The position numbers were made by a program, and so were the translations under genes. A stretch of DNA of 60,373 nucleotides, counting the filler. It is 6 parts of 6 records of this genome, joined end to end, with 100 filler letters (N's around TTAATTAATTAA, not from the genome) between each part and the next. Parts side by side here need not be neighbours in the genome. Positions count along the whole stretch, not along the records: positions 35,085 to 53,306 come from SRR20825019_217; 5 more parts are not named here. One strand, 5' to 3'. The notes beneath the pieces were generated by a model, which did no database searches, was not told the origin of the DNA, and worked only from the letters and a program-made list of their open reading frames with translations. Below, in pieces: positions 1-60,373 of this stretch (positions are counted from its first letter, which is position 1; each line of letters opens with the position of its first letter).

Positions 1-3000
1 TTGTTGTTGATACTGTAGTGATGATGATACACCACCACCAACGGTAGTCTGTCGACTATCTGCTTGTAGTGACACAATTAAGTTCGCAGCTGCAATCTGC
101 CTCATCGTCCAATCCGCGAGGCTGTACGATTTCACCTCCGAGAGAGATCTGTAGTAGAACTGCAAGGGACCAATATAACCCTTTCCATACTGATTAAACA
201 ACAAAAGAGGGGAATGTTCAGTAATACCCGATATTTTACCATCTGCCGCTTTTTGGAGATTTTTGCGCAGTTCCGACATGTCGAAATCTGATGATCCAGA
301 GAGGGATGGACTAGCAGTCGCACGCCAATGGCGGCTAAGGCGATCATACCACAGATACGATGGAGATGAACGCGAAGACGCAAGCATTTTACGTTGTATG
401 GTGGTGCTTAGAAGTGGCTGAGGACCATTGCCAACATTTTCACCATTTTGTTGTTGTTTTTTGGACGGTGATACTGATGCGAAGAGGCAGAAGGTAGGGC
501 ATCGAGTACCAGAGTGCGTCATGCATCGATGAAGGGCATGTTGTTGATTTGTGGTCAGGAGGGTGTTGTGACCCTCGAGGGGAAGAGGCTCCGATAACAG
601 CCTCGTCTCGTACCGAATCGATGAAACGGCCTCAAGGAACGCCACTATAACCCTCTGTAGCAGCACCACCATTTTATAGGGAATACCAATCACCAAAAGC
701 TGAATAATGGAACCGACTGATGGGGACGAATCACGGTTGTTTTTGTTTTGGGATTTTCTGACGGGGGAAGATGATGATGATTCATCATCACGACGCTTTG
801 TTGTTGTTGTAGTGGTACGAGATCGGTGTGGGGTGTTCATCTCATCTTCGCCGCAGTCATCATCACTTTCACCGTTGGGGGTGGCGGTTATATTTAGCCG
901 ATGGGCGAGCTGATCGTGATAGGTGCCCTCACGGAGTAGTACAGTGCTGTCCAGTGTGAATGACACTAGTGGGTGGAAGGCATGGGTACGGAACTGCTTC
1001 TGCCCCTTCGCCATCGTCAACAAATGATTTCCGAAAACCGGAGCCGCAAATCGAAGATCAGTTTCATCAGAGAAATTGTTAGGATCTTCCAGAGGTGTTG
1101 TCCCCGCGATCCATCCTACAACCGCCTTGACAAATGGCCACACGATTTTCCAAAACATCGGTCCGATCACCATCCGCACTAACAGCTGGCTACAAAACAT
1201 TGCATGGAAAAGGGTCAATGCAACAAGGGGTGCAATGATGTATGAGGCGACCACTCTGAAGTAGTTCTGTGTTAGGTGTAGTAGTCTGATAAGCAGTGAG
1301 GATGATGAACGCCTCCTCCTCCGTTTCTTCGTATTATCGTGTCGAGAAGAAGGTGAGTTTTCTGTGGTGCCGTTGTTGTTGGTGTGAGAGAAGCCTAGGA
1401 CTTGGTCTGCCAACTCTCTGCACACCCGAATGCTGTTTCCAACTCGCTTACAATACTCAGTGACAGGGAACACCAACAGTGTTCCCAGCACCACAGCAGT
1501 AATCCACACTCGAAGGAAGATCTCCAATTCCCAGCAAAATAGGGGTCCTGCAAGTGCATAGGGTGAGGAGGAGCAGGGACTGACCAACGCCCAACTGGGG
1601 ACGAATTCTCCAGCCCACACTGCAATGACAGATGCGGCGGATGATGATGGAGCAGCAGAGAGAGATGGATTATATGTAGTAGATGAGGAGGTGGTCGTAG
1701 TACCACTGTCATCGTTTACTGTTGGTGGCGATGATGGAGTAGTATTGGAGGAGGAGTTCTGTCGTCGCTGTTCTACATTACCAGCTGGTGATCCCTCCTC
1801 CTTGCCAACACCACCCTCCATCATCGTAATTGGCAAAAAGTCGAAGTGAATGGAGTTCAAAGGGAGGCCAAAAATACACAGCCGTGCGACGGAGCAGCGG
1901 TACATGGTGGCGTGGTGTTGATGCTGGGATGTTGACTCGTCAATATTCGCCTCTTCGTCTAGAGGTGATGAAGATGATGAACCGTGGTGGTGAATAGGAT
2001 TGTCGATGACGGAAACGACGGGAATTATATTGGCTGGAACCATCTCGGTTGTGTATTGTACGTGTGGTAGAAGGTTGGTGATGGAGTACCGTACTGGTGG
2101 TGACACAAACGAGCCCAATACAACCGTCAAAAGCCTCCCCATAAACAACACCGATCGACTAGACACATCTACCACGAACAGCTGTAGGTAAATACCGCTG
2201 CGCATTAACCGACGAGGTGTCGAGGGGACTGGGCTGTTGTTATTGTTGACAATGTTGTGGGTGGTGGTATGTGATGATGATGATTCTGCAGATGCAGTTG
2301 TGGAATCGGAGGTAAGATAATCCTCCGCACCATTGTTTTGATGATATTCTTGCTGCAATACAATTTCCGTCACCATCTTCATAAACCTTCCCCAACGGGT
2401 GCTCACGGAAGCCTTCGTCTCACCCTGCTCTCGATGAATTTGGCAAATGGACAACGCTCGAGCTTGTAACTCAGCTTGGTGCTTCTCGGAGACGATAAAC
2501 TGCGCAACCTCAACGTTAAACGCACTTCCGACTTGGGAAATGAATTGTGTGGTGGGACTGATTATAAACGCGTCGGCCGTTTTGATAAAGAAGACGGTTA
2601 CGTGCATCGTGAAGCTGATGGAATACGCAGTTGTTCCGAATATTGATGAGAAGATGTTTTTGACCAACGTACGCGCAGTTGAGGATGTTGCTGATGATGA
2701 GAGAGACGATTCTGAAGCGGCGGCGGTTGAAGTGGAGAGTTTCATCAAAGCTTCTGAATTTTCACGTTTTTCGTCGCTAGAGCTGCTTTGAGTTTGGGAC
2801 ATTGATGTTATGATGTCATCAGTCATGTCGATTCCGAGACTTGCGTCTAATTTCTTGGACTCCGTGGCTACATTTTCATTTTTCTGATAATCTGCATTGT
2901 TGGCCTCATTTTTATTATCGTTCTCCTTTTTGTTGTTCTGGCTTGCAGGTGACGATGATGGGCCGTCGAAAAGCGTGTCGAGAAGCTGCTCATCAGTCTG

Positions 3001-6000
3001 TGTCAATGCAGAAGTTGAAGATGAAGATTGTGAGTATTCCTCATCATTTCCCCCATTTTTATTATTACTTTTCTGCACCACCTCATCATTTTCGACGATT
3101 TTGTCGTAACCGAGTCCGAAGACAGCGTTATCGGCGACCAATACACCTGCCTCACTCCAAAGGGTAGTAATCGCAGTGATGAGCATCTTGAAGGACAAAT
3201 CAGTAGAAGCAGTAGTAGTAATGGTGGTGGTGAGATCTTCATCATTATCGTTTCCCCCAGAGGAAGTGGAAGTAGTATTGCTGTCATTCTGAGATGTCGC
3301 CATCATCATGCCCCACTCCTCTCTAATGGATAGTGCCATCGGCTCTAGCCTCCCCTTCAGCAAATCCTCCGTTACCGTGCTAGTAAGGAACAAACACACA
3401 ATTGTAGCAACTAACAACATTACGAATGAGATTTGTGGGGCATCTGGAATTCCTGCTAATCCCATTCCACGATCATTATCATGACGCTTTCCTCCTTTCT
3501 TATTACTATTATTCAACAGACAGCTGTTGGCGGCCGCATTTGTAGAAGAATTGGAGCGGAATAGTGCCATGGCAGCTAGTCGGCCTGATATTAGCCAGCG
3601 TCGGGGTAGCCAAGGCGTAACCTGCCTGCACGTGTGTCCAACAGTACTGTGCACAAATGTAGAGGATTGTGTTCGGTAAGATGCTGCGCATCGACGAAGC
3701 CACGTTTCAAGATACAATAATAAATCGTAAAAAGTTGCGTGGATCAGGAAGTTGGTCTCATCTCCCCGAACGTTGGATGTTGAGGAGAGTAGGGGGAGGG
3801 GTGTTGACGCGGAGGTGCCAATATGGGTGGCATGGGGCGCTACTAACAAACCCCTCCTGGCTGCTAACCAACGCCCATTATTACTACCATCATTACCTTG
3901 TTGATGGTGAATGAATCTTTTGCTGGGGTGGAGATATTGTTCGGCGGCGATATTTCCTGTGTGAGAGGTACGGAGTGGATCCGTACATGGCACAAATCGT
4001 AAATGCTCAGAGAATTGGAGGTACTCTAAAAGTGGTGCGCATGCACGTTTCTTGTTAATCTGCAGGGCGGTGGTGGTAGAATACGGGTCGTATATAACAT
4101 GGTGTGTCATACCGCCTGAGCACTGTCTAAACAAGCCCCACGAGTCAGCGGCAGGGGTCGAGGTAGCAGTAAGAGAACCTCCACTACGAGAGCCATTTGT
4201 ATGATGCTTGCTGATCCACTTTTCACTATCACGGGCGGTTTGGGGGTCAGTCTCAACGACACCAGGAACATCCAGTGGGGATGTAAAACCAGTGGTGACA
4301 ATAGTGTCGCGCATCATGCGCTTTTGTTGCTGCGGGTCTGGACTTCCTTCATTTAGACCCTCGTCTGAGAATTGATCTGGCGGGAACGCAACAAATTGGT
4401 CTGGTATTCGAGGGGCAGGAGACGAAGATGAGTTCCCCCCTCCACCATGTGGTTGGTTGGACCTGGAGTGTTCATCACCTTCAGATACGACGGACTTAGT
4501 ACCCATGAGCGAGGTATGCGGAAGAACGTTTTTAGATGAGGAGGTGGTGTGCTGCTGATGATGACGGTGTTGGTGCGACGATGGAGGAGGGAGTGTGTAG
4601 GTTGCAGGGAGGCCGCTCAGGAGGTCGTAATCGGGAAGGTGCATTTCAGGGTACATACGGTTCTCGAGGAATGTTGTCAATGCAAACGTGGCATCCTCCA
4701 CAGTTGTTACCCTTGTTGTATCCAAGTCATGGTTATGACCCCTAGCCTGCCGCCTCCTAAACTTCTCTTCTGTTTTAAACTGCCGATACAACGCTGCGAG
4801 GTTTCCTGCGGTTTCGAATTCGTCGAAGAGGACTGTTGAGAGTCGGAGGCGTCGTTGACGATATTGGTGCTTTTGGCCTGCGATGGCGTACTCTTGTAGC
4901 CGCTGTGCTGCGATCCACGTATTACCCAACCAACGCTTGTACAACAACAAGTAGAAACTTAATATTCCTACTATAATCATTGCAACACGTGTTAGCCATA
5001 TATTGGACGAGAGGGCACATAGACAGCTAGCGAGGACATGCATGTACAATAGTAATGCCTGAGCGTTGGAGGTGATAAATGTATATAGGTTGTCGGTAGA
5101 AGCGGCTTCATCCACCCCATCATCCTGCTGATGTTGTCCTTCGATGCTTTCCTCATCTTTTGATGATGATGATGATGCGGTTGTGTCGCCTTCAGTGTCG
5201 TCAAAGTGAGAGGAGTGAGAAGGTTCTTGAAGATGATTGGAATCGTGGTAGGAGTGAGGGGCAACAGTAGTAGTAGTGGTGGTGGTGCTTTGATCTTCTG
5301 ATTTGTAGAGGTAGTGATGATGATGATTGTGGTGGTTGATACTTGCATCATCCTGATGTGGTAGAGACACCACCGACGCAGAGAGGGGCAGCAACAACAT
5401 AGAGCTCATAATTAACACTGTTACACATAGTAGTTGAAGTGGCTTCTGGCGCCATGCAAGGCGAAGGAAGGAAATGGCCTCGACAACGCTGAGGAGGCAA
5501 AACACATTGAATGTGTTTAATGCCCCGTGGAAGCTCCCTACCGACCCACCAGGAGCTGATGATGACAACGAAGAGCTTCCACCACTTCGACTTGAGTGCT
5601 GCTGTTGTTGAAGTCGATCACTTGCCCTACCACCTATAAGAGGGTTGGGATCATGTCGATCGTGATGGTTGAAACTAGATGATAAAAGCATGTGATTCCG
5701 ACCTCGTGGTGTTTGTGAGGATGAATTGTTGTCGTCAGGGTTAGGGACTGCGGATGAGGTGATACCCTTTTGTCTTAAGTATTCAGACTGCTCAGATGCC
5801 ACAAATTCGACGAAGGAATCGTAATCAGCTGCAAGGAGGGGTGTGGCGGATGGGGCTGCAGAGGAGAGCCCATTCGCTTCTCCGCGGCGTGGTGTTGTTG
5901 TTGTTACACTGCTGCTTTTCTTAGAGGATTTTTTCCGGTGAGTATTTTGGTCGCCGTTGGATAGCTGGGTCATAGACGTCGGAGCAGCCGCTCCGTGCTG

Positions 6001-8625
6001 TGTCCACCAACACGACGCCTGTAACAACATACATGCTGAAGTAGAAGTGTGATTGTGATGAGCAGAATATTTACCTTTAATTTCCTCATTATTCTCATTT
6101 TGCTGTTGTTGTTGAGAGATACCGTTTTTGTTGTTATTATTGGTAGGCATGATAGAGCTAGATGCAAAGCTACTACTGCTTATTCTAGATGAGCTACCCC
6201 CTCTGAGTCCCGAGAGGTCTTCCCCGTCATCGAAATTGTTGTTCTTGTTGGTAACTTGTCCAAATATATCGTCCTCATCATTTTCCACAACAACAGCTTC
6301 TGTGTCCCGAAGTCGAATCAGCGCTGGTGGTTGCCTCTTACCTTGCTGTTGTTGTTGATGAGATGATGATGAGGGAATCAACATTCCCCCATTACTACCA
6401 CCACCACCTCCAACAATCGATGAAATCGGCACGTCGAGGGAGGCGATTACAACAGGGGGATTACTTGGTGTTAGTGACGATAGAAGAGAGGAGAGCGTTT
6501 CGAATTCAATCAGGGGGGCAGTAGCTGCTGTAGAGGGGATCGTGGAGGACGATGCTCGTTGTCCACCACCACCACTCTCAATAATAATATTGCTCTCGTC
6601 ACCATCATCTCCCCTTCCTCCTCCTCTTCTTCTGGGGGACTTTATTGTCGATGCTGATTTACGAGGAGGTGTCGCACCTCCTCCCCCCCTTCCATCTCCA
6701 GCTGTTGTTGGTCGAGGAGAGACGACAGGGGACGCTCCAAGGCTGGGGGTCCAACCATCACCACCATGAGGGGATGATGAGGTCGTTAGATGATGTTGGA
6801 CGCCATACGCAGCCCGAAGGCGATGTACGTTCAGAAGAGGCACTAACGTATGTGCATGACCAGCAACATTTGAAAACAACAATGTTGGTGTCTTCCGTTG
6901 TTTTTGGGTTGTTTGGGATGATGGTGAAGTTGGAGAGGACGACTCATCCGTCATTTTATTCTCATCGTCATTATCATGGATGTCCATAAACACGGTTCGG
7001 ACGTAGGGCCCAATGGCCGTCCTACCTGCTGCACCAGCCACAATCGGCTCCACAGTTTCAGTAGGAGGCACCAGGTCACTTCGCTGCGCACCACTACCGC
7101 TTCCATTATTATTATTATCACTGCTGCTCTGGTGATGATGGTGGTTGGCGGCGGCGACAGCGGATGAGTGTTGAAGGAGGTAGAGATCCCTGTACGTCTC
7201 AGTAGATGATCCAACAGCAATCATAGTCGCCTTTCTCTGATTAATACTCTTCTCTACTACGTTATTTTCATCTGAGTTTTTGTGATTATTGTTATTTTTC
7301 TTCTCCGTATTTTCGTTATTCTCAAGAGAAGGCAGGGTGATCACATTGCTTGTGCGTATACTGTCCCCACCGCCGCGTCTAGAGGCCGCGTCGAGGAACG
7401 CTACAAGACTATCAAGACGATTTTGAACAAGAAGCGTACGTTTCTTGAACTTCGGGAACGAAGCAGTTGTAGTGGCTGTTGGGTCAACAATAATGCTGTT
7501 CTTATTGTGATTGTTACGACGGTTTTGGGCGAAGTGTTCTTGTCGTTCGACGGATGGGAATTCCACTGGCACTACATAAACGCATGCCCTCACTGAGATG
7601 GAAATAGTTGGATCCGCAGCAAGGTGACTACCCTGCTGCTTACTGTTGTTGTTGGCGACGGTGGCGGGATTTGTGATGTTACTGGGGAAAGAGAAGAGAA
7701 GGCTGTCGGTGTAGCCAATGTCGATTTCCTGAGGTAGTAGAGGTGGTGGTGGTGGTTGAGTGTGGGTAGAGGAGGGAGCAGAAGTGGTTGTGGGTGCAGA
7801 GCCAGTACTTGTGCTTGTTGTTGTAGTAGAGAGGGGCGTCGCGGCAAGATTAGCAGACGACGACATCAACCCATCCAGAATTTCTGAATATTTCTCTGCC
7901 ACATCTCGACGAGAGGAATCGCCCTTTGTGTTGAGAAGTCGCACTATGTCCCGTCGATCGAGTAAGAAAAAAGTCTCGTCCGTCGATGTGGAGGCCGTAG
8001 CGCAACCCTCAGGCGAAAACACTGTCTCAATGCCAACAACCACATGATTTGTCAAAACTGTCGAATCTTGACACGCAACACCTATCTTTTCTCTTTTGGT
8101 AGTGGTGGTGCTATTGTTGTTGTTGTCAGTGTCAGATGTGGTTGTGGGGGTTGTAGTGGTACCTGCAGACATCATCATCTTGTTGTCATCGTCAGATCTA
8201 CTAGAAAGCGACGAAGCCGACAACCTCCTCGCACCCATTCTCATACCACCACCTCCGCTACCATTGTGATTCCCATTCCTCCTTGTGGCTGAGCTGTATG
8301 TTTGATACAAGGGAGGATTCTGACCACCGCTTTGAGTGTTGTTGTTGTTGTCATTAATGTCACCATCATCGTCTGAAGAGGAGGTAGAGATGGATGCTGC
8401 AGCATTATTATTATCTAAAAGGGGCGACATCAATTCACGTTTTTGACGCCATCGTCGGAGTCGTTCTTGTTGTTTTTCGAGGAGTGGCTTCAAACGACTT
8501 TCGTATGGGTAGCTGATAATCTGCTCCCATTTCTTCACCTCCTGGGCGATTACGTATTGGTGGTGGGCCAGACGTGGACTGAGGCACGAGATGGGGTCCA
8601 AAGGCCGAGAGGTGGAGTTCTTCGA
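1..8625 (-). CDS. Giant intronless eukaryotic protein, internal fragment (~2875 aa, open at both contig ends); S/T/N/H/Q-rich low-complexity tracts and several hydrophobic segments; function unknown
   Basis: I scanned every + frame-1 triplet from 1 to 8625 and found no TTA/CTA/TCA, so the matching minus frame has no stop. Translation is protein-like, e.g. RVAMIIVGILSFYLLLYKRWLG (~4990-4925), QISFVMLLVATIVCLFLTSTV (~3435-3375), FRVVASYIIAPLVALTLFHAMF (~1260-1195). Absent from the ORF track because no stop lies in the window. Confidence 0.9.
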
Positions 8626-8626
8626 T

Positions 8627-8726
8627 NNNNNNNNNNNNNNNNNNNNNNNNNNNNNNNNNNNNNNNNNNNNTTAATTAATTAANNNNNNNNNNNNNNNNNN
8701 NNNNNNNNNNNNNNNNNNNNNNNNNN
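8627..8726. other. Artificial contig linker (N44-TTAATTAATTAA-N44)
   Basis: The same 100-bp spacer occurs five times; TTAATTAATTAA puts stops in all six frames. Confidence 0.99.
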
Positions 8727-11700
8727 GGACGGAGGGGGACGGTTGAGATCTTAGGTAACGCGGCCACCAACGATGATGATGGGGTAGGCACCACCACCGC
8801 AACAGCAGCAGCATCCTTACTGGATGTGGTAATTGTGGTCTGATGTTGTTGTTGGGCGGTGGGCTCGGAGGCAAGGATGGAGGCCAGTGGGAGGATATTG
8901 CTCTCACAGGCGTCTACAGTCCCACCACCACCCTCCTCTTGCATGATGCCTTTCTGCCCACAAACACCACCCGAGTCGGTAGTGGTATGTGCAGATGCCC
9001 CCCTAAACACGGTGGTATGAATGGGGGAGAGGTCGTAGTGTAGCAGGCAGTAAGGGGCAAAGAGGGGTGCGCTGCAGAACTCAGAGAGGGACTCCACCAA
9101 CACAGAAGTATGCAGGTGGTCCAGATCAGTAGGAACCGTTGCAGATGATGAAGCAGATGATGGAGCATTTGTGAGTCCTCCCCCCTCGGTAGTGAATTTG
9201 GATGATGGGGCTGTCGACGTTGTGGGAGAAGCAGGGGTAGAGACTGACTCTCGAGTTGGCATCTTACTATCACCACTAACATTGTTGTTATTATTTGGAT
9301 GAGCGCAGTCAGTGATAAGATGCCCTGCTGCTAAATCAGCTGCGTGATCGAAGTGTGGATCCGGCAACGTTCCCACGACCGTTGTGGTTGCAACATCACT
9401 ACTACCACTTCCATGGAGGAGCCCTGAGAGGACAATCTTACGCATCCGGGACAGTTTAAGATATGACCTCATCACGGCCTCAGATCGATCTAACATTGAC
9501 ATGGAGGAGGATTGTTGGTGGTGGATGGTATTGATACAGTTGGAGGACCCCTCTAGTAGGTGGGGTAGCATGGCGTACTCCTCCTTGGAGAGGCCGCTAG
9601 AGATGGGGCCGTCGTAAGAGGATAGGGCATGGGTGGTGGGAGGACGAGTGGAGTGTCCCCCGCTACTGTATAGAAGTGACATCGCAGGGGCGGCAGTAAT
9701 GAGGTGGCATATGGTGTCATCGATGGCGTCGGAGCGAGAAAGTTGGGCAGACAACGCCGACAATGCCTCATCATCAACTCCCCCAGTACCGTTGCTACTG
9801 GGTAGTATGAGACCGCCACCATTAGCAGAAGTAGATTTAGCGGGAGAATCGAAGGCCGATGATGATGCACCCTCTCCACCTTCGACGGTTGGGGATCCAG
9901 CGGTAGATTGATCGGATAGGAGAGCGGCCCCACTACCGCCCTGGGGTTGGTGGGGTGGTAGGAGTAGGGAGACGTGATCTACTAGGTCCGAAACGGCCCT
10001 GATGAGAGTAGAGGAGAAGGGGGTAGTAGATGTAGCCGCCTCATTATTATCGTCATTACCACCATCGGCGGGGGGGATGGAGTTCAGGGTGATGGAGCGG
10101 CTGTGCTGCACCTGTTCGAATGCCAACAGGTACGACAACAAGTACGAACTAGAGTGGCCAAGAGAGCTTACGGGGGTAAGGATGGTGGGGGCCAGGAGCT
10201 CCTGGATCGGCTCCAGTAGTGCACCCTCTAATGTCTGAAGGGTCTTTAAAACGGTAGTAGATGTCGATGATGAAGCATAGGGACCCTTGTGGGAACGACG
10301 CAGGGAGCCATTTCCTCCTCCTGTACCATTGATGTGGTGTGTAGTTTGCTTCTTACCTCGGGTGGTGTTGTCGTAGCCTCCAAGATCCGAGGACGACGAC
10401 GATGAGGCGTCATCGGCATCATCATCATTGTTGTTGATGTTCTCCTCGATCAACTGAGAATTGGTAGTGGTATCGGACACATTAAAGTCTAGTACCAGGT
10501 GCAAAGTACGTAGTAGTTGAGATAGAATTACTATGTTGTGCTCCGATGATGATGATGAGGTACCACTATTTCCATTACCTGAGGAAGAGCTGTCAGCCAC
10601 TGTCTGTTGCTGGGGGGTAGGGGCCTTGGGGGCGCCGTTCTTGGAGGTAGTGGATGTCAGTTCCTCGAGGGCCTGACGGTGTCGGGCAGCCTGCTCCCTC
10701 TGCATGGTAATGGCATCAAGCTCCTGACGGAGGGATGACCCATCGAGGACAAGATATACCCTGTATGGGGTGGTGCTGTTTTTGTTGCTATTTTGGACAT
10801 ACAACTTGGATGGATGACGGAATAGAACCCCACTATGATTATTGTTTTTATGAGGGTCATCCCCCTCTCCGTTTCCTAAGAAGCACATAACCTTCAAGGC
10901 ATGATCATTAGGCAGGTGTGCAGTTGGGACCGCATCGACACCATCATCGTGATCACCGCCCACACATCCCAGCCGTGAGGTAAGGGATGATGATACAGGT
11001 AGGTGAATCAGTGGGGAGGAGGACTCAGAAGCACCAGCACCGCTACCCTTCTCCTGTCGGCGATGAGTAGCAGCAACAGGCAGTAATGACGCCGAGGTCG
11101 CAGCATCGCCAAGTAGCGCTACTGCAACACTGTTCAGGGCAGAAGCAGAGGATGATGATGATGGTGAGGCGGTAGGGTTGGTGGTGGAAAGGAGTGCTCG
11201 AGACAACCCACTACGGACTACTTGCTGTAATCTCAGCATGGTTGGAGATGGGGGATGAGGGGAGCTGGTGGAGGGCTGGGTACGATGTAGGATGCTCTGT
11301 GTCAGGCCAATACCGTGAAGCTGTACTACTGGTGTCACCGCCACAATACCGCCATTATCACTACCACTACCTTCACCGCATCGATCCACCGATGCGTAAT
11401 AAATTGTGTTGGTGACAATACTATTATTGCTATTGGATGACGACGTTGCAGTAGTATTATGGTAGTCGTCAGGTGATCCCATGTCAAAGGTAGGGAAGCG
11501 TATCAATGCAGCAGCGTAGCCAAGAAGGTTGGGACCGTGGTTACAGGAGGTGCCCGTATGGTGGTGGTTGGAGAGGGCAGCAGAGACCATATCCAGGCAC
11601 ATCAACTCCGCAGACCCCCGTAGTAGATCAGATACGGACATGTGGGTAGCAGTGTATACCATCATCATCATTGTGTCATTGCTAGCCTTTGTAGTTAATG

Positions 11701-13264
11701 TAGTAGCTGGAGATGCGGTGGGAGGAGTCATGGCAACCGTTGAGGAGGAGGCACCGGATGTTCCACGTCGATGCTGAGGTGCCACCATCACTACGACACC
11801 TTGTCGGATCTGTGCGGAGCCGTTGGTGGCGACAAGTAGGGATGCATGGACAAGGTTTACGACCATGGCTTCGGGGACGAGAGAGGTGGCTGGATGGCGG
11901 ACAAGGGCCAGTGACAGGTGTAGTAGTCGATGCAACAAGGATTCATTCAACGGAGTTGATGAAGATGATGATTTGGTGATGGGATGTGGTGAGGGGGTTA
12001 TTGTTGGGGTAGAGGTGGTAGGAGAAGTAACTCCTTCATTATTCTCTTGGCGGTGTGGCTTTGAGGCGGTAGGGGTTGGGAGTACCACCAAAGTTCGAAT
12101 CATCATCAACACAACCTCCGAGGTGAGGCATAGCGTCTGGGGAGTAAACATTGCCATGGGGGAGGAGGGGGAGTCGATAAGGGCCTGAAGGGCAGCTACT
12201 GCTACCCCTAGTACCGCCTCCACACCAGCATTGTATTGCTGCTGACGCTGCTGATGTTGCTTTTGCTGCTGGCGGAGGTGTTGTTGTTGTTGTTGGGAGA
12301 GAGGAGATGAGGATGATGTTGGTGATGATGATGGGGTTAGCATCCGGTGGGATGGACCTCCAAGAAGTGCAACAGCAAGCAGGAAGGGATGTAACAATTG
12401 GATGGGGGACAATGATGAGGACGATGCACCATCGCCAAGTAGGTTGGACCGCAGGGCACGTACCGCTCTCGATACAACACTAACTGGGTCCTCCCCCTCC
12501 ACAACCCCCACGTCACTTGACAAAGTGTTTTGGTTGTCGTTTTTCGATGACGACGAAGATGTTCCCATTAGGATGCGTAGTAGAGAGTGTATGAGGTGCA
12601 CACGGGGTTGTTGGGCGGGGATGGTAGTCTGGAGGAGGGCATTGAGAACGGACGATACCCCTGATACATTCACCGACCCCGATGGGGATGATGATGATGA
12701 GGCAGTGGTGGTAGGGAGCACTCCCGATGATAGTAGTAGCAGTACCGATGGTTCCCACCCCAACACCTGAGTAGGATCCCACACCCCACCCCAGGCACCA
12801 CTGGCAGCCCCAAAGGCAGCTGTCAACTTATTCATAGTGTTGGTGATGGTCACATCTAGAGCCGCATCGACGACAGCTGGGTTGGTGGACTTGGTGAGGC
12901 TTCTTAGAAGCTTCACCTGGGGACGTGACAGCAACGAGCCACCACCACCTCCAGTTGTGGAGTGCGACGTTGTGGACGTGTTATTATTTGTAGCGGTGGA
13001 AGGACGTGGTGGGAGGGACGATAAGGCCAGCTGAATGTTTTGGAGGTGCATGAGTAGTACCGCACGGTCTCCTGACGATGACTGTGGAGAGGAGGGAGAT
13101 TGAAGGACCTGGTGATGGTGGTGAGTAGCAGACATTGAGGGTGGAACAACAGTCGCATCCGCAGCAGAAGTTGTGGATGTAGTTGTATCAGTAGAAGCAG
13201 GGGCATTGGTAGCAGGGTTAGCTCCACCGCCGAAGAAGGTTCGGAATGACGAGGTAGAGCTCAT
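8727..13264 (-). CDS. Large low-complexity eukaryotic hypothetical protein (>1510 aa, 3' truncated by contig end)
   Basis: Intronless ORF from ATG 13264 running into the linker. Poly-S/T/Q/N/G tracts alternate with Leu/Ala-rich helical segments. No recognisable catalytic motif. Confidence 0.8.
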
Positions 13265-13577
13265 AATTCCGTAGGTATGTAAGGGGTACGGCGGGATTCG
13301 ACGATAATTTAATAAATACTAAACTCTTTTAAAAGGTGATTCGGGAGTAAGTGGGGGGATGTAATAATATGGTTTAGACAATCTGTTTGACAGCCAGGGA
13401 ATTGATGAAGGGGTGGTCGTCCTTGAGACCCTCTCGACCCCACCACCAACATCGACCCAATACGACACACACTAAATTTCTGATATTGTAAATCGTACAG
13501 GATGTGTATAAATGTTTGTTTGTGTTGTGTGTGTTCTACAGTTTGGAAAGGTGGGGGTTCATACAACCCATACCACG

Positions 13578-16500
13578 CTAATATCCCGGACCTCGTCGTC
13601 GGCTACCACTCATAGGCGTCCTAGGCACCCCATTGCCAATGATAGTACCGGGTGTGGATGCTGCCGATGTACGAGCTAGATACGCAGCCGCAACTCGTTG
13701 TGCGGGGACAGAGTCCTCGAAGGGCGCAAAGACTGCCGATACTAGTTCGGCATCGTAGTTATCAAGGACTTGCCTACGGGTCACCATGGAGGAGGATGCT
13801 GATGAGGACGTCGGCCTTCCACCACCACCTCGACGGGAGGCGGATCCAGGTGATGTGGGTGGGGAGAAGCCGCTCTGGGGGTTGGGGGAGCGGAAGCCGC
13901 GGTCGGAGTAGGGGGAGGCAATGTGGTGGGGGTTGGTGCGGTACTGCTCATCATCACCATCATAATCGTCACCATCGTAATGATTATCATCGTCGGCGGG
14001 GTTGTGTACAATGACCTCCTTACCATGGCTCTTGAGTAGCACTTGTGAGGCCCGTAACCTTGCCCTTTGTGCAAACGGCACACAGAACTCCTCCCACAAA
14101 ATCTTCCCCGTACCCCTCACATCAAGGGTCTCCTTCCACCTTACAAAATGTTCATGGCTTGTAAGGGTAGCACCATGGGTCCACTGGAATAGCTGATCAA
14201 TCTCCTCGTCGGAAAGGGGTCCAGACACGACCGGCCTCAAAGACACCCACGCCCCCCTAAGTCCCTCCAACTCATAAAGGGTGAGGCCATCCAGCATCTT
14301 GTAGGGTTCGGTGGACGCGTACTTTTGTGCTTCCTTGCGGACCACTCTCAGCAGTGCCTCTGTATCCTTGGAGGAGAGGGTAGAGGTGACGCCTCTGACA
14401 GTACTGTTGTCTGCAGAGGGGGCATCGAACATTTCTTGGTCAGCGAGAGCATCATACTCATCCTCCCCCTCATCCTCATTGCCATTATTATCGTTCCCAT
14501 CATCGCTATAGTCATCAGCAATTCGGCCACTCATCTTGCTCCGCCGGGAGGCTTGCTTTTGCTTCTTGAGGTCTTGGATGCGGGCCTTCTTCTTCTCTTC
14601 TAGAAGGCGTCGACGAGTAGCAGGAGACTTCTGGGAGGTGTGGTTGTTGTGAAGGAATGATTGGAAGAGGTTGTACAACGCCTCGGGAGATAATCTACCA
14701 GCAGCACTTGTAAATTGATCCAACTTCGCGAATTGTAGTCGTTGTAGCTCGACTGGATCGCCTGCCTGTTCGGCCTCCTCGGGGGTGAGTAGCCGTGGGT
14801 CGGTACCAACACCACGACCCCTACCGCCCTTTCGTAAGTATGGGAAGTATGTATCGACCACATCCTCAAAGCTCATAGGATCATTCCTGTCAATGAAGTC
14901 TTGGGCCTCCGTCATGGCCACCTGATCCTCGGGGAAAACGCTATTTATAAAATGTAGCACCTCCTCACCCTCCAACTCCCCAGTACCGTCAGCATCAGCC
15001 TTCTTAAACTCGCGTTTTAAGGAATTTAGCTCAGCGGCAGTCAGGGGCTTGACGGGGGCGCGGGGGTCGTTGCGGTAGGAGCGACGACCTGCAGCAGAGG
15101 CAGCCTCGCGTCGAGAGAGTGCACAGTACACAATACCACAGACGGCAGCAATGAGCATGATGAAGCCGATAATGACACCAACAATGGAAGCAGGGAGGAC
15201 GCGATCTTTGGCGAAGGACTGCCACTCGGGTAGGCATGCATCAGGGTTACGGTTTTCGATGTCGCAGTTCTCGGGACAGTAGGCGTTGGGGGTTGGGACG
15301 CACCCATAGTAGTAGCCACTGCAGCCGAGGAAGGACTGCAAGGAGCAGATGCGACTAGGGTTCTCTCGGGCCTGCTTCTGCCACTGCTCGGCAAACACCT
15401 CCACCACGCTATCCGTCTCCCGGTTGACAACAAGATGGAGGGCTGCGACGGACATGGCGAACATGCAAACTGCAAAGACGATCATGACGATGCTGCAGAT
15501 GATGGAGAGTATGGAGAGACGGAAGGCGGCAGCTGAGAAGAGAAGGAGTGCAATAACATACACAAAGATGGCTATGACGAGGAGACCGACAAATAGACCA
15601 GCTCCAAAGACGGTCAGTTGCTCAATGTAGCCTACGAAGAAGGCGACAAGGAGGATAACAGCGACGATGACGAGGAAGCTGGTGACCATCGCCAACACCC
15701 ATGTAGCCTTGTTGCAGGTGGATTCCTCGAAGACGGGCTGGGGGTTGTTCTGAGTCCGAATACACGACACTACAATCGCAGCAACCAGCACAATAGCTGC
15801 CACAAGCGCCATTACGACGACAGCGGCGACGAGTGCCTTTTGGGCATCCTCGTTGGTGAGGTCGGACTCAATGACGGCGTTATACAGACTGATGATGGTG
15901 GAATTCTGGCTGCAGTCCCCACGATCGTCTGAGGTAGCGGATGCGGTGCATGTTCCACAATAGGTGTACTCCACCCCAGTCGACGCCGTACACTTATAAT
16001 TACTGTCCCCACACGTATCACCGGCGGTTTTGAGTAGGATGGTGTAGGTGATGGTTTGTGTCATGGTAGGGGGGCGAATACCGCTACTACCAGACCCCCT
16101 TCGTACTAGGGCAGTGTTGTCGGTAATAGTGGCAGTGACAAGGGTTGTGCGCTGCTTGAGGGTCGAACCTAAGATTTTGGCAGATGGGGACCCCTCTAGG
16201 GTAGATCCGTCGGGCATCGACCACTTCACCGTCACATTATCATTAAACAAAATAAATCTGTGATTTAATGTGAGGGTGGTGATATCGGTGGCGGCGAGGT
16301 AGATGTGGAGGGAAGGGTGGGGACAGTGAGGCGCTGTCATGTCAACGTACACACTAGTAGAAGTTGGAGTAGTAGAGGTACGTGCCACGGCGGTATCCCC
16401 TCCGAATAGTTGGGTAACCATTGCGTCCTTGCATACAGGGCACATCTCAGGGGCTAGCTGATCCTTCATGATGCATTTCTTCTCATTTGTAGGGCGGTAG

Positions 16501-16904
16501 TAATTATCATAGGAGCAACCCTTCGATGGGATGGCATCCACCAATCCTGCAGAGATGTACTGGGACCATTGCACAGCAGTAGCGTCATTGGTGGTAGCGC
16601 AGTTGGGAAGGTTGTATTGATTTCCGCCGACGGGATCACTGTATCCATAGCTATACTCGTCCCCTAGATTACCAACAGCATGGCCGACCTCATGTAGAAG
16701 TAGGAAGGGTAGGTTATCGGAGTTGGTAGTGAGGGAGGCGAAATTGAGACTTCCGGTACCCCCATAGTCCTCCTCGTTGACTAGGACGATAATGATATCC
16801 ATGGCGGGGGCGAAGGATGCGAGGGCCTTAGAGAGCTCATAGCTACAGGAGAGGCGACTAGGCTGTGGTGTACCGAAGGCACATGCAAGATTGTTATTGA
16901 CAGA
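13578..16904 (-). CDS. Membrane protein: peptidase M64 (IgA peptidase-like) domain + beta-rich linker + TM + tetraspanin-like 4TM + EF-hands; 5' truncated
   Basis: The frame stays open upstream of 16802 to the contig end. IIVLVNEEDYGG, HEVGHAVGNLGDEY (16694-16653) and YYRP..CIM...MCPVC are M64-type motifs. About 5 TM segments; Cys-rich loop LQSFLGCSG...C..C...C. EF-hand loops DADGTGELEGEE (14996-14961) and DVRGTGKILWEE. Confidence 0.8.
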   Translation of the reverse strand, partial: SVNNNLACAFGTPQPSRLSCSYELSKALASFAPAMDIIIVLVNEEDYGGTGSLNFASLTTNSDNLPFLLLHEVGHAVGNLGDEYSYGYSDPVGGNQYNLPNCATTNDATAVQWSQYISAGLVDAIPSKGCSYDNYYRPTNEKKCIMKDQLAPEMCPVCKDAMVTQLFGGDTAVARTSTTPTSTSVYVDMTAPHCPHPSLHIYLAATDITTLTLNHRFILFNDNVTVKWSMPDGSTLEGSPSAKILGSTLKQRTTLVTATITDNTALVRRGSGSSGIRPPTMTQTITYTILLKTAGDTCGDSNYKCTASTGVEYTYCGTCTASATSDDRGDCSQNSTIISLYNAVIESDLTNEDAQKALVAAVVVMALVAAIVLVAAIVVSCIRTQNNPQPVFEESTCNKATWVLAMVTSFLVIVAVILLVAFFVGYIEQLTVFGAGLFVGLLVIAIFVYVIALLLFSAAAFRLSILSIICSIVMIVFAVCMFAMSVAALHLVVNRETDSVVEVFAEQWQKQARENPSRICSLQSFLGCSGYYYGCVPTPNAYCPENCDIENRNPDACLPEWQSFAKDRVLPASIVGVIIGFIMLIAAVCGIVYCALSRREAASAAGRRSYRNDPRAPVKPLTAAELNSLKREFKKADADGTGELEGEEVLHFINSVFPEDQVAMTEAQDFIDRNDPMSFEDVVDTYFPYLRKGGRGRGVGTDPRLLTPEEAEQAGDPVELQRLQFAKLDQFTSAAGRLSPEALYNLFQSFLHNNHTSQKSPATRRRLLEEKKKARIQDLKKQKQASRRSKMSGRIADDYSDDGNDNNGNEDEGEDEYDALADQEMFDAPSADNSTVRGVTSTLSSKDTEALLRVVRKEAQKYASTEPYKMLDGLTLYELEGLRGAWVSLRPVVSGPLSDEEIDQLFQWTHGATLTSHEHFVRWKETLDVRGTGKILWEEFCVPFAQRARLRASQVLLKSHGKEVIVHNPADDDNHYDGDDYDGDDEQYRTNPHHIASPYSDRGFRSPNPQSGFSPPTSPGSASRRGGGGRPTSSSASSSMVTRRQVLDNYDAELVSAVFAPFEDSVPAQRVAAAYLARTSAASTPGTIIGNGVPRTPMSGSRRRGPGY

Positions 16905-17004
16905 NNNNNNNNNNNNNNNNNNNNNNNNNNNNNNNNNNNNNNNNNNNNTTAATTAATTAANNNNNNNNNNNNNNNNNNNNNNNNNNNNNNNNNNNNNNNN
17001 NNNN
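16905..17004. other. Artificial contig linker
   Basis: N-run/TTAATTAATTAA/N-run; composition jumps to AT-rich bacterial DNA. Confidence 0.99.
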
Positions 17005-17104
17005 AAAAAAAACATTAACTTGGTCGATGTTTTCATATTAAAACCTGTATAAATTTCATTTAATCATTAATTTAAATCACATAGAATGAATCCTATTTAA
17101 AAAA

Positions 17105-17120
17105 ATGTGCACGTACACAT
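17105..17120. promoter_or_regulatory. Candidate transcription-factor operator (LacI-like, CG-centred palindrome)
   Basis: ATGTGCACGTACACAT matches its reverse complement at 14/16 positions and lies 30 bp upstream of the susC ATG in otherwise AT-rich DNA. Confidence 0.5.
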
Positions 17121-17149
17121 AAAAACTAACTCTAATAAAACTTAAAATT

Positions 17150-20100
17150 ATGAAACACTTAAAACACCATGCATTGCATAATTCTAGTCCCTTTTTTAGG
17201 TATAAGAATCTATCTTTGCTATTTTTTATTATTAGTATAGGAATCGCCACACCCCTATCCGCATCTCCGCTTCAAGAGATTGATGTAACAGGAACCGTTA
17301 TGGATGCTGAGGGCTTCCCGCTTCCTGGTGCTACTATTATTGAAAAAGGAACTCAAAACGGAACTCAAACAGATTTTGATGGTAATTTTCAATTATCTGT
17401 TTCCAATAAAAATGCTACGCTAGTTGTATCGTTTGTTGGTTTTTCTACTAAAGAAGTTCCCCTTTCAAACCAAAAAAATCTAACAATTACTTTAGAAACA
17501 GATGCAGCAGCTTTAGATGAAGTAGTTGTAATAGGTTACGGAACTCAAAAGAAAACAGATGTAACAGGCGCTATCTCTTCAATTTCTGGAGAAGATATAA
17601 ATTCTACCAAAGAAGGAAATGCTTTTAACGCCATGGCTGGTAAGGTTGCTGGTTTAGATGTTGGCGTAACAAATGCTTCGCCAGGATCATCGCCAAGCTT
17701 ATTGATTAGAGGAAGAAGTTCCCTTAATTTTTCTAATGAGCCTCTAATTGTTGTAGATGGAATTCCTATGGAAGGAAGTTTAAACGACATAAACTCTGCT
17801 GATATTGCTTCTATGGAAGTATTAAAAGACGCTTCTTCTACTGCTATTTATGGAGCAAGAGGAGCAAATGGGGTTATCTTAATTACAACAAAAAGAGGGA
17901 AAACTGGAAAAGCCAAATTTACTTATGATACTTATTACGGTTTTGCAGAAGTACCAGAAAATTACAAACTTCTTGATTCCGATGGTTATGTAAGTCTAAG
18001 ACGTGAAGCAAGAAGAGCTGGACAAGAAGAAGAGCAAGGACTTATTCCGGGCACATTACCTTTACCCTCTATTGAAAGCTCTCTAGAACCGCTTCAATTA
18101 GCTGCATATCAAGATGGGGTTAATACAGATTTCCTTGATTTAGGAACTCGTGCAGGACAACAGGTTAATCACCAATTAGGCGTTTCTGGGGGTTCAGAAA
18201 AAATAAGATACAACCTTTCTTTGAGTTATTTTGATCAAAACGGGGTTTATAATTTAGCAGATTATGAGCGTTACACTTTTAGAGCCAATCTCGATATTAA
18301 TGCTACCGATAAATTAAAAATAGGTTTATCTCAACAGGCAAATTTTTCAAAAACAAACAATTACAATCCTTTAGCAGATTTAATGAGCCAGCCTCCTCTT
18401 GTTACTCCTTTTGATGAAGATGGGGTTGCCACACTGGATCCATTAGCTGACGGACTTAATTGGAATCCTTTGAGTAATGAAACTCCTGGAAATTATATTG
18501 ATGAAACTATAAATTACCGCTACTTTGCAAATATTTTTGCTAGTTATCAAATTCTAGATGGATTAAAATATACCTTAAATGTTCAACCTCAGTTTGAATC
18601 GCTTACCGATAATGATTTCCGCGCTTCTCTTTCAGATAGCCGTACAGGCGGACTTTCACAAGCTTCAAAAGCAACAAGGGTAAATACAGCTTATACTATT
18701 GAGAATATCTTAAATTATTCAAAAATGATTGGCGACAATCATTCTATTGACGCTACCTTCCTCTACAGTTTTCAAGAAACTAAAAGAGATTATTTATACT
18801 TACAGGTTTCTGGACTTGCAAACGACAGTCAGACATTTAACAATTTAAGTGATGGCTCTCAAGTAGACAATCGTGATAGTTCTTTACAGACCGAAGGTTG
18901 GGTTTCTTACATGAGTCGTATTAATTATGGTTTTAAAAACAAGTATCTCCTTACACTTACTGGTCGTTATGATGGTTCTTCAAAATTGTCTAAAGGAAAA
19001 AAATGGGGCTTCTTCCCTTCTGCTTCTTTTGCATGGAGAATTATTCAAGAGGATTTCCTAAAAAACCAAACTGTTCTAAGCGATCTTAAACTTAGAACTG
19101 GTTACGGGCAGGTAGGTCGTAATCCAATTGCTCCCTACGCTACCTTTGGAAGCATTAAAAGATTAGAAAACTCTTTTGGTGGAAATCCTGCTTTTGGTTT
19201 TCAACCAGAAGACATTGCAAATCCAGATCTTAAATGGGAAACCACTACCACTTTTGACATCGGTTTAGATTATGCTTTTGCTAAAAATAGAATTGCGGGG
19301 AGTATTGATTATTACACAGGAAAAACAACCGATTTATTATTAAATAGAGTTTTACCTTCTACTTCTGGATATTCTTCTATTCTTCAAAATGTTGGAGAAA
19401 CTAAAAACTCTGGGATTGAATTAACATTAAGTACTGTTAATATTGAAACTGATAAGTTTAGATGGACAACCGATTTTAATTTTTCAGCTAATAAAAGTGA
19501 AATCGTAAAACTTTTGGATAGCCAATCGGATGATGTTGGAAATGGATGGTTTATTGGGCAGCCATTAAGTGTTTATTACGACCGAGTTTTTAACGGAATC
19601 TGGCAGCTTGATGAAAATGATGTTGCAAACAGCTACGGAAGAAGACCGGGAGATATAAAACTTGCCGATTTAAATAACGATGGAATGCTTAATGATGATG
19701 ACCGAAAAATATTAGGGCAATTAGACCCAAAATGGATTGGTGGTTTTACCAGTAAAATGGAGTATTCAGGTTTTGATTTTTTAGTAACACTTTATACACG
19801 CCAAGGAAACTTAACTCGCTCACGAGCATTAGAAAATGTAACAATTTTTGGTAGAAATAACGATTTAGACCTTAATTATTGGACTCCAGAAAACCCAAGT
19901 AACGAATATCCACGTCCTAATATTAACAGAGAAAGACCATTGGATAATGGTGTGTTAAGTTATGTAGATGCTTCATTTGTAAGAATCCGAAACATTACAT
20001 TTGGTTATACACTTAACAAAGAAGTAAGCGAGATTTTAGGTTTGGAAAGATTGCGTTTGTACGCTTCTGCACAAAACCCATTCCTATTTACAAAATCTGA

Positions 20101-20191
20101 TCTGAAAGGTTTTGATCCTGAACTTGGTAGTGGTGATAATTTTATAGCATCGCCAAGAACCATTTTATTTGGTTTAAACGTTGCTTTTTAA
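17150..20191 (+). CDS. susC: SusC/RagA TonB-dependent outer-membrane transporter
   Basis: VTGTV..GFPLPGATI N-domain, LDEVVVIGYGTQKK, VLKDASSTAIYGARGANGVILITTKRG plug signature, NPDLKWETT, C-terminal Phe. Confidence 0.97.
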   Translation: MKHLKHHALHNSSPFFRYKNLSLLFFIISIGIATPLSASPLQEIDVTGTVMDAEGFPLPGATIIEKGTQNGTQTDFDGNFQLSVSNKNATLVVSFVGFSTKEVPLSNQKNLTITLETDAAALDEVVVIGYGTQKKTDVTGAISSISGEDINSTKEGNAFNAMAGKVAGLDVGVTNASPGSSPSLLIRGRSSLNFSNEPLIVVDGIPMEGSLNDINSADIASMEVLKDASSTAIYGARGANGVILITTKRGKTGKAKFTYDTYYGFAEVPENYKLLDSDGYVSLRREARRAGQEEEQGLIPGTLPLPSIESSLEPLQLAAYQDGVNTDFLDLGTRAGQQVNHQLGVSGGSEKIRYNLSLSYFDQNGVYNLADYERYTFRANLDINATDKLKIGLSQQANFSKTNNYNPLADLMSQPPLVTPFDEDGVATLDPLADGLNWNPLSNETPGNYIDETINYRYFANIFASYQILDGLKYTLNVQPQFESLTDNDFRASLSDSRTGGLSQASKATRVNTAYTIENILNYSKMIGDNHSIDATFLYSFQETKRDYLYLQVSGLANDSQTFNNLSDGSQVDNRDSSLQTEGWVSYMSRINYGFKNKYLLTLTGRYDGSSKLSKGKKWGFFPSASFAWRIIQEDFLKNQTVLSDLKLRTGYGQVGRNPIAPYATFGSIKRLENSFGGNPAFGFQPEDIANPDLKWETTTTFDIGLDYAFAKNRIAGSIDYYTGKTTDLLLNRVLPSTSGYSSILQNVGETKNSGIELTLSTVNIETDKFRWTTDFNFSANKSEIVKLLDSQSDDVGNGWFIGQPLSVYYDRVFNGIWQLDENDVANSYGRRPGDIKLADLNNDGMLNDDDRKILGQLDPKWIGGFTSKMEYSGFDFLVTLYTRQGNLTRSRALENVTIFGRNNDLDLNYWTPENPSNEYPRPNINRERPLDNGVLSYVDASFVRIRNITFGYTLNKEVSEILGLERLRLYASAQNPFLFTKSDLKGFDPELGSGDNFIASPRTILFGLNVAF

Positions 20192-20211
20192 AGAAATTAA
20201 ATAAAATAGTC

Positions 20212-21819
20212 ATGAAAAAAAATATACTATACATATTCGCATTAATCTCACTCATTTCTTGTAGTGATATTTTAGATGAAGAACTTACAGGCGACCTAAC
20301 GGGCGATGGAGTTTTTATAGATGAAGAAGGAATCAACTTCGCCTTAAACGGAGCATATGCATCCCTTGGGCTCTTTATAGGAAACAGCCCAGATGGCAGA
20401 GACGGCACTAATAGAGAAACCGGATGGACGCTTATTGCCTTTGGAACAGACACCTATACAAACGCATCAGACGGTGGCTTTAAATATTTTAATACCTATG
20501 ATTCCGACCTTAATGCTAGCTCCCAAATTGTAAGTGAGTCTTGGAATGAATTCTATAAAGGAATTAATGCTGCCAATACAGTTATTAGCAGAGCGCCAGA
20601 GGCAATCCCTAATAACCAGCAGAAACTCACAGAAGTTCTTGCTGAAGCTCGCTTTTTAAGAGCCTACTATTATTATTGGTTGGCTCGTATATGGGGACCT
20701 GTCCATTATACTGATGAAGAAACCACAACAGCCGAAACAGAAGCTCATAGAATGGCTTTAGATGAATTGTATCCAAAAATAATTGAAGATTTGGAGTACG
20801 CAGAAGCAAATTTACCAGGAGTTCAAGACGATTTTGGAAGGGCTACTTCTTGGGCAGCAAAAGCCACTTTAGCCGATTTGTATCTTACACGAAAAAATTA
20901 CGATCTTGCAGCTAGTTATGCTGAAGATATTATAGATAAAGGACCATTTTCTTTGGTAAGTACGTATGCAGAACTATGGAATCTTGAAAATGAAGAAAAT
21001 AGTGAAGTAATTTGGTCTACACAATTTGCAGACGAATTAGAGTACGATAACGGCGGAAACCCTGCACATCTTTTCTTTCTAATGGAGTACGACAAATTAC
21101 CAGGAATGCAAAGAGATGTTGTTAACGGAAGACCATGGAAAAGGTTTAGACCTACAAATTATTTATTAAATTTATACGATATGGAAGATCAAAGGTACGA
21201 TGGCACATTTACAACGGTATTTTATGCAAATAATCCAGATTCTGCTCCTTCAGGAGTAGCTGTTGGAGATACTGCTGTATACCTACCTCGTGTACCTTTA
21301 TCTCAAGCTGAAAAAGATACTAAACCTTATGGAGCAAGTATTTATAATCAAGATGAATATACCGAGAAAATATATCCTTCTAGCAAAAAATGGGTACAAC
21401 CAAACAGAGTCTCTACAAATGAAGAATCTGGAAGTAGAGATTTTATAGCGTATCGTCTAGCGGAGATCTATTTAATTGCTGCTGAAGCATATGCTTTAAA
21501 AGCAACTCCCAATCAAACTAAAGCTCTTTACTATCTAGACGAAGTACGCAAAAGAGCTTATGGAGTAGATAACGTATCCGATTTGCCAGTTATTTCTGCA
21601 GTAGACCTTAATGTTATTCTTGAAGAAAGAGCAAAAGAGTTGGCTCAAGAAGGAAAAAGATGGTTTGATTTAGTGCGTACCGGAAAACTAGTAGAACGCG
21701 TAAAAATGCACAACCCACAGGCCGCTTCTTTTATTCAAGAGTATCATAGTTTACGACCTATACCTTTAACACAAATAGATAGAACCTCTAACGAATTTCC
21801 ACAAAACCCCGGATATTAA
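20212..21819 (+). CDS. susD: SusD/RagB glycan-binding lipoprotein
   Basis: Lipobox LISC; EARFLRAYYY, RLAEIYLIAAEA, ILEERAKELAQEGKRWFDLVR, C-terminal QNPGY; directly follows susC. Confidence 0.96.
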   Translation: MKKNILYIFALISLISCSDILDEELTGDLTGDGVFIDEEGINFALNGAYASLGLFIGNSPDGRDGTNRETGWTLIAFGTDTYTNASDGGFKYFNTYDSDLNASSQIVSESWNEFYKGINAANTVISRAPEAIPNNQQKLTEVLAEARFLRAYYYYWLARIWGPVHYTDEETTTAETEAHRMALDELYPKIIEDLEYAEANLPGVQDDFGRATSWAAKATLADLYLTRKNYDLAASYAEDIIDKGPFSLVSTYAELWNLENEENSEVIWSTQFADELEYDNGGNPAHLFFLMEYDKLPGMQRDVVNGRPWKRFRPTNYLLNLYDMEDQRYDGTFTTVFYANNPDSAPSGVAVGDTAVYLPRVPLSQAEKDTKPYGASIYNQDEYTEKIYPSSKKWVQPNRVSTNEESGSRDFIAYRLAEIYLIAAEAYALKATPNQTKALYYLDEVRKRAYGVDNVSDLPVISAVDLNVILEERAKELAQEGKRWFDLVRTGKLVERVKMHNPQAASFIQEYHSLRPIPLTQIDRTSNEFPQNPGY

Positions 21820-21836
21820 TATTCAAAACATGAAAA

Positions 21837-21895
21837 TTTAATGAAACATCCATGATTAACAATAAAACTTACTATAATTTGGATGTTTCATTAAA
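21837..21895 (+). terminator. Perfect 16-bp inverted repeat (stem-loop) between susD and the DUF1080 gene; partial terminator or mRNA stabiliser
   Basis: TTTAATGAAACATCCA (21837-21852) / TGGATGTTTCATTAAA (21880-21895), 27-nt loop, no U-tract after it. Confidence 0.55.
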
Positions 21896-21921
21896 CCATT
21901 AAAAACAATAAATACAAACAA

Positions 21922-23304
21922 ATGAAATTAAGAGTTAAAAATTACCAACTTTATGCCTTAGCTATTGGTCTTACCATTGGATTATCAAGCTGCCAAGAGA
22001 GCGCCCCAAAAGACAACACTCCTTGGACTCCATTGTTTAATGGAGAAAATCTAAATGGCTGGACTCAAAAAGGAGGGGAAGCTAAATACAGAGTCGAAGA
22101 CGGAAAAGTTATTGGTAGTACAGTCCATAATACTCCAAACTCGTTTATGACTACCAATAAAATGTATGACGATTTTATATTAGAACTCGATTATAAAGTA
22201 GATTCTACTATGAATTCTGGAATTCAAATCCGCAGTAACAGCACTCCTCAATATCAAAACGGACGCGTACATGGGTATCAAATAGAAATTGATCCTTCAG
22301 ATAGAGCATGGAGCGCTGGTATTTATGACGAAGGTAGACGTGGTTGGCTTTTCCCTATTGAAAATGATAAAAATGCACAACAAGCATTTAAACAAGGAGA
22401 TTGGAATCATTACCGAATTGAAGCTATTGGAGATACTATAAAAACATGGATTAATGGAGTTCCGGCAGCACATTTAATTGACGGGAAAACACACTCCGGA
22501 TTCATAGCATTACAAGTGCATTCCATTGGAAAAGATGCTAAAGAAGGTACAGAAATTATGTGGAAAAATGTAAATATTCTTACCGATAGTTTAAGTAAAT
22601 ACAGTACAAAAACTCCTGTAGAACCTGTAGTCACTAAAAATAATTTAACCATAGACGAAAAGAAAAATGGTTGGGAAATGCTTTGGGACGGAAAAACTTC
22701 TAATGGATGGAGAGGCGCAAAACTTGAAGAATTTCCAGATAAAGGTTGGGTTATTGAAAACGGTATCTTAACTATAATGGAAAGTGATGGAAAAGAATCT
22801 GCTGCAGCAGGAGATATTGTAACAAAAAAACTATATCAAGATTTTGAGCTTAAAGTAGATTTTAAACTTACAAAAGGAGCTAATAGCGGTATTAAATATT
22901 ATGTTGATACTGAAATTAATAAAGGGCCAGGCTCCTCTATTGGTTTGGAATATCAAATTCTTGACGACGATAATCATCCAGATGCTAAATTAGGAAATCA
23001 CGACGGAAGTAGAACTGTAGCTTCTTTGTATGATTTAATTCAGGCAGATCCAAACAAACCAATCCACCCTGTTGGAGAATGGAATACTGCTAGAATTGTT
23101 TCAAAAGACAATCATGTGGAGCATTGGTTAAACGGAGTAAAAGTGCTTGAATATGAAAGAGGAAGTAAAGAGTATCGTAAACTGGTTTCAGAAAGTAAAT
23201 ATAAAAAATGGAAGAAATTTGGAGAGCTTGAAAAAGGAAGTATTCTTTTACAAGATCATGGAAATCGTGTTTCATATAAAAATATTAAAATTAAATCCTT
23301 ATAA
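21922..23304 (+). CDS. Lipoprotein with two DUF1080 (3-keto-glycoside hydrolase/hydratase family) domains
   Basis: Lipobox LSSC; two repeats of W..LF/WxG....GW, NSGI, GxQ/EYQI, WN, GxIxLQxH. Confidence 0.9.
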   Translation: MKLRVKNYQLYALAIGLTIGLSSCQESAPKDNTPWTPLFNGENLNGWTQKGGEAKYRVEDGKVIGSTVHNTPNSFMTTNKMYDDFILELDYKVDSTMNSGIQIRSNSTPQYQNGRVHGYQIEIDPSDRAWSAGIYDEGRRGWLFPIENDKNAQQAFKQGDWNHYRIEAIGDTIKTWINGVPAAHLIDGKTHSGFIALQVHSIGKDAKEGTEIMWKNVNILTDSLSKYSTKTPVEPVVTKNNLTIDEKKNGWEMLWDGKTSNGWRGAKLEEFPDKGWVIENGILTIMESDGKESAAAGDIVTKKLYQDFELKVDFKLTKGANSGIKYYVDTEINKGPGSSIGLEYQILDDDNHPDAKLGNHDGSRTVASLYDLIQADPNKPIHPVGEWNTARIVSKDNHVEHWLNGVKVLEYERGSKEYRKLVSESKYKKWKKFGELEKGSILLQDHGNRVSYKNIKIKSL

Positions 23305-23314
23305 ACCCTAAATA

Positions 23315-24655
23315 ATGACAACTAGAAGAAACTTTATAAAAAACACCGTATTAAGTAGTACTGCTATTGCTGTTGGAAGCTCTGTAATGGGAATGCCTGC
23401 AAGTAGTTACAGAAGAATTATTGGATCCAACGACCGCTTAAATGTTGCTATTGCAGGTTTAGGGAGAAGATTAGGCGCTTATTATGATCCGATTGCACAA
23501 AAAGAGAGTAATGTAAACTTGATGTATTTGTGTGACGTTATGGAAAGTCAGAGGCTTAGAGCTAAGGAGAATTTTTCTAAAATAATTGACTATACACCAA
23601 AACTAGAAAACGACATCCGAAAAGTTATTGACGATAAAAAAGTAGATGTCCTCATAAATGCAACACCAGACCATTGGCATGCACCAGGCTCCATAATGGC
23701 GTTAAAAGCTGGAAAAAATGTATATGTTGAAAAACCATGTAGCCATAATATGAATGAGAATGAACTTCTGGTAGAAGCTTCTAAAAAATTCAATAAAGTG
23801 GTACAAATGGGGAATCAGCAGCGCTCTTCTCCTCACACCATTGAAATTATTAAAGAAATTCATAATGGAGTTATAGGAAATCCATACAAAGCTGTTGCTT
23901 TCTATAACAATTCAAGAGGAGAAGTGCCTCTTCAAACAAAAGCTGCCATTCCACAAGGTTTAGATTGGGAATTATGGCAAGGACCAGCAGTGCATAGAGA
24001 ATATACAGATAATACATGGGACTATAACTGGCATTGGTACGGATGGAATTACGGAACTGCAGAAACAGGAAATAATGCTACCCATGAGCTAGATGTTGCA
24101 CGCTGGGCATTACAAGTAGATTTTCCAGAATATGCAGAAGTAGAAGCCGATAAAAGACATTTTGTAAACGACGGTTGGGAAATGTATGATACCATGGAGG
24201 CTACTTTTAAATTTTCTGACAATAAAATTATTCAATGGGATGGTAAAAGTAGAAATGGATATAGCACCTATGGAGGTGGACGCGGAACTCTTATTTACGG
24301 AAGTGAAGGAACTGTTTATGTTGACCGTGAAAAATATATGTTAATGGATAGAAGTGGAAAATTAGTTAAAGAAGTTAATTCTAATTCTAATGAAGCTGGA
24401 ACTGCTCTTGGAGGAGGCGGAAGCATGTCCACTATGCATGTGGTAAACTTCTTTGAAACCATCCGCGGAAAAGAAAAATTGAACGCTCCAATTGACGATG
24501 CTAGTATAAGTATGGCTATGGTACATTATGCTAATGTTGCTTATAGAATTGGAAAAGGTTTCAAGATAAACAATAAAAACGGCCGTATGCTCGACGAAAA
24601 TGCCATGAAATTATGGGGTCGAGAGTATGAAAAAGGCTGGGAACCTACCTTATAA
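23315..24655 (+). CDS. Tat-exported Gfo/Idh/MocA NAD-dependent sugar oxidoreductase
   Basis: TRRNFIK twin-arginine signal; ATPDHWH, VYVEKPCSH, QMGNQQRS, LDWELWQGPA. Confidence 0.93.
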   Translation: MTTRRNFIKNTVLSSTAIAVGSSVMGMPASSYRRIIGSNDRLNVAIAGLGRRLGAYYDPIAQKESNVNLMYLCDVMESQRLRAKENFSKIIDYTPKLENDIRKVIDDKKVDVLINATPDHWHAPGSIMALKAGKNVYVEKPCSHNMNENELLVEASKKFNKVVQMGNQQRSSPHTIEIIKEIHNGVIGNPYKAVAFYNNSRGEVPLQTKAAIPQGLDWELWQGPAVHREYTDNTWDYNWHWYGWNYGTAETGNNATHELDVARWALQVDFPEYAEVEADKRHFVNDGWEMYDTMEATFKFSDNKIIQWDGKSRNGYSTYGGGRGTLIYGSEGTVYVDREKYMLMDRSGKLVKEVNSNSNEAGTALGGGGSMSTMHVVNFFETIRGKEKLNAPIDDASISMAMVHYANVAYRIGKGFKINNKNGRMLDENAMKLWGREYEKGWEPTL

Positions 24656-24685
24656 TTAGAAATTGCACAAAAATAAAAATTGCTT

Positions 24686-25018
24686 ATGAATGATTTTTTT
24701 ATAACGAAAGAAAACACTTGGGAGGATGTAGACAAAGGGATTAGTAGACAGATAACCAATTATAATAAAGACTTAATGATGGTAAAAGTTAAGTTTGAAA
24801 AAGGAGCTATTGGATACAAACATCACCATATACACTCGCAAGCATCTTACGTAGCTTCAGGAAAATTTGAGGTTACTATAGATAATAACACCAAAACATT
24901 AGAAACCGGCGATACTTTCTTTGCCAACCCTAATTTAGTCCACGGTGTAGAATGTATAGAAGCAGGCGTTCTCATTGATGTTTTTAACCCTGCTCGTGAA
25001 GATTTTTTATCACAATAA
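24686..25018 (+). CDS. kdgF: Cupin, KdgF-like (4,5-unsaturated monouronate ring-opening)
   Basis: W..V..GI.RQI...LMMVKVKFEKGAIG..HHH.HSQ...HG..C...G.LIDVF.P.REDFL; ATG 24686 preferred over TTG 24680. Confidence 0.85.
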   Translation: MNDFFITKENTWEDVDKGISRQITNYNKDLMMVKVKFEKGAIGYKHHHIHSQASYVASGKFEVTIDNNTKTLETGDTFFANPNLVHGVECIEAGVLIDVFNPAREDFLSQ

Positions 25019-25029
25019 ATAATAAATAA

Positions 25030-25836
25030 ATGGATCAACTCAAAAATAAAGTTGCTATAATAACTGGAGGGAATGGAGTTTTAGGAGGCGCAATAGCCAA
25101 AGGCCTTGCATTACAAAAAGTAAAAGTTGCAATTCTAGGAAGAACAGAAAAAACAGTTTTAGATAGCGTAAAAGAAATTAAAGAAAACGGTGGAGAAGCC
25201 ATTGCGCTTATTGCAGATGTTTTAAACCAAAAAGAGTTAGAAATTGCTAAAACAAAAGTTCTTGATACTTGGGGAAGCATAGATATTTTGGTAAATGCTG
25301 CTGGTGGAAACCGAAAAGGAGCCACCATAGCGCCAGATGAAAACTTTTTTGATTTATCGTTGGAGGATTTTGACAAAGTAAACGATCTTAATTTTAAAGG
25401 AACTGTGCTTCCTAGTTTTGTTTTCGGTAAAATAATGGCAAACAATGGTAGAGGAAGTATTATTAATATTTCATCTATGGCAGCACAACAAGCTATTACC
25501 CGTGTGGTAGGTTACAGTGCAAGTAAAGCAGCTGTAGATAATTTTACAAAGTGGCTTGCTGTAGAAATGGCTTTAAAATATGGAGATAAAATTCGGGTAA
25601 ATGCTATCGCTCCAGGCTTTTTTATTGGAGAACAAAACAGAGCCTTGCTTTTAAATACAGACGGAACTCTTACTCAACGCGGACAAACAATTGTTGCTCA
25701 AACTCCTATGAAACGCTTTGGAGAACCCGAAGAATTACAAGGAGTAACAAATTGGTTAGCTGGAGATAATTCTTCCTTTGTAACAGGTGTTGTAATTCCT
25801 ATTGATGGCGGATTTAGCGCTTTTAGCGGAGTGTAA
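25030..25836 (+). CDS. uxuB: SDR-family D-mannonate oxidoreductase (fructuronate reductase), Bacteroidetes type
   Basis: TGGNGVLG, NAAGGN, YSASK catalytic motif, NAIAPGFFIGEQNRALL; immediately upstream of uxuA. Confidence 0.85.
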   Translation: MDQLKNKVAIITGGNGVLGGAIAKGLALQKVKVAILGRTEKTVLDSVKEIKENGGEAIALIADVLNQKELEIAKTKVLDTWGSIDILVNAAGGNRKGATIAPDENFFDLSLEDFDKVNDLNFKGTVLPSFVFGKIMANNGRGSIINISSMAAQQAITRVVGYSASKAAVDNFTKWLAVEMALKYGDKIRVNAIAPGFFIGEQNRALLLNTDGTLTQRGQTIVAQTPMKRFGEPEELQGVTNWLAGDNSSFVTGVVIPIDGGFSAFSGV

Positions 25837-25845
25837 TAAAGTTAT

Positions 25846-26010
25846 TTTGAATGTTGAATGTTGAATTGTTGGGTTTGCATCTTTTTGAAGTCGCAAAACT
25901 GTTTTTTGCCAAATCGCTTATTCATTGAACTTTCAACACTAAACTTTCAACACTAAACTTTAAACCTTCAACATTTAAACTTTTAACTTTAAACTTTTTA
26001 ACTATCAACT
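25846..26010. repeat. Two oppositely oriented degenerate heptamer tandem arrays in the uxuB-uxuA spacer
   Basis: About 3 TTGAATG units at 25846-25870; about 12 units of TTCAACA/CTAAACT/TTAAACT at 25925-26010. Confidence 0.8.
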
Positions 26011-26018
26011 TACTATAA

Positions 26019-27206
26019 ATGAATACCAAATTAGAACAGACATGGCGTTGGTATGGGCCAAAAGACCCAGTATCGCTATCAGACATAAAGCAAGCAGGGG
26101 CAACAGGCATTGTTTCTGCCTTACACCATATTCCCAATGGAGAAGTTTGGACTGTAGATGAAATAATGGCACACAAAAAAACAATTGAAGCTGCAGGTCT
26201 TTCTTGGTCTGTGGTAGAAAGTGTTCCTATTCATGAAAGTATAAAAACTCAAAGTGGAGATTATATAGAGTACATCAATAATTACAAGCAAACTATTACA
26301 AACCTAGGGGAATGTGGCATAGATACTGTTTGTTATAATTTCATGCCTGTTTTAGATTGGACTCGTACAGATTTGGATTATTTATTAGAAGATGGGGCTA
26401 CGGCACTTCGGTTTGATAAAACAGCTTTTGCTGCCTTTGAACTTTTTTTATTGAAAAGACCAGACGCTGAAAAAGATTATACCGAAGCCGAAATTGCTGC
26501 TGCTAATTCCTGTATAAATAATTTAACTTCAGAAGAAAAAAAACTACTTGTTACTAATATTATTGCAGGACTTCCTGGTGCTGAAGAAGGATATTCACTG
26601 GAAGAATTTAATGAAATATTAGAAACTTATAAAGATATTGATGCTGAAAAACTAAAACAACATCTTTTCTTCTTTCTAGAAAATATAATTCCTTCCGCAG
26701 AAAAAGCAGGAGTTAATATGTGTATCCATCCAGACGACCCGCCCTACCCTATCCTTGGACTTCCAAGAGTGGTTAGTACAGAACAAGATATTTTAGCTAT
26801 TTATAAAGCTGTTGACAGTAAGAATAACGGACTCACATTTTGTACCGGATCTTTTGGAGTTAGAGCGGATAATAATTTAGCTGAAATGATAAAAAATCTT
26901 GGAGATCGTATTCACTTTATTCATTTAAGAAGTACTAAAAGAGATGAGCAAGGGAATTTTCATGAAGCAAATCATCTAGAGGGAGATGTTGATATGTTTA
27001 GTGTAATGAAAGCATTGATTGCGCAACAACAACAAAGAATTTCTGAAGGAAGAAAAGATATTAGAATGCCTTTTCGACCAGATCACGGACATAAAATGTT
27101 AGACGATTTAAAGAAACATACAAACCCTGGTTATTCTGCTATTGGAAGACTCCGCGGCTTAGCAGAATTAAGAGGTTTAGAATTAGGAATAAGAAAAACC
27201 TCTTAA
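26019..27206 (+). CDS. uxuA: Mannonate dehydratase
   Basis: [61 protein letters not shown]. Confidence 0.98.
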
Positions 27207-27228
27207 TAGAGTTACTCAAAAAAATCAA

Positions 27229-27250
27229 CTACCTCGAGGCAAGCCTACGA
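27229..27250. repeat. Truncated GC-rich palindromic (REP-like) element at the contig break
   Basis: CTACCTCGAGGCAAGCCTACGA (AGGC-AA-GCCT hairpin core) downstream of uxuA, exactly where the assembly stops. Confidence 0.4.
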
Positions 27251-27350
27251 NNNNNNNNNNNNNNNNNNNNNNNNNNNNNNNNNNNNNNNNNNNNTTAATT
27301 AATTAANNNNNNNNNNNNNNNNNNNNNNNNNNNNNNNNNNNNNNNNNNNN
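27251..27350. other. Artificial contig linker
   Basis: N-run/TTAATTAATTAA/N-run. Confidence 0.99.
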
Positions 27351-28223
27351 CCGGTCAAGCGCCTTGCCAATATCAATATCAATCTGCAGGCCGGTCTTGC
27401 AGCATCGCAGCGCGTGTTTACCGTCCTTGATATCGAACCGGAAATTCGCGATGCCGACGATGCCAAAACGCTTCAGGTCAAGGGTGGCGCCATCCAGTTC
27501 AAGGATGTTTCCTTTTCTTATAACAATGAAACGACGGCGCTGCGTAACATCAGCCTTGATATAGAGGCCGGTCAGACGATTGCCCTTGTCGGGCCATCAG
27601 GGGCCGGTAAATCGACCATCCTGAACCTGATCCCGCGGTTCTATGATATCAATGCCGGTGCAATCACGATTGATGGTCAGGATATCCGCGATGTAACGCT
27701 GGAAAGCCTGCGATCAGCGACCGCACTGGTCAGCCAGGAAATCACGCTGTTTGACGATACGGTTCGATCCAACATCGCCTATGGCCGATTTGGCGCAAGC
27801 GATGCCGAAATCGAAGAAGCCGCGCGTCATGCAGCAGCCCATGATTTCATCCTGCAACTTGAAAACGGTTATGACACCATTGTCGGCGAACATGGTGTGA
27901 AGCTTTCAGGCGGCCAGCGCCAGCGGATCGCGATTGCACGTGCGATGCTGAAAAACGCCCCGATCCTGCTTCTGGACGAGGCAACATCAGCCCTTGATAC
28001 GGAATCCGAACGCCACATTCAGGGGGCCCTGACCGAATTGATGAAAGGACGGACGACGCTTGTCATCGCGCACCGCCTTTCGACGATTGTCGATGCCGAC
28101 AAAATTTGCGTCATTCAGAACGGGCATGTTACCGAACAGGGACGCCATGAAGAATTGCTTGCGCTTGGAGGGGCTTACGCCAATCTCTATAATCTGCAAT
28201 TCTCGGAAGAGAGCGATAACTAG
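27351..28223 (+). CDS. msbA: MsbA-type ABC exporter, C-terminal part (5' truncated)
   Basis: Frame open from contig start (PVKRLANIN..AASQRVF); GPSGAGKST, LSGGQRQRIAIAR, LLLDEATSALD, IAHRLST; heads a lipid A cluster. Confidence 0.88.
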   Translation, partial: PVKRLANININLQAGLAASQRVFTVLDIEPEIRDADDAKTLQVKGGAIQFKDVSFSYNNETTALRNISLDIEAGQTIALVGPSGAGKSTILNLIPRFYDINAGAITIDGQDIRDVTLESLRSATALVSQEITLFDDTVRSNIAYGRFGASDAEIEEAARHAAAHDFILQLENGYDTIVGEHGVKLSGGQRQRIAIARAMLKNAPILLLDEATSALDTESERHIQGALTELMKGRTTLVIAHRLSTIVDADKICVIQNGHVTEQGRHEELLALGGAYANLYNLQFSEESDN

Positions 28224-28249
28224 GCCGACAGAAATCGGGATAAACTGGC

Positions 28250-29026
28250 GTGCAGTTTCATAAGCGGATCATAAAAAGCGATCAGGCGCGCAGCACTTTG
28301 TGCTGGCTTGCGGCAACCTATATCCGGTTCATTCGTCTTACCGGTCGCTGGCACACGGAAGGTGGCGATCATCCTGCGCATTTCCTGACCGAAGGAAAAC
28401 CCTTTATCGTGGCTTTCTGGCATCAGCGGTTGCTGATGATGCCCTATACATGGCGTTCGGTTGCGGGGAACCGACCGTTTAACATGCTGATTTCATCGCA
28501 TCGCGACGGTGAAATCATTTCCCGCACCATCGGTCATTTCGGAATTGCGACAATTGCCGGGTCAACCGGACAAGGCAAGGGCGGCGCAGCAGCGTTGCGG
28601 CGTATTCTCAAGGCCCTCAAGTCCGGCGAAGTCGTCGGCATGACCCCGGATGGACCGCGCGGACCACGCATGCGGATTTCCGATGGCATCGTTCAGGCCG
28701 CACGACTGGCCGAAGTCCCGATTTTCCCACTGACCTATTCTGCCTCAAGACGCCGCGTTTTTGGCAGCTGGGACCGGTTTGTTTTGCCGCTTCCATTTTC
28801 AAAAGGTGTCTTTAGCTGGGGCGATCCCATCCATATCCCGCGCGATCTGGATGACGACGGATTGGAAGAAAAGCGGCTGGAACTTGAAGCAGCTTTGACC
28901 AAGCTGACACAGGAAAGCGATGCCAAGCTTGGCCTTGACGTGATTGAACCAGCCGGACCGGATGAACTTCCCAAACAGAAGCGGTCGGCCGTGGCGGCGG
29001 CGGCAGAACAGGAAACGGCCAAATGA
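28250..29026 (+). CDS. DUF374 lysophospholipid acyltransferase-family protein (LpxJ-like)
   Basis: AFWHQR, LISSHRDGE, TPDGPRGP, SWDRFVLPLPFS; lies between msbA and waaA. Confidence 0.85.
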   Translation: MQFHKRIIKSDQARSTLCWLAATYIRFIRLTGRWHTEGGDHPAHFLTEGKPFIVAFWHQRLLMMPYTWRSVAGNRPFNMLISSHRDGEIISRTIGHFGIATIAGSTGQGKGGAAALRRILKALKSGEVVGMTPDGPRGPRMRISDGIVQAARLAEVPIFPLTYSASRRRVFGSWDRFVLPLPFSKGVFSWGDPIHIPRDLDDDGLEEKRLELEAALTKLTQESDAKLGLDVIEPAGPDELPKQKRSAVAAAAEQETAK

Positions 29027-30309
29027 GCCTGTTTTACGCCTATCGCGTTGCGACACGGCTTTTGGGTCCGGTACTTGGTCTTTATCTGCAACGGCGCAAA
29101 AAACGCGGCAAGGAAGATGCAGGAAGGATCGGCGAACGGTTCGGTCATGCCAGCGCATTGCGCCCGAAGGGAAAGCTGGTCTGGATACACGGGGCCAGCG
29201 TTGGCGAATCCCTTTCCGCCCTGCCGGTGATTGATGCCCTTCGCGCGCGTTTTCCCGATGTGTCGATACTTGTCACCACCGGCACCGTCACATCCGCGGC
29301 AATGATGTATCAACGCCTTCCGGAAGGTGTGATCCATCAGTTTATTCCAATTGACCGACAGGTCTGCGTTGCGCGTTTCCTGCACCACTGGAAACCTGAT
29401 GTCGCACTTTGGCTTGAAAGCGATTTCTGGCCCAACATTCTGACAAAGGCCAAAAAGGCGGGGACCAGACTGGCACTTCTGAACGGTCGTATCTCGTCCC
29501 GAAGTTTTAAAAGCTATTCCCGGTTCCCTTCCTTCATTACCCCGGTGATTTCGGCCTTTGACCTGATCCTAAGTCAGGGGGCAGAGGAAACCGGGCGTTT
29601 CATCGCATTGGGCGGAACCGATGTTCGTGCGGTCGGGAACCTGAAATTCGCAGCCCCCGCCCTGCCGGTTGATAGCGACACGTTGTCCGAACTCAGGACA
29701 CAGATTGGCAATCGTGCCGTATGGCTTGCCGCAAGTACGTTTGACGGCGAAGAAGCCGCATGCGCACAGGTTCATAAAAGCCTTGCCAGCAAACATGAAA
29801 ACCTTCTGACGGTGATCGTTCCCCGCCATTCTGATCGGGCCAACGATATCGAAACCGACCTGATCGCAAAGGGCCTGCGCGTCGCGCGCCGAAGCCTTGG
29901 CCATGTGATTACCGATCAGGTTGATGTTTATCTTGGCGACACCATGGGCGAGATGGGGCTTTATTACCGGCTTGCACCGGTATGCCTGATCGGCAAAACC
30001 CTTTGCGCATCGGGTGGGCAAAACCCGCTGGAACCAGCAAGGCTTGGCTGTGCGATCCTGCATGGCCCGGATATGAGCAACTTTAACGAAATCAGCCGCG
30101 AACTTCTTGCCGCCAGGGCATGCCGTCCGGTTGCCGACATCGATGATCTGGCCCGGCAGGTTGATACCCTTCTGACATATCCGGAAAAGGCCCGGGAACT
30201 GGCAAATGCTGCGCTGGAATATGCCAATTCCAAGGCCGAGGTGCTTGATCGGACGATGGATGCAATCGCGCCGCTTTTAATCAGCGAGGCCGCCAATGCG
30301 CGCCCCTGA
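29023..30309 (+). CDS. waaA: Kdo transferase
   Basis: WIHGASVGE, VTTGTVTS, GNLKF, VPRH, DTMGEMG, GGQNPLEPA. Confidence 0.97.
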   Translation: MSLFYAYRVATRLLGPVLGLYLQRRKKRGKEDAGRIGERFGHASALRPKGKLVWIHGASVGESLSALPVIDALRARFPDVSILVTTGTVTSAAMMYQRLPEGVIHQFIPIDRQVCVARFLHHWKPDVALWLESDFWPNILTKAKKAGTRLALLNGRISSRSFKSYSRFPSFITPVISAFDLILSQGAEETGRFIALGGTDVRAVGNLKFAAPALPVDSDTLSELRTQIGNRAVWLAASTFDGEEAACAQVHKSLASKHENLLTVIVPRHSDRANDIETDLIAKGLRVARRSLGHVITDQVDVYLGDTMGEMGLYYRLAPVCLIGKTLCASGGQNPLEPARLGCAILHGPDMSNFNEISRELLAARACRPVADIDDLARQVDTLLTYPEKARELANAALEYANSKAEVLDRTMDAIAPLLISEAANARP

Positions 30310-31267
30310 TTTCTGGCAAGCGGATGGTTTCTGGGCCAAGGCATTATCGCCCCTGTCGCTGCTGTGGCGGGCGGGTGCGGGCATTCGCGCCATGAAAACA
30401 ACCATGCGTCATCCCGGATGCAAGGTTTTCTGCGTTGGCAATTTTACCATCGGCGGTGCTGGAAAAACCCCGACGGCAATCGCGCTTTATCACACGCTGC
30501 ACCATATAGGCATCAACGCCCATTTTCTGAGCCGTGGCTATGGCGGGCGTGAAATCGGCCCGCATCGCGTTGATCCGGCGACCGATACGGCCTCCGATGT
30601 CGGTGATGAGCCGCTGCTTTTGGCACATACCGCCACAACGTGGGTTTCGCGTGACCGGGGCATGGGGGCCGAAACCGCCCGTAATGCCGGGGCCGATGCG
30701 ATTATCATGGATGACGGACTGCAAAACCCGTCCGTGATCAAGGATTGCAGCTTTGCCGTTGTCGATAGTGGTTTCGGCATTGGGAATGGTCGCGTGATCC
30801 CGGCTGGGCCGATGCGCGAAACACTTGAACAGGGCTTGGCAAAAGTCCACGCCATCATCCTGATTGGCGATGGAAATCCGCCATTTCTGGCAAATCTTCC
30901 TGCCTCTGTCCCGGTTCTGAGAGCCCGAGTTGTGCCTTGCAACGGTGTCGAGTTTGACGGTCGCAGGGTCCTTGCATTTGCGGGCATTGCCCGCCCGGCG
31001 AAATTCCATGACAGCCTGCGTACCGTTGGTGCCAATATTGTTGCCACCGTCGATTTCGCGGACCATCATCCGTTTCGCCCGAATGAACTGGCTGACCTGC
31101 GCCAAAGGGCCGCAGCCCTGAACGCGGATCTGGTAACAACGGAAAAAGATCTGATGCGCTTGCCTGTCGCGGCGCGCAACGGCATAAGCACACTTGGCAT
31201 CAAACTGGAATTCGAAGCCCCGGACCAGCTTGAGAAAATCATTAAAGCGGTATTGTCTGATGGCTGA
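30296..31267 (+). CDS. lpxK: Tetraacyldisaccharide 4'-kinase
   Basis: VGNFTIGGAGKTP, LSRGYG, GDEP, MDDGLQN, PAGPMRE, FADHH, TTEKD. Confidence 0.97.
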   Translation: MRAPDFWQADGFWAKALSPLSLLWRAGAGIRAMKTTMRHPGCKVFCVGNFTIGGAGKTPTAIALYHTLHHIGINAHFLSRGYGGREIGPHRVDPATDTASDVGDEPLLLAHTATTWVSRDRGMGAETARNAGADAIIMDDGLQNPSVIKDCSFAVVDSGFGIGNGRVIPAGPMRETLEQGLAKVHAIILIGDGNPPFLANLPASVPVLRARVVPCNGVEFDGRRVLAFAGIARPAKFHDSLRTVGANIVATVDFADHHPFRPNELADLRQRAAALNADLVTTEKDLMRLPVAARNGISTLGIKLEFEAPDQLEKIIKAVLSDG

Positions 31268-32159
31268 ACGCAGCGCCTTTTACAAAGCACGCCAGAAATA
31301 TGTTTCCCACCCTTTACAGGGGCTTGGCGCCTATTTGCTGTTTGGCTTTTTCAAGGTCATGCCGATTGATCTTGCGTCTGCTATCGGCGGTCGGCTTCTG
31401 CGCGCGATTGGCCCGAAACTTGGGCAAAGCAAGAAAGCCCGAAATAATCTCGTCAAGGCTTTTCCGGAAAAGTCAGCCGAAGAAATCGAAGCCATCATTA
31501 CAGATATGTGGGAGAATCTCGGTCGTAGTGCGGCAGAAATTCCCCATCTTCCAACGCTGGATTGCGGAAGCCCCCGCCTTGAAATCGTCGGTCTGGAAAA
31601 CGGTATGGCGACAAGGGAAGATAACAAACCCGGTCTGTTCTTTACCGGCCATATGGGGAACTGGGAAGTTTCGACCAAGATTGGCGATGCGCTTGATATG
31701 GAAATGATGACCATTTATCGCGCACCGGATAACCCCTGGGTCGATAAACTTTTCAAAAGCGTTCGCAAGGGATTTCGCGGCGAACTGGTGCCAAAGGGTG
31801 CCAAAGGTGCACGAAAATTTGCCGCCTTCCTGAAAAAAGGTGGCCACGCAGCCCTATTGGTCGATCAGAAGCTCAATAACGGGATCGCCGTACCTTTCTT
31901 TGGCCGCGATGCGATGACGGCCCCCGCACTGGCACAATTTGCCCTGAAATACGATTGCCCGGTCATTCCGGTGAGGGTCGAAAGGTTGAGCGGTGCCAAT
32001 TTCCGGATGACGTTTTATCCGGCGCTGACAATTATCCCCACCGAAGACCGCGAGGCAGATGTCCTTCGTATCATGACCGAAGTGAACGCCATCATGGAAG
32101 GCTGGATCCGTGAACGGCCGGCACAATGGCTTTGGCTTCACAAACGCTGGCCGAACTAA
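31260..32159 (+). CDS. lpxL: Lipid A late acyltransferase (LpxL/HtrB family)
   Basis: HMGNWE, LVDQ, VPFFG, P.QWLWLHKRW; likely start is ATG 31260 overlapping the lpxK end, not 31194. Confidence 0.9.
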   Translation: MAERSAFYKARQKYVSHPLQGLGAYLLFGFFKVMPIDLASAIGGRLLRAIGPKLGQSKKARNNLVKAFPEKSAEEIEAIITDMWENLGRSAAEIPHLPTLDCGSPRLEIVGLENGMATREDNKPGLFFTGHMGNWEVSTKIGDALDMEMMTIYRAPDNPWVDKLFKSVRKGFRGELVPKGAKGARKFAAFLKKGGHAALLVDQKLNNGIAVPFFGRDAMTAPALAQFALKYDCPVIPVRVERLSGANFRMTFYPALTIIPTEDREADVLRIMTEVNAIMEGWIRERPAQWLWLHKRWPN

Positions 32160-32250
32160 GCGACAATTATCACGCTGGCATTAACCTAATTGGAACGACC
32201 TTGCACCAGACTGGTGGCCACCTCACCACCATCTCCGGGGAAGTTTCTTT

Positions 32251-32856
32251 TTGCTGCGTTTCGTCGTCCCGCTTTTCCTGATCCTTATTGCATCGATGTT
32301 TGCGGTCTGGCCGTCCTTTGCGCTTGAGGGCGACATCGGCAAGATCGAAAGCAGTTCAAAAAATGTGCGCATACGGATTGCCGAGCTTGATCAGCAGTTG
32401 CGCACACATCTGCAAGAAGCGGTCGAAAAATTCGGTGATCGCCAGATCGAATGCGGTGCCAGCGGCGAAAAGAAATCACTGTCAGATTGCATTGCCGAAG
32501 ACAACGATAACCTGACGCAAGCCAAACTATCGATTGCACGTGCCAAAGATCGCGACGCGGAAGAAAGCCCGCTTGATGAACTGGCTGCAACCGAAGAACG
32601 TTTTGCCATGTTCATCGAACGTCTCAATAAAACCAACGACCTTCTGTCCCGTGCCGGGGCAACAATGTATCGGACCAGCTTCGACATCACACCGGAAATG
32701 GATCAGTTGCGCCGACAGGTTATTGTCTATGTCGAACGCAAACAGGAATATGATCTGCGCCTGAATCAGGCGATGTTGATCGCGGGTGTAACGCTTGTCC
32801 TGATCGCTATTTTCGCGATGATCTTTTTCGCCACACGCCGCATTCGGGGAAATTAG
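32251..32856 (+). CDS. Hypothetical exported helical protein with C-terminal membrane anchor
   Basis: N-terminal signal-like segment, coiled-coil-like body with two Cys, C-terminal TM followed by RRIR. Confidence 0.7.
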   Translation: MLRFVVPLFLILIASMFAVWPSFALEGDIGKIESSSKNVRIRIAELDQQLRTHLQEAVEKFGDRQIECGASGEKKSLSDCIAEDNDNLTQAKLSIARAKDRDAEESPLDELAATEERFAMFIERLNKTNDLLSRAGATMYRTSFDITPEMDQLRRQVIVYVERKQEYDLRLNQAMLIAGVTLVLIAIFAMIFFATRRIRGN

Positions 32857-32955
32857 GATCAGCATCCTTTGTTGCAGGACAAATTGCGTTGATAATGTGA
32901 TCAAACCCCGTTACCGACTGGCTCAAGAGCGATCGTCCGAGGAAACTAAGAAATA

Positions 32956-33441
32956 ATGACACAGGCCTATTGGCAGGACATTCTGGTTGCATTGCGCCAA
33001 ATCATTCGCGCAACCGATCTGCATTCCAAACGCATGATGAAAGCCTGTGGTCTGACCATCCCGCAGGTGATGGTCCTGCGCGCGATTGACGAATTGCAGA
33101 ACGTTACGGTGCGCCGCATTTCCAATCATGTGTCCCTTAGCCAGGCAACGGTCACAACAATCCTGAACCGCCTTGAACAGCGCGGGCTGGCAGAACGCCG
33201 CCGCAGCACCACGGACAAGCGCGTGGTCAATACGGTTCTGACAGAGGCAGGTCAGAACGTCCTGAAAGCAGCCCCAACCATGCTGCACGAAGAATTCATA
33301 TCCCAATTCGAAGCCCTGCCCGATTGGGAAAAAACGCAGCTTCTGTCATCCATGCAGCGGGTCGCGACAATGATGAATGCGGAAAAGATTGATGCGGCCC
33401 CATTGCTTGACGTCCGCCCTGCCGACGAAATTCCGCGTTAG
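32956..33441 (+). CDS. MarR-family regulator, EctR/CosR type
   Basis: ALRQIIRATDLHSK, GLT.PQ, LSQATVTTILNRLE, DKR, LPDWE..Q, MMNAEKIDAAPLL. Confidence 0.85.
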   Translation: MTQAYWQDILVALRQIIRATDLHSKRMMKACGLTIPQVMVLRAIDELQNVTVRRISNHVSLSQATVTTILNRLEQRGLAERRRSTTDKRVVNTVLTEAGQNVLKAAPTMLHEEFISQFEALPDWEKTQLLSSMQRVATMMNAEKIDAAPLLDVRPADEIPR

Positions 33442-33457
33442 GTCAGTTCAAACCGGA

Positions 33458-34984
33458 TTACAGGTCGGCAATCACCACTTGGTGGCCATTGCGTCGGGCA
33501 TCACCAACCGCATTGAATTTCCTGCCGTCACCACTGACCTTGGCGGCGTGAACACCGCCAAAGAACATATCCTCCGTATCCCAGCGTTGCTGGTCTTCAA
33601 GGCTAAGGCCATCCAGAAGCGATCCGTCAAATCCCGGTTCGACAGACAAAAGACTGTCTTCGACATGAAGCCGCGGTGCCGCCACCGCCCCATGCAGGGT
33701 CATGTCATAGGCATCGATATTCAGCATCACCTGCAACATGGTCGAACGAATGCGGTTTGACCCGCCAGAACCAAGTGCAATCGCATCACCATTGCCCGCC
33801 AGATACAGGGCCGGAGTCATCATCGATGTCATCCGCACACCGCATGGCCAGTGATGGAACCCGTCGGTTGACAGATCGGCTTCGCCCAGCATGTTATTGA
33901 GCATGATACCAGTCCCCGGCACCATGCGCCCGGAACAGGACCCGTTTGAAATCGTCGCCGCGGCAAGATTGCCATCGCCATCAACCACGGAAATATGGGT
34001 CGTGCCATTCTGGCTAAGCGGGCGTTCGCCAATCATAGACCGGTAGGATTCGCAGAATTCGTCGGCAAGGATTGTCGGGCTTGCGCCATGTTCGCTACGT
34101 GCCAGCCCGGTGGCATGAAGAATGCGCGAAATGGCTTCGAGATGACGGGCCGATCCAAATGCCCCGAGTTCTATTTCGCGCGCAAGCTTAAGCCCGAAGC
34201 CAACCAAAACCCCGCCCGACGCCGGTGGCGGGTTTAAAACAAACCGCCCGTTGCGCCCGGCAATCAAAAGCGGATCACGGACCAGAACGCGGTATGCCGC
34301 CAAATCCGCCCCTGTCAGATAGCCGCCATATTCCCGGCATTCGGTCACCAGCGCATGACCAAGATCGCCGTGATAAAAGCCATCGGCCCCGATCCGCAGC
34401 AGATATTCAATGCTATCGGCCATATCAGCCTGACGAAGAATGGAGCCCTCGTCCGGCAATTCAAATCCGTCTTCATCCTGATGCCCCGGCGCACCGAAAA
34501 CGGCCCGGCTATCTTTGGAAAATGCCAGAAGCGGGGTTACGATCCCCATGACATACCGTTGAAACGCATCCAGCTTGATCCCGTCGCGTGCGGCTGTAAT
34601 TGCCGGTTCGGCCAGCATCGCCATCGGCAGGGATCCAAGATCGTCATGCAGCTTGAAAATACCGGCAACCACGCCCGGTGTTGCAACCGAACCGTATCCG
34701 CCGTGAAATTCCTGGGTAACGCCACCGGAAAATGTCGCAAACCGGCTTTCGAATTCAAGTTCTTCGCGCGGGCGTTTGGCAAGCGGGGTTTCGACAAAAA
34801 AATCATAAAGCCGGGGCGGTTTTCCCGCCGGGCGTGCCATGACAAAACCACTCCCGCCCAATGATGCCAGAACCGGCTCCGCCACGCACGCCGTCCACAT
34901 CGCCGCAGTGACCGCATCAAAGGCATTGCCGCCCGCCTCAAGCACATCGGCAGCCGCGCGTGCGGTGACATCATGTCCTGCGGC
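33458..34984 (-). CDS. ggt: Gamma-glutamyltransferase family protein (5' truncated)
   Basis: Frame open to contig end (AAGHDVTARAAADVLEAGGNAFDA); catalytic TTHISVVD, GIMLNNML, GSGGSNRI. Confidence 0.92.
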   Translation of the reverse strand, partial: AAGHDVTARAAADVLEAGGNAFDAVTAAMWTACVAEPVLASLGGSGFVMARPAGKPPRLYDFFVETPLAKRPREELEFESRFATFSGGVTQEFHGGYGSVATPGVVAGIFKLHDDLGSLPMAMLAEPAITAARDGIKLDAFQRYVMGIVTPLLAFSKDSRAVFGAPGHQDEDGFELPDEGSILRQADMADSIEYLLRIGADGFYHGDLGHALVTECREYGGYLTGADLAAYRVLVRDPLLIAGRNGRFVLNPPPASGGVLVGFGLKLAREIELGAFGSARHLEAISRILHATGLARSEHGASPTILADEFCESYRSMIGERPLSQNGTTHISVVDGDGNLAAATISNGSCSGRMVPGTGIMLNNMLGEADLSTDGFHHWPCGVRMTSMMTPALYLAGNGDAIALGSGGSNRIRSTMLQVMLNIDAYDMTLHGAVAAPRLHVEDSLLSVEPGFDGSLLDGLSLEDQQRWDTEDMFFGGVHAAKVSGDGRKFNAVGDARRNGHQVVIADL

Positions 34985-35084
34985 NNNNNNNNNNNNNNNN
35001 NNNNNNNNNNNNNNNNNNNNNNNNNNNNTTAATTAATTAANNNNNNNNNNNNNNNNNNNNNNNNNNNNNNNNNNNNNNNNNNNN
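34985..35084. other. Artificial contig linker
   Basis: N-run/TTAATTAATTAA/N-run. Confidence 0.99.
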
Positions 35085-35630
35085 TGGCCGGAATTTCTTC
35101 CGACCACTAGTGCCTGATCAGGCGCCCTTTTTTATTTCCATTCCATTCTTGGCAAGAGTCCTTCCAATTTATCAAGGGAACTTTCCACATTTCCATTATT
35201 TCTTCTGTAGGCCTCTTACGTGCATTCAGTTTTTGACATGTTGCCGGTATTTAGGACATATCTCGTTTCACAAGATACCGTTGTCAACATTTTGCTGCTC
35301 TATCAAATCAACAACTTCATCAATCTGCAAAGCCATTTTTGTAACTGGTTCTGTGTAAAGTCCATAGTTGGCTATTTATGACAAAGATCATGTGGGGAGC
35401 TTTCAAAAAAACTGATATTAATCAGAATATATAGATTGGTGAACGATTTTGTGATGTTTTACCAAATACGCAGTGTGAAGCACAATTTTTTTGGCAAAAA
35501 AGTGTTTGATAGCAATAACTGATGAATTTTCTTACGACACCAAGTGCGGCGGAAAAATATAGAATGTTCGCTGTTTTGAACAGATGAGTTGACAAGTATT
35601 AATAATAAGCTCCCGATTTAGATACTTAAC

Positions 35631-37676
35631 ATGCCGTTGATATCCTCAAAAAAAGAACTGATTTTTCCTTTGGCAATATTTGTCTTTTTTATCGCCATAG
35701 TATTCGCCCTGTGGAACAATTCGCTCAATACCCAAAAATCAATCTACATTAGGGAAATACAAAATACGGGAAGTCTAAGGGCAAAGGAATTCTTCTCCTT
35801 GGTAGAGTACAACATCAAATCCTTGGAGAACCTGAAACAGCGAATTGAAATGACCAATGGGTCTTACTTTGACTATTGGGAACGGGATGCCACCTTGATT
35901 ATGGCACAAAATTCATCTTTTAGGTTTGTGGAATGGCTGGATAGTTCCATGATCATACAAAAAGTTATCCCTATTGAGGAAAACAAAGCTGCCATTGGGC
36001 TAGATCTTACCACCCACCCCAGATATCCCGAATGGAAAAAACACATAAGCGATTCAACCACCAACATTTCACCCTGGACAAAACTGTACCAAGGAGGCAG
36101 TGCCTTTCTAGTGGATGCACCTGTCTATTTGAACGGTCGTTTTATGGGTTCGGTAACAGCGGGCATGGATTTTACTGCACCATTTAATGAGTTGGCGGCC
36201 GATTTGGACAAGTATGCAATTCAAGTAGAGGACGAGAAAGGCACTATATTTTATTCCAAAAACAATCCGAGAACAAACGAAATCGGAAAAGAATTTATTT
36301 TCACCACATCTTTTGAGGTGGACGTACTTGATGGACAAACATGGAAGTTCTCCCTTATGCCCGCCGAGTTAAACTTTTTGGCCGAAAGAAAACAATCCAC
36401 TTACATCTATTTGGCATTTGGGCTACTGCTTTCCCTGCTAACCAGTTCCTTGGTATACTTTTACAGATCTTCCAGAAAAAAGAACAAGAACTTGCACGAT
36501 GCCAACCTAAAATTAAAAGACCTCAACACATCCTTGAAAAAAGAACAGTTGAGAGCGGAAAAGGCATCCAGATCAAAAACGGAGTTCATATCCAATATGA
36601 GCCATGAAATTAGGACCCCATTAAATGCAATCATTGGGTTTATTGAAGTTTTAAAACTTTCGGAGATACAGAGTTCCCTGCAAGAATATCTTTCCCTTAT
36701 GGATATTTCCTCCAAAAAACTGCTCCTTTTGGTGAACGACATCCTTGAAATCGACAAAATAGAATCCGGCAAAACAACTTTTAGGAACGACATTTTCTCT
36801 CCATTGGATGAACTAAAAAACATTATCAGGATTTATAGGCGAACTGCTGAAGAAAAATGTCTCTATATCGATTTGAACCAAGTATCGCAAAGCCAAGTGG
36901 AAGCCTTTGGGGACATCGGGAAATACGGTCAGATAATAACCAATATTTTACGAAACTCCTTGAAATTCACAGAAACGGGAGGAATTACCATCTCCTACGA
37001 AGAACATGTAGTGGATAACTACCTTTCAATTGCCATTTCCATAAAAGATTCTGGAATTGGCATCCCAAAAGATAAACTAAATACCATTTTTGATCGATTT
37101 ACACAAGTAGAGGTCGGAAAAGCCAAACGTCATGAAGGCAGCGGACTTGGATTGTACATTACCTCCAAACTTGTAGAACTCCTAGAGGGGAAAATTGATG
37201 TGACAAGTCAAGAAAACATAGGAACCGAATTTCATTTATCCCTTAAATTCCCTGTTTCGGACAGTAGTGGCTCCGTAAACAGTAAAGGACAAGAATCGAT
37301 TGATTTGAGCGGCTGTCGGGTTTTGATTGTAGATGATAACCGAGTGAATGTAATTGTACTACAAAAGACTCTCGAAAATCTGGGGGTCCATTCCGATTCG
37401 GTCTCCAATGGGGTCGAGGCCATTGAAGCTGTTAAAAAGAGCGACTATCTTTTGGTCTTCATGGATGTCCACATGCCAAAAATGGATGGATTCAAAGCCA
37501 CCAAGGAGATTAGAAAGTTTAATGAAACCATCGGAATTATTGGCCTTTCGGCAGATGTAACAAAAGAGGCGATCGATGAGGCCAAGGGTGTTGGCATGAA
37601 CGACTACTTTACTAAACCCATTTCTTTTGACAAGCTAAGAAAACACTTGCCCAATTACCTCATCAAAATATCCTAA
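35631..37676 (+). CDS. Hybrid sensor histidine kinase (2 TM, CHASE-like periplasmic domain, HisKA, HATPase, receiver)
   Basis: MSHEIRTPLN H-box, DSGIGI, GSGLGL, LIVDDN, FMDVHMPKMDG, TKP. Confidence 0.95.
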   Translation: MPLISSKKELIFPLAIFVFFIAIVFALWNNSLNTQKSIYIREIQNTGSLRAKEFFSLVEYNIKSLENLKQRIEMTNGSYFDYWERDATLIMAQNSSFRFVEWLDSSMIIQKVIPIEENKAAIGLDLTTHPRYPEWKKHISDSTTNISPWTKLYQGGSAFLVDAPVYLNGRFMGSVTAGMDFTAPFNELAADLDKYAIQVEDEKGTIFYSKNNPRTNEIGKEFIFTTSFEVDVLDGQTWKFSLMPAELNFLAERKQSTYIYLAFGLLLSLLTSSLVYFYRSSRKKNKNLHDANLKLKDLNTSLKKEQLRAEKASRSKTEFISNMSHEIRTPLNAIIGFIEVLKLSEIQSSLQEYLSLMDISSKKLLLLVNDILEIDKIESGKTTFRNDIFSPLDELKNIIRIYRRTAEEKCLYIDLNQVSQSQVEAFGDIGKYGQIITNILRNSLKFTETGGITISYEEHVVDNYLSIAISIKDSGIGIPKDKLNTIFDRFTQVEVGKAKRHEGSGLGLYITSKLVELLEGKIDVTSQENIGTEFHLSLKFPVSDSSGSVNSKGQESIDLSGCRVLIVDDNRVNVIVLQKTLENLGVHSDSVSNGVEAIEAVKKSDYLLVFMDVHMPKMDGFKATKEIRKFNETIGIIGLSADVTKEAIDEAKGVGMNDYFTKPISFDKLRKHLPNYLIKIS

Positions 37677-37748
37677 AGCTTCCCTCCTATTTTTTCTGCA
37701 CAATACCAAAAAGTCAACTATTGTACATTTAAAAAATCATAATGGTAG

Positions 37749-37756
37749 TATATTTG
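37749..37756 (+). promoter_or_regulatory. Candidate Bacteroidetes sigma-A -7 element
   Basis: TATATTTG fits TAnnTTTG, upstream of the transferase-PNP-arsM operon; no well-spaced -33 element seen. Confidence 0.4.
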
Positions 37757-37860
37757 GGTAGATGAACAAAAGATGACCATTCTTTGCACAAAATGAAAAG
37801 TAAGTATTGGATCGTCTTGCTGACCAACAGCTTAAAGTGTCGGTTACCAAAACAAAGCAA

Positions 37861-38475
37861 TTGAGCAAAAACCTACTTTTGATCCTTACCCGTAACCCCG
37901 AACTTGGTAAATGCAAAAGCCGATTGGCCGCCAAAGTGGGAGACCAAGCAGCTTTGGACATTTATAACTTTTTATTGGACAAGACCGTGTCGTTTACCAA
38001 AGATTTGAAGGTCGAAAAATGGGTCTATTATTCAGAAACCATTTGGATGGATGATATTTGGGACAACAAGGTCTACAAAAAGAAACTTCAGGTCGGGAAA
38101 GATTTAGGCGAACGGATGATAAATGCTTTCGATGAAGGATTCATGGCGGGTTTTGAGAACATCATCATTATAGGCAGCGATATGTTTCACCTGGACCAAA
38201 CCGATTTGGAAGCAGCTTTCTCCAAACTAATGGACCACGACTTTGTTTTGGGGCCCGCAGAAGATGGTGGATACTACCTTTTGGGGATGAAATCCTTAAA
38301 AAAGGAACTGTTCCAAAACAAAGAATGGGGCACAAATACTGTACTTGCTGATACATTATCCGACATAAAAGATGAAAAGTTTGTGCTTTTAGATGAGAAG
38401 AATGATGTGGATTACTACGAAGACATTAAAGACATTGAGGCCTTTGCGCCTTTCTTAAAACATATGGAAGAATGA
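37861..38475 (+). CDS. DUF2064/TIGR04282-like transferase (arsenosugar-cluster associated)
   Basis: RNPELGKCKSRLA, Q.G.DLGERM, IIIGSD, VLGPAEDGGYYLLG, WGT..VL, DVD; start TTG 37861 (alternative 37807). Confidence 0.88.
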   Translation: MSKNLLLILTRNPELGKCKSRLAAKVGDQAALDIYNFLLDKTVSFTKDLKVEKWVYYSETIWMDDIWDNKVYKKKLQVGKDLGERMINAFDEGFMAGFENIIIIGSDMFHLDQTDLEAAFSKLMDHDFVLGPAEDGGYYLLGMKSLKKELFQNKEWGTNTVLADTLSDIKDEKFVLLDEKNDVDYYEDIKDIEAFAPFLKHMEE

Positions 38476-39287
38476 CAAAAATACAGATAGCAGAATCCGT
38501 TGAATACTTAAAAAAACGAGGTTTTGAAACACCAGAAATTGGTATAGTTCTAGGTACGGGATTAGGACAATTGGTGGACAACATAGAAAACCCCATTGAG
38601 GCCCATTACAATCATATTCCACATTTCCCATTGGCAACGGTGGAATTCCATACGGGCAAATTGATCTATGGCACGATCGAGGGCAAAAAAGTCATCGTAA
38701 TGCAGGGACGTTTTCACTTGTATGAAGGTTACGATTTTATCGATATAACCTACCCCATACGTGTAATGCATCAATTGGGAATCAAAAAATTGTTCGTGTC
38801 CAATGCTGCGGGAGCCATCAACCTGAAATTTAAAAAAGGGGAAATTATGTTGATCGAAGATCACATTAACCTTCAAGGGGGTTCACCTTTGGCATTTAAA
38901 AATGTATCCGAGTTCGGCGACCGATTTGTGGATATGAGCGAGCCCTACGACCCAGAAATGCGTAAAAAAGTTGAAGCCATAGCTGCTCGCGAGGATATTT
39001 CTTTGAAAAAGGGAGTCTATGTCTCCGTGGTAGGACCACAACTGGAAACCAAGGCAGAATACCGAATGCTCAAGATCATGGGTGCCGACGCCGTGGGAAT
39101 GAGCACCGTCCCCGAGGTAATTGTTGCGAATCATTTACGACTACCCATTGTAGCGGTATCGGTATTGACCGATGAATGCGACCCCGACAACCTGCAACCT
39201 GTCGAAGTACAGGAAATTTTGAAGATTGCAGGGCAAACGGAACCCAAAATGATCAAACTATTCAAAGAACTAATCAAAGAACTATGA
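38472..39287 (+). CDS. Trimeric-family purine nucleoside phosphorylase, Asp variant at the base-specificity site
   Basis: IVLGTGLG, QGRFHLYEG, NAAG, GPQLETKAE, DAVGMSTVPE, then VLTDEC where 6-oxopurine PNPs have ITN; overlaps both neighbours by 4 bp. Confidence 0.95.
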   Translation: MTKIQIAESVEYLKKRGFETPEIGIVLGTGLGQLVDNIENPIEAHYNHIPHFPLATVEFHTGKLIYGTIEGKKVIVMQGRFHLYEGYDFIDITYPIRVMHQLGIKKLFVSNAAGAINLKFKKGEIMLIEDHINLQGGSPLAFKNVSEFGDRFVDMSEPYDPEMRKKVEAIAAREDISLKKGVYVSVVGPQLETKAEYRMLKIMGADAVGMSTVPEVIVANHLRLPIVAVSVLTDECDPDNLQPVEVQEILKIAGQTEPKMIKLFKELIKEL

Positions 39288-40249
39288 GCTATTTAGACGC
39301 CACCCAAGACCTATACAAACAAGCGGCCCTAACACCCGATGTGGGGCTTTGCTGCACCACCAACCCCATTTGGCAGTTCCCCGGGCTTTCCATTCCCAAG
39401 ATCATGCAAGAGATGAACTATGGCTGTGGAAGCACCGTTTCCGCACAGGATTTGGTCAACAATCCCAAAATTCTATATGTTGGTGTAGGAGGCGGAATGG
39501 AACTGCTGCAATTCTCTTATTTTTCCAGACAGATGGGTGGTGTAACCGGGGTGGATTCCGTAGATGAGATGTTGGAGGCTTCCCGAAAGAACTTCAAAAT
39601 AGCCGAAGAAGAAAACGATTGGTTCAAGAGCGAATACGTGAATTTGGTGAAAGGTGATGCATTGAACCTTCCCGTGGAGGATGAAAGTATCGACGTGGCA
39701 GCACAGAATTGCCTTTTCAATATTTTTAAGATAGATGACCTTAAAAAAGCCGTTTCCGAAATGTACCGCGTACTGAAGCCTCACGGAAGATTGGTGATGA
39801 GCGATCCCATTTGCGAGCAGCCCATGAGCGGCGAGCTGCGCAACGATGACCGCTTGAGGGCACAATGTCTGAGCGGTAGCATTCCCTTGAAAGATTATGT
39901 AAAAGTGTTGACGGATGCCGGTTTTGGCACCATAGAAATCAGAGGCAAACGATCGTACAGGGTGTTATCGCCGAACCATTACCCCACCAAAGAGCTCATT
40001 CATATTGAATCCATCGAAATAGCCGCCATAAAAGACCCGATGCCAGCCGATGGTCCCTGCGTTTTTACGGGAAAAACAGCTATTTATTTTGGAGACGAGG
40101 CATATTTTGATGATAAGAAGGGACATGTACTACTACAAAACCAACCTTTGGCGGTATGTGACAAAACAGCTGCTGCCTTGGCTAGTGCTTCGGATGAAAT
40201 CTTTATAAGTGAAAGTACATACCACTACAACGGTGGCGGGTGTTGCTAG
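39284..40249 (+). CDS. arsM: Arsenite S-adenosylmethionine methyltransferase, cyanobacterial/arsenosugar-type ArsM
   Basis: Start ATG 39284 (MSYLD); GLCC, MNYGCG, LYVGVGGG, AQNCLFNIF, LRAQCLSG, AVCDKTA, C-terminal GGGCC; closely resembles Synechocystis ArsM as I recall it. Confidence 0.9.
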   Translation: MSYLDATQDLYKQAALTPDVGLCCTTNPIWQFPGLSIPKIMQEMNYGCGSTVSAQDLVNNPKILYVGVGGGMELLQFSYFSRQMGGVTGVDSVDEMLEASRKNFKIAEEENDWFKSEYVNLVKGDALNLPVEDESIDVAAQNCLFNIFKIDDLKKAVSEMYRVLKPHGRLVMSDPICEQPMSGELRNDDRLRAQCLSGSIPLKDYVKVLTDAGFGTIEIRGKRSYRVLSPNHYPTKELIHIESIEIAAIKDPMPADGPCVFTGKTAIYFGDEAYFDDKKGHVLLQNQPLAVCDKTAAALASASDEIFISESTYHYNGGGCC

Positions 40250-40250
40250 T

Positions 40251-41273
40251 TTATTTTGAAATAGCTTCTTTAGGAGATTCATAATCCAATAAAATCCCCT
40301 CGGAAATCCATTTGGCCAATGCCTGTCGGTTATCGGGGTCCAGGATTCTACGTTGGTCCTTTTTGTTTCTGATGTTGCCTATTTCAATGTAAGCCATGGC
40401 CGGAAGCGTGTTTTTAACTACGTACAAACTGCTTCTTTCCATAAAGGTACCGTTGTACAATCGGTTGGGCTGGAATTTTTTGTACTTCCTCAAAAATGTC
40501 TGGTGAATGCTTTCCGCAAGCCTTTTTCCGTTGGTACTCTTTTCGTGATGGTAGAAAAATACATCAATATTGGTACCCTCGCCCCTACTATCCACATGGG
40601 TGACCAAAAGACGTTGATATTTACCCGTATTCTTTGTATATAGATCATTGACAGCTTTGGTACGTTGCTTCAAACGCTCCAATTGGTCTAGCGGGATAGG
40701 CTGTGATTGAACAGTTTCGTCCGTATCCAGTTCAAGGATTCTTTTGTCCCTAATGCCATCGTTTCCGTCTTGGACAATGATATGTACTTCCGCCCCGTGG
40801 GATATAAGCTCGCGGGCCAATCGCAAGGTCACATCGTAGGCATATTCATCTTCAGCTATCAATTTTCCATTATGTTTTTCTATGGCTCCCGGGTCGGGGC
40901 CACCATGGCCAGAAATCAAATAATACACGGTGTTCTTTAAGCGCGAACTTGCCTTATCTACTTTTTTAAAATCCTCCCCAAAAATGGAGTACGTGATTCC
41001 CTCTTCCACCGTTTCAACCGTTTTTGTTTCCAAAGTATCGGGCAGCATATAATGCCTGCCCAAAATCAAGGATTCATCCTCGCCCAAATCCTCTGCATTT
41101 AGTTTCACAAAGTTGTTGTAGTGTTTTGTTGGGCTCACCCCGTGTCTTCGCAGTAACGAATAAATACCATCACCTTCTTCCGCCATGACTTTGGGAAAAT
41201 CCTCTTGGCCCCATAAGGTGGACTGAAATATAAACAAAACGCCCAGCAATGGCGTAAACCAATTAAGTCTCAT
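40251..41273 (-). CDS. N-acetylmuramoyl-L-alanine amidase (Amidase_3) with LysM-like N-terminal domain
   Basis: Signal peptide; GDGIYSLLR; Zn ligands in GHGGPDPG, EDEYAYD and THVD; catalytic Glu in YIEIGN. Confidence 0.9.
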   Translation of the reverse strand: MRLNWFTPLLGVLFIFQSTLWGQEDFPKVMAEEGDGIYSLLRRHGVSPTKHYNNFVKLNAEDLGEDESLILGRHYMLPDTLETKTVETVEEGITYSIFGEDFKKVDKASSRLKNTVYYLISGHGGPDPGAIEKHNGKLIAEDEYAYDVTLRLARELISHGAEVHIIVQDGNDGIRDKRILELDTDETVQSQPIPLDQLERLKQRTKAVNDLYTKNTGKYQRLLVTHVDSRGEGTNIDVFFYHHEKSTNGKRLAESIHQTFLRKYKKFQPNRLYNGTFMERSSLYVVKNTLPAMAYIEIGNIRNKKDQRRILDPDNRQALAKWISEGILLDYESPKEAISK

Positions 41274-42206
41274 TTAATTCTCAAATTCTAAATCAACATA
41301 ATCATTAATAATGCCATTACTAATTAGATCGGCAAATTCTTTTTTGTTTGGTTTGAGTGATATCTTGCTTTTTGATGTCCGACTCGTGTTCTCTATCGTC
41401 ATTATACTGATGGCGGGAAGAATGTTTGTAGCCAAATATAAGCTGTTTTTGTCCTCAAAAACCAAACTGGATTCATCAATGGTAGTACTGGAAACGTTGT
41501 TCTCCTTAAACACATTCTGTATATTCTCTGCAAAACGCTGGCCTTGGGCACTTTTATCATAATGGTACACAGCCACTGCCATATTACCAGTCTCGATTAC
41601 ATTTTCAGCCCGAATCAACAAAACCCGTTGGTATTTTCCAGTATTCTTTATGTATCTTTTATTGATGACCTGTACATAGTCCCCAAAAGTATTGTCTACC
41701 GAAATTCCTTCGTCTTCAGAGTCACGTAACAAGTCATCACCCATGACATACACATGGGCTCCATTCAACATCAATTCTCCTGCAATACGTTGTGTAACAT
41801 CATTCACAAAACCATTCTCCGTTCCAGAGATATTCTCAGCAATAAGATAGTATACAGCATCTTTCAGCTTATCACTTTTAAGGGACATTTCAGCCAGTTC
41901 CTTATCAAAAATAGGGGCTTCAGAGTCTTTTACCGTCTCGACCATTACCCCAGTTTTCTTTAAGGAATCATCCGCATAAGGAACCCTGTACGCTTCACCC
42001 AGTTTGAGGGCAGTACCTTCCGTTATTTTATCAGAATTCAATTCCAAAAACTCCCCGTAGTGTTTGGCAGGGTCAAGACCTTGTTTGCGCAGCAGCGAAA
42101 AAATACCGTCGCCCTGCTCGGCAACCACATTGTAATAGGTACTTTCCTGTCCCAACATAAATGTACAGGCCCATACCCAAAAAAGAAGGGATAATTTTAG
42201 TTTCAT
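41274..42206 (-). CDS. Catalytically degenerate paralogue of the adjacent amidase
   Basis: Shares GDGIFSLLR, VYYLI, KNTGKYQR and SLY...N.LPA with its neighbour, but GHGG, THVD and IEIGN are replaced by AENI, IRAE and MTIEN. Confidence 0.85.
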   Translation of the reverse strand: MKLKLSLLFWVWACTFMLGQESTYYNVVAEQGDGIFSLLRKQGLDPAKHYGEFLELNSDKITEGTALKLGEAYRVPYADDSLKKTGVMVETVKDSEAPIFDKELAEMSLKSDKLKDAVYYLIAENISGTENGFVNDVTQRIAGELMLNGAHVYVMGDDLLRDSEDEGISVDNTFGDYVQVINKRYIKNTGKYQRVLLIRAENVIETGNMAVAVYHYDKSAQGQRFAENIQNVFKENNVSSTTIDESSLVFEDKNSLYLATNILPAISIMTIENTSRTSKSKISLKPNKKEFADLISNGIINDYVDLEFEN

Positions 42207-42306
42207 TACTGTATGTTTTTGGGTGGGATGTATTGCAAATATGGGGAAAAAACATATAGCATGGTTACGAATTAGTCCAAAATTTCCGACAAACCTTTAC
42301 TTGTTC

Positions 42307-43320
42307 TTAAAGACTTGATTTTTTGACCTGGGTGTACTGCCTTCTAATGATGGATTCCGCTGGCTTATTTTGGGGCGTAAATCGATTGTCCGCATGTCCG
42401 CCAACTTGATCGTGCTGCATGAACCATTTCCAGACAAATCCCCCGGCAAACCAATCCTCGCTCCAGAACTCATTAAAAAGAACCTGTGTGGCATCGGCTT
42501 GTGCCTTGAGGTTCACATTCATTTGGTTACGGTCCACCAACCAAGGCTTTTTGCCCGTAAAATCCATGCTTCGGTACCCAAACTCTGTAAAAAGAATAGG
42601 TTTATCTTCCTGTTTGGCAAGTTCCCGCATTTTGGTCTTCCAGGGTTGCCAACCTTCCGTTAGCGTTTCTATCGTAGGGTTTTCCCGTTCGCAAAGCGGA
42701 AAATAGGCGTTCACACCAATAAAATCCAAATCCGACCAAAAAGGTGTTTTTGCATACTCGTCCCAGTTGGCGGCATAGGTAATCTTGCCCGTGTACACTT
42801 CTCTTACCTTTTTAATAAGATCGTTCCAAAACCCAGGCCGTTCGTTCACAAAGGTTTTTAGCTCAGTTCCTATACAAAATATGTCGCTTTGGGTTTCTTC
42901 CGCCATCTCGGCATAAAGTAGAATAAATGCTTCGTAGGATGCTTCCAGTTTTTCCCAATCTTCTTCTGAAGGCATTTTCATGTTACCAGTAAATTGACCA
43001 TCAAAAATCCATATTTGGGGTTTTACCATCACGCTTACCCCATTTTGATGCAACTTTTCTATGTACTGCTTTGCTCCTTCCCTGCGCTCACCATACCATT
43101 GCCTATCCGTATTAAAAATCAGTTCGGGGGAATCCAAATCCCTAATGAATCCAAACGGCATCACGGCGGCATAATTGGCGCCCACTTTAAGAACGGGGTC
43201 GATATGGTGTTGGGCGACTTCCTCCCCCGAGGCGACAAAACTGACACCATTGACTTTATCAAACTTGCTAGTTGCGCAAGAGGCAAAAACAAGCACACAT
43301 AAATAAATCAGCTTTTTCAT
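42307..43320 (-). CDS. Glycoside hydrolase family 113-like (beta-mannanase-like) lipoprotein
   Basis: Start ATG 43320, lipobox FASC; MVKPQIW, CIGTEL (acid/base), TYAANWDE, IGVNAYFPL, LFTEFGYRS (nucleophile), GGFVWKW, KPAE. Confidence 0.85.
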   Translation of the reverse strand: MKKLIYLCVLVFASCATSKFDKVNGVSFVASGEEVAQHHIDPVLKVGANYAAVMPFGFIRDLDSPELIFNTDRQWYGERREGAKQYIEKLHQNGVSVMVKPQIWIFDGQFTGNMKMPSEEDWEKLEASYEAFILLYAEMAEETQSDIFCIGTELKTFVNERPGFWNDLIKKVREVYTGKITYAANWDEYAKTPFWSDLDFIGVNAYFPLCERENPTIETLTEGWQPWKTKMRELAKQEDKPILFTEFGYRSMDFTGKKPWLVDRNQMNVNLKAQADATQVLFNEFWSEDWFAGGFVWKWFMQHDQVGGHADNRFTPQNKPAESIIRRQYTQVKKSSL

Positions 43321-43448
43321 AATGATTGCGAACGCTTTAAAAATAATCATTTTAAAACATCATCCGACCGCCAAATTCTTATTAAATTTCATCTTTCTGT
43401 TAAGTTTTTACGATAAACCTCGACACATAGAACAATCAAACCCAACCC

Positions 43449-44798
43449 ATGGAGCACATTGTCATTATTGGAAATGGAATTGCAGGTGTAACCGCTGCAA
43501 GGCACATTCGAAAGCTTTCCGACAAAAAAATCACCATTGTTTCCGCAGAATCCGAGTACTTTTTCTCCCGAACAGCTTTGATGTATGTGTACATGGGCCA
43601 CATGAGGTTTGAGCATACCCAACCCTACGAGAACCACTTCTGGAAAAAGAACCGAATAGATTTGGTACAAGCGTACGTGACCAAGGTCAACACCCAAGAA
43701 AAATTGCTTCATCTTGATGGTGCTCCAGACCTCGACTACGATAAATTGATTATTGCCACAGGATCCAAACCCAATAAATTCGGTTGGCCCGGACAGGATT
43801 TGGATGGCGTTCAAGGGCTTTATTCCAAACAAGACCTGGAACTGCTGGAAGACAACGCACCCAATAACAAGGTTTGCAAACGGGCAGTGATCATTGGTGG
43901 TGGGCTTATTGGCATCGAATTGGCCGAAATGCTACGTACTCGTGATATCCCAGTGACTTTTTTGGTTCGTGAAAACAGCTTTTGGAACAGTGTTTTGCCT
44001 TCTGGCGAATCAGAAATGATCAACGAACATATCCACGAGCACCATATTGATTTGCGGTTAGGTGCTTCGCTCAAGCAAATCAATCCTGATGAAAATGGAA
44101 GGGTAAAATCCGTGACACTGGCCGAAACTGGAGAAGAAATTGAATGTGACTTGGTGGGATTGACCACAGGTGTTACCCCAAATATTGATTTTTTGAAAGA
44201 CTCGGATATAGAATTAGGTAGAGGAGTAAAGGTAAATCGGTTTTTGGAGACAAATGTTGAACACGTATACGCCATTGGCGATTGTGCGGAACAGCACGAA
44301 GCCATTGGAAATCGACGCCCCATTGAAGCTGTTTGGTACACGGGCCGTATGATGGGCGAAACCCTGGCCCAGACCATTTGTGGCAATCGAATGGAATACA
44401 ACCCCGGACACTGGTTCAACTCCGCCAAGTTTCTGGACATTGAGTACCAAACCTATGGTTGGGTGTTCCCAGAGAGAAAGAAAAAAGAAAACGAGGCCCA
44501 TTTCCATTGGAGACATTCCAAAGAAAAACTTTGTATCACCATTGCGTTTGATAAGGATTCTGAAACTGTGTTGGGCATCAACACCTTTGGCATTCGTTTG
44601 CGGCACGAAGTTTTTGATAGATGGCTCAGTGAAAAAAGAACCATTGATTATGTGATGGAACATCTTAGAGACGCCAATTTCGACCCTGAGTTTTATAAAA
44701 GTTTTGAACCTCAGATCGTGTCGAAATACAATTCCAATTTCGGAAAATCCATCAACCCGAAAAAGAAAAACCTAAAACGCATCTTCCAACTGAATTGA
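43449..44798 (+). CDS. NAD(P)/FAD-dependent oxidoreductase (NADH oxidase/rubredoxin reductase-like)
   Basis: IIGNGIAG, LIIATGS, IIGGGLIGIE, YAIGDCAE. Confidence 0.92.
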   Translation: MEHIVIIGNGIAGVTAARHIRKLSDKKITIVSAESEYFFSRTALMYVYMGHMRFEHTQPYENHFWKKNRIDLVQAYVTKVNTQEKLLHLDGAPDLDYDKLIIATGSKPNKFGWPGQDLDGVQGLYSKQDLELLEDNAPNNKVCKRAVIIGGGLIGIELAEMLRTRDIPVTFLVRENSFWNSVLPSGESEMINEHIHEHHIDLRLGASLKQINPDENGRVKSVTLAETGEEIECDLVGLTTGVTPNIDFLKDSDIELGRGVKVNRFLETNVEHVYAIGDCAEQHEAIGNRRPIEAVWYTGRMMGETLAQTICGNRMEYNPGHWFNSAKFLDIEYQTYGWVFPERKKKENEAHFHWRHSKEKLCITIAFDKDSETVLGINTFGIRLRHEVFDRWLSEKRTIDYVMEHLRDANFDPEFYKSFEPQIVSKYNSNFGKSINPKKKNLKRIFQLN

Positions 44799-44905
44799 TT
44801 GGTTGATGGCTCAGGGTTAATGGTTTATTAAAGAGTTTAAATTGTACGAAAAACTGGAGAGGTCATGTCCCATTCGAAAATATCAGAACAAAGAAACAAC
44901 AAACA

Positions 44906-46516
44906 ATGAACAGTCAAACCTATCATAAAAGCATGGCCCTGACAGGCGAACCACCAAAAAGTTTGAGCATAAGTCAAAAACTCGCTGTCTTTTTGGGATT
45001 ATCTGGGCTGGGCATTCTGCTTTTGGCCGTTTTCAATGTCAATTTTCCGAATAGGACCTTATGGTTGACCTTGTCTCTTTTGGCTATCACCGTCGGGATT
45101 GTTTGGTTTTCCTGGGATGCCTATTCCAAAAAAATCCCTGGGATCAAAAATGATGGTGTTTGGTTCAAGTCGATTTCCAGTCGCGGTTTATGGGGATGGG
45201 TGGCAGGTTTGTCCTTGACAGGTTTCTACATTGTACTCTATTTTTATCCTGAATATCTCGGTCTGGTGAACGATGGCGACAATAAAGGGGTTATTGGGCT
45301 TTTTGACCCGCTCAGTAAATTTTTGAGCGGCAACCCCGCCAGTCAGTGGTTTGTTTACGGCACACTTTATACGGTGGCCATTTTGGCCTTTGGCATCAAG
45401 TTCCTTTGGAAATATCGCCATAACCGATACGAAAGGTTGCGCACTTGGAGCGTCATGTTCTTTCAAACCGCTTTTGCGTTCATCATCCCAGAATTGATGG
45501 CCCGTTTGAACGGCGATAAAATTTTGGACGGGGGCAGTTTGCCTTATTACGACCTCAAAAATATTTGGCCGCTCAACTATTATAATTTTGAAGGGTATCG
45601 CATTAAAGCGTTTTTAAGTTCGGGGGAAATCGGTTTTGCCCTATTGATCTTTGGCATCCTCTCCATTTTTGTGATAACTCCCATCCTTACCTACAAATAT
45701 GGTAAAAGATGGTACTGCTCTTGGGTCTGCGGGTGTGGTGGATTGGCAGAAACCGCTGGGGATTCATTCAGGCAGTTGAGCGATAAATCTACATTTGCAT
45801 GGAAAGTAGAACGCTGGGTGGTGCACAGTGTCGTAGTTTTTGTGACTTTGATGACCACCGCGGTCATTTATTCCTACTTGGGAACGGATACCAGTAAATA
45901 TTGGCTGACCAAGAGCTCTTTTTTAATCGGGGTGGCCGTTTTACTGACCTTGGTGTTCGGTTGGGCCATGATTTTTAAAAGAAATCAACTCCAGAAAGAT
46001 GCGCAGTACGGAGCCATCGGTTATTTTGTGATCATTATAGCGCTGATCGGGTTTCATTTTTTTAGCGGGGACGGACAAATTTTTCTTTTTAAATCCGAAA
46101 CACTTCGTAAATCGTACTCTTTCTTGATCGGAAGCATTTTTTCTGGAGTCATCGGAACAGGGTTCTACCCCATCTTTGGGAGCAGGGTGTGGTGCCGCTT
46201 CGGTTGCCCCATGGCCGCCATTTTAGGGTTTCAGCAGAAATTGTTTTCCAGGTTCAGAATTACCACCAATGGTGGGCAATGTATTTCTTGTGGCAACTGT
46301 TCGGTATACTGCGAAATGGGCATCGATGTGCGGGCCTACGCCCAGAAAGGAGAGAACATCGTTCGGTCGAGCTGTGTGGGATGTGGAATTTGCTCGGCAG
46401 TTTGTCCACGGGGCGTCCTTAAACTGGAAAACGGTCCGTTGGAAGGTAGAATCGATAGCAATCAAGTGCTGTTGGGCAATGATGTGGACCTGATGACATT
46501 GGTGAACAAAAAATAG
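44906..46516 (+). CDS. Polytopic membrane 4Fe-4S protein (NapH/MauN/CcoG-like polyferredoxin)
   Basis: Many TM segments; YCSWVCGCG, WCRFGCP, CISCGNCSVYC, CVGCGICSAVCP. Confidence 0.9.
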   Translation: MNSQTYHKSMALTGEPPKSLSISQKLAVFLGLSGLGILLLAVFNVNFPNRTLWLTLSLLAITVGIVWFSWDAYSKKIPGIKNDGVWFKSISSRGLWGWVAGLSLTGFYIVLYFYPEYLGLVNDGDNKGVIGLFDPLSKFLSGNPASQWFVYGTLYTVAILAFGIKFLWKYRHNRYERLRTWSVMFFQTAFAFIIPELMARLNGDKILDGGSLPYYDLKNIWPLNYYNFEGYRIKAFLSSGEIGFALLIFGILSIFVITPILTYKYGKRWYCSWVCGCGGLAETAGDSFRQLSDKSTFAWKVERWVVHSVVVFVTLMTTAVIYSYLGTDTSKYWLTKSSFLIGVAVLLTLVFGWAMIFKRNQLQKDAQYGAIGYFVIIIALIGFHFFSGDGQIFLFKSETLRKSYSFLIGSIFSGVIGTGFYPIFGSRVWCRFGCPMAAILGFQQKLFSRFRITTNGGQCISCGNCSVYCEMGIDVRAYAQKGENIVRSSCVGCGICSAVCPRGVLKLENGPLEGRIDSNQVLLGNDVDLMTLVNKK

Positions 46517-46564
46517 ATTTCCCTTCTTTTTGAAGATTTTCAATCAAATATCCTTGGAAAATTT

Positions 46565-46572
46565 TAGTTTTG
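46565..46572 (+). promoter_or_regulatory. Candidate internal -7 promoter element before the glycosyltransferase genes
   Basis: TAGTTTTG fits TAnnTTTG, about 36 bp upstream of ATG 46609. Confidence 0.35.
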
Positions 46573-46608
46573 GCGAGCTCTAACACTAACCAAAACAACA
46601 TCTGACCA

Positions 46609-47298
46609 ATGGCGGATATCAAGGTCATCATCCCAGCGATCAACGAAGGAGATTCCATTGGTTTGGTGGTCTCGGAAATTCCCGACCATGTGTCCGAAAT
46701 TGTGGTCGTGGACAACGGTTCCGAAGACGATACCGTAGCCAATGCAGAAAAAGCTGGCGCCACTGTAATCACGGAAAACCGCAAGGGCTATGGGTTCGCC
46801 TGTTTAAGAGGATTAAATTACATATCCGAACGATCTAAAACACCCGACATCATCGTATTTATCGACGGAGATTATTCAGATTATCCAGAGGAATTGGATA
46901 AGATTGTCGCCCCAATTTTGGAAAATGACATCGATTTTGTGGTGGGAGCGCGAAAAAAATCACTTCGCGAACCTGGTTCCATGACCCCACAGCAGGTTTT
47001 TGGGAACCAATTGGCCACATTTTTAATGCGATTGTTTTTTAGGTCAAAATTTACGGATCTAGGACCTTTTAGGGCGATAAAATATGAAAAGCTCAAAGAA
47101 TTAAGAATGCAGGACACCACTTATGGCTGGACAGTGGAAATGCAATTGAAAATTTTGAGAAAAAAAATGTCATATATCGAAGTACCAGTGCGTTACAAAC
47201 GAAGAATCGGGGTGTCAAAAGTATCAGGTACGGTAAAAGGTACTATATTTGCTGGCATAAAAATATTAGGTTGGATCTTTAAATACAGTTTAAAATAA
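46609..47298 (+). CDS. GT2 glycosyltransferase, polyprenol-phosphate sugar synthase (DPM1)-like
   Basis: IIPAINE, VVDNGSEDDT, GYG.AC, FIDGDYSD, TDLGPFRAI, YGWTVEM, R..G.SK. Confidence 0.9.
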   Translation: MADIKVIIPAINEGDSIGLVVSEIPDHVSEIVVVDNGSEDDTVANAEKAGATVITENRKGYGFACLRGLNYISERSKTPDIIVFIDGDYSDYPEELDKIVAPILENDIDFVVGARKKSLREPGSMTPQQVFGNQLATFLMRLFFRSKFTDLGPFRAIKYEKLKELRMQDTTYGWTVEMQLKILRKKMSYIEVPVRYKRRIGVSKVSGTVKGTIFAGIKILGWIFKYSLK

Positions 47299-48782
47299 TG
47301 GGACTTGCTATCGCTTACATCATCATTGCTATTTACAGTACAGCCTTAATTTTGATATTCTTTTACAGTCTGGCCCAGTTGAATCTACTGGTCAATTATC
47401 TGGGCTATAAAAAACGGAACGAGGAAGCTCCAAAATTTAATCTTCTCGATCCCAAAGAAATCCCGTTCGTTACCATTCAGCTTCCCATTTACAACGAGGA
47501 ATATGTAATGGAACGTTTGTTGGAAAACATTGCCAAGATAGAATACCCAAAAAGCAAACTGGAAATCCAAGTGCTGGACGACTCAACGGACGATTCCGTA
47601 GTGGAAACCGCCAGAAGGATCGAGGAACTCCAAGAAACTGGATTGGACATTAAGCATATCCGTAGGGAAAACAGACAAGGCTATAAAGCAGGTGCCCTCA
47701 AAGAAGGACTGGAAATTGCCAAAGGTGATTTTATCGCCATTTTTGATGCCGACTTCCTTCCAGAAGCCGACTGGCTCAAAAAAACAGTTCCTTATTTCAA
47801 GGATGAGGAAATCGGTGTGGTACAGACCCGCTGGGGACACATCAATAGGGATTACTCCACTTTGACCCGTATACAGGCCTTTGCTTTGGATGCCCACTTT
47901 ACTTTGGAACAAGTTGGGAGAAACTCCAAAGGACACTTTATCAACTTTAACGGTACCGCAGGCATCTGGAGAAAAGAATGCATTTTCGATGCGGGCAATT
48001 GGGAGGGCGACACCCTTACCGAAGACCTCGATTTGAGCTACCGTGCCCAATTAAAAAACTGGAAGTTCAAGTATTTGGAAGATGTGGAAACTCCCGCAGA
48101 GCTTCCCGTAGTGATCAGCGCCGCTCGTTCACAACAGTTCCGTTGGAATAAAGGTGGTGCCGAAAACTTCAGAAAAACGGTATTGAGCGTTATTACCGCC
48201 AAAAACATACCTTTCAAAACAAAATTCCATGGGGTAATGCACCTCTTGAACAGCTCTATGTTTCTTTGCGTGTTCACCGTAGCCTTGTTGAGCATTCCCA
48301 TGCTGTACATTAAAAACACCTATGGCCATTTGGGTTGGGTGTTCGAGGTGACAAGCTTCTTCATTCTAAGTACCATCATCTTGTTTGTATGCTATTGGTT
48401 TACGTACAAAAGTATTCAGGGCAGTAGTTTCGACAATTTCGTGGATTACATCAAACTGTTCTTTACCTTTTTCTCCGTGGCATTGGGCTTTTCTTTGCAC
48501 AATACCGTCGCAGTTTTGGAAGGACATTTGGGCAAACGAAGTGAATTTGTAAGAACTCCAAAGTTCAACATCAACAGTATTAAGGATACCTGGAAAGGCA
48601 ACAAATATTTAACCGATAAATTGTCGCCAAACATGATCTTGGAGTTTGCCTTGATGATTTATTTCCTTTTTGGGATGTACAGCGCCATACCATTGAACGA
48701 CTACGGATTGTTCCCGTTCCACTTAATGTTGTTCCTAGGCTTTGGATTTGTATTCTTTAAATCCTTAACTTCCAAGGCATAA
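47298..48782 (+). CDS. Processive GT2 synthase similar to plant CslA/CslC glycan synthases
   Basis: QLPIYNE, QVLDDSTD, GYKAGALKEG, IFDADF, HFTLEQ, FNGTAGIWR, TEDLDL, QQFRW (D,D,D,QxxRW); N- and C-terminal TMs. Confidence 0.9.
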   Translation: MGLAIAYIIIAIYSTALILIFFYSLAQLNLLVNYLGYKKRNEEAPKFNLLDPKEIPFVTIQLPIYNEEYVMERLLENIAKIEYPKSKLEIQVLDDSTDDSVVETARRIEELQETGLDIKHIRRENRQGYKAGALKEGLEIAKGDFIAIFDADFLPEADWLKKTVPYFKDEEIGVVQTRWGHINRDYSTLTRIQAFALDAHFTLEQVGRNSKGHFINFNGTAGIWRKECIFDAGNWEGDTLTEDLDLSYRAQLKNWKFKYLEDVETPAELPVVISAARSQQFRWNKGGAENFRKTVLSVITAKNIPFKTKFHGVMHLLNSSMFLCVFTVALLSIPMLYIKNTYGHLGWVFEVTSFFILSTIILFVCYWFTYKSIQGSSFDNFVDYIKLFFTFFSVALGFSLHNTVAVLEGHLGKRSEFVRTPKFNINSIKDTWKGNKYLTDKLSPNMILEFALMIYFLFGMYSAIPLNDYGLFPFHLMLFLGFGFVFFKSLTSKA

Positions 48783-48791
48783 ACAAACACC

Positions 48792-50144
48792 ATGCAATCT
48801 TATTGGCGACTGCACAAATACCCGATACTTTTTGCTGTCGCTTGTATTCTGTTCTACTGGAGTTTTGCATACAACTTGGTCCGTACGGACTTCATTAAGT
48901 TGTTCATGCTCTATGGGGCACTTTTTTACCTTACTTCCAAAATTATCCAGTTCGAAAAATGGAACTTTAAGTTCCTATTGGTCGTTGGAATACTTTTTCG
49001 GTTGGTATTTTTGATTGCCGAACCCAATCTTTCACAGGATTTCTATAGGTTCATTTGGGATGGTGAACTCATCAAAAACGGCATCAACCCGTATTTGTAC
49101 ACACCCGACCAAATTATGGAGCAGGGCACGGTATCATTCCCCAGCATGAAGGAACTGCATGAAGGAATGACCGACCTCAATGCACGTCACTACAGCAATT
49201 ATCCCCCAATCAACCAAGTTCTTTTTGCCATTGCATCAATTTTGGGAGGAGGAAGCGTTTTAGGTTCCACCATTGCCATGCGGTTGATAGTGATTCTTGC
49301 GGATTTAGGTGTGCTTTATTTTGGAAGAAAGCTTTTACAGCACCTGAACAAGGCCAACCATTTGGCATTTTGGTACTTTTTGAATCCATTGGTCATCATC
49401 GAACTCACGGGCAACCTGCATTTTGAAGGTGTAATGCTCTTTTTCTTTGTTTGGGCCCTGTATCTCATTGCCAAAAATAAATGGTTATGGTCAACCCCGA
49501 TATATGCCATTTCCATCATGGTAAAGCTAATGCCCCTGATGTTCCTGCCGCTTTTTGTAAAATACTTCGGGCTAAAAAAGAGTGTTGTTTTTTACGCTTT
49601 GATACTATTGGGGTGCGGGGCTTTGCTGTTTCCTTTTTATTCCTCCGTATTTATCGATAATTATTCGGATACCGTTGGGCTATGGTTCACCAATTTTGAG
49701 TTCAATGCCAGCATATACAATGTCGTTAAAAAGATTGCGGTCACTTATTATGAAGCCAAACCTTGGGAATTGATCGATTCCTATGGTTCAGTAATACAAA
49801 GAGTGGTGGTCGTTATCATTTTGCTGCTTGCTTTCCTTCGGAAAAACCAAAAACTGGAAAGCGTCATCACATCCATAATGTTAGCATTGGCCTGCTATTA
49901 TTTTCTCTCCAGCACCGTGCATCCTTGGTATGTGGTGTTCCTTTTGGGCATTGCCGTGTTTACCGATTACAGGTTCCCATTCGTGTGGTCCTTCGCCGTT
50001 GTTCTGAGTTACTATGCATATTCTAATCCCGATTACAAAGAAAACCTTTGGTTATTGGCCATTGAATACATTTTGGTAATTGGGTTTTTTATTTATGAAA
50101 TAATAGGAAGTAGGCCTAAAAAGTTATATTTCCTCAAAAAGTGA
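48792..50144 (+). CDS. GT-C fold polytopic glycosyltransferase (polyprenol-phosphate-mannose-dependent, GT87-like)
   Basis: LSQDFYRFIWDG, NPY, YPP, LNPL..IE..GN.HFE, K..P, VHPWY; about 11 TMs. Confidence 0.8.
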   Translation: MQSYWRLHKYPILFAVACILFYWSFAYNLVRTDFIKLFMLYGALFYLTSKIIQFEKWNFKFLLVVGILFRLVFLIAEPNLSQDFYRFIWDGELIKNGINPYLYTPDQIMEQGTVSFPSMKELHEGMTDLNARHYSNYPPINQVLFAIASILGGGSVLGSTIAMRLIVILADLGVLYFGRKLLQHLNKANHLAFWYFLNPLVIIELTGNLHFEGVMLFFFVWALYLIAKNKWLWSTPIYAISIMVKLMPLMFLPLFVKYFGLKKSVVFYALILLGCGALLFPFYSSVFIDNYSDTVGLWFTNFEFNASIYNVVKKIAVTYYEAKPWELIDSYGSVIQRVVVVIILLLAFLRKNQKLESVITSIMLALACYYFLSSTVHPWYVVFLLGIAVFTDYRFPFVWSFAVVLSYYAYSNPDYKENLWLLAIEYILVIGFFIYEIIGSRPKKLYFLKK

Positions 50145-50190
50145 CCTCAACTTTAGTACAATTCGAATTAATTTGTACTTTAGCTTCAGA

Positions 50191-50274
50191 ATGAAAGGAT
50201 ACCAGTACATACCATTTACTTTGAGCATCGCTGCTCCTATCAGTCCATTTACTCCCCGTCGTCGTCGCCCGTAA
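50191..50274 (+). CDS. Putative arg-operon leader peptide MKGYQYIPFTLSIAAPISPFTPRRRRP (27 aa)
   Basis: ATG 50191 to TAA 50274 with tandem CGT CGT CGT CGC near the end; 91 bp before the first arg gene; preceded by TACTTTAG (-7-like). Confidence 0.75.
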   Translation: MKGYQYIPFTLSIAAPISPFTPRRRRP

Positions 50275-50365
50275 GGGTGCTTCATATCTATTGGAAATAG
50301 GTGAGTCCATTTCCGCAGAACGACCAAATCTATTTTTTTAATTTTTTACAGAACAATCGCTTGCA

Positions 50366-50980
50366 ATGGAAATTATTGTTGCTAACGAATCACATTTTAA
50401 ATACGCACAGATCATTAGCGATACCATTACCGAATCGGCCAAAGTCCGCGGTACAGGTATTGCCAGACGTACTCCCGAATATATTATAAAACGCCTCCAG
50501 AACGGAAACGCCATCATTGCCTTGGATGGCAATAAATTTGCGGGTTTCTGCTATATCGAGGTCTGGGGAAACAAGGATTTTGTGGCCAACTCCGGTTTGA
50601 TCGTACATCCCGATTACAGAAACCAAGGACTTGCCAAAAAAATCAAAAAGGCAGTTTTTGATCTATCCAGAAAAAAATTCCCTGAAGCCAAAATATTTGG
50701 TATCACCACGGGACTTGCCGTAATGAAAATGAACTACGAACTGGGCTATAAACCTGTTACATTTTCCGAACTTACGGACGATCCCGAATTTTGGAAAGGT
50801 TGTCAGACCTGTAAGAACTTTGATATTCTAACACGCACAGAAAAAAAGATGTGCCTGTGCACTGGCATGCTGTACGACCCCAATACAAAAAAACACGAGC
50901 CTGAAAAACTCAATAAAAAAGCGTTTCAAAGGCTGAAAAGCATTAAGGAACACCTTTTCCTAAAAAAGAAAGATAGTTAA
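50366..50980 (+). CDS. GNAT N-acylglutamate synthase (Bacteroidetes ArgA substitute)
   Basis: SAKVRGTGIARRTPEY, GFCYIE, VANSGLIV, FWKGCQTC..CLCTGMLYDP; first gene of the arg operon. Confidence 0.8.
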   Translation: MEIIVANESHFKYAQIISDTITESAKVRGTGIARRTPEYIIKRLQNGNAIIALDGNKFAGFCYIEVWGNKDFVANSGLIVHPDYRNQGLAKKIKKAVFDLSRKKFPEAKIFGITTGLAVMKMNYELGYKPVTFSELTDDPEFWKGCQTCKNFDILTRTEKKMCLCTGMLYDPNTKKHEPEKLNKKAFQRLKSIKEHLFLKKKDS

Positions 50981-50985
50981 TTTTT

Positions 50986-51094
50986 GGTCCGAGCTATTAT
51001 CCCGAGCACAGTCGAAGGATCAGTCGAACCATTGAGAATACACAAACAGATCCCTGCTGGAGTTTATGCTGAGCAAAGCGAATTGCAGGAACGA
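50986..51094. repeat. Degenerate, apparently nested REP-like palindromic elements
   Basis: GGTCCGAGC[TATTATCCCGAGCACAGTCGAAGGATC]AGTCGAACC and ATCCCTGC[...GCTGAGCAAAGCGAA]TTGCAGGA; the core CGAGC..AGTCGA recurs at 53293-53305. Confidence 0.55.
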
Positions 51095-51109
51095 TAAAAT
51101 AAAAGAAAA

Positions 51110-52297
51110 ATGGAAAAATTAGTTTTAGCATATAGTGGTGGATTGGATACGTCATATTGTGCCAAATACCTATCACAAGAAGAAGGTTTTGAAGTGCATG
51201 CCGTAAGTGTGAACACAGGCGGTTTCAGCAAAACTGAAATCGAGGAAATCGAGGAAAAAGCGCTTGCCCTTGGCGCAACCAGCTACACCTCTATTGACGC
51301 CGTTGCAACATTTTATGAGAAAGTGGTAAAATATCTCATCTTCGGAAATGTGCTCCGAAACAACACCTATCCCCTTTCCGTAAGCGCAGAACGAATCGTT
51401 CAGGCTATCGAGATTGTGAACCACGCCAAAAAAATTGGCGCCAAATACATCGCCCATGGGAGCACAGGAGCAGGAAACGATCAGGTTAGGTTCGATATGA
51501 TCTTTCAAATCTTAGCTCCGAACATCAAGATCATCACACCAATAAGAGATAAAAAATTGGCCAGGGAGGAAGAAATCAACTACCTACAACAAAACGGTAT
51601 CGATTACTCTTGGGAAAAAGCCAAATATTCCGTAAACCGAGGATTATGGGGCACGTCCGTGGGAGGCGATGAAACCTTGACTTCTCACCTTTCATTACCA
51701 GAAAGTGCGTACCCGAGCCAATTGGAAAAAGAACTATCCAAAGAGTTGAAGTTGACCTTTAAAAATGGTGAATTGGTTGCATTGGACGGCGAGCAGGACA
51801 CTCCTGTGGCCAACATCGAAAAATTGTCCGCCATTGCATCCAAATACGCCATTGGTAGAGATATCCACGTGGGAGACACGATTATCGGAATCAAAGGACG
51901 GGTCGGTTTTGAAGCCGCGGCCCCATTGATCATTATAAAAGCGCACCATTTGTTGGAAAAACACACCTTGAGCAAATGGCAACAATATCAGAAAGAGCAA
52001 ATGGGCAATTTTTATGGCATGCTATTGCACGAAGGTAACTATTTGGACGAGGTGATGCGAAACATCGAAGCCTTTTTGACCGACACCCAGAAACATGTAT
52101 CAGGCGATGTTTTCGTCACGTTGCACCCCTACCGATTCGACTTGAACGGCATCACTTCACAACACGATTTGATGAACGCTTCCTTTGGAAGTTATGGTGA
52201 AATGAACAAAGGTTGGACCGCTGACGATGCCAAGGGCTTTATCAAAATTTTGTCCAACTCAGGAAAAATAGCCAACCACGTAAACCAAGATTCATGA
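51110..52297 (+). CDS. argG: Argininosuccinate synthase
   Basis: LAYSGGLDTS, HGSTGAGNDQVRF, GIKGR.GFEA. Confidence 0.98.
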   Translation: MEKLVLAYSGGLDTSYCAKYLSQEEGFEVHAVSVNTGGFSKTEIEEIEEKALALGATSYTSIDAVATFYEKVVKYLIFGNVLRNNTYPLSVSAERIVQAIEIVNHAKKIGAKYIAHGSTGAGNDQVRFDMIFQILAPNIKIITPIRDKKLAREEEINYLQQNGIDYSWEKAKYSVNRGLWGTSVGGDETLTSHLSLPESAYPSQLEKELSKELKLTFKNGELVALDGEQDTPVANIEKLSAIASKYAIGRDIHVGDTIIGIKGRVGFEAAAPLIIIKAHHLLEKHTLSKWQQYQKEQMGNFYGMLLHEGNYLDEVMRNIEAFLTDTQKHVSGDVFVTLHPYRFDLNGITSQHDLMNASFGSYGEMNKGWTADDAKGFIKILSNSGKIANHVNQDS

Positions 52298-53268
52298 TCA
52301 AAACAGGAATCATAGGAGGTTCGGGTTACACAGGTGGGGAACTGATCAGACTCTTGCTCAATCATCCCCAAACCGAAATTGACTTTGTTTTCAGCACCAC
52401 GAGAGCTGGTAAGCCGATTACCTCCGCCCACCAGGATTTGCTGGGACAAACAGAATTGAAATTTTCAGGGGAGATAAATCCAAAGGTCGATGTGGTCTTT
52501 CTTTGTTTGGGACACGGCAATTCAACATCGTTTTTGAACGAGAACCAGTTTTCTGCATCAACAAAAATCATTGACCTCAGCAATGATTTCAGGTTACAAG
52601 CGGATTCCAATTTTAAGGGGCAACGATTTATTTATGGCCTTCCCGAATTGAACAAGTCTGCCATACAATCCGCGGAGGCCATTGCCAACCCTGGCTGTTT
52701 TGCTACTGCCATTCAATTGGCGTTGTTGCCTTTGGCAAAGGCAGGTTTATTGAGTGATGACGTCCATATCAATGCCGTTACAGGCAGCACTGGGGCTGGC
52801 GTTGGACTGTCCGACACCTCACATTTTAGCTGGAGGAACAACAACGTTTCATGGTACAAACCTTTTACGCACCAGCATTTGGGCGAAATCGGTGAAAGCT
52901 TGAATTCCTTCGGAAATTCCGTGGGCAAATTGATGTTTTTACCGAATCGAGGCAACTTCACCCGTGGAATTTTGGCCACGGCGTACACCAAATACAACGG
53001 CAACTTGGAGGATGCAAAGAAGCTGTACAACGATTTTTACAAAAACGCTGTATTCACCCACATGTCGGATGAAGAACTGCATCTAAAACAAGTAGTGAAC
53101 ACCAACCAGTGCCACATCCATTTGCACAAGCACAATGATATTCTTTTGATTACATCGGCCATTGATAATTTATTGAAAGGGGCATCGGGACAAGCAGTAC
53201 AAAATATGAACCTAATGTTCGGTTTCCCCGAAACCGAAGGTCTGTTGTTGAAAGCAGGCGTATTTTAA
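52294..53268 (+). CDS. argC: N-acetyl-gamma-glutamyl-phosphate reductase
   Basis: GGSGYTGGEL, IDLS.DFR, YGLPE, IANPGCFAT, DNLLKGASGQA. Confidence 0.98.
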   Translation: MIKTGIIGGSGYTGGELIRLLLNHPQTEIDFVFSTTRAGKPITSAHQDLLGQTELKFSGEINPKVDVVFLCLGHGNSTSFLNENQFSASTKIIDLSNDFRLQADSNFKGQRFIYGLPELNKSAIQSAEAIANPGCFATAIQLALLPLAKAGLLSDDVHINAVTGSTGAGVGLSDTSHFSWRNNNVSWYKPFTHQHLGEIGESLNSFGNSVGKLMFLPNRGNFTRGILATAYTKYNGNLEDAKKLYNDFYKNAVFTHMSDEELHLKQVVNTNQCHIHLHKHNDILLITSAIDNLLKGASGQAVQNMNLMFGFPETEGLLLKAGVF

Positions 53269-53275
53269 AATTACG

Positions 53276-53306
53276 AGGTCGAGCTGTCACATCGAGCGGA
53301 GTCGAG
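53276..53306. repeat. Truncated REP-like element at the contig break
   Basis: GAGGTCGAGCTGTCACATCGAGCGGAGTCGAG, same core as at 51003-51015. Confidence 0.55.
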
Positions 53307-53406
53307 NNNNNNNNNNNNNNNNNNNNNNNNNNNNNNNNNNNNNNNNNNNNTTAATTAATTAANNNNNNNNNNNNNNNNNNNNNNNNNNNNNNNNNNNNNN
53401 NNNNNN
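53307..53406. other. Artificial contig linker
   Basis: N-run/TTAATTAATTAA/N-run. Confidence 0.99.
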
Positions 53407-53449
53407 GGGGGGGGGGGGGGGGGGGGGGGGAATGGGTGATGATGACAGA

Positions 53450-53851
53450 GCACGTACCCATCTGGAACCTCCACGCGTCACTGAGGAGCTGATCTTTCTT
53501 GTACTTCCCGCCCCACATGAACATGTTTTTGGAGTCAACCAGCTTAGCAGTCGCGGCCTTGCGGCACACGGGCAAGGGCACGGAGCCTACACCTGTTGTC
53601 AGAAGCATGCACGCGGCAGCGGACAGCACCAGCTTACCGTGGGGGCCATGTTTTGAGTGGGTGAAACTATGGTGCAGAAAGAGGGCGGAGACAGTCAGGC
53701 ACGCCATTATAACAATGCCGATGATTATTCCTCCGGTGAGGTACTTCATGATCATCTCGCAGTGCACCCGGCGCGCAGTCTGCTTATGGGCGGCGGACGC
53801 CTCGAGTAGGAACGTGTCCTGCCCCTCGGAAGGGTTCGGTTCCTTGAGTGT
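53450..53851 (-). CDS. Exon(s) of a second eukaryotic gene: TM segment followed by a Kelch-like repeat; 3' truncated
   Basis: Acceptor-like ...CTGATaatgtatcAG just above 53851; YLTGGIIIGIVIMACLTVSALFL; MFMWGG......LSDAWRF; exon boundaries uncertain. Confidence 0.5.
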
Positions 53852-54495
53852 CTGATACATTATCAGTCCTTCTCGTTCATATAATTATGCGTGGTGACGC
53901 ATATATAGCCGCACACCGACTGGCTCTGGGCCGGCGGGAGGCTCCGAGTGGCCGGCGGGGACGTCTTGGCGGCCGGTCACTGGACGCGATCCCGTCACTG
54001 GCGGGTGGCTTGGGTTGCCTGGCTGGTCAGGATGGTGGCGGTGCATCGTCAGCCGCGCCGACGCTGGGCCTCACCGGTGGCCGGTGATCGGGCGCAGCCG
54101 CCTCTGGCTCGCAAGGCGGGTGGGTGATCGGCCGGCCGGCCGGGCCGACCGGCGGCCGCGGCGGCGCCGGCCGGGCGGCGCCGCGCAGTGCGGCGTTAGT
54201 CCCGTGCACTGCTGGCCCGAGTGCCGCGAGGAACGGGGCCCGAAATAGCCGGCCAAGTCTGGCGCAACAGTTGAAGTGGCGCGGCAGGGGTGAGTGACAC
54301 GGACCAGGCGGAACGTCTGGACACTGATTGGATCTCAGCGAAACTTGAGGATGATGATCAGTTCCGACTAGGAGGTGATCTATTTCGCAAAATTAGTGTG
54401 ACACTACCACACTGATCAAGAATCACTCATTAGTGGATCCGTTTAATGTGCACTGGTTCCAGTCCGTCTACTTATCACATGAAAACCGTCACTCA

Positions 54496-57400
54496 TCACC
54501 GCTGCTGGAAGCGGGAGGCCAGGTTGGCGACGCCAGCGCCGCTGTCGAAGCCTGGAGGGCGGGCACTGACCGGGGGAGGGGGAGGCTGGTTGGGGTACCT
54601 GCAAAGAAAATCAGATATTCATTGCACTTGGGTCGAGGCGGGATCACTCACGCAGCGCTCACAAAGTTAGCGGGCTTGGATGGCACCGGCGGAGGGGCCG
54701 CCGCAGTATTGAATGCCGTTGGTTTGGCTGGCACGGGTGGCGCACTGTGCTGGGGCGGCGGCGGCGGCTGACCATACTGCTGGGGCAAGGGCGGAGGGAC
54801 CTGGCTGGGAAGCGGGGGCGCGGATGGGCCCGAGAGCCCATAATTCGGTGGAGCAGCGTATCCGACCGCATTCCTCGGGGGAGGAGGCGGAGGTTGGGAA
54901 TACTGCGGGGCCGGATTGTACCCGGCACCAGCGTTCGCCGGAGGAGGAGGCTGCGAATACTGCGAAATGGTCGGACCACGGGTGGCCATGGAGTTGAGCA
55001 CCGGGTTGCCGGCCGGGCGAGCCATGTAGGAACTCCGGAGAGCCGAGGGGATCGCGGGTGCTGGCGGGGCGGTTAGCATGATGGTGAATGACAACAGGCT
55101 TGGCTTATTGGCATACCTGTGTCTTCATCAATGAGACGACTGCGGCCCACGTTGGGCTGGCGATTGCCAAAGGTCATGGAGAACCGTTGCTGGCGCTGAG
55201 CCGAGGCCTGCGTGAAGTCGTTATCATTGCGACGAAGGAGCTACACGACAGAGTCAGACGGCATCAAGGGTGGACCAAGGCGAATCTACGAACCTGTCTG
55301 ATCGCGACGGGGCCGGAGACGCCACAGATGAGGACGGCACACACACTACAGCACACAATGGCCACTGCCACCGCAGCCACGGAGCCGATAGCGATCAGTG
55401 CAATCTGCATGGCGGCCCTGGTCAGCGCGGAATGCCTCTATACAAAGTGAGCCTAACCTCGAATCCGGAGAGGTTGCTACTGGTGTTGTCATCGTCCGAG
55501 TCATTCAGCAGACCCTGGCGGTTCACCACAGCATATGTTGTGAAGTGTGACGTCGATCCTACATAGTCTGTGCGCACCAGGGGTAAGTACAGAGATGGGG
55601 TGGGGCACCTAAAAGGGCTTACTGCTGCCGGACACAGTCATGGCCTTGTCTTCACACTTCCATGCGCCGGTGTCGTCAATATAAGCCATACACATGTTGG
55701 ACTTGAGGCCTTCGAGGCAAGGTCAGCCCCCCGAATTTCTCACATCAAGGCTCCCAACTCACTTTCAGGAATCGACGATCCGTCAAACGACAGCTGCACC
55801 GGGCCGGAGAGGGTCTGCTTTCCGCCATTGGAATTCTCAATAGTGACTTCCATGACAGGGCTGAGGACCTTGGGAGAATCCTCGGACACACCTACAAGTT
55901 CAGTCAAGACACGCCCCGCAGGAGGAAGGGGCACGAGACGAGACACTCACCATAATAGCTCTTGGCCGAGGTGGAGCTGATCACAGAGTCCTGCACCGCA
56001 TCTACGGCCACATTCGATTGCGCTGGCACGGACGTGGTGCCCACTATGACCTGCACGTGCCGCAGTCAGAAGCGTTCCTTAGCTAGTCTACACAAGGGCC
56101 TGTCGGGCGATCATGCCAACACATCCCAACACTGAAGCCGATTCTGACACTCCACCGGGGGCCACTTACACTTCCAAGTGTGCCGCCATTGCTATCTTCA
56201 ACGGTAATGGTGGTGGCAGTGTACTCCTTGATGCCAACGGACTTGCGAACGGGTTTCCTGCATACAGATTTGAGCACAACCGGCACACACCGCGCAGAAT
56301 CACACGCACTTCTTCGAAGGCGGGTCAGTACACGAGCCTTCGGTCGCGCAGGTACCGTCCCAGCAGAGTGTCTCGCCGCTCTCACAGTCACCGTTGCACG
56401 AGTTCTGGTTGTCGACGCACCGTCCTGGACAGATATACACGTGTCAATGCTACACATGAACTCCCGCCCGAGCCACCTACCGCTCTCGCACTGAATCTTG
56501 TTAACAGGGCAACCGTCAAAGGTTGGGCAGGAATCATTCGCACCCACGCAGGTGCCATCATCACAACGAGTGCCAGTGCACGCCGATGCGGTTGGGCAAT
56601 TGGCGGATGCGTCGACGCAGGAGCCGTCCTGTGCACCATCAGCTGACCTGGCCACACAACGTTGCCATCAGCGAACTTACCTCGCAGCGCTTGGGGGTGG
56701 TGCCAGAGCAGTCGCTCTTCTGGGAGGGGAACGTGTACTCGAGAGTGGTGTAGCCGATGGCGCCGTCGGTACTAGTGGACTTGATCTGAACGTGATGGAT
56801 CCGTCAGAACACGCCACGCTGCACACTCGCAGACCAGTCACATCACGCACCTGGAAGTAATAAGTCTTTCCCGGTGTGTAGTTCGTTATGTCCCGAGTGA
56901 GAGTCAAGGTAGAGACATCGGTTACAAGGGCAATCGAGTTGGTGGAGAGGGCGCGGTCGTCAGCTTGGGTCAACGTGAACGTAGTCGCGGTGGTCGTGGA
57001 AACCCCCCACGTGAAGACGGCGGAGCTGGAGGTCAGCTTAAGCTCGAGGGACGGCGGCTCATTGTTGTTTGTCTTGTATGTGGCAACGAGTGCATAATCC
57101 TGCAGTAGCATGAGACCGACTCCAACCTTCTCTAGAAATTTTCTTTTTCTTTACCTGATTGGATCCACTGTTTATCGTGGTCGCAGTTACCTGGACAGTG
57201 TACGTTTGGATACTGGCGTTCTCAATGAGGACCTAACCGCTAGTCAGCCCAAGCCCCAAGCCCCAACTCCACTCTGCCCACACCTGTTCATTGTTGTTCA
57301 GTTGGTCCGCAGCCGTCAGATGATTACCACGCACGGTGGTGCCATCCTGAGCACCGCGTCAGCTCCATCTTTGATTCAGAAACAAGCACGCACCGCAGCA

Positions 57401-60266
57401 ACCACCACTAGATCAAGGTCATTCACCAGCGCCTTGCTGGAACTGACGGACGCCGCAGGATCATTCCACACCAGGGTCACCTCCAGCAGACCGACTGAAG
57501 ATGGCCTGATCGTAAACGTCTCCGTCTGGCCCTGTGCGATCGTTTTCTCCGTCTTGCTGTCGGCTGCGGAAACACCAATGTCAGCATTCCATCGAATCAA
57601 AACTAGTCGAAGTCCAAGCACTTACTAAGCGACAGGATCTCCAATGCAAATGGTGAGGATGATGCCAGGGGGATAACCCGGTCCAACTCCATGCGGCCAT
57701 ACCCCTGCTCGTATGAGAAAGGCTTGCCGGAGTTGCTGGTGATGGTGGTCAACCGCTTTGTCGAGTGCAGAAGCATGGCCTTGACCAAAGCCGACGAGGG
57801 TGTGAAGCCATCAGCGGAGGTCTTCCTAGCGGTCGGATACCAACCATCCTGCCATTCCCTTTTCAGTCACGCGACAACTCTGAATAGACCACAGCCACGG
57901 CAACAATACCTTGAAATACTGCTGCACTAGGAGCGCGGTACCGGCGGCGACAGGCGTTGCCATCGAGGTTCCGGACATCCCTGTGAATCCGCACGATTCA
58001 CCCACCACTCTGCATTGACCAACGTCAGAGACACACCCCTCACCCCGCGTGCAGCCGCTCACCCATTGGTGGATGCTGACGTGATACTCCAGCCCGGCGC
58101 CACCAGGTCGGGCTTAATACGATCATCTCCGGACGGGCCCTGGCTAGAAAAGGAGGCCAAAGTTTCCCGGATGCTTTGGGTGGCCCCTGTAGCGCCGACA
58201 ATCTGCGTCATCCTGTCAACAATGGTGCCCTTTCAGGGATTGGAGCATCCGGCTTACTAATGCGTTCTTCGCGTTGTTGCCGCAGCTGCGGTCACCGCAA
58301 CTGCCGTCGTTGCCCGCGGCGAAGAGAATGAGGAAGTCCTTGTTGCTGTAGCTGAACTGGTCTATGTCCTGGTCGCGAGAGCCGTACTGCGTACATGATA
58401 GCCTGAAGCACTCCCTAAAATCTACGTCGGTGGTCGGAAACAAAAAATACGATCGGTCCAACTCACGTGGAACCAGTACAGACCGGGCCCCAGCTGTTAT
58501 TGTGGACGGTGGCCGATTTGGCATAAGCGTAGTTGAAGAAATTGTTAACCAGGTCGCCTGGGGATTGTCAGTCGTGCAATCTCACAAGGTATTGAAGAAA
58601 ATACCTGGCACTGAGAAGCCGCCAGATTTATACAGATCCTGGATGAAGAGCTTCGCGTCATAGGCCATGCCCTTCTCCTTCCAGCTGCTGGAGGTGGTGG
58701 CGCACGATTCACACTTGCCAGCAATCGTGCCAGCGACATGGGTGCCATGGCCATGGTCATCCATTACCTCTGAGGCCGTCGTTGTGGAGGAGGAGCGGAA
58801 CGCAATGCCGACCACCTGCAGCAGGGGGTTACTTCTCCGGACGTGCCCCCAATCGGGATGGTAGGGATATGCTCACCTTCCGGTTGGCCGACGAAAAGGT
58901 TGTGGTTCGGGTGGAGTCCCAGAACATGCAGTGGTCGTAGTCCAGCCCAGTGTCTCCAACACCAGCCACAAGCCCTGGTGAGAAACACCTCGTTGGCCCA
59001 TACCGCCCGTTCTGCATTTGCACTCTTACCGGCTCCAGTGATGCCGTTGTTCCACAAAGGCGTGTAACCAGAGACGTCACCGCCAGATTGGGTGATCCAG
59101 GCAGCGTTCTCATTCTTAAGAGCAACAGGGGCTGTACGGCAGTCAGAAAATTATCGATTGCTCGTCACCACACCACTTGAATCCAACATTGGCCAAATGG
59201 CACGCCCCACCCCGCGCGAGCTAAAGGTCCGACCCCAACAGTTTGGTCCAAGATTGATCCATCTCCACCTACCAGGAACATCAACGAACTCCACCTCGGC
59301 CTTCCCAGCCAGAATATTCATCACAAAATCGACGTGGCTTTTCTTTGCGGTCACGATCACACGGCGGTTCGAAGGCGCGTGGGACGCAACTCCTCCCTCC
59401 ATCCCGGCAGAGCTCATGGCGGATCTAGTTCAACCATTAGAACGTGCACGCTTTCCCCGCCAGTACGCTTACGTAATATCTGAGAGCCAAGATGTTGCAA
59501 GGGTTTCGGCATGGGTACGCTGGCTGGATGGGTCATCGCCGTACACGAGGTTTGCATACACATCCTGCGTAGGTTCCTCCAAGCCGGACACTGGTATCCA
59601 ATAAAAATACAAAAGAGGTGAAAAAAAGGGGGGGAAATTGAATAAAGCATAAAAAAATGATGATGATATCAAAAGCAATGATTGAGGGTTTGAACCTGGT
59701 CAGAGCCGCAATAGTACAAGCAGTGCCATGCGAGCCTACCAGCATCATCGCCTTGTGCTCGCATTTGGTTGACTTCCACCTGGGAGAGAGGAGGCAAAGT
59801 TTCAATGCCGAGGCGCTTAGCAGAGGGGGCGTAGTACACGACCGCCCGGACCTGCACAAACAAAAAACACCGTCCCCGTCAGTATCACTCGGCCCCGCCA
59901 ACAGCACCAGACGGCCCCACCAATTCAGAAGTCCGCACTGCGTCGGCCTTGGAGGGAGTCATGAACACCACGTACGAGCGAGAAGGGACATACGACCCCA
60001 GCTTGATCGCTGCAACGTTGGTTAGTCAGCCAGTACCAAGCATAGCGCCCATCGCAACCACCCACCATGGCGGGTCTCCACGGCACGGCGGCCGTCATCA
60101 TCCACACCCGCACTGAACTGCACCAAGTACGTACGCGCAGTGTCGTCTGCATGCACTAGAGTCAGGTGGAACGGCAGTGCCTCGCGGGCGAAGCAGCTAC
60201 TCACCAGCGGCGTTGGAGAACACGTGCATGCCCGTCTCCAGCTGCTCGGGGCGGAACCGTCCTGCC
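54496..60266 (-). CDS. Multi-exon type I membrane subtilase: prodomain, S8 (KP-43/TagC-like) catalytic domain, jelly-roll, FN3-like, Cys-rich repeats, GPS-like motif, TM, Pro-rich tail; 5' truncated
   Basis: Triad GDTGLD (~58953), HGHGTHVAG (~58745), GTSMATP (~57965); oxyanion AAGNDG; FSSQGP...[25 protein letters not shown]. More than a dozen GT-AG introns of ~45-70 nt, most with CTRAC branch sites, read by hand. Last exon ends [12 protein letters not shown] at 54496. Not every junction was checked. Confidence 0.82.
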
Positions 60267-60373
60267 CTACACCGGCCGGTTAGCACATCACCCTCGAAAC
60301 GAACTGGTGTTTTGTTTTCTTTTTCTTTTTCTTTTTCTTTTTCCAGAGAGAGAAGGGGGGGGGGGGGGGGGTT

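Follow-up and report, generated by a model that had tools for sequence, protein, structure and literature searches.

Which enzyme removes the adenine from the arsenic nucleoside on the way to arsenosugars? The question is raised by an operon in which a purine nucleoside phosphorylase (PNP) gene lies between the genes for a transferase and an arsenite methyltransferase. ArsM and ArsS have been characterised in cyanobacteria. PMC13598754 treats the ArsS chemistry yielding the arsenic nucleoside as established, and a 2026 preprint goes no further on the next step than to say of the adenine that it "can then be removed." In the library searched, neither an adenine-removing enzyme nor an arsenosugar from a flavobacterium was named in any paper that our literature search returned; for the structures 8SWT, 8SWU, 8SWP, and 4LNA it returned nothing relevant.

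The window, by which we mean the whole 60,373-nucleotide stretch of DNA that was analyzed, carries the following features at the operon.

37749-37756, plus strand: possible Bacteroidota-type -7 promoter box, TATATTTG, ∼105 bp upstream of gene 1
37861-38475, plus strand: gene 1, TIGR04282/DUF2064 CofC-like transferase, with a TTG start
38472-39287, plus strand: gene 2, trimeric-type PNP of an ars-linked clade (profile scores, structure alignment, and tree)
39284-40249, plus strand: gene 3, arsenosugar-type arsenite methyltransferase ArsM (NF038099)

The initial annotation described three genes overlapping by 4 bp, and both the reading and the profile scores bear this out: ATGA overlaps join genes 1 and 2 at 38472-38475 and genes 2 and 3 at 39284-39287. 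Gene 1 scored 206.7 bits against TIGR04282 (cut-off, 134), matched Pfam DUF2064 and, at 1.9e-5, the CofC Pfam family, and is related to 3cgx, a "putative nucleotide-diphospho-sugar transferase" (E value, 1.5e-18). Its product is probably a nucleotidyltransferase, and alignments of its relatives open at the same position as its start. Gene 2 passed the PNP models NF006054 (353.1 bits; cut-off, 218), TIGR01700 (314.1 bits; cut-off, 293.35), and TIGR01697 (307.3 bits; cut-off, 197.1), and gene 3 scored 564.3 bits against the AsSugarArsM model NF038099 (cut-off, 400). The promoter candidate follows TAnnTTTG, which we take to be the Bacteroidota -7 consensus; a motif this short is common by chance. 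The host is a marine flavobacterium, and its proposed heterotrophic type agrees with window proteins that are 97 to 98% identical to Flagellimonas records.

Among 80 close relatives, TIGR04282 lies immediately 5′ of the PNP in all 80 and ArsM immediately 3′ in 64. ArsS was found within 8 kb at none of the 80 loci and is unlinked in the genus of the window, and neither ArsS nor TIGR04169 was seen in the window neighborhood of the operon. We used the nearest genome (G001), which has 25% of the sampled 31-mers in common, as a stand-in. It encodes ArsS (TIGR04167; 447.7 bits versus a cut-off of 300) and TIGR04169 (196.8 versus 120) as a pair, from which we infer that the host of the window probably also has ArsS. 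The best TIGR04283 match in that genome, at 65.8 bits, fell below the cut-off of 182. The NCBIfam arsenosugar set comprises ArsS (TIGR04167), TIGR04169, TIGR04282, TIGR04283, and AsSugarArsM (NF038099). The window resembles it in having TIGR04282 and AsSugarArsM above their cut-offs, as does the nearest genome in its ArsS/TIGR04169 pair. The differences are TIGR04283, below its cut-off in the nearest genome, and ArsS, unlinked in the genus. The NCBIfam set also includes no phosphorylase, whereas the window and most Flavobacteriaceae genera sampled have a PNP between TIGR04282 and ArsM.

We examined how far this arrangement extends in a sample of 191 Flavobacteriaceae genera, one genome each. 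PNP was present in 173 genomes, TIGR04282 in 153 to 154, ArsS in 148, and ArsM in 124; the hit lists placed TIGR04282 in every ArsS-positive (148/148) and ArsM-positive (124/124) genome. Because these genomes share a family and are kin, they are less independent than the counts imply. The distance from the PNP to TIGR04282 stayed within 1.7 kb in all 139 genomes with both rows listed (within 150 bp in 126), and that from the PNP to ArsM stayed within 1.3 kb in all 116 scorable genomes (within 150 bp in 103). In close relatives and across genera, the three-gene arrangement is far beyond chance, and these genes represent the arsenosugar gene set, as the database defines it, in the form that is standard for Flavobacteriaceae. 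It is improbable, in our estimation, that the PNP and TIGR04282 instead handle a non-arsenic adenosyl-derived intermediate on the way to some other 5′-modified ribosyl glycoside, in which case the "arsenosugar" names would overreach. TIGR04282 does occur without ArsS: 6 of the 154 positive genomes here show this, as do at least 21 in a class-wide sample of 301 genomes. Of the 148 ArsS-positive genera, 24 lack ArsM. Against such a substrate stand the presence of TIGR04282 in every ArsS-positive genome of the family sample, the flanking of the PNP by ArsM wherever it could be scored, and the arsenic nucleoside itself, the established product of ArsS according to PMC13598754.

The same sample bears on a salvage role, in which the PNP would act on SAM by-products or purine nucleosides (5′-deoxyadenosine, methylthioadenosine [MTA], or adenosine) and merely share the ars operon; a variant would perhaps have it clear 5′-deoxyadenosine left by uncoupled ArsS turnover. 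A high-similarity PNP was found in 151 of 154 TIGR04282-positive genomes and in 10 of 37 TIGR04282-negative ones, and its retention in those 10 genera fits salvage, as does the passing of general PNP models by the window enzyme. The other 27 TIGR04282-negative genomes have either no trimeric PNP (15) or a low-similarity PNP of a different, His-bearing type (12), which argues that general by-product disposal does not need this PNP. Salvage also does not predict the unbroken adjacency to TIGR04282, and the nearest genome already carries a DeoD-type PNP (358.5 bits) that would cover general purine salvage. None of the three PF01048 matches in that genome was an MTAP or MtnN, so the operon PNP could also handle disposal of 5′-deoxyadenosine or MTA. 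We regard a salvage role as rather unlikely.

The initial annotation had stressed an Asp in the motif SVLTDEC, one of three positions of the active site considered here.

39171-39173 (GAT), plus strand: Asp234, at the Asn243 (purine-specificity) position, in SVLTDEC
39177-39179 (TGC), plus strand: Cys236, at the Val245-equivalent position, by alignment
39207-39209 (GTA), plus strand: Val246, at the position of the 5′-OH-binding His257, by alignment

The Asp was confirmed at the Asn243 position of human PNP: Asp234 aligned with the Asn (TNMA) of the solved Asn-type PNP 8swu, and residues 9 to 261 of the window PNP aligned to residues 13 to 272 of human PNP chains, with offsets that fit Asn243. 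The Glu201 equivalent is likewise kept, as E192 in PQLET, with Glu in 100/100 aligned rows. Equivalents of His64, His86, Tyr88, and Met219 are also invariant in all 100 rows, window included, and that of Phe159 is conserved in the window PNP. The protein is a full-length match to trimeric (low-molecular-mass) PNPs, with 4lna_A the nearest solved chain (E value, 1.6e-89) and human chains at ∼1e-64. It differs from human PNP in having Asp for Asn243, Val for His257, Leu for Phe200, and Cys for Val245, and it thus departs from the 6-oxopurine-specific type for which TIGR01700 is named, with its Asn243 and His257. With TDLC and a Leu in place of His257, 4lna itself belongs to the same general type as the window PNP. 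MTAP/MtnP enzymes are of the same superfamily, and like the window PNP they carry Asp where the base is contacted and lack a His for the 5′-OH. By this analogy, the window PNP plausibly works like MTAP on a 5′-substituted adenosine. It is not an MTAP member, scoring 101 bits against a cut-off of 274.85 on TIGR01694, and by sequence it is a PNP. The human residue numbering was compared with the residue list in PMC9916683.

Asp at this position, proposed as a sign of ars specialization that would track arsM and arsS, proved to be general whether or not ars genes are present, an outcome that the initial annotation had itself named as refuting its case. It occurred in 98 of 99 usable PNPs of the class-wide alignment, from which one row was left out (wrong open reading frame), and the only Asn row came from a tandem pair, of which it is the second copy. 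All five PNPs from Flavobacteriaceae genomes without TIGR04282, ArsS, or ArsM also had Asp. Among 113 alignable fused PNPs from many phyla, a biased set, 73 had Asn and 39 had Asp, so Asp follows lineage rather than ars linkage. We reject Asp as a sign of ars specialization; it is permissive for an adenine nucleoside, not diagnostic, and the best reading is that Asp234 would let the site accept adenine. Judged from these alignments, it is an inheritance of the whole class and no adaptation to an arsenosugar pathway.

Two other positions behave differently. His257 binds the substrate 5′-OH, according to PMC4308819. At its position, 19 of the 100 aligned rows have His and 81 have Leu, Ile, or Val, and all five PNPs of the ars-lacking Flavobacteriaceae have His. 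A quick IQ-TREE tree placed all 18 linked PNP rows in a single clade of 34 rows (SH-aLRT, 99). At the Cys236 position, Cys is present in 34/34 clade rows and in 14 of 47 others, and Gly in 19/19 His-type rows; linked PNPs all have Cys236, and in none of them is the His257 position occupied by His. In these alignments, the residues that go with ars linkage are the loss of the 5′-OH-binding His and the invariant Cys236. PNPs without ars linkage can also have Asp, Cys236, or a hydrophobic residue in place of His257, and the wide occurrence of Asp and of the hydrophobic residue in such Bacteroidia PNPs favors salvage.

In the class sample, PNP was linked to ArsS, TIGR04282, or ArsM in 19 genomes of 10 families, a count that includes one unpublished genome (G181) and is 18 without it. 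The gene orders in this sample are S-T-P-M, S-P-M, S-P-T, S-T-T283-M-P, and S-M-x-T-P. Flavobacteriaceae aside, 15 genomes from 9 additional families have linked PNPs, with gene order varying among them. Of the 34 clade rows, 23 are from ArsS-positive genomes and 11 from genomes without ArsS; ArsS-positive genomes account for 14 of the 66 rows that fall outside the clade. About half of the ArsS-positive genomes outside Flavobacteriaceae have no linked or clade-type PNP, among them G132 and G148, which have a His-type PNP only. At class level, E values to the window PNP gave no clean split of the linked clade from other PNPs. None of the 120 longer PNP relatives listed is fused to ArsS, TIGR04282, or ArsM; partners of the fused PNPs include DeoC, phosphopentomutase, LpxK, ThiL-like, HemZ, TrmN, and Udp proteins, among others. 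In a single record (P0124), TIGR04282 is joined to a PNP missing approximately its first 95 residues; we rejected it as a working fusion, a deletion or misassembly being most likely. That the PNP belongs to an arsenosugar-type gene set is supported by its proximity to the other genes, by co-occurrence with them, by a dedicated clade, and by linkage that outlasts changes of gene order. This part of the wider initial proposal therefore stands, on comparative genomics, and Asp as its mark of specialization falls.

Cys236 also invites the idea that the PNP feeds arsenite to ArsM through arsenolysis, as a thiol-dependent arsenate reductase comparable to mammalian PNP in vitro. The residue is invariant in the clade, and PMC12608789 reports in vitro reduction of arsenate by PNP in the presence of dithiols. 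That same paper leaves the in vivo relevance open, and a reductase role would leave the loss of the His257-type residue unexplained. The tight pairing, moreover, is with TIGR04282 and not with ArsM, which is out of reach of the PNP/TIGR04282 pair at 16 of the 80 close loci. We regard this role as very improbable.

We consider it somewhat probable, from comparative sequence evidence, that the PNP acts on dimethylarsinoyl-adenosine by phosphorolysis, giving a ribose-1-phosphate for the CofC-like TIGR04282 protein to activate. ArsM would first make dimethylarsenite, as is known for its family, and ArsS, which is unlinked and in the nearest genome forms a pair with TIGR04169, would adenosylate it to 5′-deoxy-5′-dimethylarsinoyl-adenosine, as is known for ArsS. 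With phosphate, the operon PNP would then convert the nucleoside to adenine and 5-deoxy-5-dimethylarsinoyl-alpha-ribose-1-phosphate. The TIGR04282 protein would couple the arsenic sugar phosphate to a nucleotide, and a GT2 enzyme would move the sugar onto an acceptor, giving a beta-riboside. Most of the 120 longer relatives listed for TIGR04282 (two verified) carry it as a fusion with the GT2 family TIGR04283, and these fusions, together with the likeness of TIGR04282 to the guanylyltransferase CofC, lead us to expect a sugar 1-phosphate as its input. A phosphorylase is a source of exactly that sugar 1-phosphate. Phosphorolysis of a beta-nucleoside gives an alpha-sugar-1-phosphate, which leads through an NDP-sugar and an inverting GT2 to a beta-riboside. 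On this general background, the route is stereochemically coherent with a beta-riboside product. The title of one paper names a natural arsenosugar as a beta-riboside.

Downstream of the operon, the window contains genes that recur near the ars genes among 40 genera, including GT2 genes other than TIGR04283 at a distance of 6 to 9 kb.

42307-43350, minus strand: GH113-like glycoside hydrolase, within 10 kb of the PNP in 29/40 genera
43449-44798, plus strand: FAD pyridine-nucleotide-disulfide oxidoreductase, opening the recurrent block, near ars genes in 23/40 genera
44906-46516, plus strand: NapH-like membrane 4Fe-4S protein, 17/40 genera, a count bounded by the 10-kb flank
46609-47298, plus strand: small GT2 resembling polyprenyl-phosphate-sugar synthase, 12/40, bounded by the flank
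47298-48782, plus strand: large membrane GT2, 10/40, bounded by the flank
48792-50144, plus strand: GT87-like GT-C membrane glycosyltransferase, a weak Pfam match (30.1 bits; cut-off, 25)

The GH113-like gene adjoins the PNP in three genomes (G279, G079, and G188), and the FAD oxidoreductase is near ars genes in three others as well (G236, G206, and G088). More speculatively, and in our judgment unlikely, most Flavobacteriaceae would have a complete late arsenosugar route, in which the PNP yields arsenoribose-1-phosphate, TIGR04282 converts it to NDP-arsenoribose, and the downstream block moves the sugar, carried on polyprenyl phosphate, to an acceptor that is a lipid or part of the envelope. 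The block in question consists of the FAD oxidoreductase, the NapH-like 4Fe-4S membrane protein, the small and large GT2 proteins, and the GT-C protein. Such a route, if real, would be so far undescribed in Flavobacteriaceae, and abundant heterotrophic marine flavobacteria would join algae and cyanobacteria as a source of marine arsenosugars or arsenolipids.

Given its tight tie to arsenic-sugar genes, the PNP is a good candidate for the adenine-removing step. Its association with a CofC-like nucleotidyltransferase in most genera sampled names two candidate enzymes for the conversion of nucleoside to arsenosugar. ArsS was present in 148 of the 191 genera, which suggests that marine heterotrophs among the bacteria may be important both to the cycling of arsenic and to the forms of it that seafood contains.

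The initial annotation described overlapping TIGR04282-like, purine nucleoside phosphorylase (PNP), and arsM genes, with an Asp-bearing PNP, and this trio is real: its members score above their family cutoffs, and ATGA overlaps between successive codirectional genes were read in the window at 38472-38475 and 39284-39287.

37861-38475, + strand: gene 1, TIGR04282/DUF2064 (206.7 bits; cutoff, 134)
38472-39287, + strand: gene 2, trimeric-type PNP (NF006054, 353.1 bits; TIGR01700, 314.1 versus 293.35)
39284-40249, + strand: gene 3, NF038099, "arsenosugar biosynthesis arsenite methyltransferase ArsM" (564.3 bits; cutoff, 400)

Because a hybrid histidine kinase gene lies 5′ and an amidase-like gene lies 3′ on the opposite strand, we delimit the operon to these three genes. 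ArsS was not found among the neighboring genes examined.

The N243D substitution allows human PNP to use adenosine, and the Asp of the window PNP had been read as a mark of specialization for arsenic metabolism. This residue, Asp234 (GAT, 39171-39173), aligns to the Asn of 8swu, a solved Asn-type PNP, and the best solved relatives of the window PNP, 4lna and 8swt, have Asp there too. Published work describes the roles of PNP residues Asn243/Glu201 and His257 (PMC9916683, PMC4308819). PNP matches occurred in 247 of the 301 genomes of the class sample; from the best 150 of 274 matches, we took 100 genes, comprising the best 63 minus one from an unpublished genome, plus 38 hand-picked lower rows that included second copies and PNPs from ArsM-positive genomes. 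None of the fetched sequences came from genomes G181 or G095, and one locus (L066), where the longest ORF was not a PNP, was left out of the residue count, leaving 99. The alignment placed Asp at the Asn243 position in 98 of these 99, and all five low-similarity PNPs from Flavobacteriaceae genomes lacking TIGR04282, ArsS, and ArsM carry Asp plus His ("TD...SHEEV"-like). Asp is thus lineage-wide regardless of ars genes, contradicting the proposed specialization, and the Asp-based argument for an arsenosugar role is not valid. The sole Asn belongs to the second copy of a tandem PNP pair in genome G013 (G013:C11:532387-534025; L025, L055), whose genes lie 38 bp apart and encode TDDC (Asp) and TNDC (Asn). 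No ars genes were found in G013, and its two copies may have diverged naturally in base specificity once the gene had duplicated.

Gene linkage is extensive within the Flavobacteriaceae. Among 191 genera, each represented by one genome, PNP was detected in 173, TIGR04282 in 153 (154 at an E value of 1e-30), ArsS in 148, and ArsM in 124, and comparison of the positive lists showed that every ArsS-positive and every ArsM-positive genome was also TIGR04282 positive. A high-similarity PNP accompanied TIGR04282 in 151/154 genomes, the other three being 83 to 94% complete; the 37 TIGR04282-negative genomes had a high-similarity PNP (10), a low-similarity one (12), or none (15). PNP and TIGR04282 share a contig at ≤1,672 bp in all 139 genomes with both rows listed (126 within 150 bp), and PNP lies ≤1,210 bp from ArsM in 116/116 (103 within 150 bp). 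This adjacency across genera makes the window operon an ordinary arrangement for the family; given kinship among the genomes, the figures describe conservation and are not a test statistic.

Over the class sample, 23 genomes exceeded the cutoff for AsSugarArsM, 70 for TIGR04282, and 49 for ArsS, and all 23 ArsM-positive genomes were ArsS positive. Judged by eye from coordinates, at least 19 genomes from 10 families (18 without the unpublished G181) have PNP no more than about 2 kb away from TIGR04282, ArsS, or ArsM, a lower bound because 124 PNP matches fell outside the best 150 of 274. Gene order varies among these clusters, two of which contain TIGR04283. In a quick IQ-TREE phylogeny of 100 PNP rows, window included, a single 34-row clade (SH-aLRT, 99) holds all 18 linked rows, including the window. 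ArsS-positive genomes account for 23/34 rows within this clade versus 14/66 outside, with the window counted as positive by inference from its nearest genome, G001. Cys236 occurs in 34/34 clade rows, and the same position is Gly in 19/19 His-type rows and Cys in 14/47 others; in the linked clade, Ile, Val, or Leu occupies the His257 position, and Leu occupies the Phe200 position in 33/34 rows. Among the aligned rows, none of these three features is exclusive to ars-linked PNPs. The PNP of an ArsS-PNP-ArsM cluster in G261, a genome from another family (L198, G261:C73), groups with the Flavobacteriaceae, and the second PNP of G261 (L072, G261:C32) groups with that genome's own family, a placement suggesting that the cluster was acquired by lateral transfer.

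The closest public loci are from Flagellimonas (Flavobacteriaceae), with PNP identities of 97 to 98%, and G001 is syntenic with the window. In G001, ArsS (447.7 bits) adjoins TIGR04169 (196.8 bits) at a locus unlinked to the PNP operon. ArsS was within 8 kb of PNP in 0/80 close loci of the window's genus; in 19/40 other genera examined, it precedes TIGR04282 at a distance of up to about 10 kb, mostly 1 to 2 kb. The G001 ArsS-TIGR04169 pair (L006 8641-10152, G001:C38) adjoins a heptosyltransferase-like gene. On the same contig, two adjacent minus-strand ORFs (L006 11848-12896) match the halves of a PaaE-like ferredoxin reductase, a gene that may be split or frameshifted. G001 encodes three PF01048 proteins: the window-type PNP, a DeoD-type PNP (358.5 bits), and a Udp-like protein.

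The gene 1 protein also has a weaker CofC guanylyltransferase match and is related to 3cgx, a "putative nucleotide-diphospho-sugar transferase." DUF2064 and GT2 domains occur together in most of the 120 longer TIGR04282 relatives listed, tying TIGR04282 to a glycosyl transfer step. TIGR04282-TIGR04283 fusions of about 440 to 450 residues span many phyla (P0126, P0131, and most longer relatives listed), and the two longer relatives checked each exceed both cutoffs. Together, the CofC likeness and GT2 fusion argue for a phosphate ester as the compound that the TIGR04282 enzyme activates, and such a substrate is what a phosphorylase would supply. Among the longer PNP and TIGR04282 relatives listed, no functional fusion between PNP and an ars protein appeared. 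A second, weaker TIGR04282-like match lies a few kilobases from the first at L196, L198, L227, L237, L240, and L246.

A profile search of G001 found no TIGR04283 over the cutoff. Further genes lie downstream of the window operon.

3 to 10 kb downstream, in order: GH113-like (− strand), FAD oxidoreductase, NapH-like 4Fe-4S membrane protein, small GT2, large GT2, and GT87-like GT-C
43449-50144, codirectional: block from FAD oxidoreductase to GT87-like GT-C, recurring beside ars genes in many genera

Across 40 genera drawn from the higher-similarity part of the list (PNP ± 10 kb, a flank that truncates many loci), GH113-like genes recur in 29, the FAD gene in 23, NapH-like in 17, small GT2 in 12, and large GT2 in 10, and block gene order is identical wherever present. 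In G445 (L225), ArsS, TIGR04282, PNP, ArsM, FAD, NapH, GT2, and GT2 genes are contiguous, and in G088, from another family (L203), the block lies between ArsM and PNP. Within-family synteny alone is weak, and we regard the block as a lead: its enzymes are candidates for carrying out the transfer steps where a genome lacks TIGR04283.

In published work, the ArsS product is an arsenic nucleoside (PMC13598754) and mammalian PNP reduces arsenate in vitro (PMC12608789); a 2026 preprint states only that the adenine of the arsenic nucleoside can be removed. Our literature search found no paper linking PNP to arsenosugar synthesis. The locus itself is an unexceptional example of a cluster already defined in databases, and from gene context, a putative role for its PNP in the arsenosugar pathway is well supported, though unproven.

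Follow-up and report, generated by a model that had tools for sequence, protein, structure and literature searches.

The window, i.e., the whole stretch of DNA that was analysed (60,373 nucleotides including filler, joined from six parts), contains at positions 35,085-53,306 the record SRR20825019_217, in which a GNAT-argG-argC operon and a leader element ahead of it are located. The features of this locus, all of them on the plus strand, are the following.

50176 to 50183, plus strand: -7-type promoter box TACTTTAG, Bacteroidetes consensus TAnnTTTG with one mismatch at the third T
50191 to 50274, plus strand: leader ORF of 27 sense codons and TAA, MKGYQYIPFTLSIAAPISPFTPRRRRP followed by the stop (frame kept open in 74 of 76 sequences)
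50223 to 50236, plus strand: hairpin P0 inside the ORF, GAGCA-UCGC-UGCUC (structure prediction)
50257 to 50268, plus strand: four tandem Arg codons, CGT CGT CGT CGC (sequence)
50266 to 50279, plus strand: hairpin P1, CGCCC-GUAA-GGGUG (folding and comparative pairing)
50280 to 50292, plus strand: U-rich, G-poor single-stranded spacer of 13 nt between P1 and P2 (position and composition counts)
50293 to 50314, plus strand: hairpin P2, GGAAAU-A-GG UGAGU CC AUUUCC (RNAalifold)
50315 to 50365, plus strand: A/U/C spacer, poor in G, that extends to the GNAT start and has T runs at 50333-50339 and 50342-50347 (composition)
50366 to 50980, plus strand: GNAT acetyltransferase, first gene of the arg operon (Pfam Acetyltransf_1 and Acetyltransf_7)
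51110 to 52297, plus strand: argG, argininosuccinate synthase (Pfam Arginosuc_synth, E 1e-44)
52294 to 53268, plus strand: argC, N-acetyl-gamma-glutamyl-phosphate reductase type (Pfam Semialdhyde_dh and Semialdhyde_dhC_1)

The identity of the three genes downstream of the leader had been proposed in an earlier sequence-only reading of this DNA, and Pfam agrees with it. The GNAT protein shares 96% identity with Allomuricauda/Flagellimonas proteins, some of which are named N-acetylglutamate synthase-like by the sources. The contig ends at about 53306, where likeness to relatives also stops, and this truncates the operon.

Tandem cognate codons are the hallmark of the trp, his, thr and leu attenuators, and arginine synthesis is the textbook case of control by the ArgR repressor; to our knowledge, arginine is missing from the classical list of attenuator-controlled pathways. 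A literature search found nothing on an Arg-codon leader element. No Arg_repressor domain was detected among the 41 ORFs scanned in the window, which covers 60 kb of the genome. With the enterobacterial ARG-box consensus, which may not be that of the host, no site with up to three mismatches was found in 50100-50400, and the count for the whole window (18 sites vs. 16.5 expected) is at chance level, so that the enterobacterial box was set aside. An operator reading was also discarded for a stretch of conservation that precedes the -7 box by about 45 nt; this stretch is the C-terminal coding end of an upstream GT87-like gene.

The sequence-only reading had described an unannotated 27-codon ORF that begins a few nucleotides after a -7-like box, has four tandem codons near its stop as its sole Arg residues and ends 91 bp before the operon, and each of these points is borne out by the sequence. 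The ATG lies 7 nt beyond TACTTTAG, the Arg run is followed by a single Pro codon (CCG) and by TAA at 50272-50274, and the distance from this stop to the GNAT ATG (50366) is 91 nt. No NCBIfam family matched four leader peptides at E values up to 10, and three exact leader-peptide sequences, that of the window included, were missing from a collection of 15 billion proteins. An exact TAnnTTTG is found at the equivalent position, 117-126 nt before the P2 core, in 16 of 30 sequences with a single ORF (class 1). Transcription in F. johnsoniae starts 4-5 nt beyond the -7 element (PMC6847099); by this spacing, the present transcript would start near 50188 and have a 5' UTR of about 3 nt. From the window alone, the case that the Arg-run ORF is not a product of chance is moderate. 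Four consecutive CGN codons occur three times against 0.43 expected, the two non-leader sites lying in an unrelated contig joined after 53306, and Arg runs of at least four are also present in a few other small ORFs of the window. It is the comparative evidence that makes the ORF significant.

Related loci were gathered with a 13-protein alignment, and the best 80 GNAT loci, in which about 30 named genera of Flavobacteriaceae are represented, were used out of a set with 519 further loci beyond them. Exactly one copy of the element precedes the GNAT-arg operon in 76 of these 80 loci, and two of the four misses are without upstream DNA. The window itself holds one copy, which scores 84 bits, the next-best match reaching 13 bits. 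An alignment of the regions upstream of GNAT-argG across Flavobacteriaceae had been suggested as a check on the sequence-only reading, and it revealed that the Arg run is kept in frame. Over 24 codons, the Arg frame stays open in 74/76 sequences, compared with 22/76 and 11/76 for the other plus-strand frames and 19, 36 and 7 of 76 for those of the minus strand. All 76 sequences have two to five Arg codons within the last eight codons of the ORF (window genes contain 3.8% Arg), 1-4 codons ahead of the stop, and a tandem run of at least two finishes at the CGC of P1 in 69 of them.

Codon usage in the leader ORFs is dominated by CGY (CGC 122, CGT 105, AGG 15 and AGA 13 over 62 leader ORFs), unlike that of the window genes, in which AGA is the most frequent Arg codon. 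The Arg codons swap synonymously among leader ORFs (CGT to CGC), the peptide outside the run, including its N-terminal part, diverges freely, and Lys never replaces Arg in the conserved C-terminal motif, the AT-rich genome notwithstanding (peptides judged by eye). On these comparisons, the element very probably represents an arginine-responsive regulatory leader ORF.

The ORF is accompanied by a conserved RNA structure. The final Arg codon, together with a portion of the Pro codon, makes up the 5' arm of P1, whose loop encloses the stop codon. The stop is so placed in 62/76 sequences, and most of the remaining 14 have an ORF that continues and ends just past the hairpin. In P1, 88.6% of cells are paired, and the stem becomes CGCAC/GUGCG in the loci L035 and L045; covariation supports P1 as well as P2. 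The P1-P2 spacer has a length of 11-14 nt in all 76 sequences and of 12-13 nt in 68 of them, consists of U to 0.56 and of G to 0.06, ends on U in 70/76 and is followed by G in 59/76. P2 is paired in 95.7% of cells, with both sides changing in seven of its eight pairs according to RNAalifold, and none of 500 shuffles reached the observed values. Its top, AGGUGNGUCC, is nearly invariant and its lower stem covaries freely. A weak hairpin at about 50283-50305 had been noticed before; a hairpin does exist there, its proposed span taking in only half of the conserved P2 (50293-50314). The element formed by P1 (50266-50279), spacer and P2 is absent from that earlier reading and is the most unusual part of the leader.

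A P0-equivalent hairpin occurs in most loci with differing stems (GGGC/GCCC, GUUAAUU/AAUUAAC and others); its region has a mean z of -1.24, with z below -1 in 42/76 sequences, which suggests a weaker case for P0 than for P1 or P2. The whole leader folds no better than shuffled sequences (z +0.69). G-U pairs assign the P1/P2 structure to the plus strand. An antisense ORF at 50124-50285 has an "Arg run" of its own, which the reverse complement of the CGY repeats yields; it was rejected because of these G-U pairs and because so few minus-strand frames stay open. The UGA of the P2 loop was rejected as an in-frame second stop, its distance from the stop varying (23-27 nt) and the loop base varying as well, and a tRNA- or tmRNA-likeness of the three hairpins was dismissed after ARAGORN returned none in the window.

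A nearly invariant top above a freely covarying lower stem is typical of a recognition element, and the spacing between P1 and P2 is fixed. It is conceivable that P1, spacer and P2 serve mainly to bind a protein or a small molecule, as in a riboswitch or a PyrR/TRAP-like system, with the ORF being secondary, a reading that would also suit an element explained by no alternative pairing. The coding signal and the Arg enrichment of the ORF are conserved as strongly as the RNA, though, and no expression platform is visible. Besides, the loci L047 and L074 have kept the Arg-rich mini-ORF and a P1-like hairpin and are missing P2 (judged by eye). Nor does the element resemble a known RNA family: Rfam 15 gave no match at gathering score anywhere in the window, and at E values up to 10 the region 49900-50700 gave two chance-level matches (minus strand 50155-50184; 50622-50700 within the GNAT gene), neither of them on the leader RNA. 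A role chiefly as a binding site is rated improbable.

The sequence-only reading had seen no canonical terminator in the leader, in accordance with the absence of any terminator-like site in 49900-50700. By a lenient rule of our own, 29/76 sequences carry a terminator-like structure, always at P1, and 47/76 including the window fail. P1 is GC-rich and a U-rich tract comes next, and two loci look fully canonical, L033 with an 8 bp stem followed by UUUUAUUUUUU and L065 with a stem of six GC pairs followed by UGUUUUAUUUUUU. P1 and the U-rich spacer might thus constitute a small intrinsic terminator for which the stalled ribosome acts as antiterminator by direct occlusion. Such a device needs no alternative RNA structure, since the 5' arm of the stem would stay single-stranded under a ribosome positioned at the Arg codons. 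Classic leader-peptide attenuators with terminators are present in the same family, in the hisG and ilvE leaders of F. psychrophilum (PMC9723704).

Against an intrinsic terminator stand the 47 sequences that fail the lenient rule, the spacer of the window, CUUCAUAUCUAUU, with four U in its first nine nucleotides, and the lack of a role for P2. A geometrical argument, based on the polymerase-ribosome spacing known from structural work, points in the same direction. When the polymerase has arrived at the spacer end, we infer that the Arg codons are the most advanced position open to the ribosome behind it. P1 would then be blocked by a fast ribosome just as by a stalled one, and a lagging ribosome would leave it free under both conditions. 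An intrinsic terminator is consequently rated unlikely.

No mutually exclusive antiterminator emerged either, as RNAalifold on 28 full leaders shows P1 and P2 only. An alternative hairpin between the spacer and the 5' arm of P2 was rejected with 56% of cells paired, the same as in slid controls. A closing helix GUCGU/ACGAC between the Arg codons and 50321-50325, taken from the fold of the window, was rejected as not conserved because it occurs in the window and in L002, L008 and L019 but not in the close relatives L001, L003 and L004. Base pairing between the 3' arm of P2 and the GNAT start AUGGAAAU is feasible in the window; it was rejected for want of covariation between P2 and the GNAT start.

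These results also bear on translational attenuation of the erm or rbfL type, in which a stalled ribosome would refold the leader and thereby free or block the GNAT start. Precedents exist in S. aureus rbfL, an arginine sensor that works through Arg codons and takes effect at translation (PMC13009471), and in initiation in Bacteroidetes, which is tuned by mRNA structure (PMC6847099). In the present leader, P2 ends 51 nt before the GNAT AUG and there is no covariation between the GNAT start and either arm of P2. Forced unpairing of the first 24 nt in 72 sequences left the predicted accessibility of the start region unchanged (0.497 vs. 0.494). Translational attenuation of GNAT is hence regarded as very improbable.

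The leader had further been called C-rich and G-poor, which fits an ORF body with C 0.29 and G 0.16. In the last 39 nt of the ORF, C rises to 0.38-0.44 with G at 0.18-0.19, although composition alone defines no Rho site. The spacer before GNAT has C 0.20 and G 0.10 in the window and mean values of C 0.178 and G 0.058 in 72 sequences, of which 39 have a T run of at least five; its sequence is not conserved. The control for composition contained the GNAT leaders themselves and was thereby contaminated; its background value for G, about 0.156, was corrected by hand.

In our view, the best explanation of the element is a translated leader ORF that would tie expression of the arginine operon to charged tRNA-Arg via ribosome stalling, a reading to which a probability of roughly one half is given. 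The in-frame Arg run and the open frame support the ribosome-sensed Arg-tRNA control that the sequence-only reading had put forward; we infer that the ORF is translated, that ribosomes stall at its Arg codons, which way the response goes and which factor reads it out. The transcript would begin about 3 nt ahead of the leader AUG. When arginine is plentiful, the ribosome would pass the terminal Arg codons, end at the stop in the P1 loop and depart, whereupon P1 would fold beside P2, leaving exposed both the C-rich stretch at the 3' end of the ORF and the downstream G-poor RNA. The transcript would then be lost ahead of the GNAT gene or early in it, perhaps by Rho-dependent termination like in the tna operon and the speF leader. 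When arginine is scarce, the ribosome would stall at the CGY codons and cover the C-rich segment together with P1's 5' arm. P1 would thus be kept from folding, the site of loading or cleavage would be hidden, and the operon would be transcribed and retained. With the stop in P1 or just after it, P1 is the only hairpin reachable by a stalled ribosome.

Rho-dependent termination is the favoured read-out and endonuclease cleavage in the U-rich P1-P2 spacer a close second, the assignment to Rho as such being tentative. Two properties of the leader count against Rho: the 91 nt between the stop and GNAT are short for a Rho termination zone, and a G-poor spacer is also the expected look of an SD-less Bacteroidetes initiation region. 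Moreover, the near-invariant P2 loop and the fixed spacer of 12-13 nt are unexplained by a simple Rho model.

A post-transcriptional read-out would make use of precisely this spacer. With P1 folded, the AU-rich strand of 12-13 nt between the hairpins would be an endonuclease site at which the mRNA is cut and then decays, and a ribosome stalled at the 5' end would be protective; in a variant, the stalled ribosome is a 5' stabiliser of the whole mRNA. This would fit a spacer that is fixed in length, U-rich and G-poor, and a leader ORF at the extreme 5' end of the transcript. Furthermore, when an Arg codon occupies the A site, the ribosome is predicted to reach the 3' edge of P1, which adjoins the spacer. 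Pausing at the Arg codons of orf34 decides the RNase G sensitivity of the speF mRNA (PMC6386406). On the other hand, no cleavage site can be identified from the sequence and the conserved P2 loop is still unexplained, and as a self-contained account this read-out appears rather unlikely.

P1, spacer and P2 could also constitute a new expression platform, a static pair of hairpins in which P1 is switched by ribosome occupancy and P2 recruits a partner, which we consider a speculative reading. The partner of AGGUGNGUCC may be a factor for termination or for pausing, or else an RNase, or arginine.

Several known systems resemble the proposed leader-ORF control in part. It shares with the enterobacterial trp, his, leu and thr attenuators and with F. 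psychrophilum hisG and ilvE a short 5' leader ORF of a biosynthetic operon, the codons for the operon's own amino acid and a stalled ribosome that would overlap an RNA hairpin. It differs from them in that the amino acid is arginine, the window has no GC hairpin with a U run before the first gene, no antiterminator alternative was found and the first hairpin has the stop in its loop, with a second hairpin of invariant loop after it.

In the tnaC-tnaA operon of E. coli, a ribosome held at the last codons of the leader ORF probably covers the Rho site next to it, and TnaC senses free tryptophan through the nascent peptide, thereby inducing a catabolic operon. Like tnaC, the present leader ORF finishes in Arg-Pro-stop; unlike there, the signal is most likely uncharged tRNA-Arg. 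The 14 of 76 sequences with the stop outside the P1 loop, most of which read on past Pro, argue against a Pro-stop arrest. In fungi, a ribosome stalled at the stop of the arginine attenuator peptide (arg-2/CPA1 uORF) controls an arginine-synthesis gene. This system also has an upstream ORF before an arginine-synthesis gene and differs in being eukaryotic, in sensing free arginine via the nascent chain, in having no Arg-codon run and in blocking scanning.

The leader orf34 of Salmonella speF contains two consecutive Arg codons; its translation counteracts Rho, and pausing at these codons under low arginine changes the folding of the mRNA and its RNase G sensitivity (PMC6386406). Consecutive Arg codons in an upstream ORF are common to both leaders. 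The speF operon has a long leader with two Arg codons in mid-ORF and orf34 controls ornithine decarboxylase instead of arginine synthesis; the Rfam search, without a match, indicates no likeness in sequence or structure. The S. aureus leader peptide rbfL detects a shortage of arginine via Arg codons and is described as using rare AGA/AGG codons, repressing under starvation and controlling a biofilm regulator (PMC13009471), in all of which it is unlike the arg leader as proposed here.

Leader-ORF control is not known to have been described for bacterial arginine operons, and the attenuator list would gain arginine through an Arg-codon leader that occurs in about 30 named genera of a major family of marine bacteria. 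An architecture without a terminator/antiterminator switch could show how stalling is read out (Rho, pausing or RNA decay) in SD-less Bacteroidetes, and at about 190 nt the RNA element is compact and testable. Its covariance model can be used to annotate genomes in which the ORF goes unannotated. If the new-platform reading were true, the element would be a dual sensor, with tRNA-Arg charging entering via the Arg codons and a second input via P2, the ArgR paradigm for arginine synthesis would be replaced in Flavobacteriaceae, and the lineages with tandem Arg-codon ORFs would have a two-stage version.

In these lineages, a second upstream ORF begins about 4 nt after its own -7 box and also finishes in an Arg run, and it may act as a second arginine sensor. 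RNAalifold predicts no structure and almost no covariation is seen for a long-range helix of the two-ORF leaders, in which an A-rich 5' segment of ORF1 and a U-rich tract before ORF2 are 83% paired, compared with 45-63% in slid controls.

The arginine operon, GNAT-argG-argC, is preceded by a small leader ORF with the product MKGYQYIPFTLSIAAPISPFTPRRRRP*. The sole arginines of this peptide are encoded by the run CGT CGT CGT CGC, which is followed by CCG and the stop codon TAA (50272-50274), and 91 nt lie between this stop and the GNAT start at 50366. A sequence-only reading had proposed the ORF as a candidate arginine attenuator, and its description of the ORF, the Arg run, the promoter box and the operon matches the window sequence. 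GNAT of the window shares 96% identity with Allomuricauda/Flagellimonas proteins, which places the organism in the Flavobacteriaceae.

Features of the leader and the operon
50176-50183, -7 box, TACTTTAG, with the ATG 7 nt further on
50191-50274 (+), leader ORF
50223-50236, hairpin P0, weak, within the ORF
50257-50268, Arg codons
50266-50279, hairpin P1, CGCCC-GUAA-GGGUG
50280-50292, U-rich P1-P2 spacer, 13 nt
50293-50314, hairpin P2, GGAAAU-A-GG-UGAGU-CC-AUUUCC
P2 to the GNAT AUG, G-poor spacer, 51 nt
51110-52297, argG (Pfam)
52294-53268, argC (Pfam)

The ORF had been called unannotated, and this holds: a comparison of the leader peptides with NCBIfam models gave no match, and three exact leader-peptide sequences sought in a collection of 15 billion proteins were absent. 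On the evidence of the window by itself, such an Arg run is no more than moderately unusual. Four consecutive CGN codons occur three times against 0.43 expected, the other two sites lying in an unrelated GC-rich contig beyond the linker at 53307-53406, and runs of at least four Arg codons are also present in a few other small window ORFs.

A GNAT alignment was built from database hits, and a species-representative genome collection was scanned once, which gave at least 600 pattern matches with 599 confirmed among the matches listed. The best 80 of these at least 599 GNAT loci (L001-L080) all belong to Flavobacteriaceae, cover about 30 named genera and many unnamed MAGs, and have GNAT identities of 64-96%. 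Three or more tandem Arg codons were found within 450 nt upstream in 51 of the 80 loci, and the element in the upstream DNA proved more general than this pattern. The window and 75 loci were combined in alignment A3, which was built after reading the upstream DNA.

Such an alignment across Flavobacteriaceae had been suggested as a check for conserved Arg runs, and the Arg codons are kept in frame in all 76 sequences. The Arg frame is free of stops across the 24 codons ending at the CGC of P1 in 74/76, the exceptions (L057, L059) having shorter ORFs; the remaining plus frames are open in 22/76 and 11/76, and those of the minus strand in 19/76, 36/76 and 7/76. An ORF with a start codon that ends in R-R-P-stop or similar, with the stop within the P1 loop (TAA 50, TAG 12), is found in 62/76. 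The stop lies outside the loop in the other 14, where the frame continues in most, in several by a few codons through P1 (RRPLGV*, RRLVRV*) to a stop shortly 3' of the hairpin. The last eight codons include 2-5 Arg codons in every sequence (mean 3.6), a tandem run of at least two ends at P1 in 69/76, and the Arg share of window genes is 3.8%. The 62 ORFs use CGC 122, CGT 105, AGG 15, AGA 13, CGG 2 and CGA 2 times; the top Arg codon of 12 window genes is AGA (16.5 per thousand; CGT 6.1, CGC 4.2). Sequence divergence is unrestrained over the N-terminal two thirds of the peptide. As judged from this conservation, the leader ORF is under coding constraint; it is conserved and apparently translated. 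Antisense ORFs at 50124-50327 (-) also display an "Arg run" (CGA CGA CGA CGG), because the CGY repeats are read as their reverse complement; these frames are not kept open in relatives and were rejected.

The end of the ORF is built into an RNA structure. The 5' arm of P1 consists of the last Arg codon and the first part of the Pro codon, and the stop stands inside the loop. P1 varies little; in L035 and L045 it is CGCAC/GUGCG instead, a switch that replaces the final Pro of the peptide by Thr, and the ORF of L035 ends M-R-R-F-F-P-R-T* with the stop within the loop. P2 is predicted by RNAalifold and has changes on both sides in 7/8 pairs. For P1 and P2 together 93% of cells are paired and eight pairs show double changes, values reached by 0/500 shuffles, and slid controls are 24-61% paired; the G-U pairs assign the structure to the + strand. 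The P1-P2 spacer measures 11-14 nt in 76/76 and 12-13 nt in 68/76, is rich in U (0.56) and poor in G (0.06), and has a final U in 70/76 with G next in 59/76. P0 probably exists in the leader ORFs according to folding predictions (mean z -1.24; z < -1 in 42/76), its stem sequences differing completely between lineages. Taken as a whole, the leader does not fold more stably than shuffled sequences (z +0.69); the signal is one of conservation, not of energy. The P2 top (50299-50308) is nearly invariant AGGUGNGUCC, purine-rich and Shine-Dalgarno-like, in a phylum in which the anti-SD is sequestered by ribosomes (PMC13000453). No rRNA was found in the window.

A covariance model trained on A3 detects a single copy in the window (50248-50339, 84 bits, E 7e-23; runner-up 13 bits) and exactly one copy in 76/80 loci, each immediately 5' of GNAT, including L028, which is outside the training set (38 bits). 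Two of the loci without a match (L036, L071) lack upstream DNA altogether. Only L047 and L074 have upstream DNA and no match; read by eye, they retain a mini-ORF rich in Arg codons together with a GC hairpin resembling P1, and P2 is absent. No Rfam family matches the element.

The leaders occur in two forms. In the single-ORF form (window, L001-L027, L029 and L030; n=30), an exact TAnnTTTG is present in 16/30 at 117-126 nt 5' of the P2 core, which puts it 7 nt 5' of the ATG; the corresponding sequence in the window and in its four closest relatives is TAC(T/A)TTAG. In F. johnsoniae, transcription starts 4-5 nt downstream of the -7 element (PMC6847099), which would leave the leader ORF with a 5' UTR of about 3 nt. 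In the two-ORF form (Yeosuana, Tamlana, Algibacter, Polaribacter, Formosa, Olleya, Mariniflexile and others), P2 follows the -7 box at a distance of about 242-257 nt. ORF1 (M..KNKIR...RRR[FCS]*) begins about 4 nt past the box and ends with an Arg run, and the P1-proximal ORF2 is open for 30-31 codons from ATG, GTG or TTG. ORF1 was located about 220-260 nt 5' of GNAT in L033, L034, L040, L042, L046, L049, L050, L052-L056, L062, L064, L065, L069, L072 and others. Two Arg-rich ORFs in series before the same operon strengthen the arginine-sensing reading. The U-rich tract preceding ORF2 may pair with the A-rich 5' portion of ORF1 (83% of cells paired, hardly any covariation).

Past sequence conservation, we infer all mechanistic steps. 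Under arginine limitation, a ribosome would wait on the Arg codons, its footprint covering both the C-rich final stretch of the ORF (last 39 nt: C 0.38, G 0.19) and the P1 5' arm. With arginine present, it would terminate in or just past P1 and depart, and P1 would fold beside P2. P1 folding and ribosome occupancy would be the only variables, because P2 and everything downstream lie beyond the ribosome's reach. Folding with the ribosome-covered bases blocked left P2 and the accessibility of the GNAT start unchanged, and the GNAT start shows no covariation with P2. By analogy with tna and speF, a Rho model is favoured, in which bare C-rich ORF RNA and the G-poor spacer would let Rho end transcription and a stalled ribosome would mask or block its action. 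The spacer to GNAT has a G content of 0.058 against about 0.156 in other 5' regions, a hand-corrected background because the control contained the GNAT leaders themselves. Cleavage in the AU-rich, fixed-length P1-P2 spacer is a close second, and the Salmonella speF leader is a precedent for both: orf34 translation works against Rho there, and ribosome pausing at two Arg codons determines whether the RNA is sensitive to RNase G (PMC6386406).

That P1 itself is the terminator fits some genera. Under our own lenient rule, P1 and the spacer are terminator-like in 29/76, the window and 46 others fail, and a few look fully canonical (L033, L065, L058); in the window, the absence of a canonical terminator noted by the sequence-only reading was confirmed. 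A geometric argument from RNA polymerase-ribosome spacing stands against P1 as terminator: with the polymerase at the spacer end, the following ribosome would be at most at the Arg codons, and fast and stalled ribosomes would block P1 alike. A hairpin-stabilised pause site would fit, the spacer length and its U|G end being compatible with the pause-site consensus. No antiterminator alternative emerged: for 28 full leaders RNAalifold returned P1 and P2 only, and the sole candidate seen for such a pairing failed. The invariant P2 top is unaccounted for by all these read-out models and is the basis of a more novel reading of P1-spacer-P2. As weak negatives, argR was not seen among 41 window ORFs, and no ARG box of the enterobacterial type, a consensus not specific to Bacteroidetes, was found at the promoter.

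The likeness to leader-peptide attenuators would lie in the way of working, whereas terminator and antiterminator, two defining features of the classical type, are both missing. Classical leaders with clear terminators exist within the family at F. psychrophilum hisG and ilvE; no arg leader is among those listed there (PMC9723704), and argG does not occur in the nine supplementary files searched. Arg-codon sensing is known from speF orf34 and from S. aureus rbfL, but arginine synthesis is not the target of either (PMC6386406; PMC13009471). Full-text searches of a literature collection with most subscription journals outside yielded no account of the P1-spacer-P2 motif, nor of a leader peptide sensing arginine in front of any bacterial arg operon.

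The contig ends shortly after argC and truncates the arg operon there. Similarity to relatives stops at 53306, an N/TTAATTAATTAA/N linker (53307-53406) and then a poly-G run follow (53307-53420), and GC jumps from about 0.42 to 0.53-0.67 in the stretch up to 60373; N runs, GC jump and the end of similarity thus mark an artificial join of two contigs. Past the linker there are no long ORFs, and the sole Pfam match is a weak Kelch (53351-53860, -). The motif GAGC-N8-CGAGC-N2-AGTCGA occurs after GNAT (50991-51015) and after argC (53281-53305), two sites against 0.02 expected for a pattern derived from these same sites. The GNAT-argG spacer is 129 nt in the window and 74 nt in L002. Elsewhere, a 1074-aa ORF (13578-16802, -) combines weak Pfam matches to Peptidase_M64, Tetraspanin and EF-hand, an odd mix, and its neighbours are very large: 1529 aa without a Pfam match (8675-13264) and 2867 aa, open-ended (1-8601).
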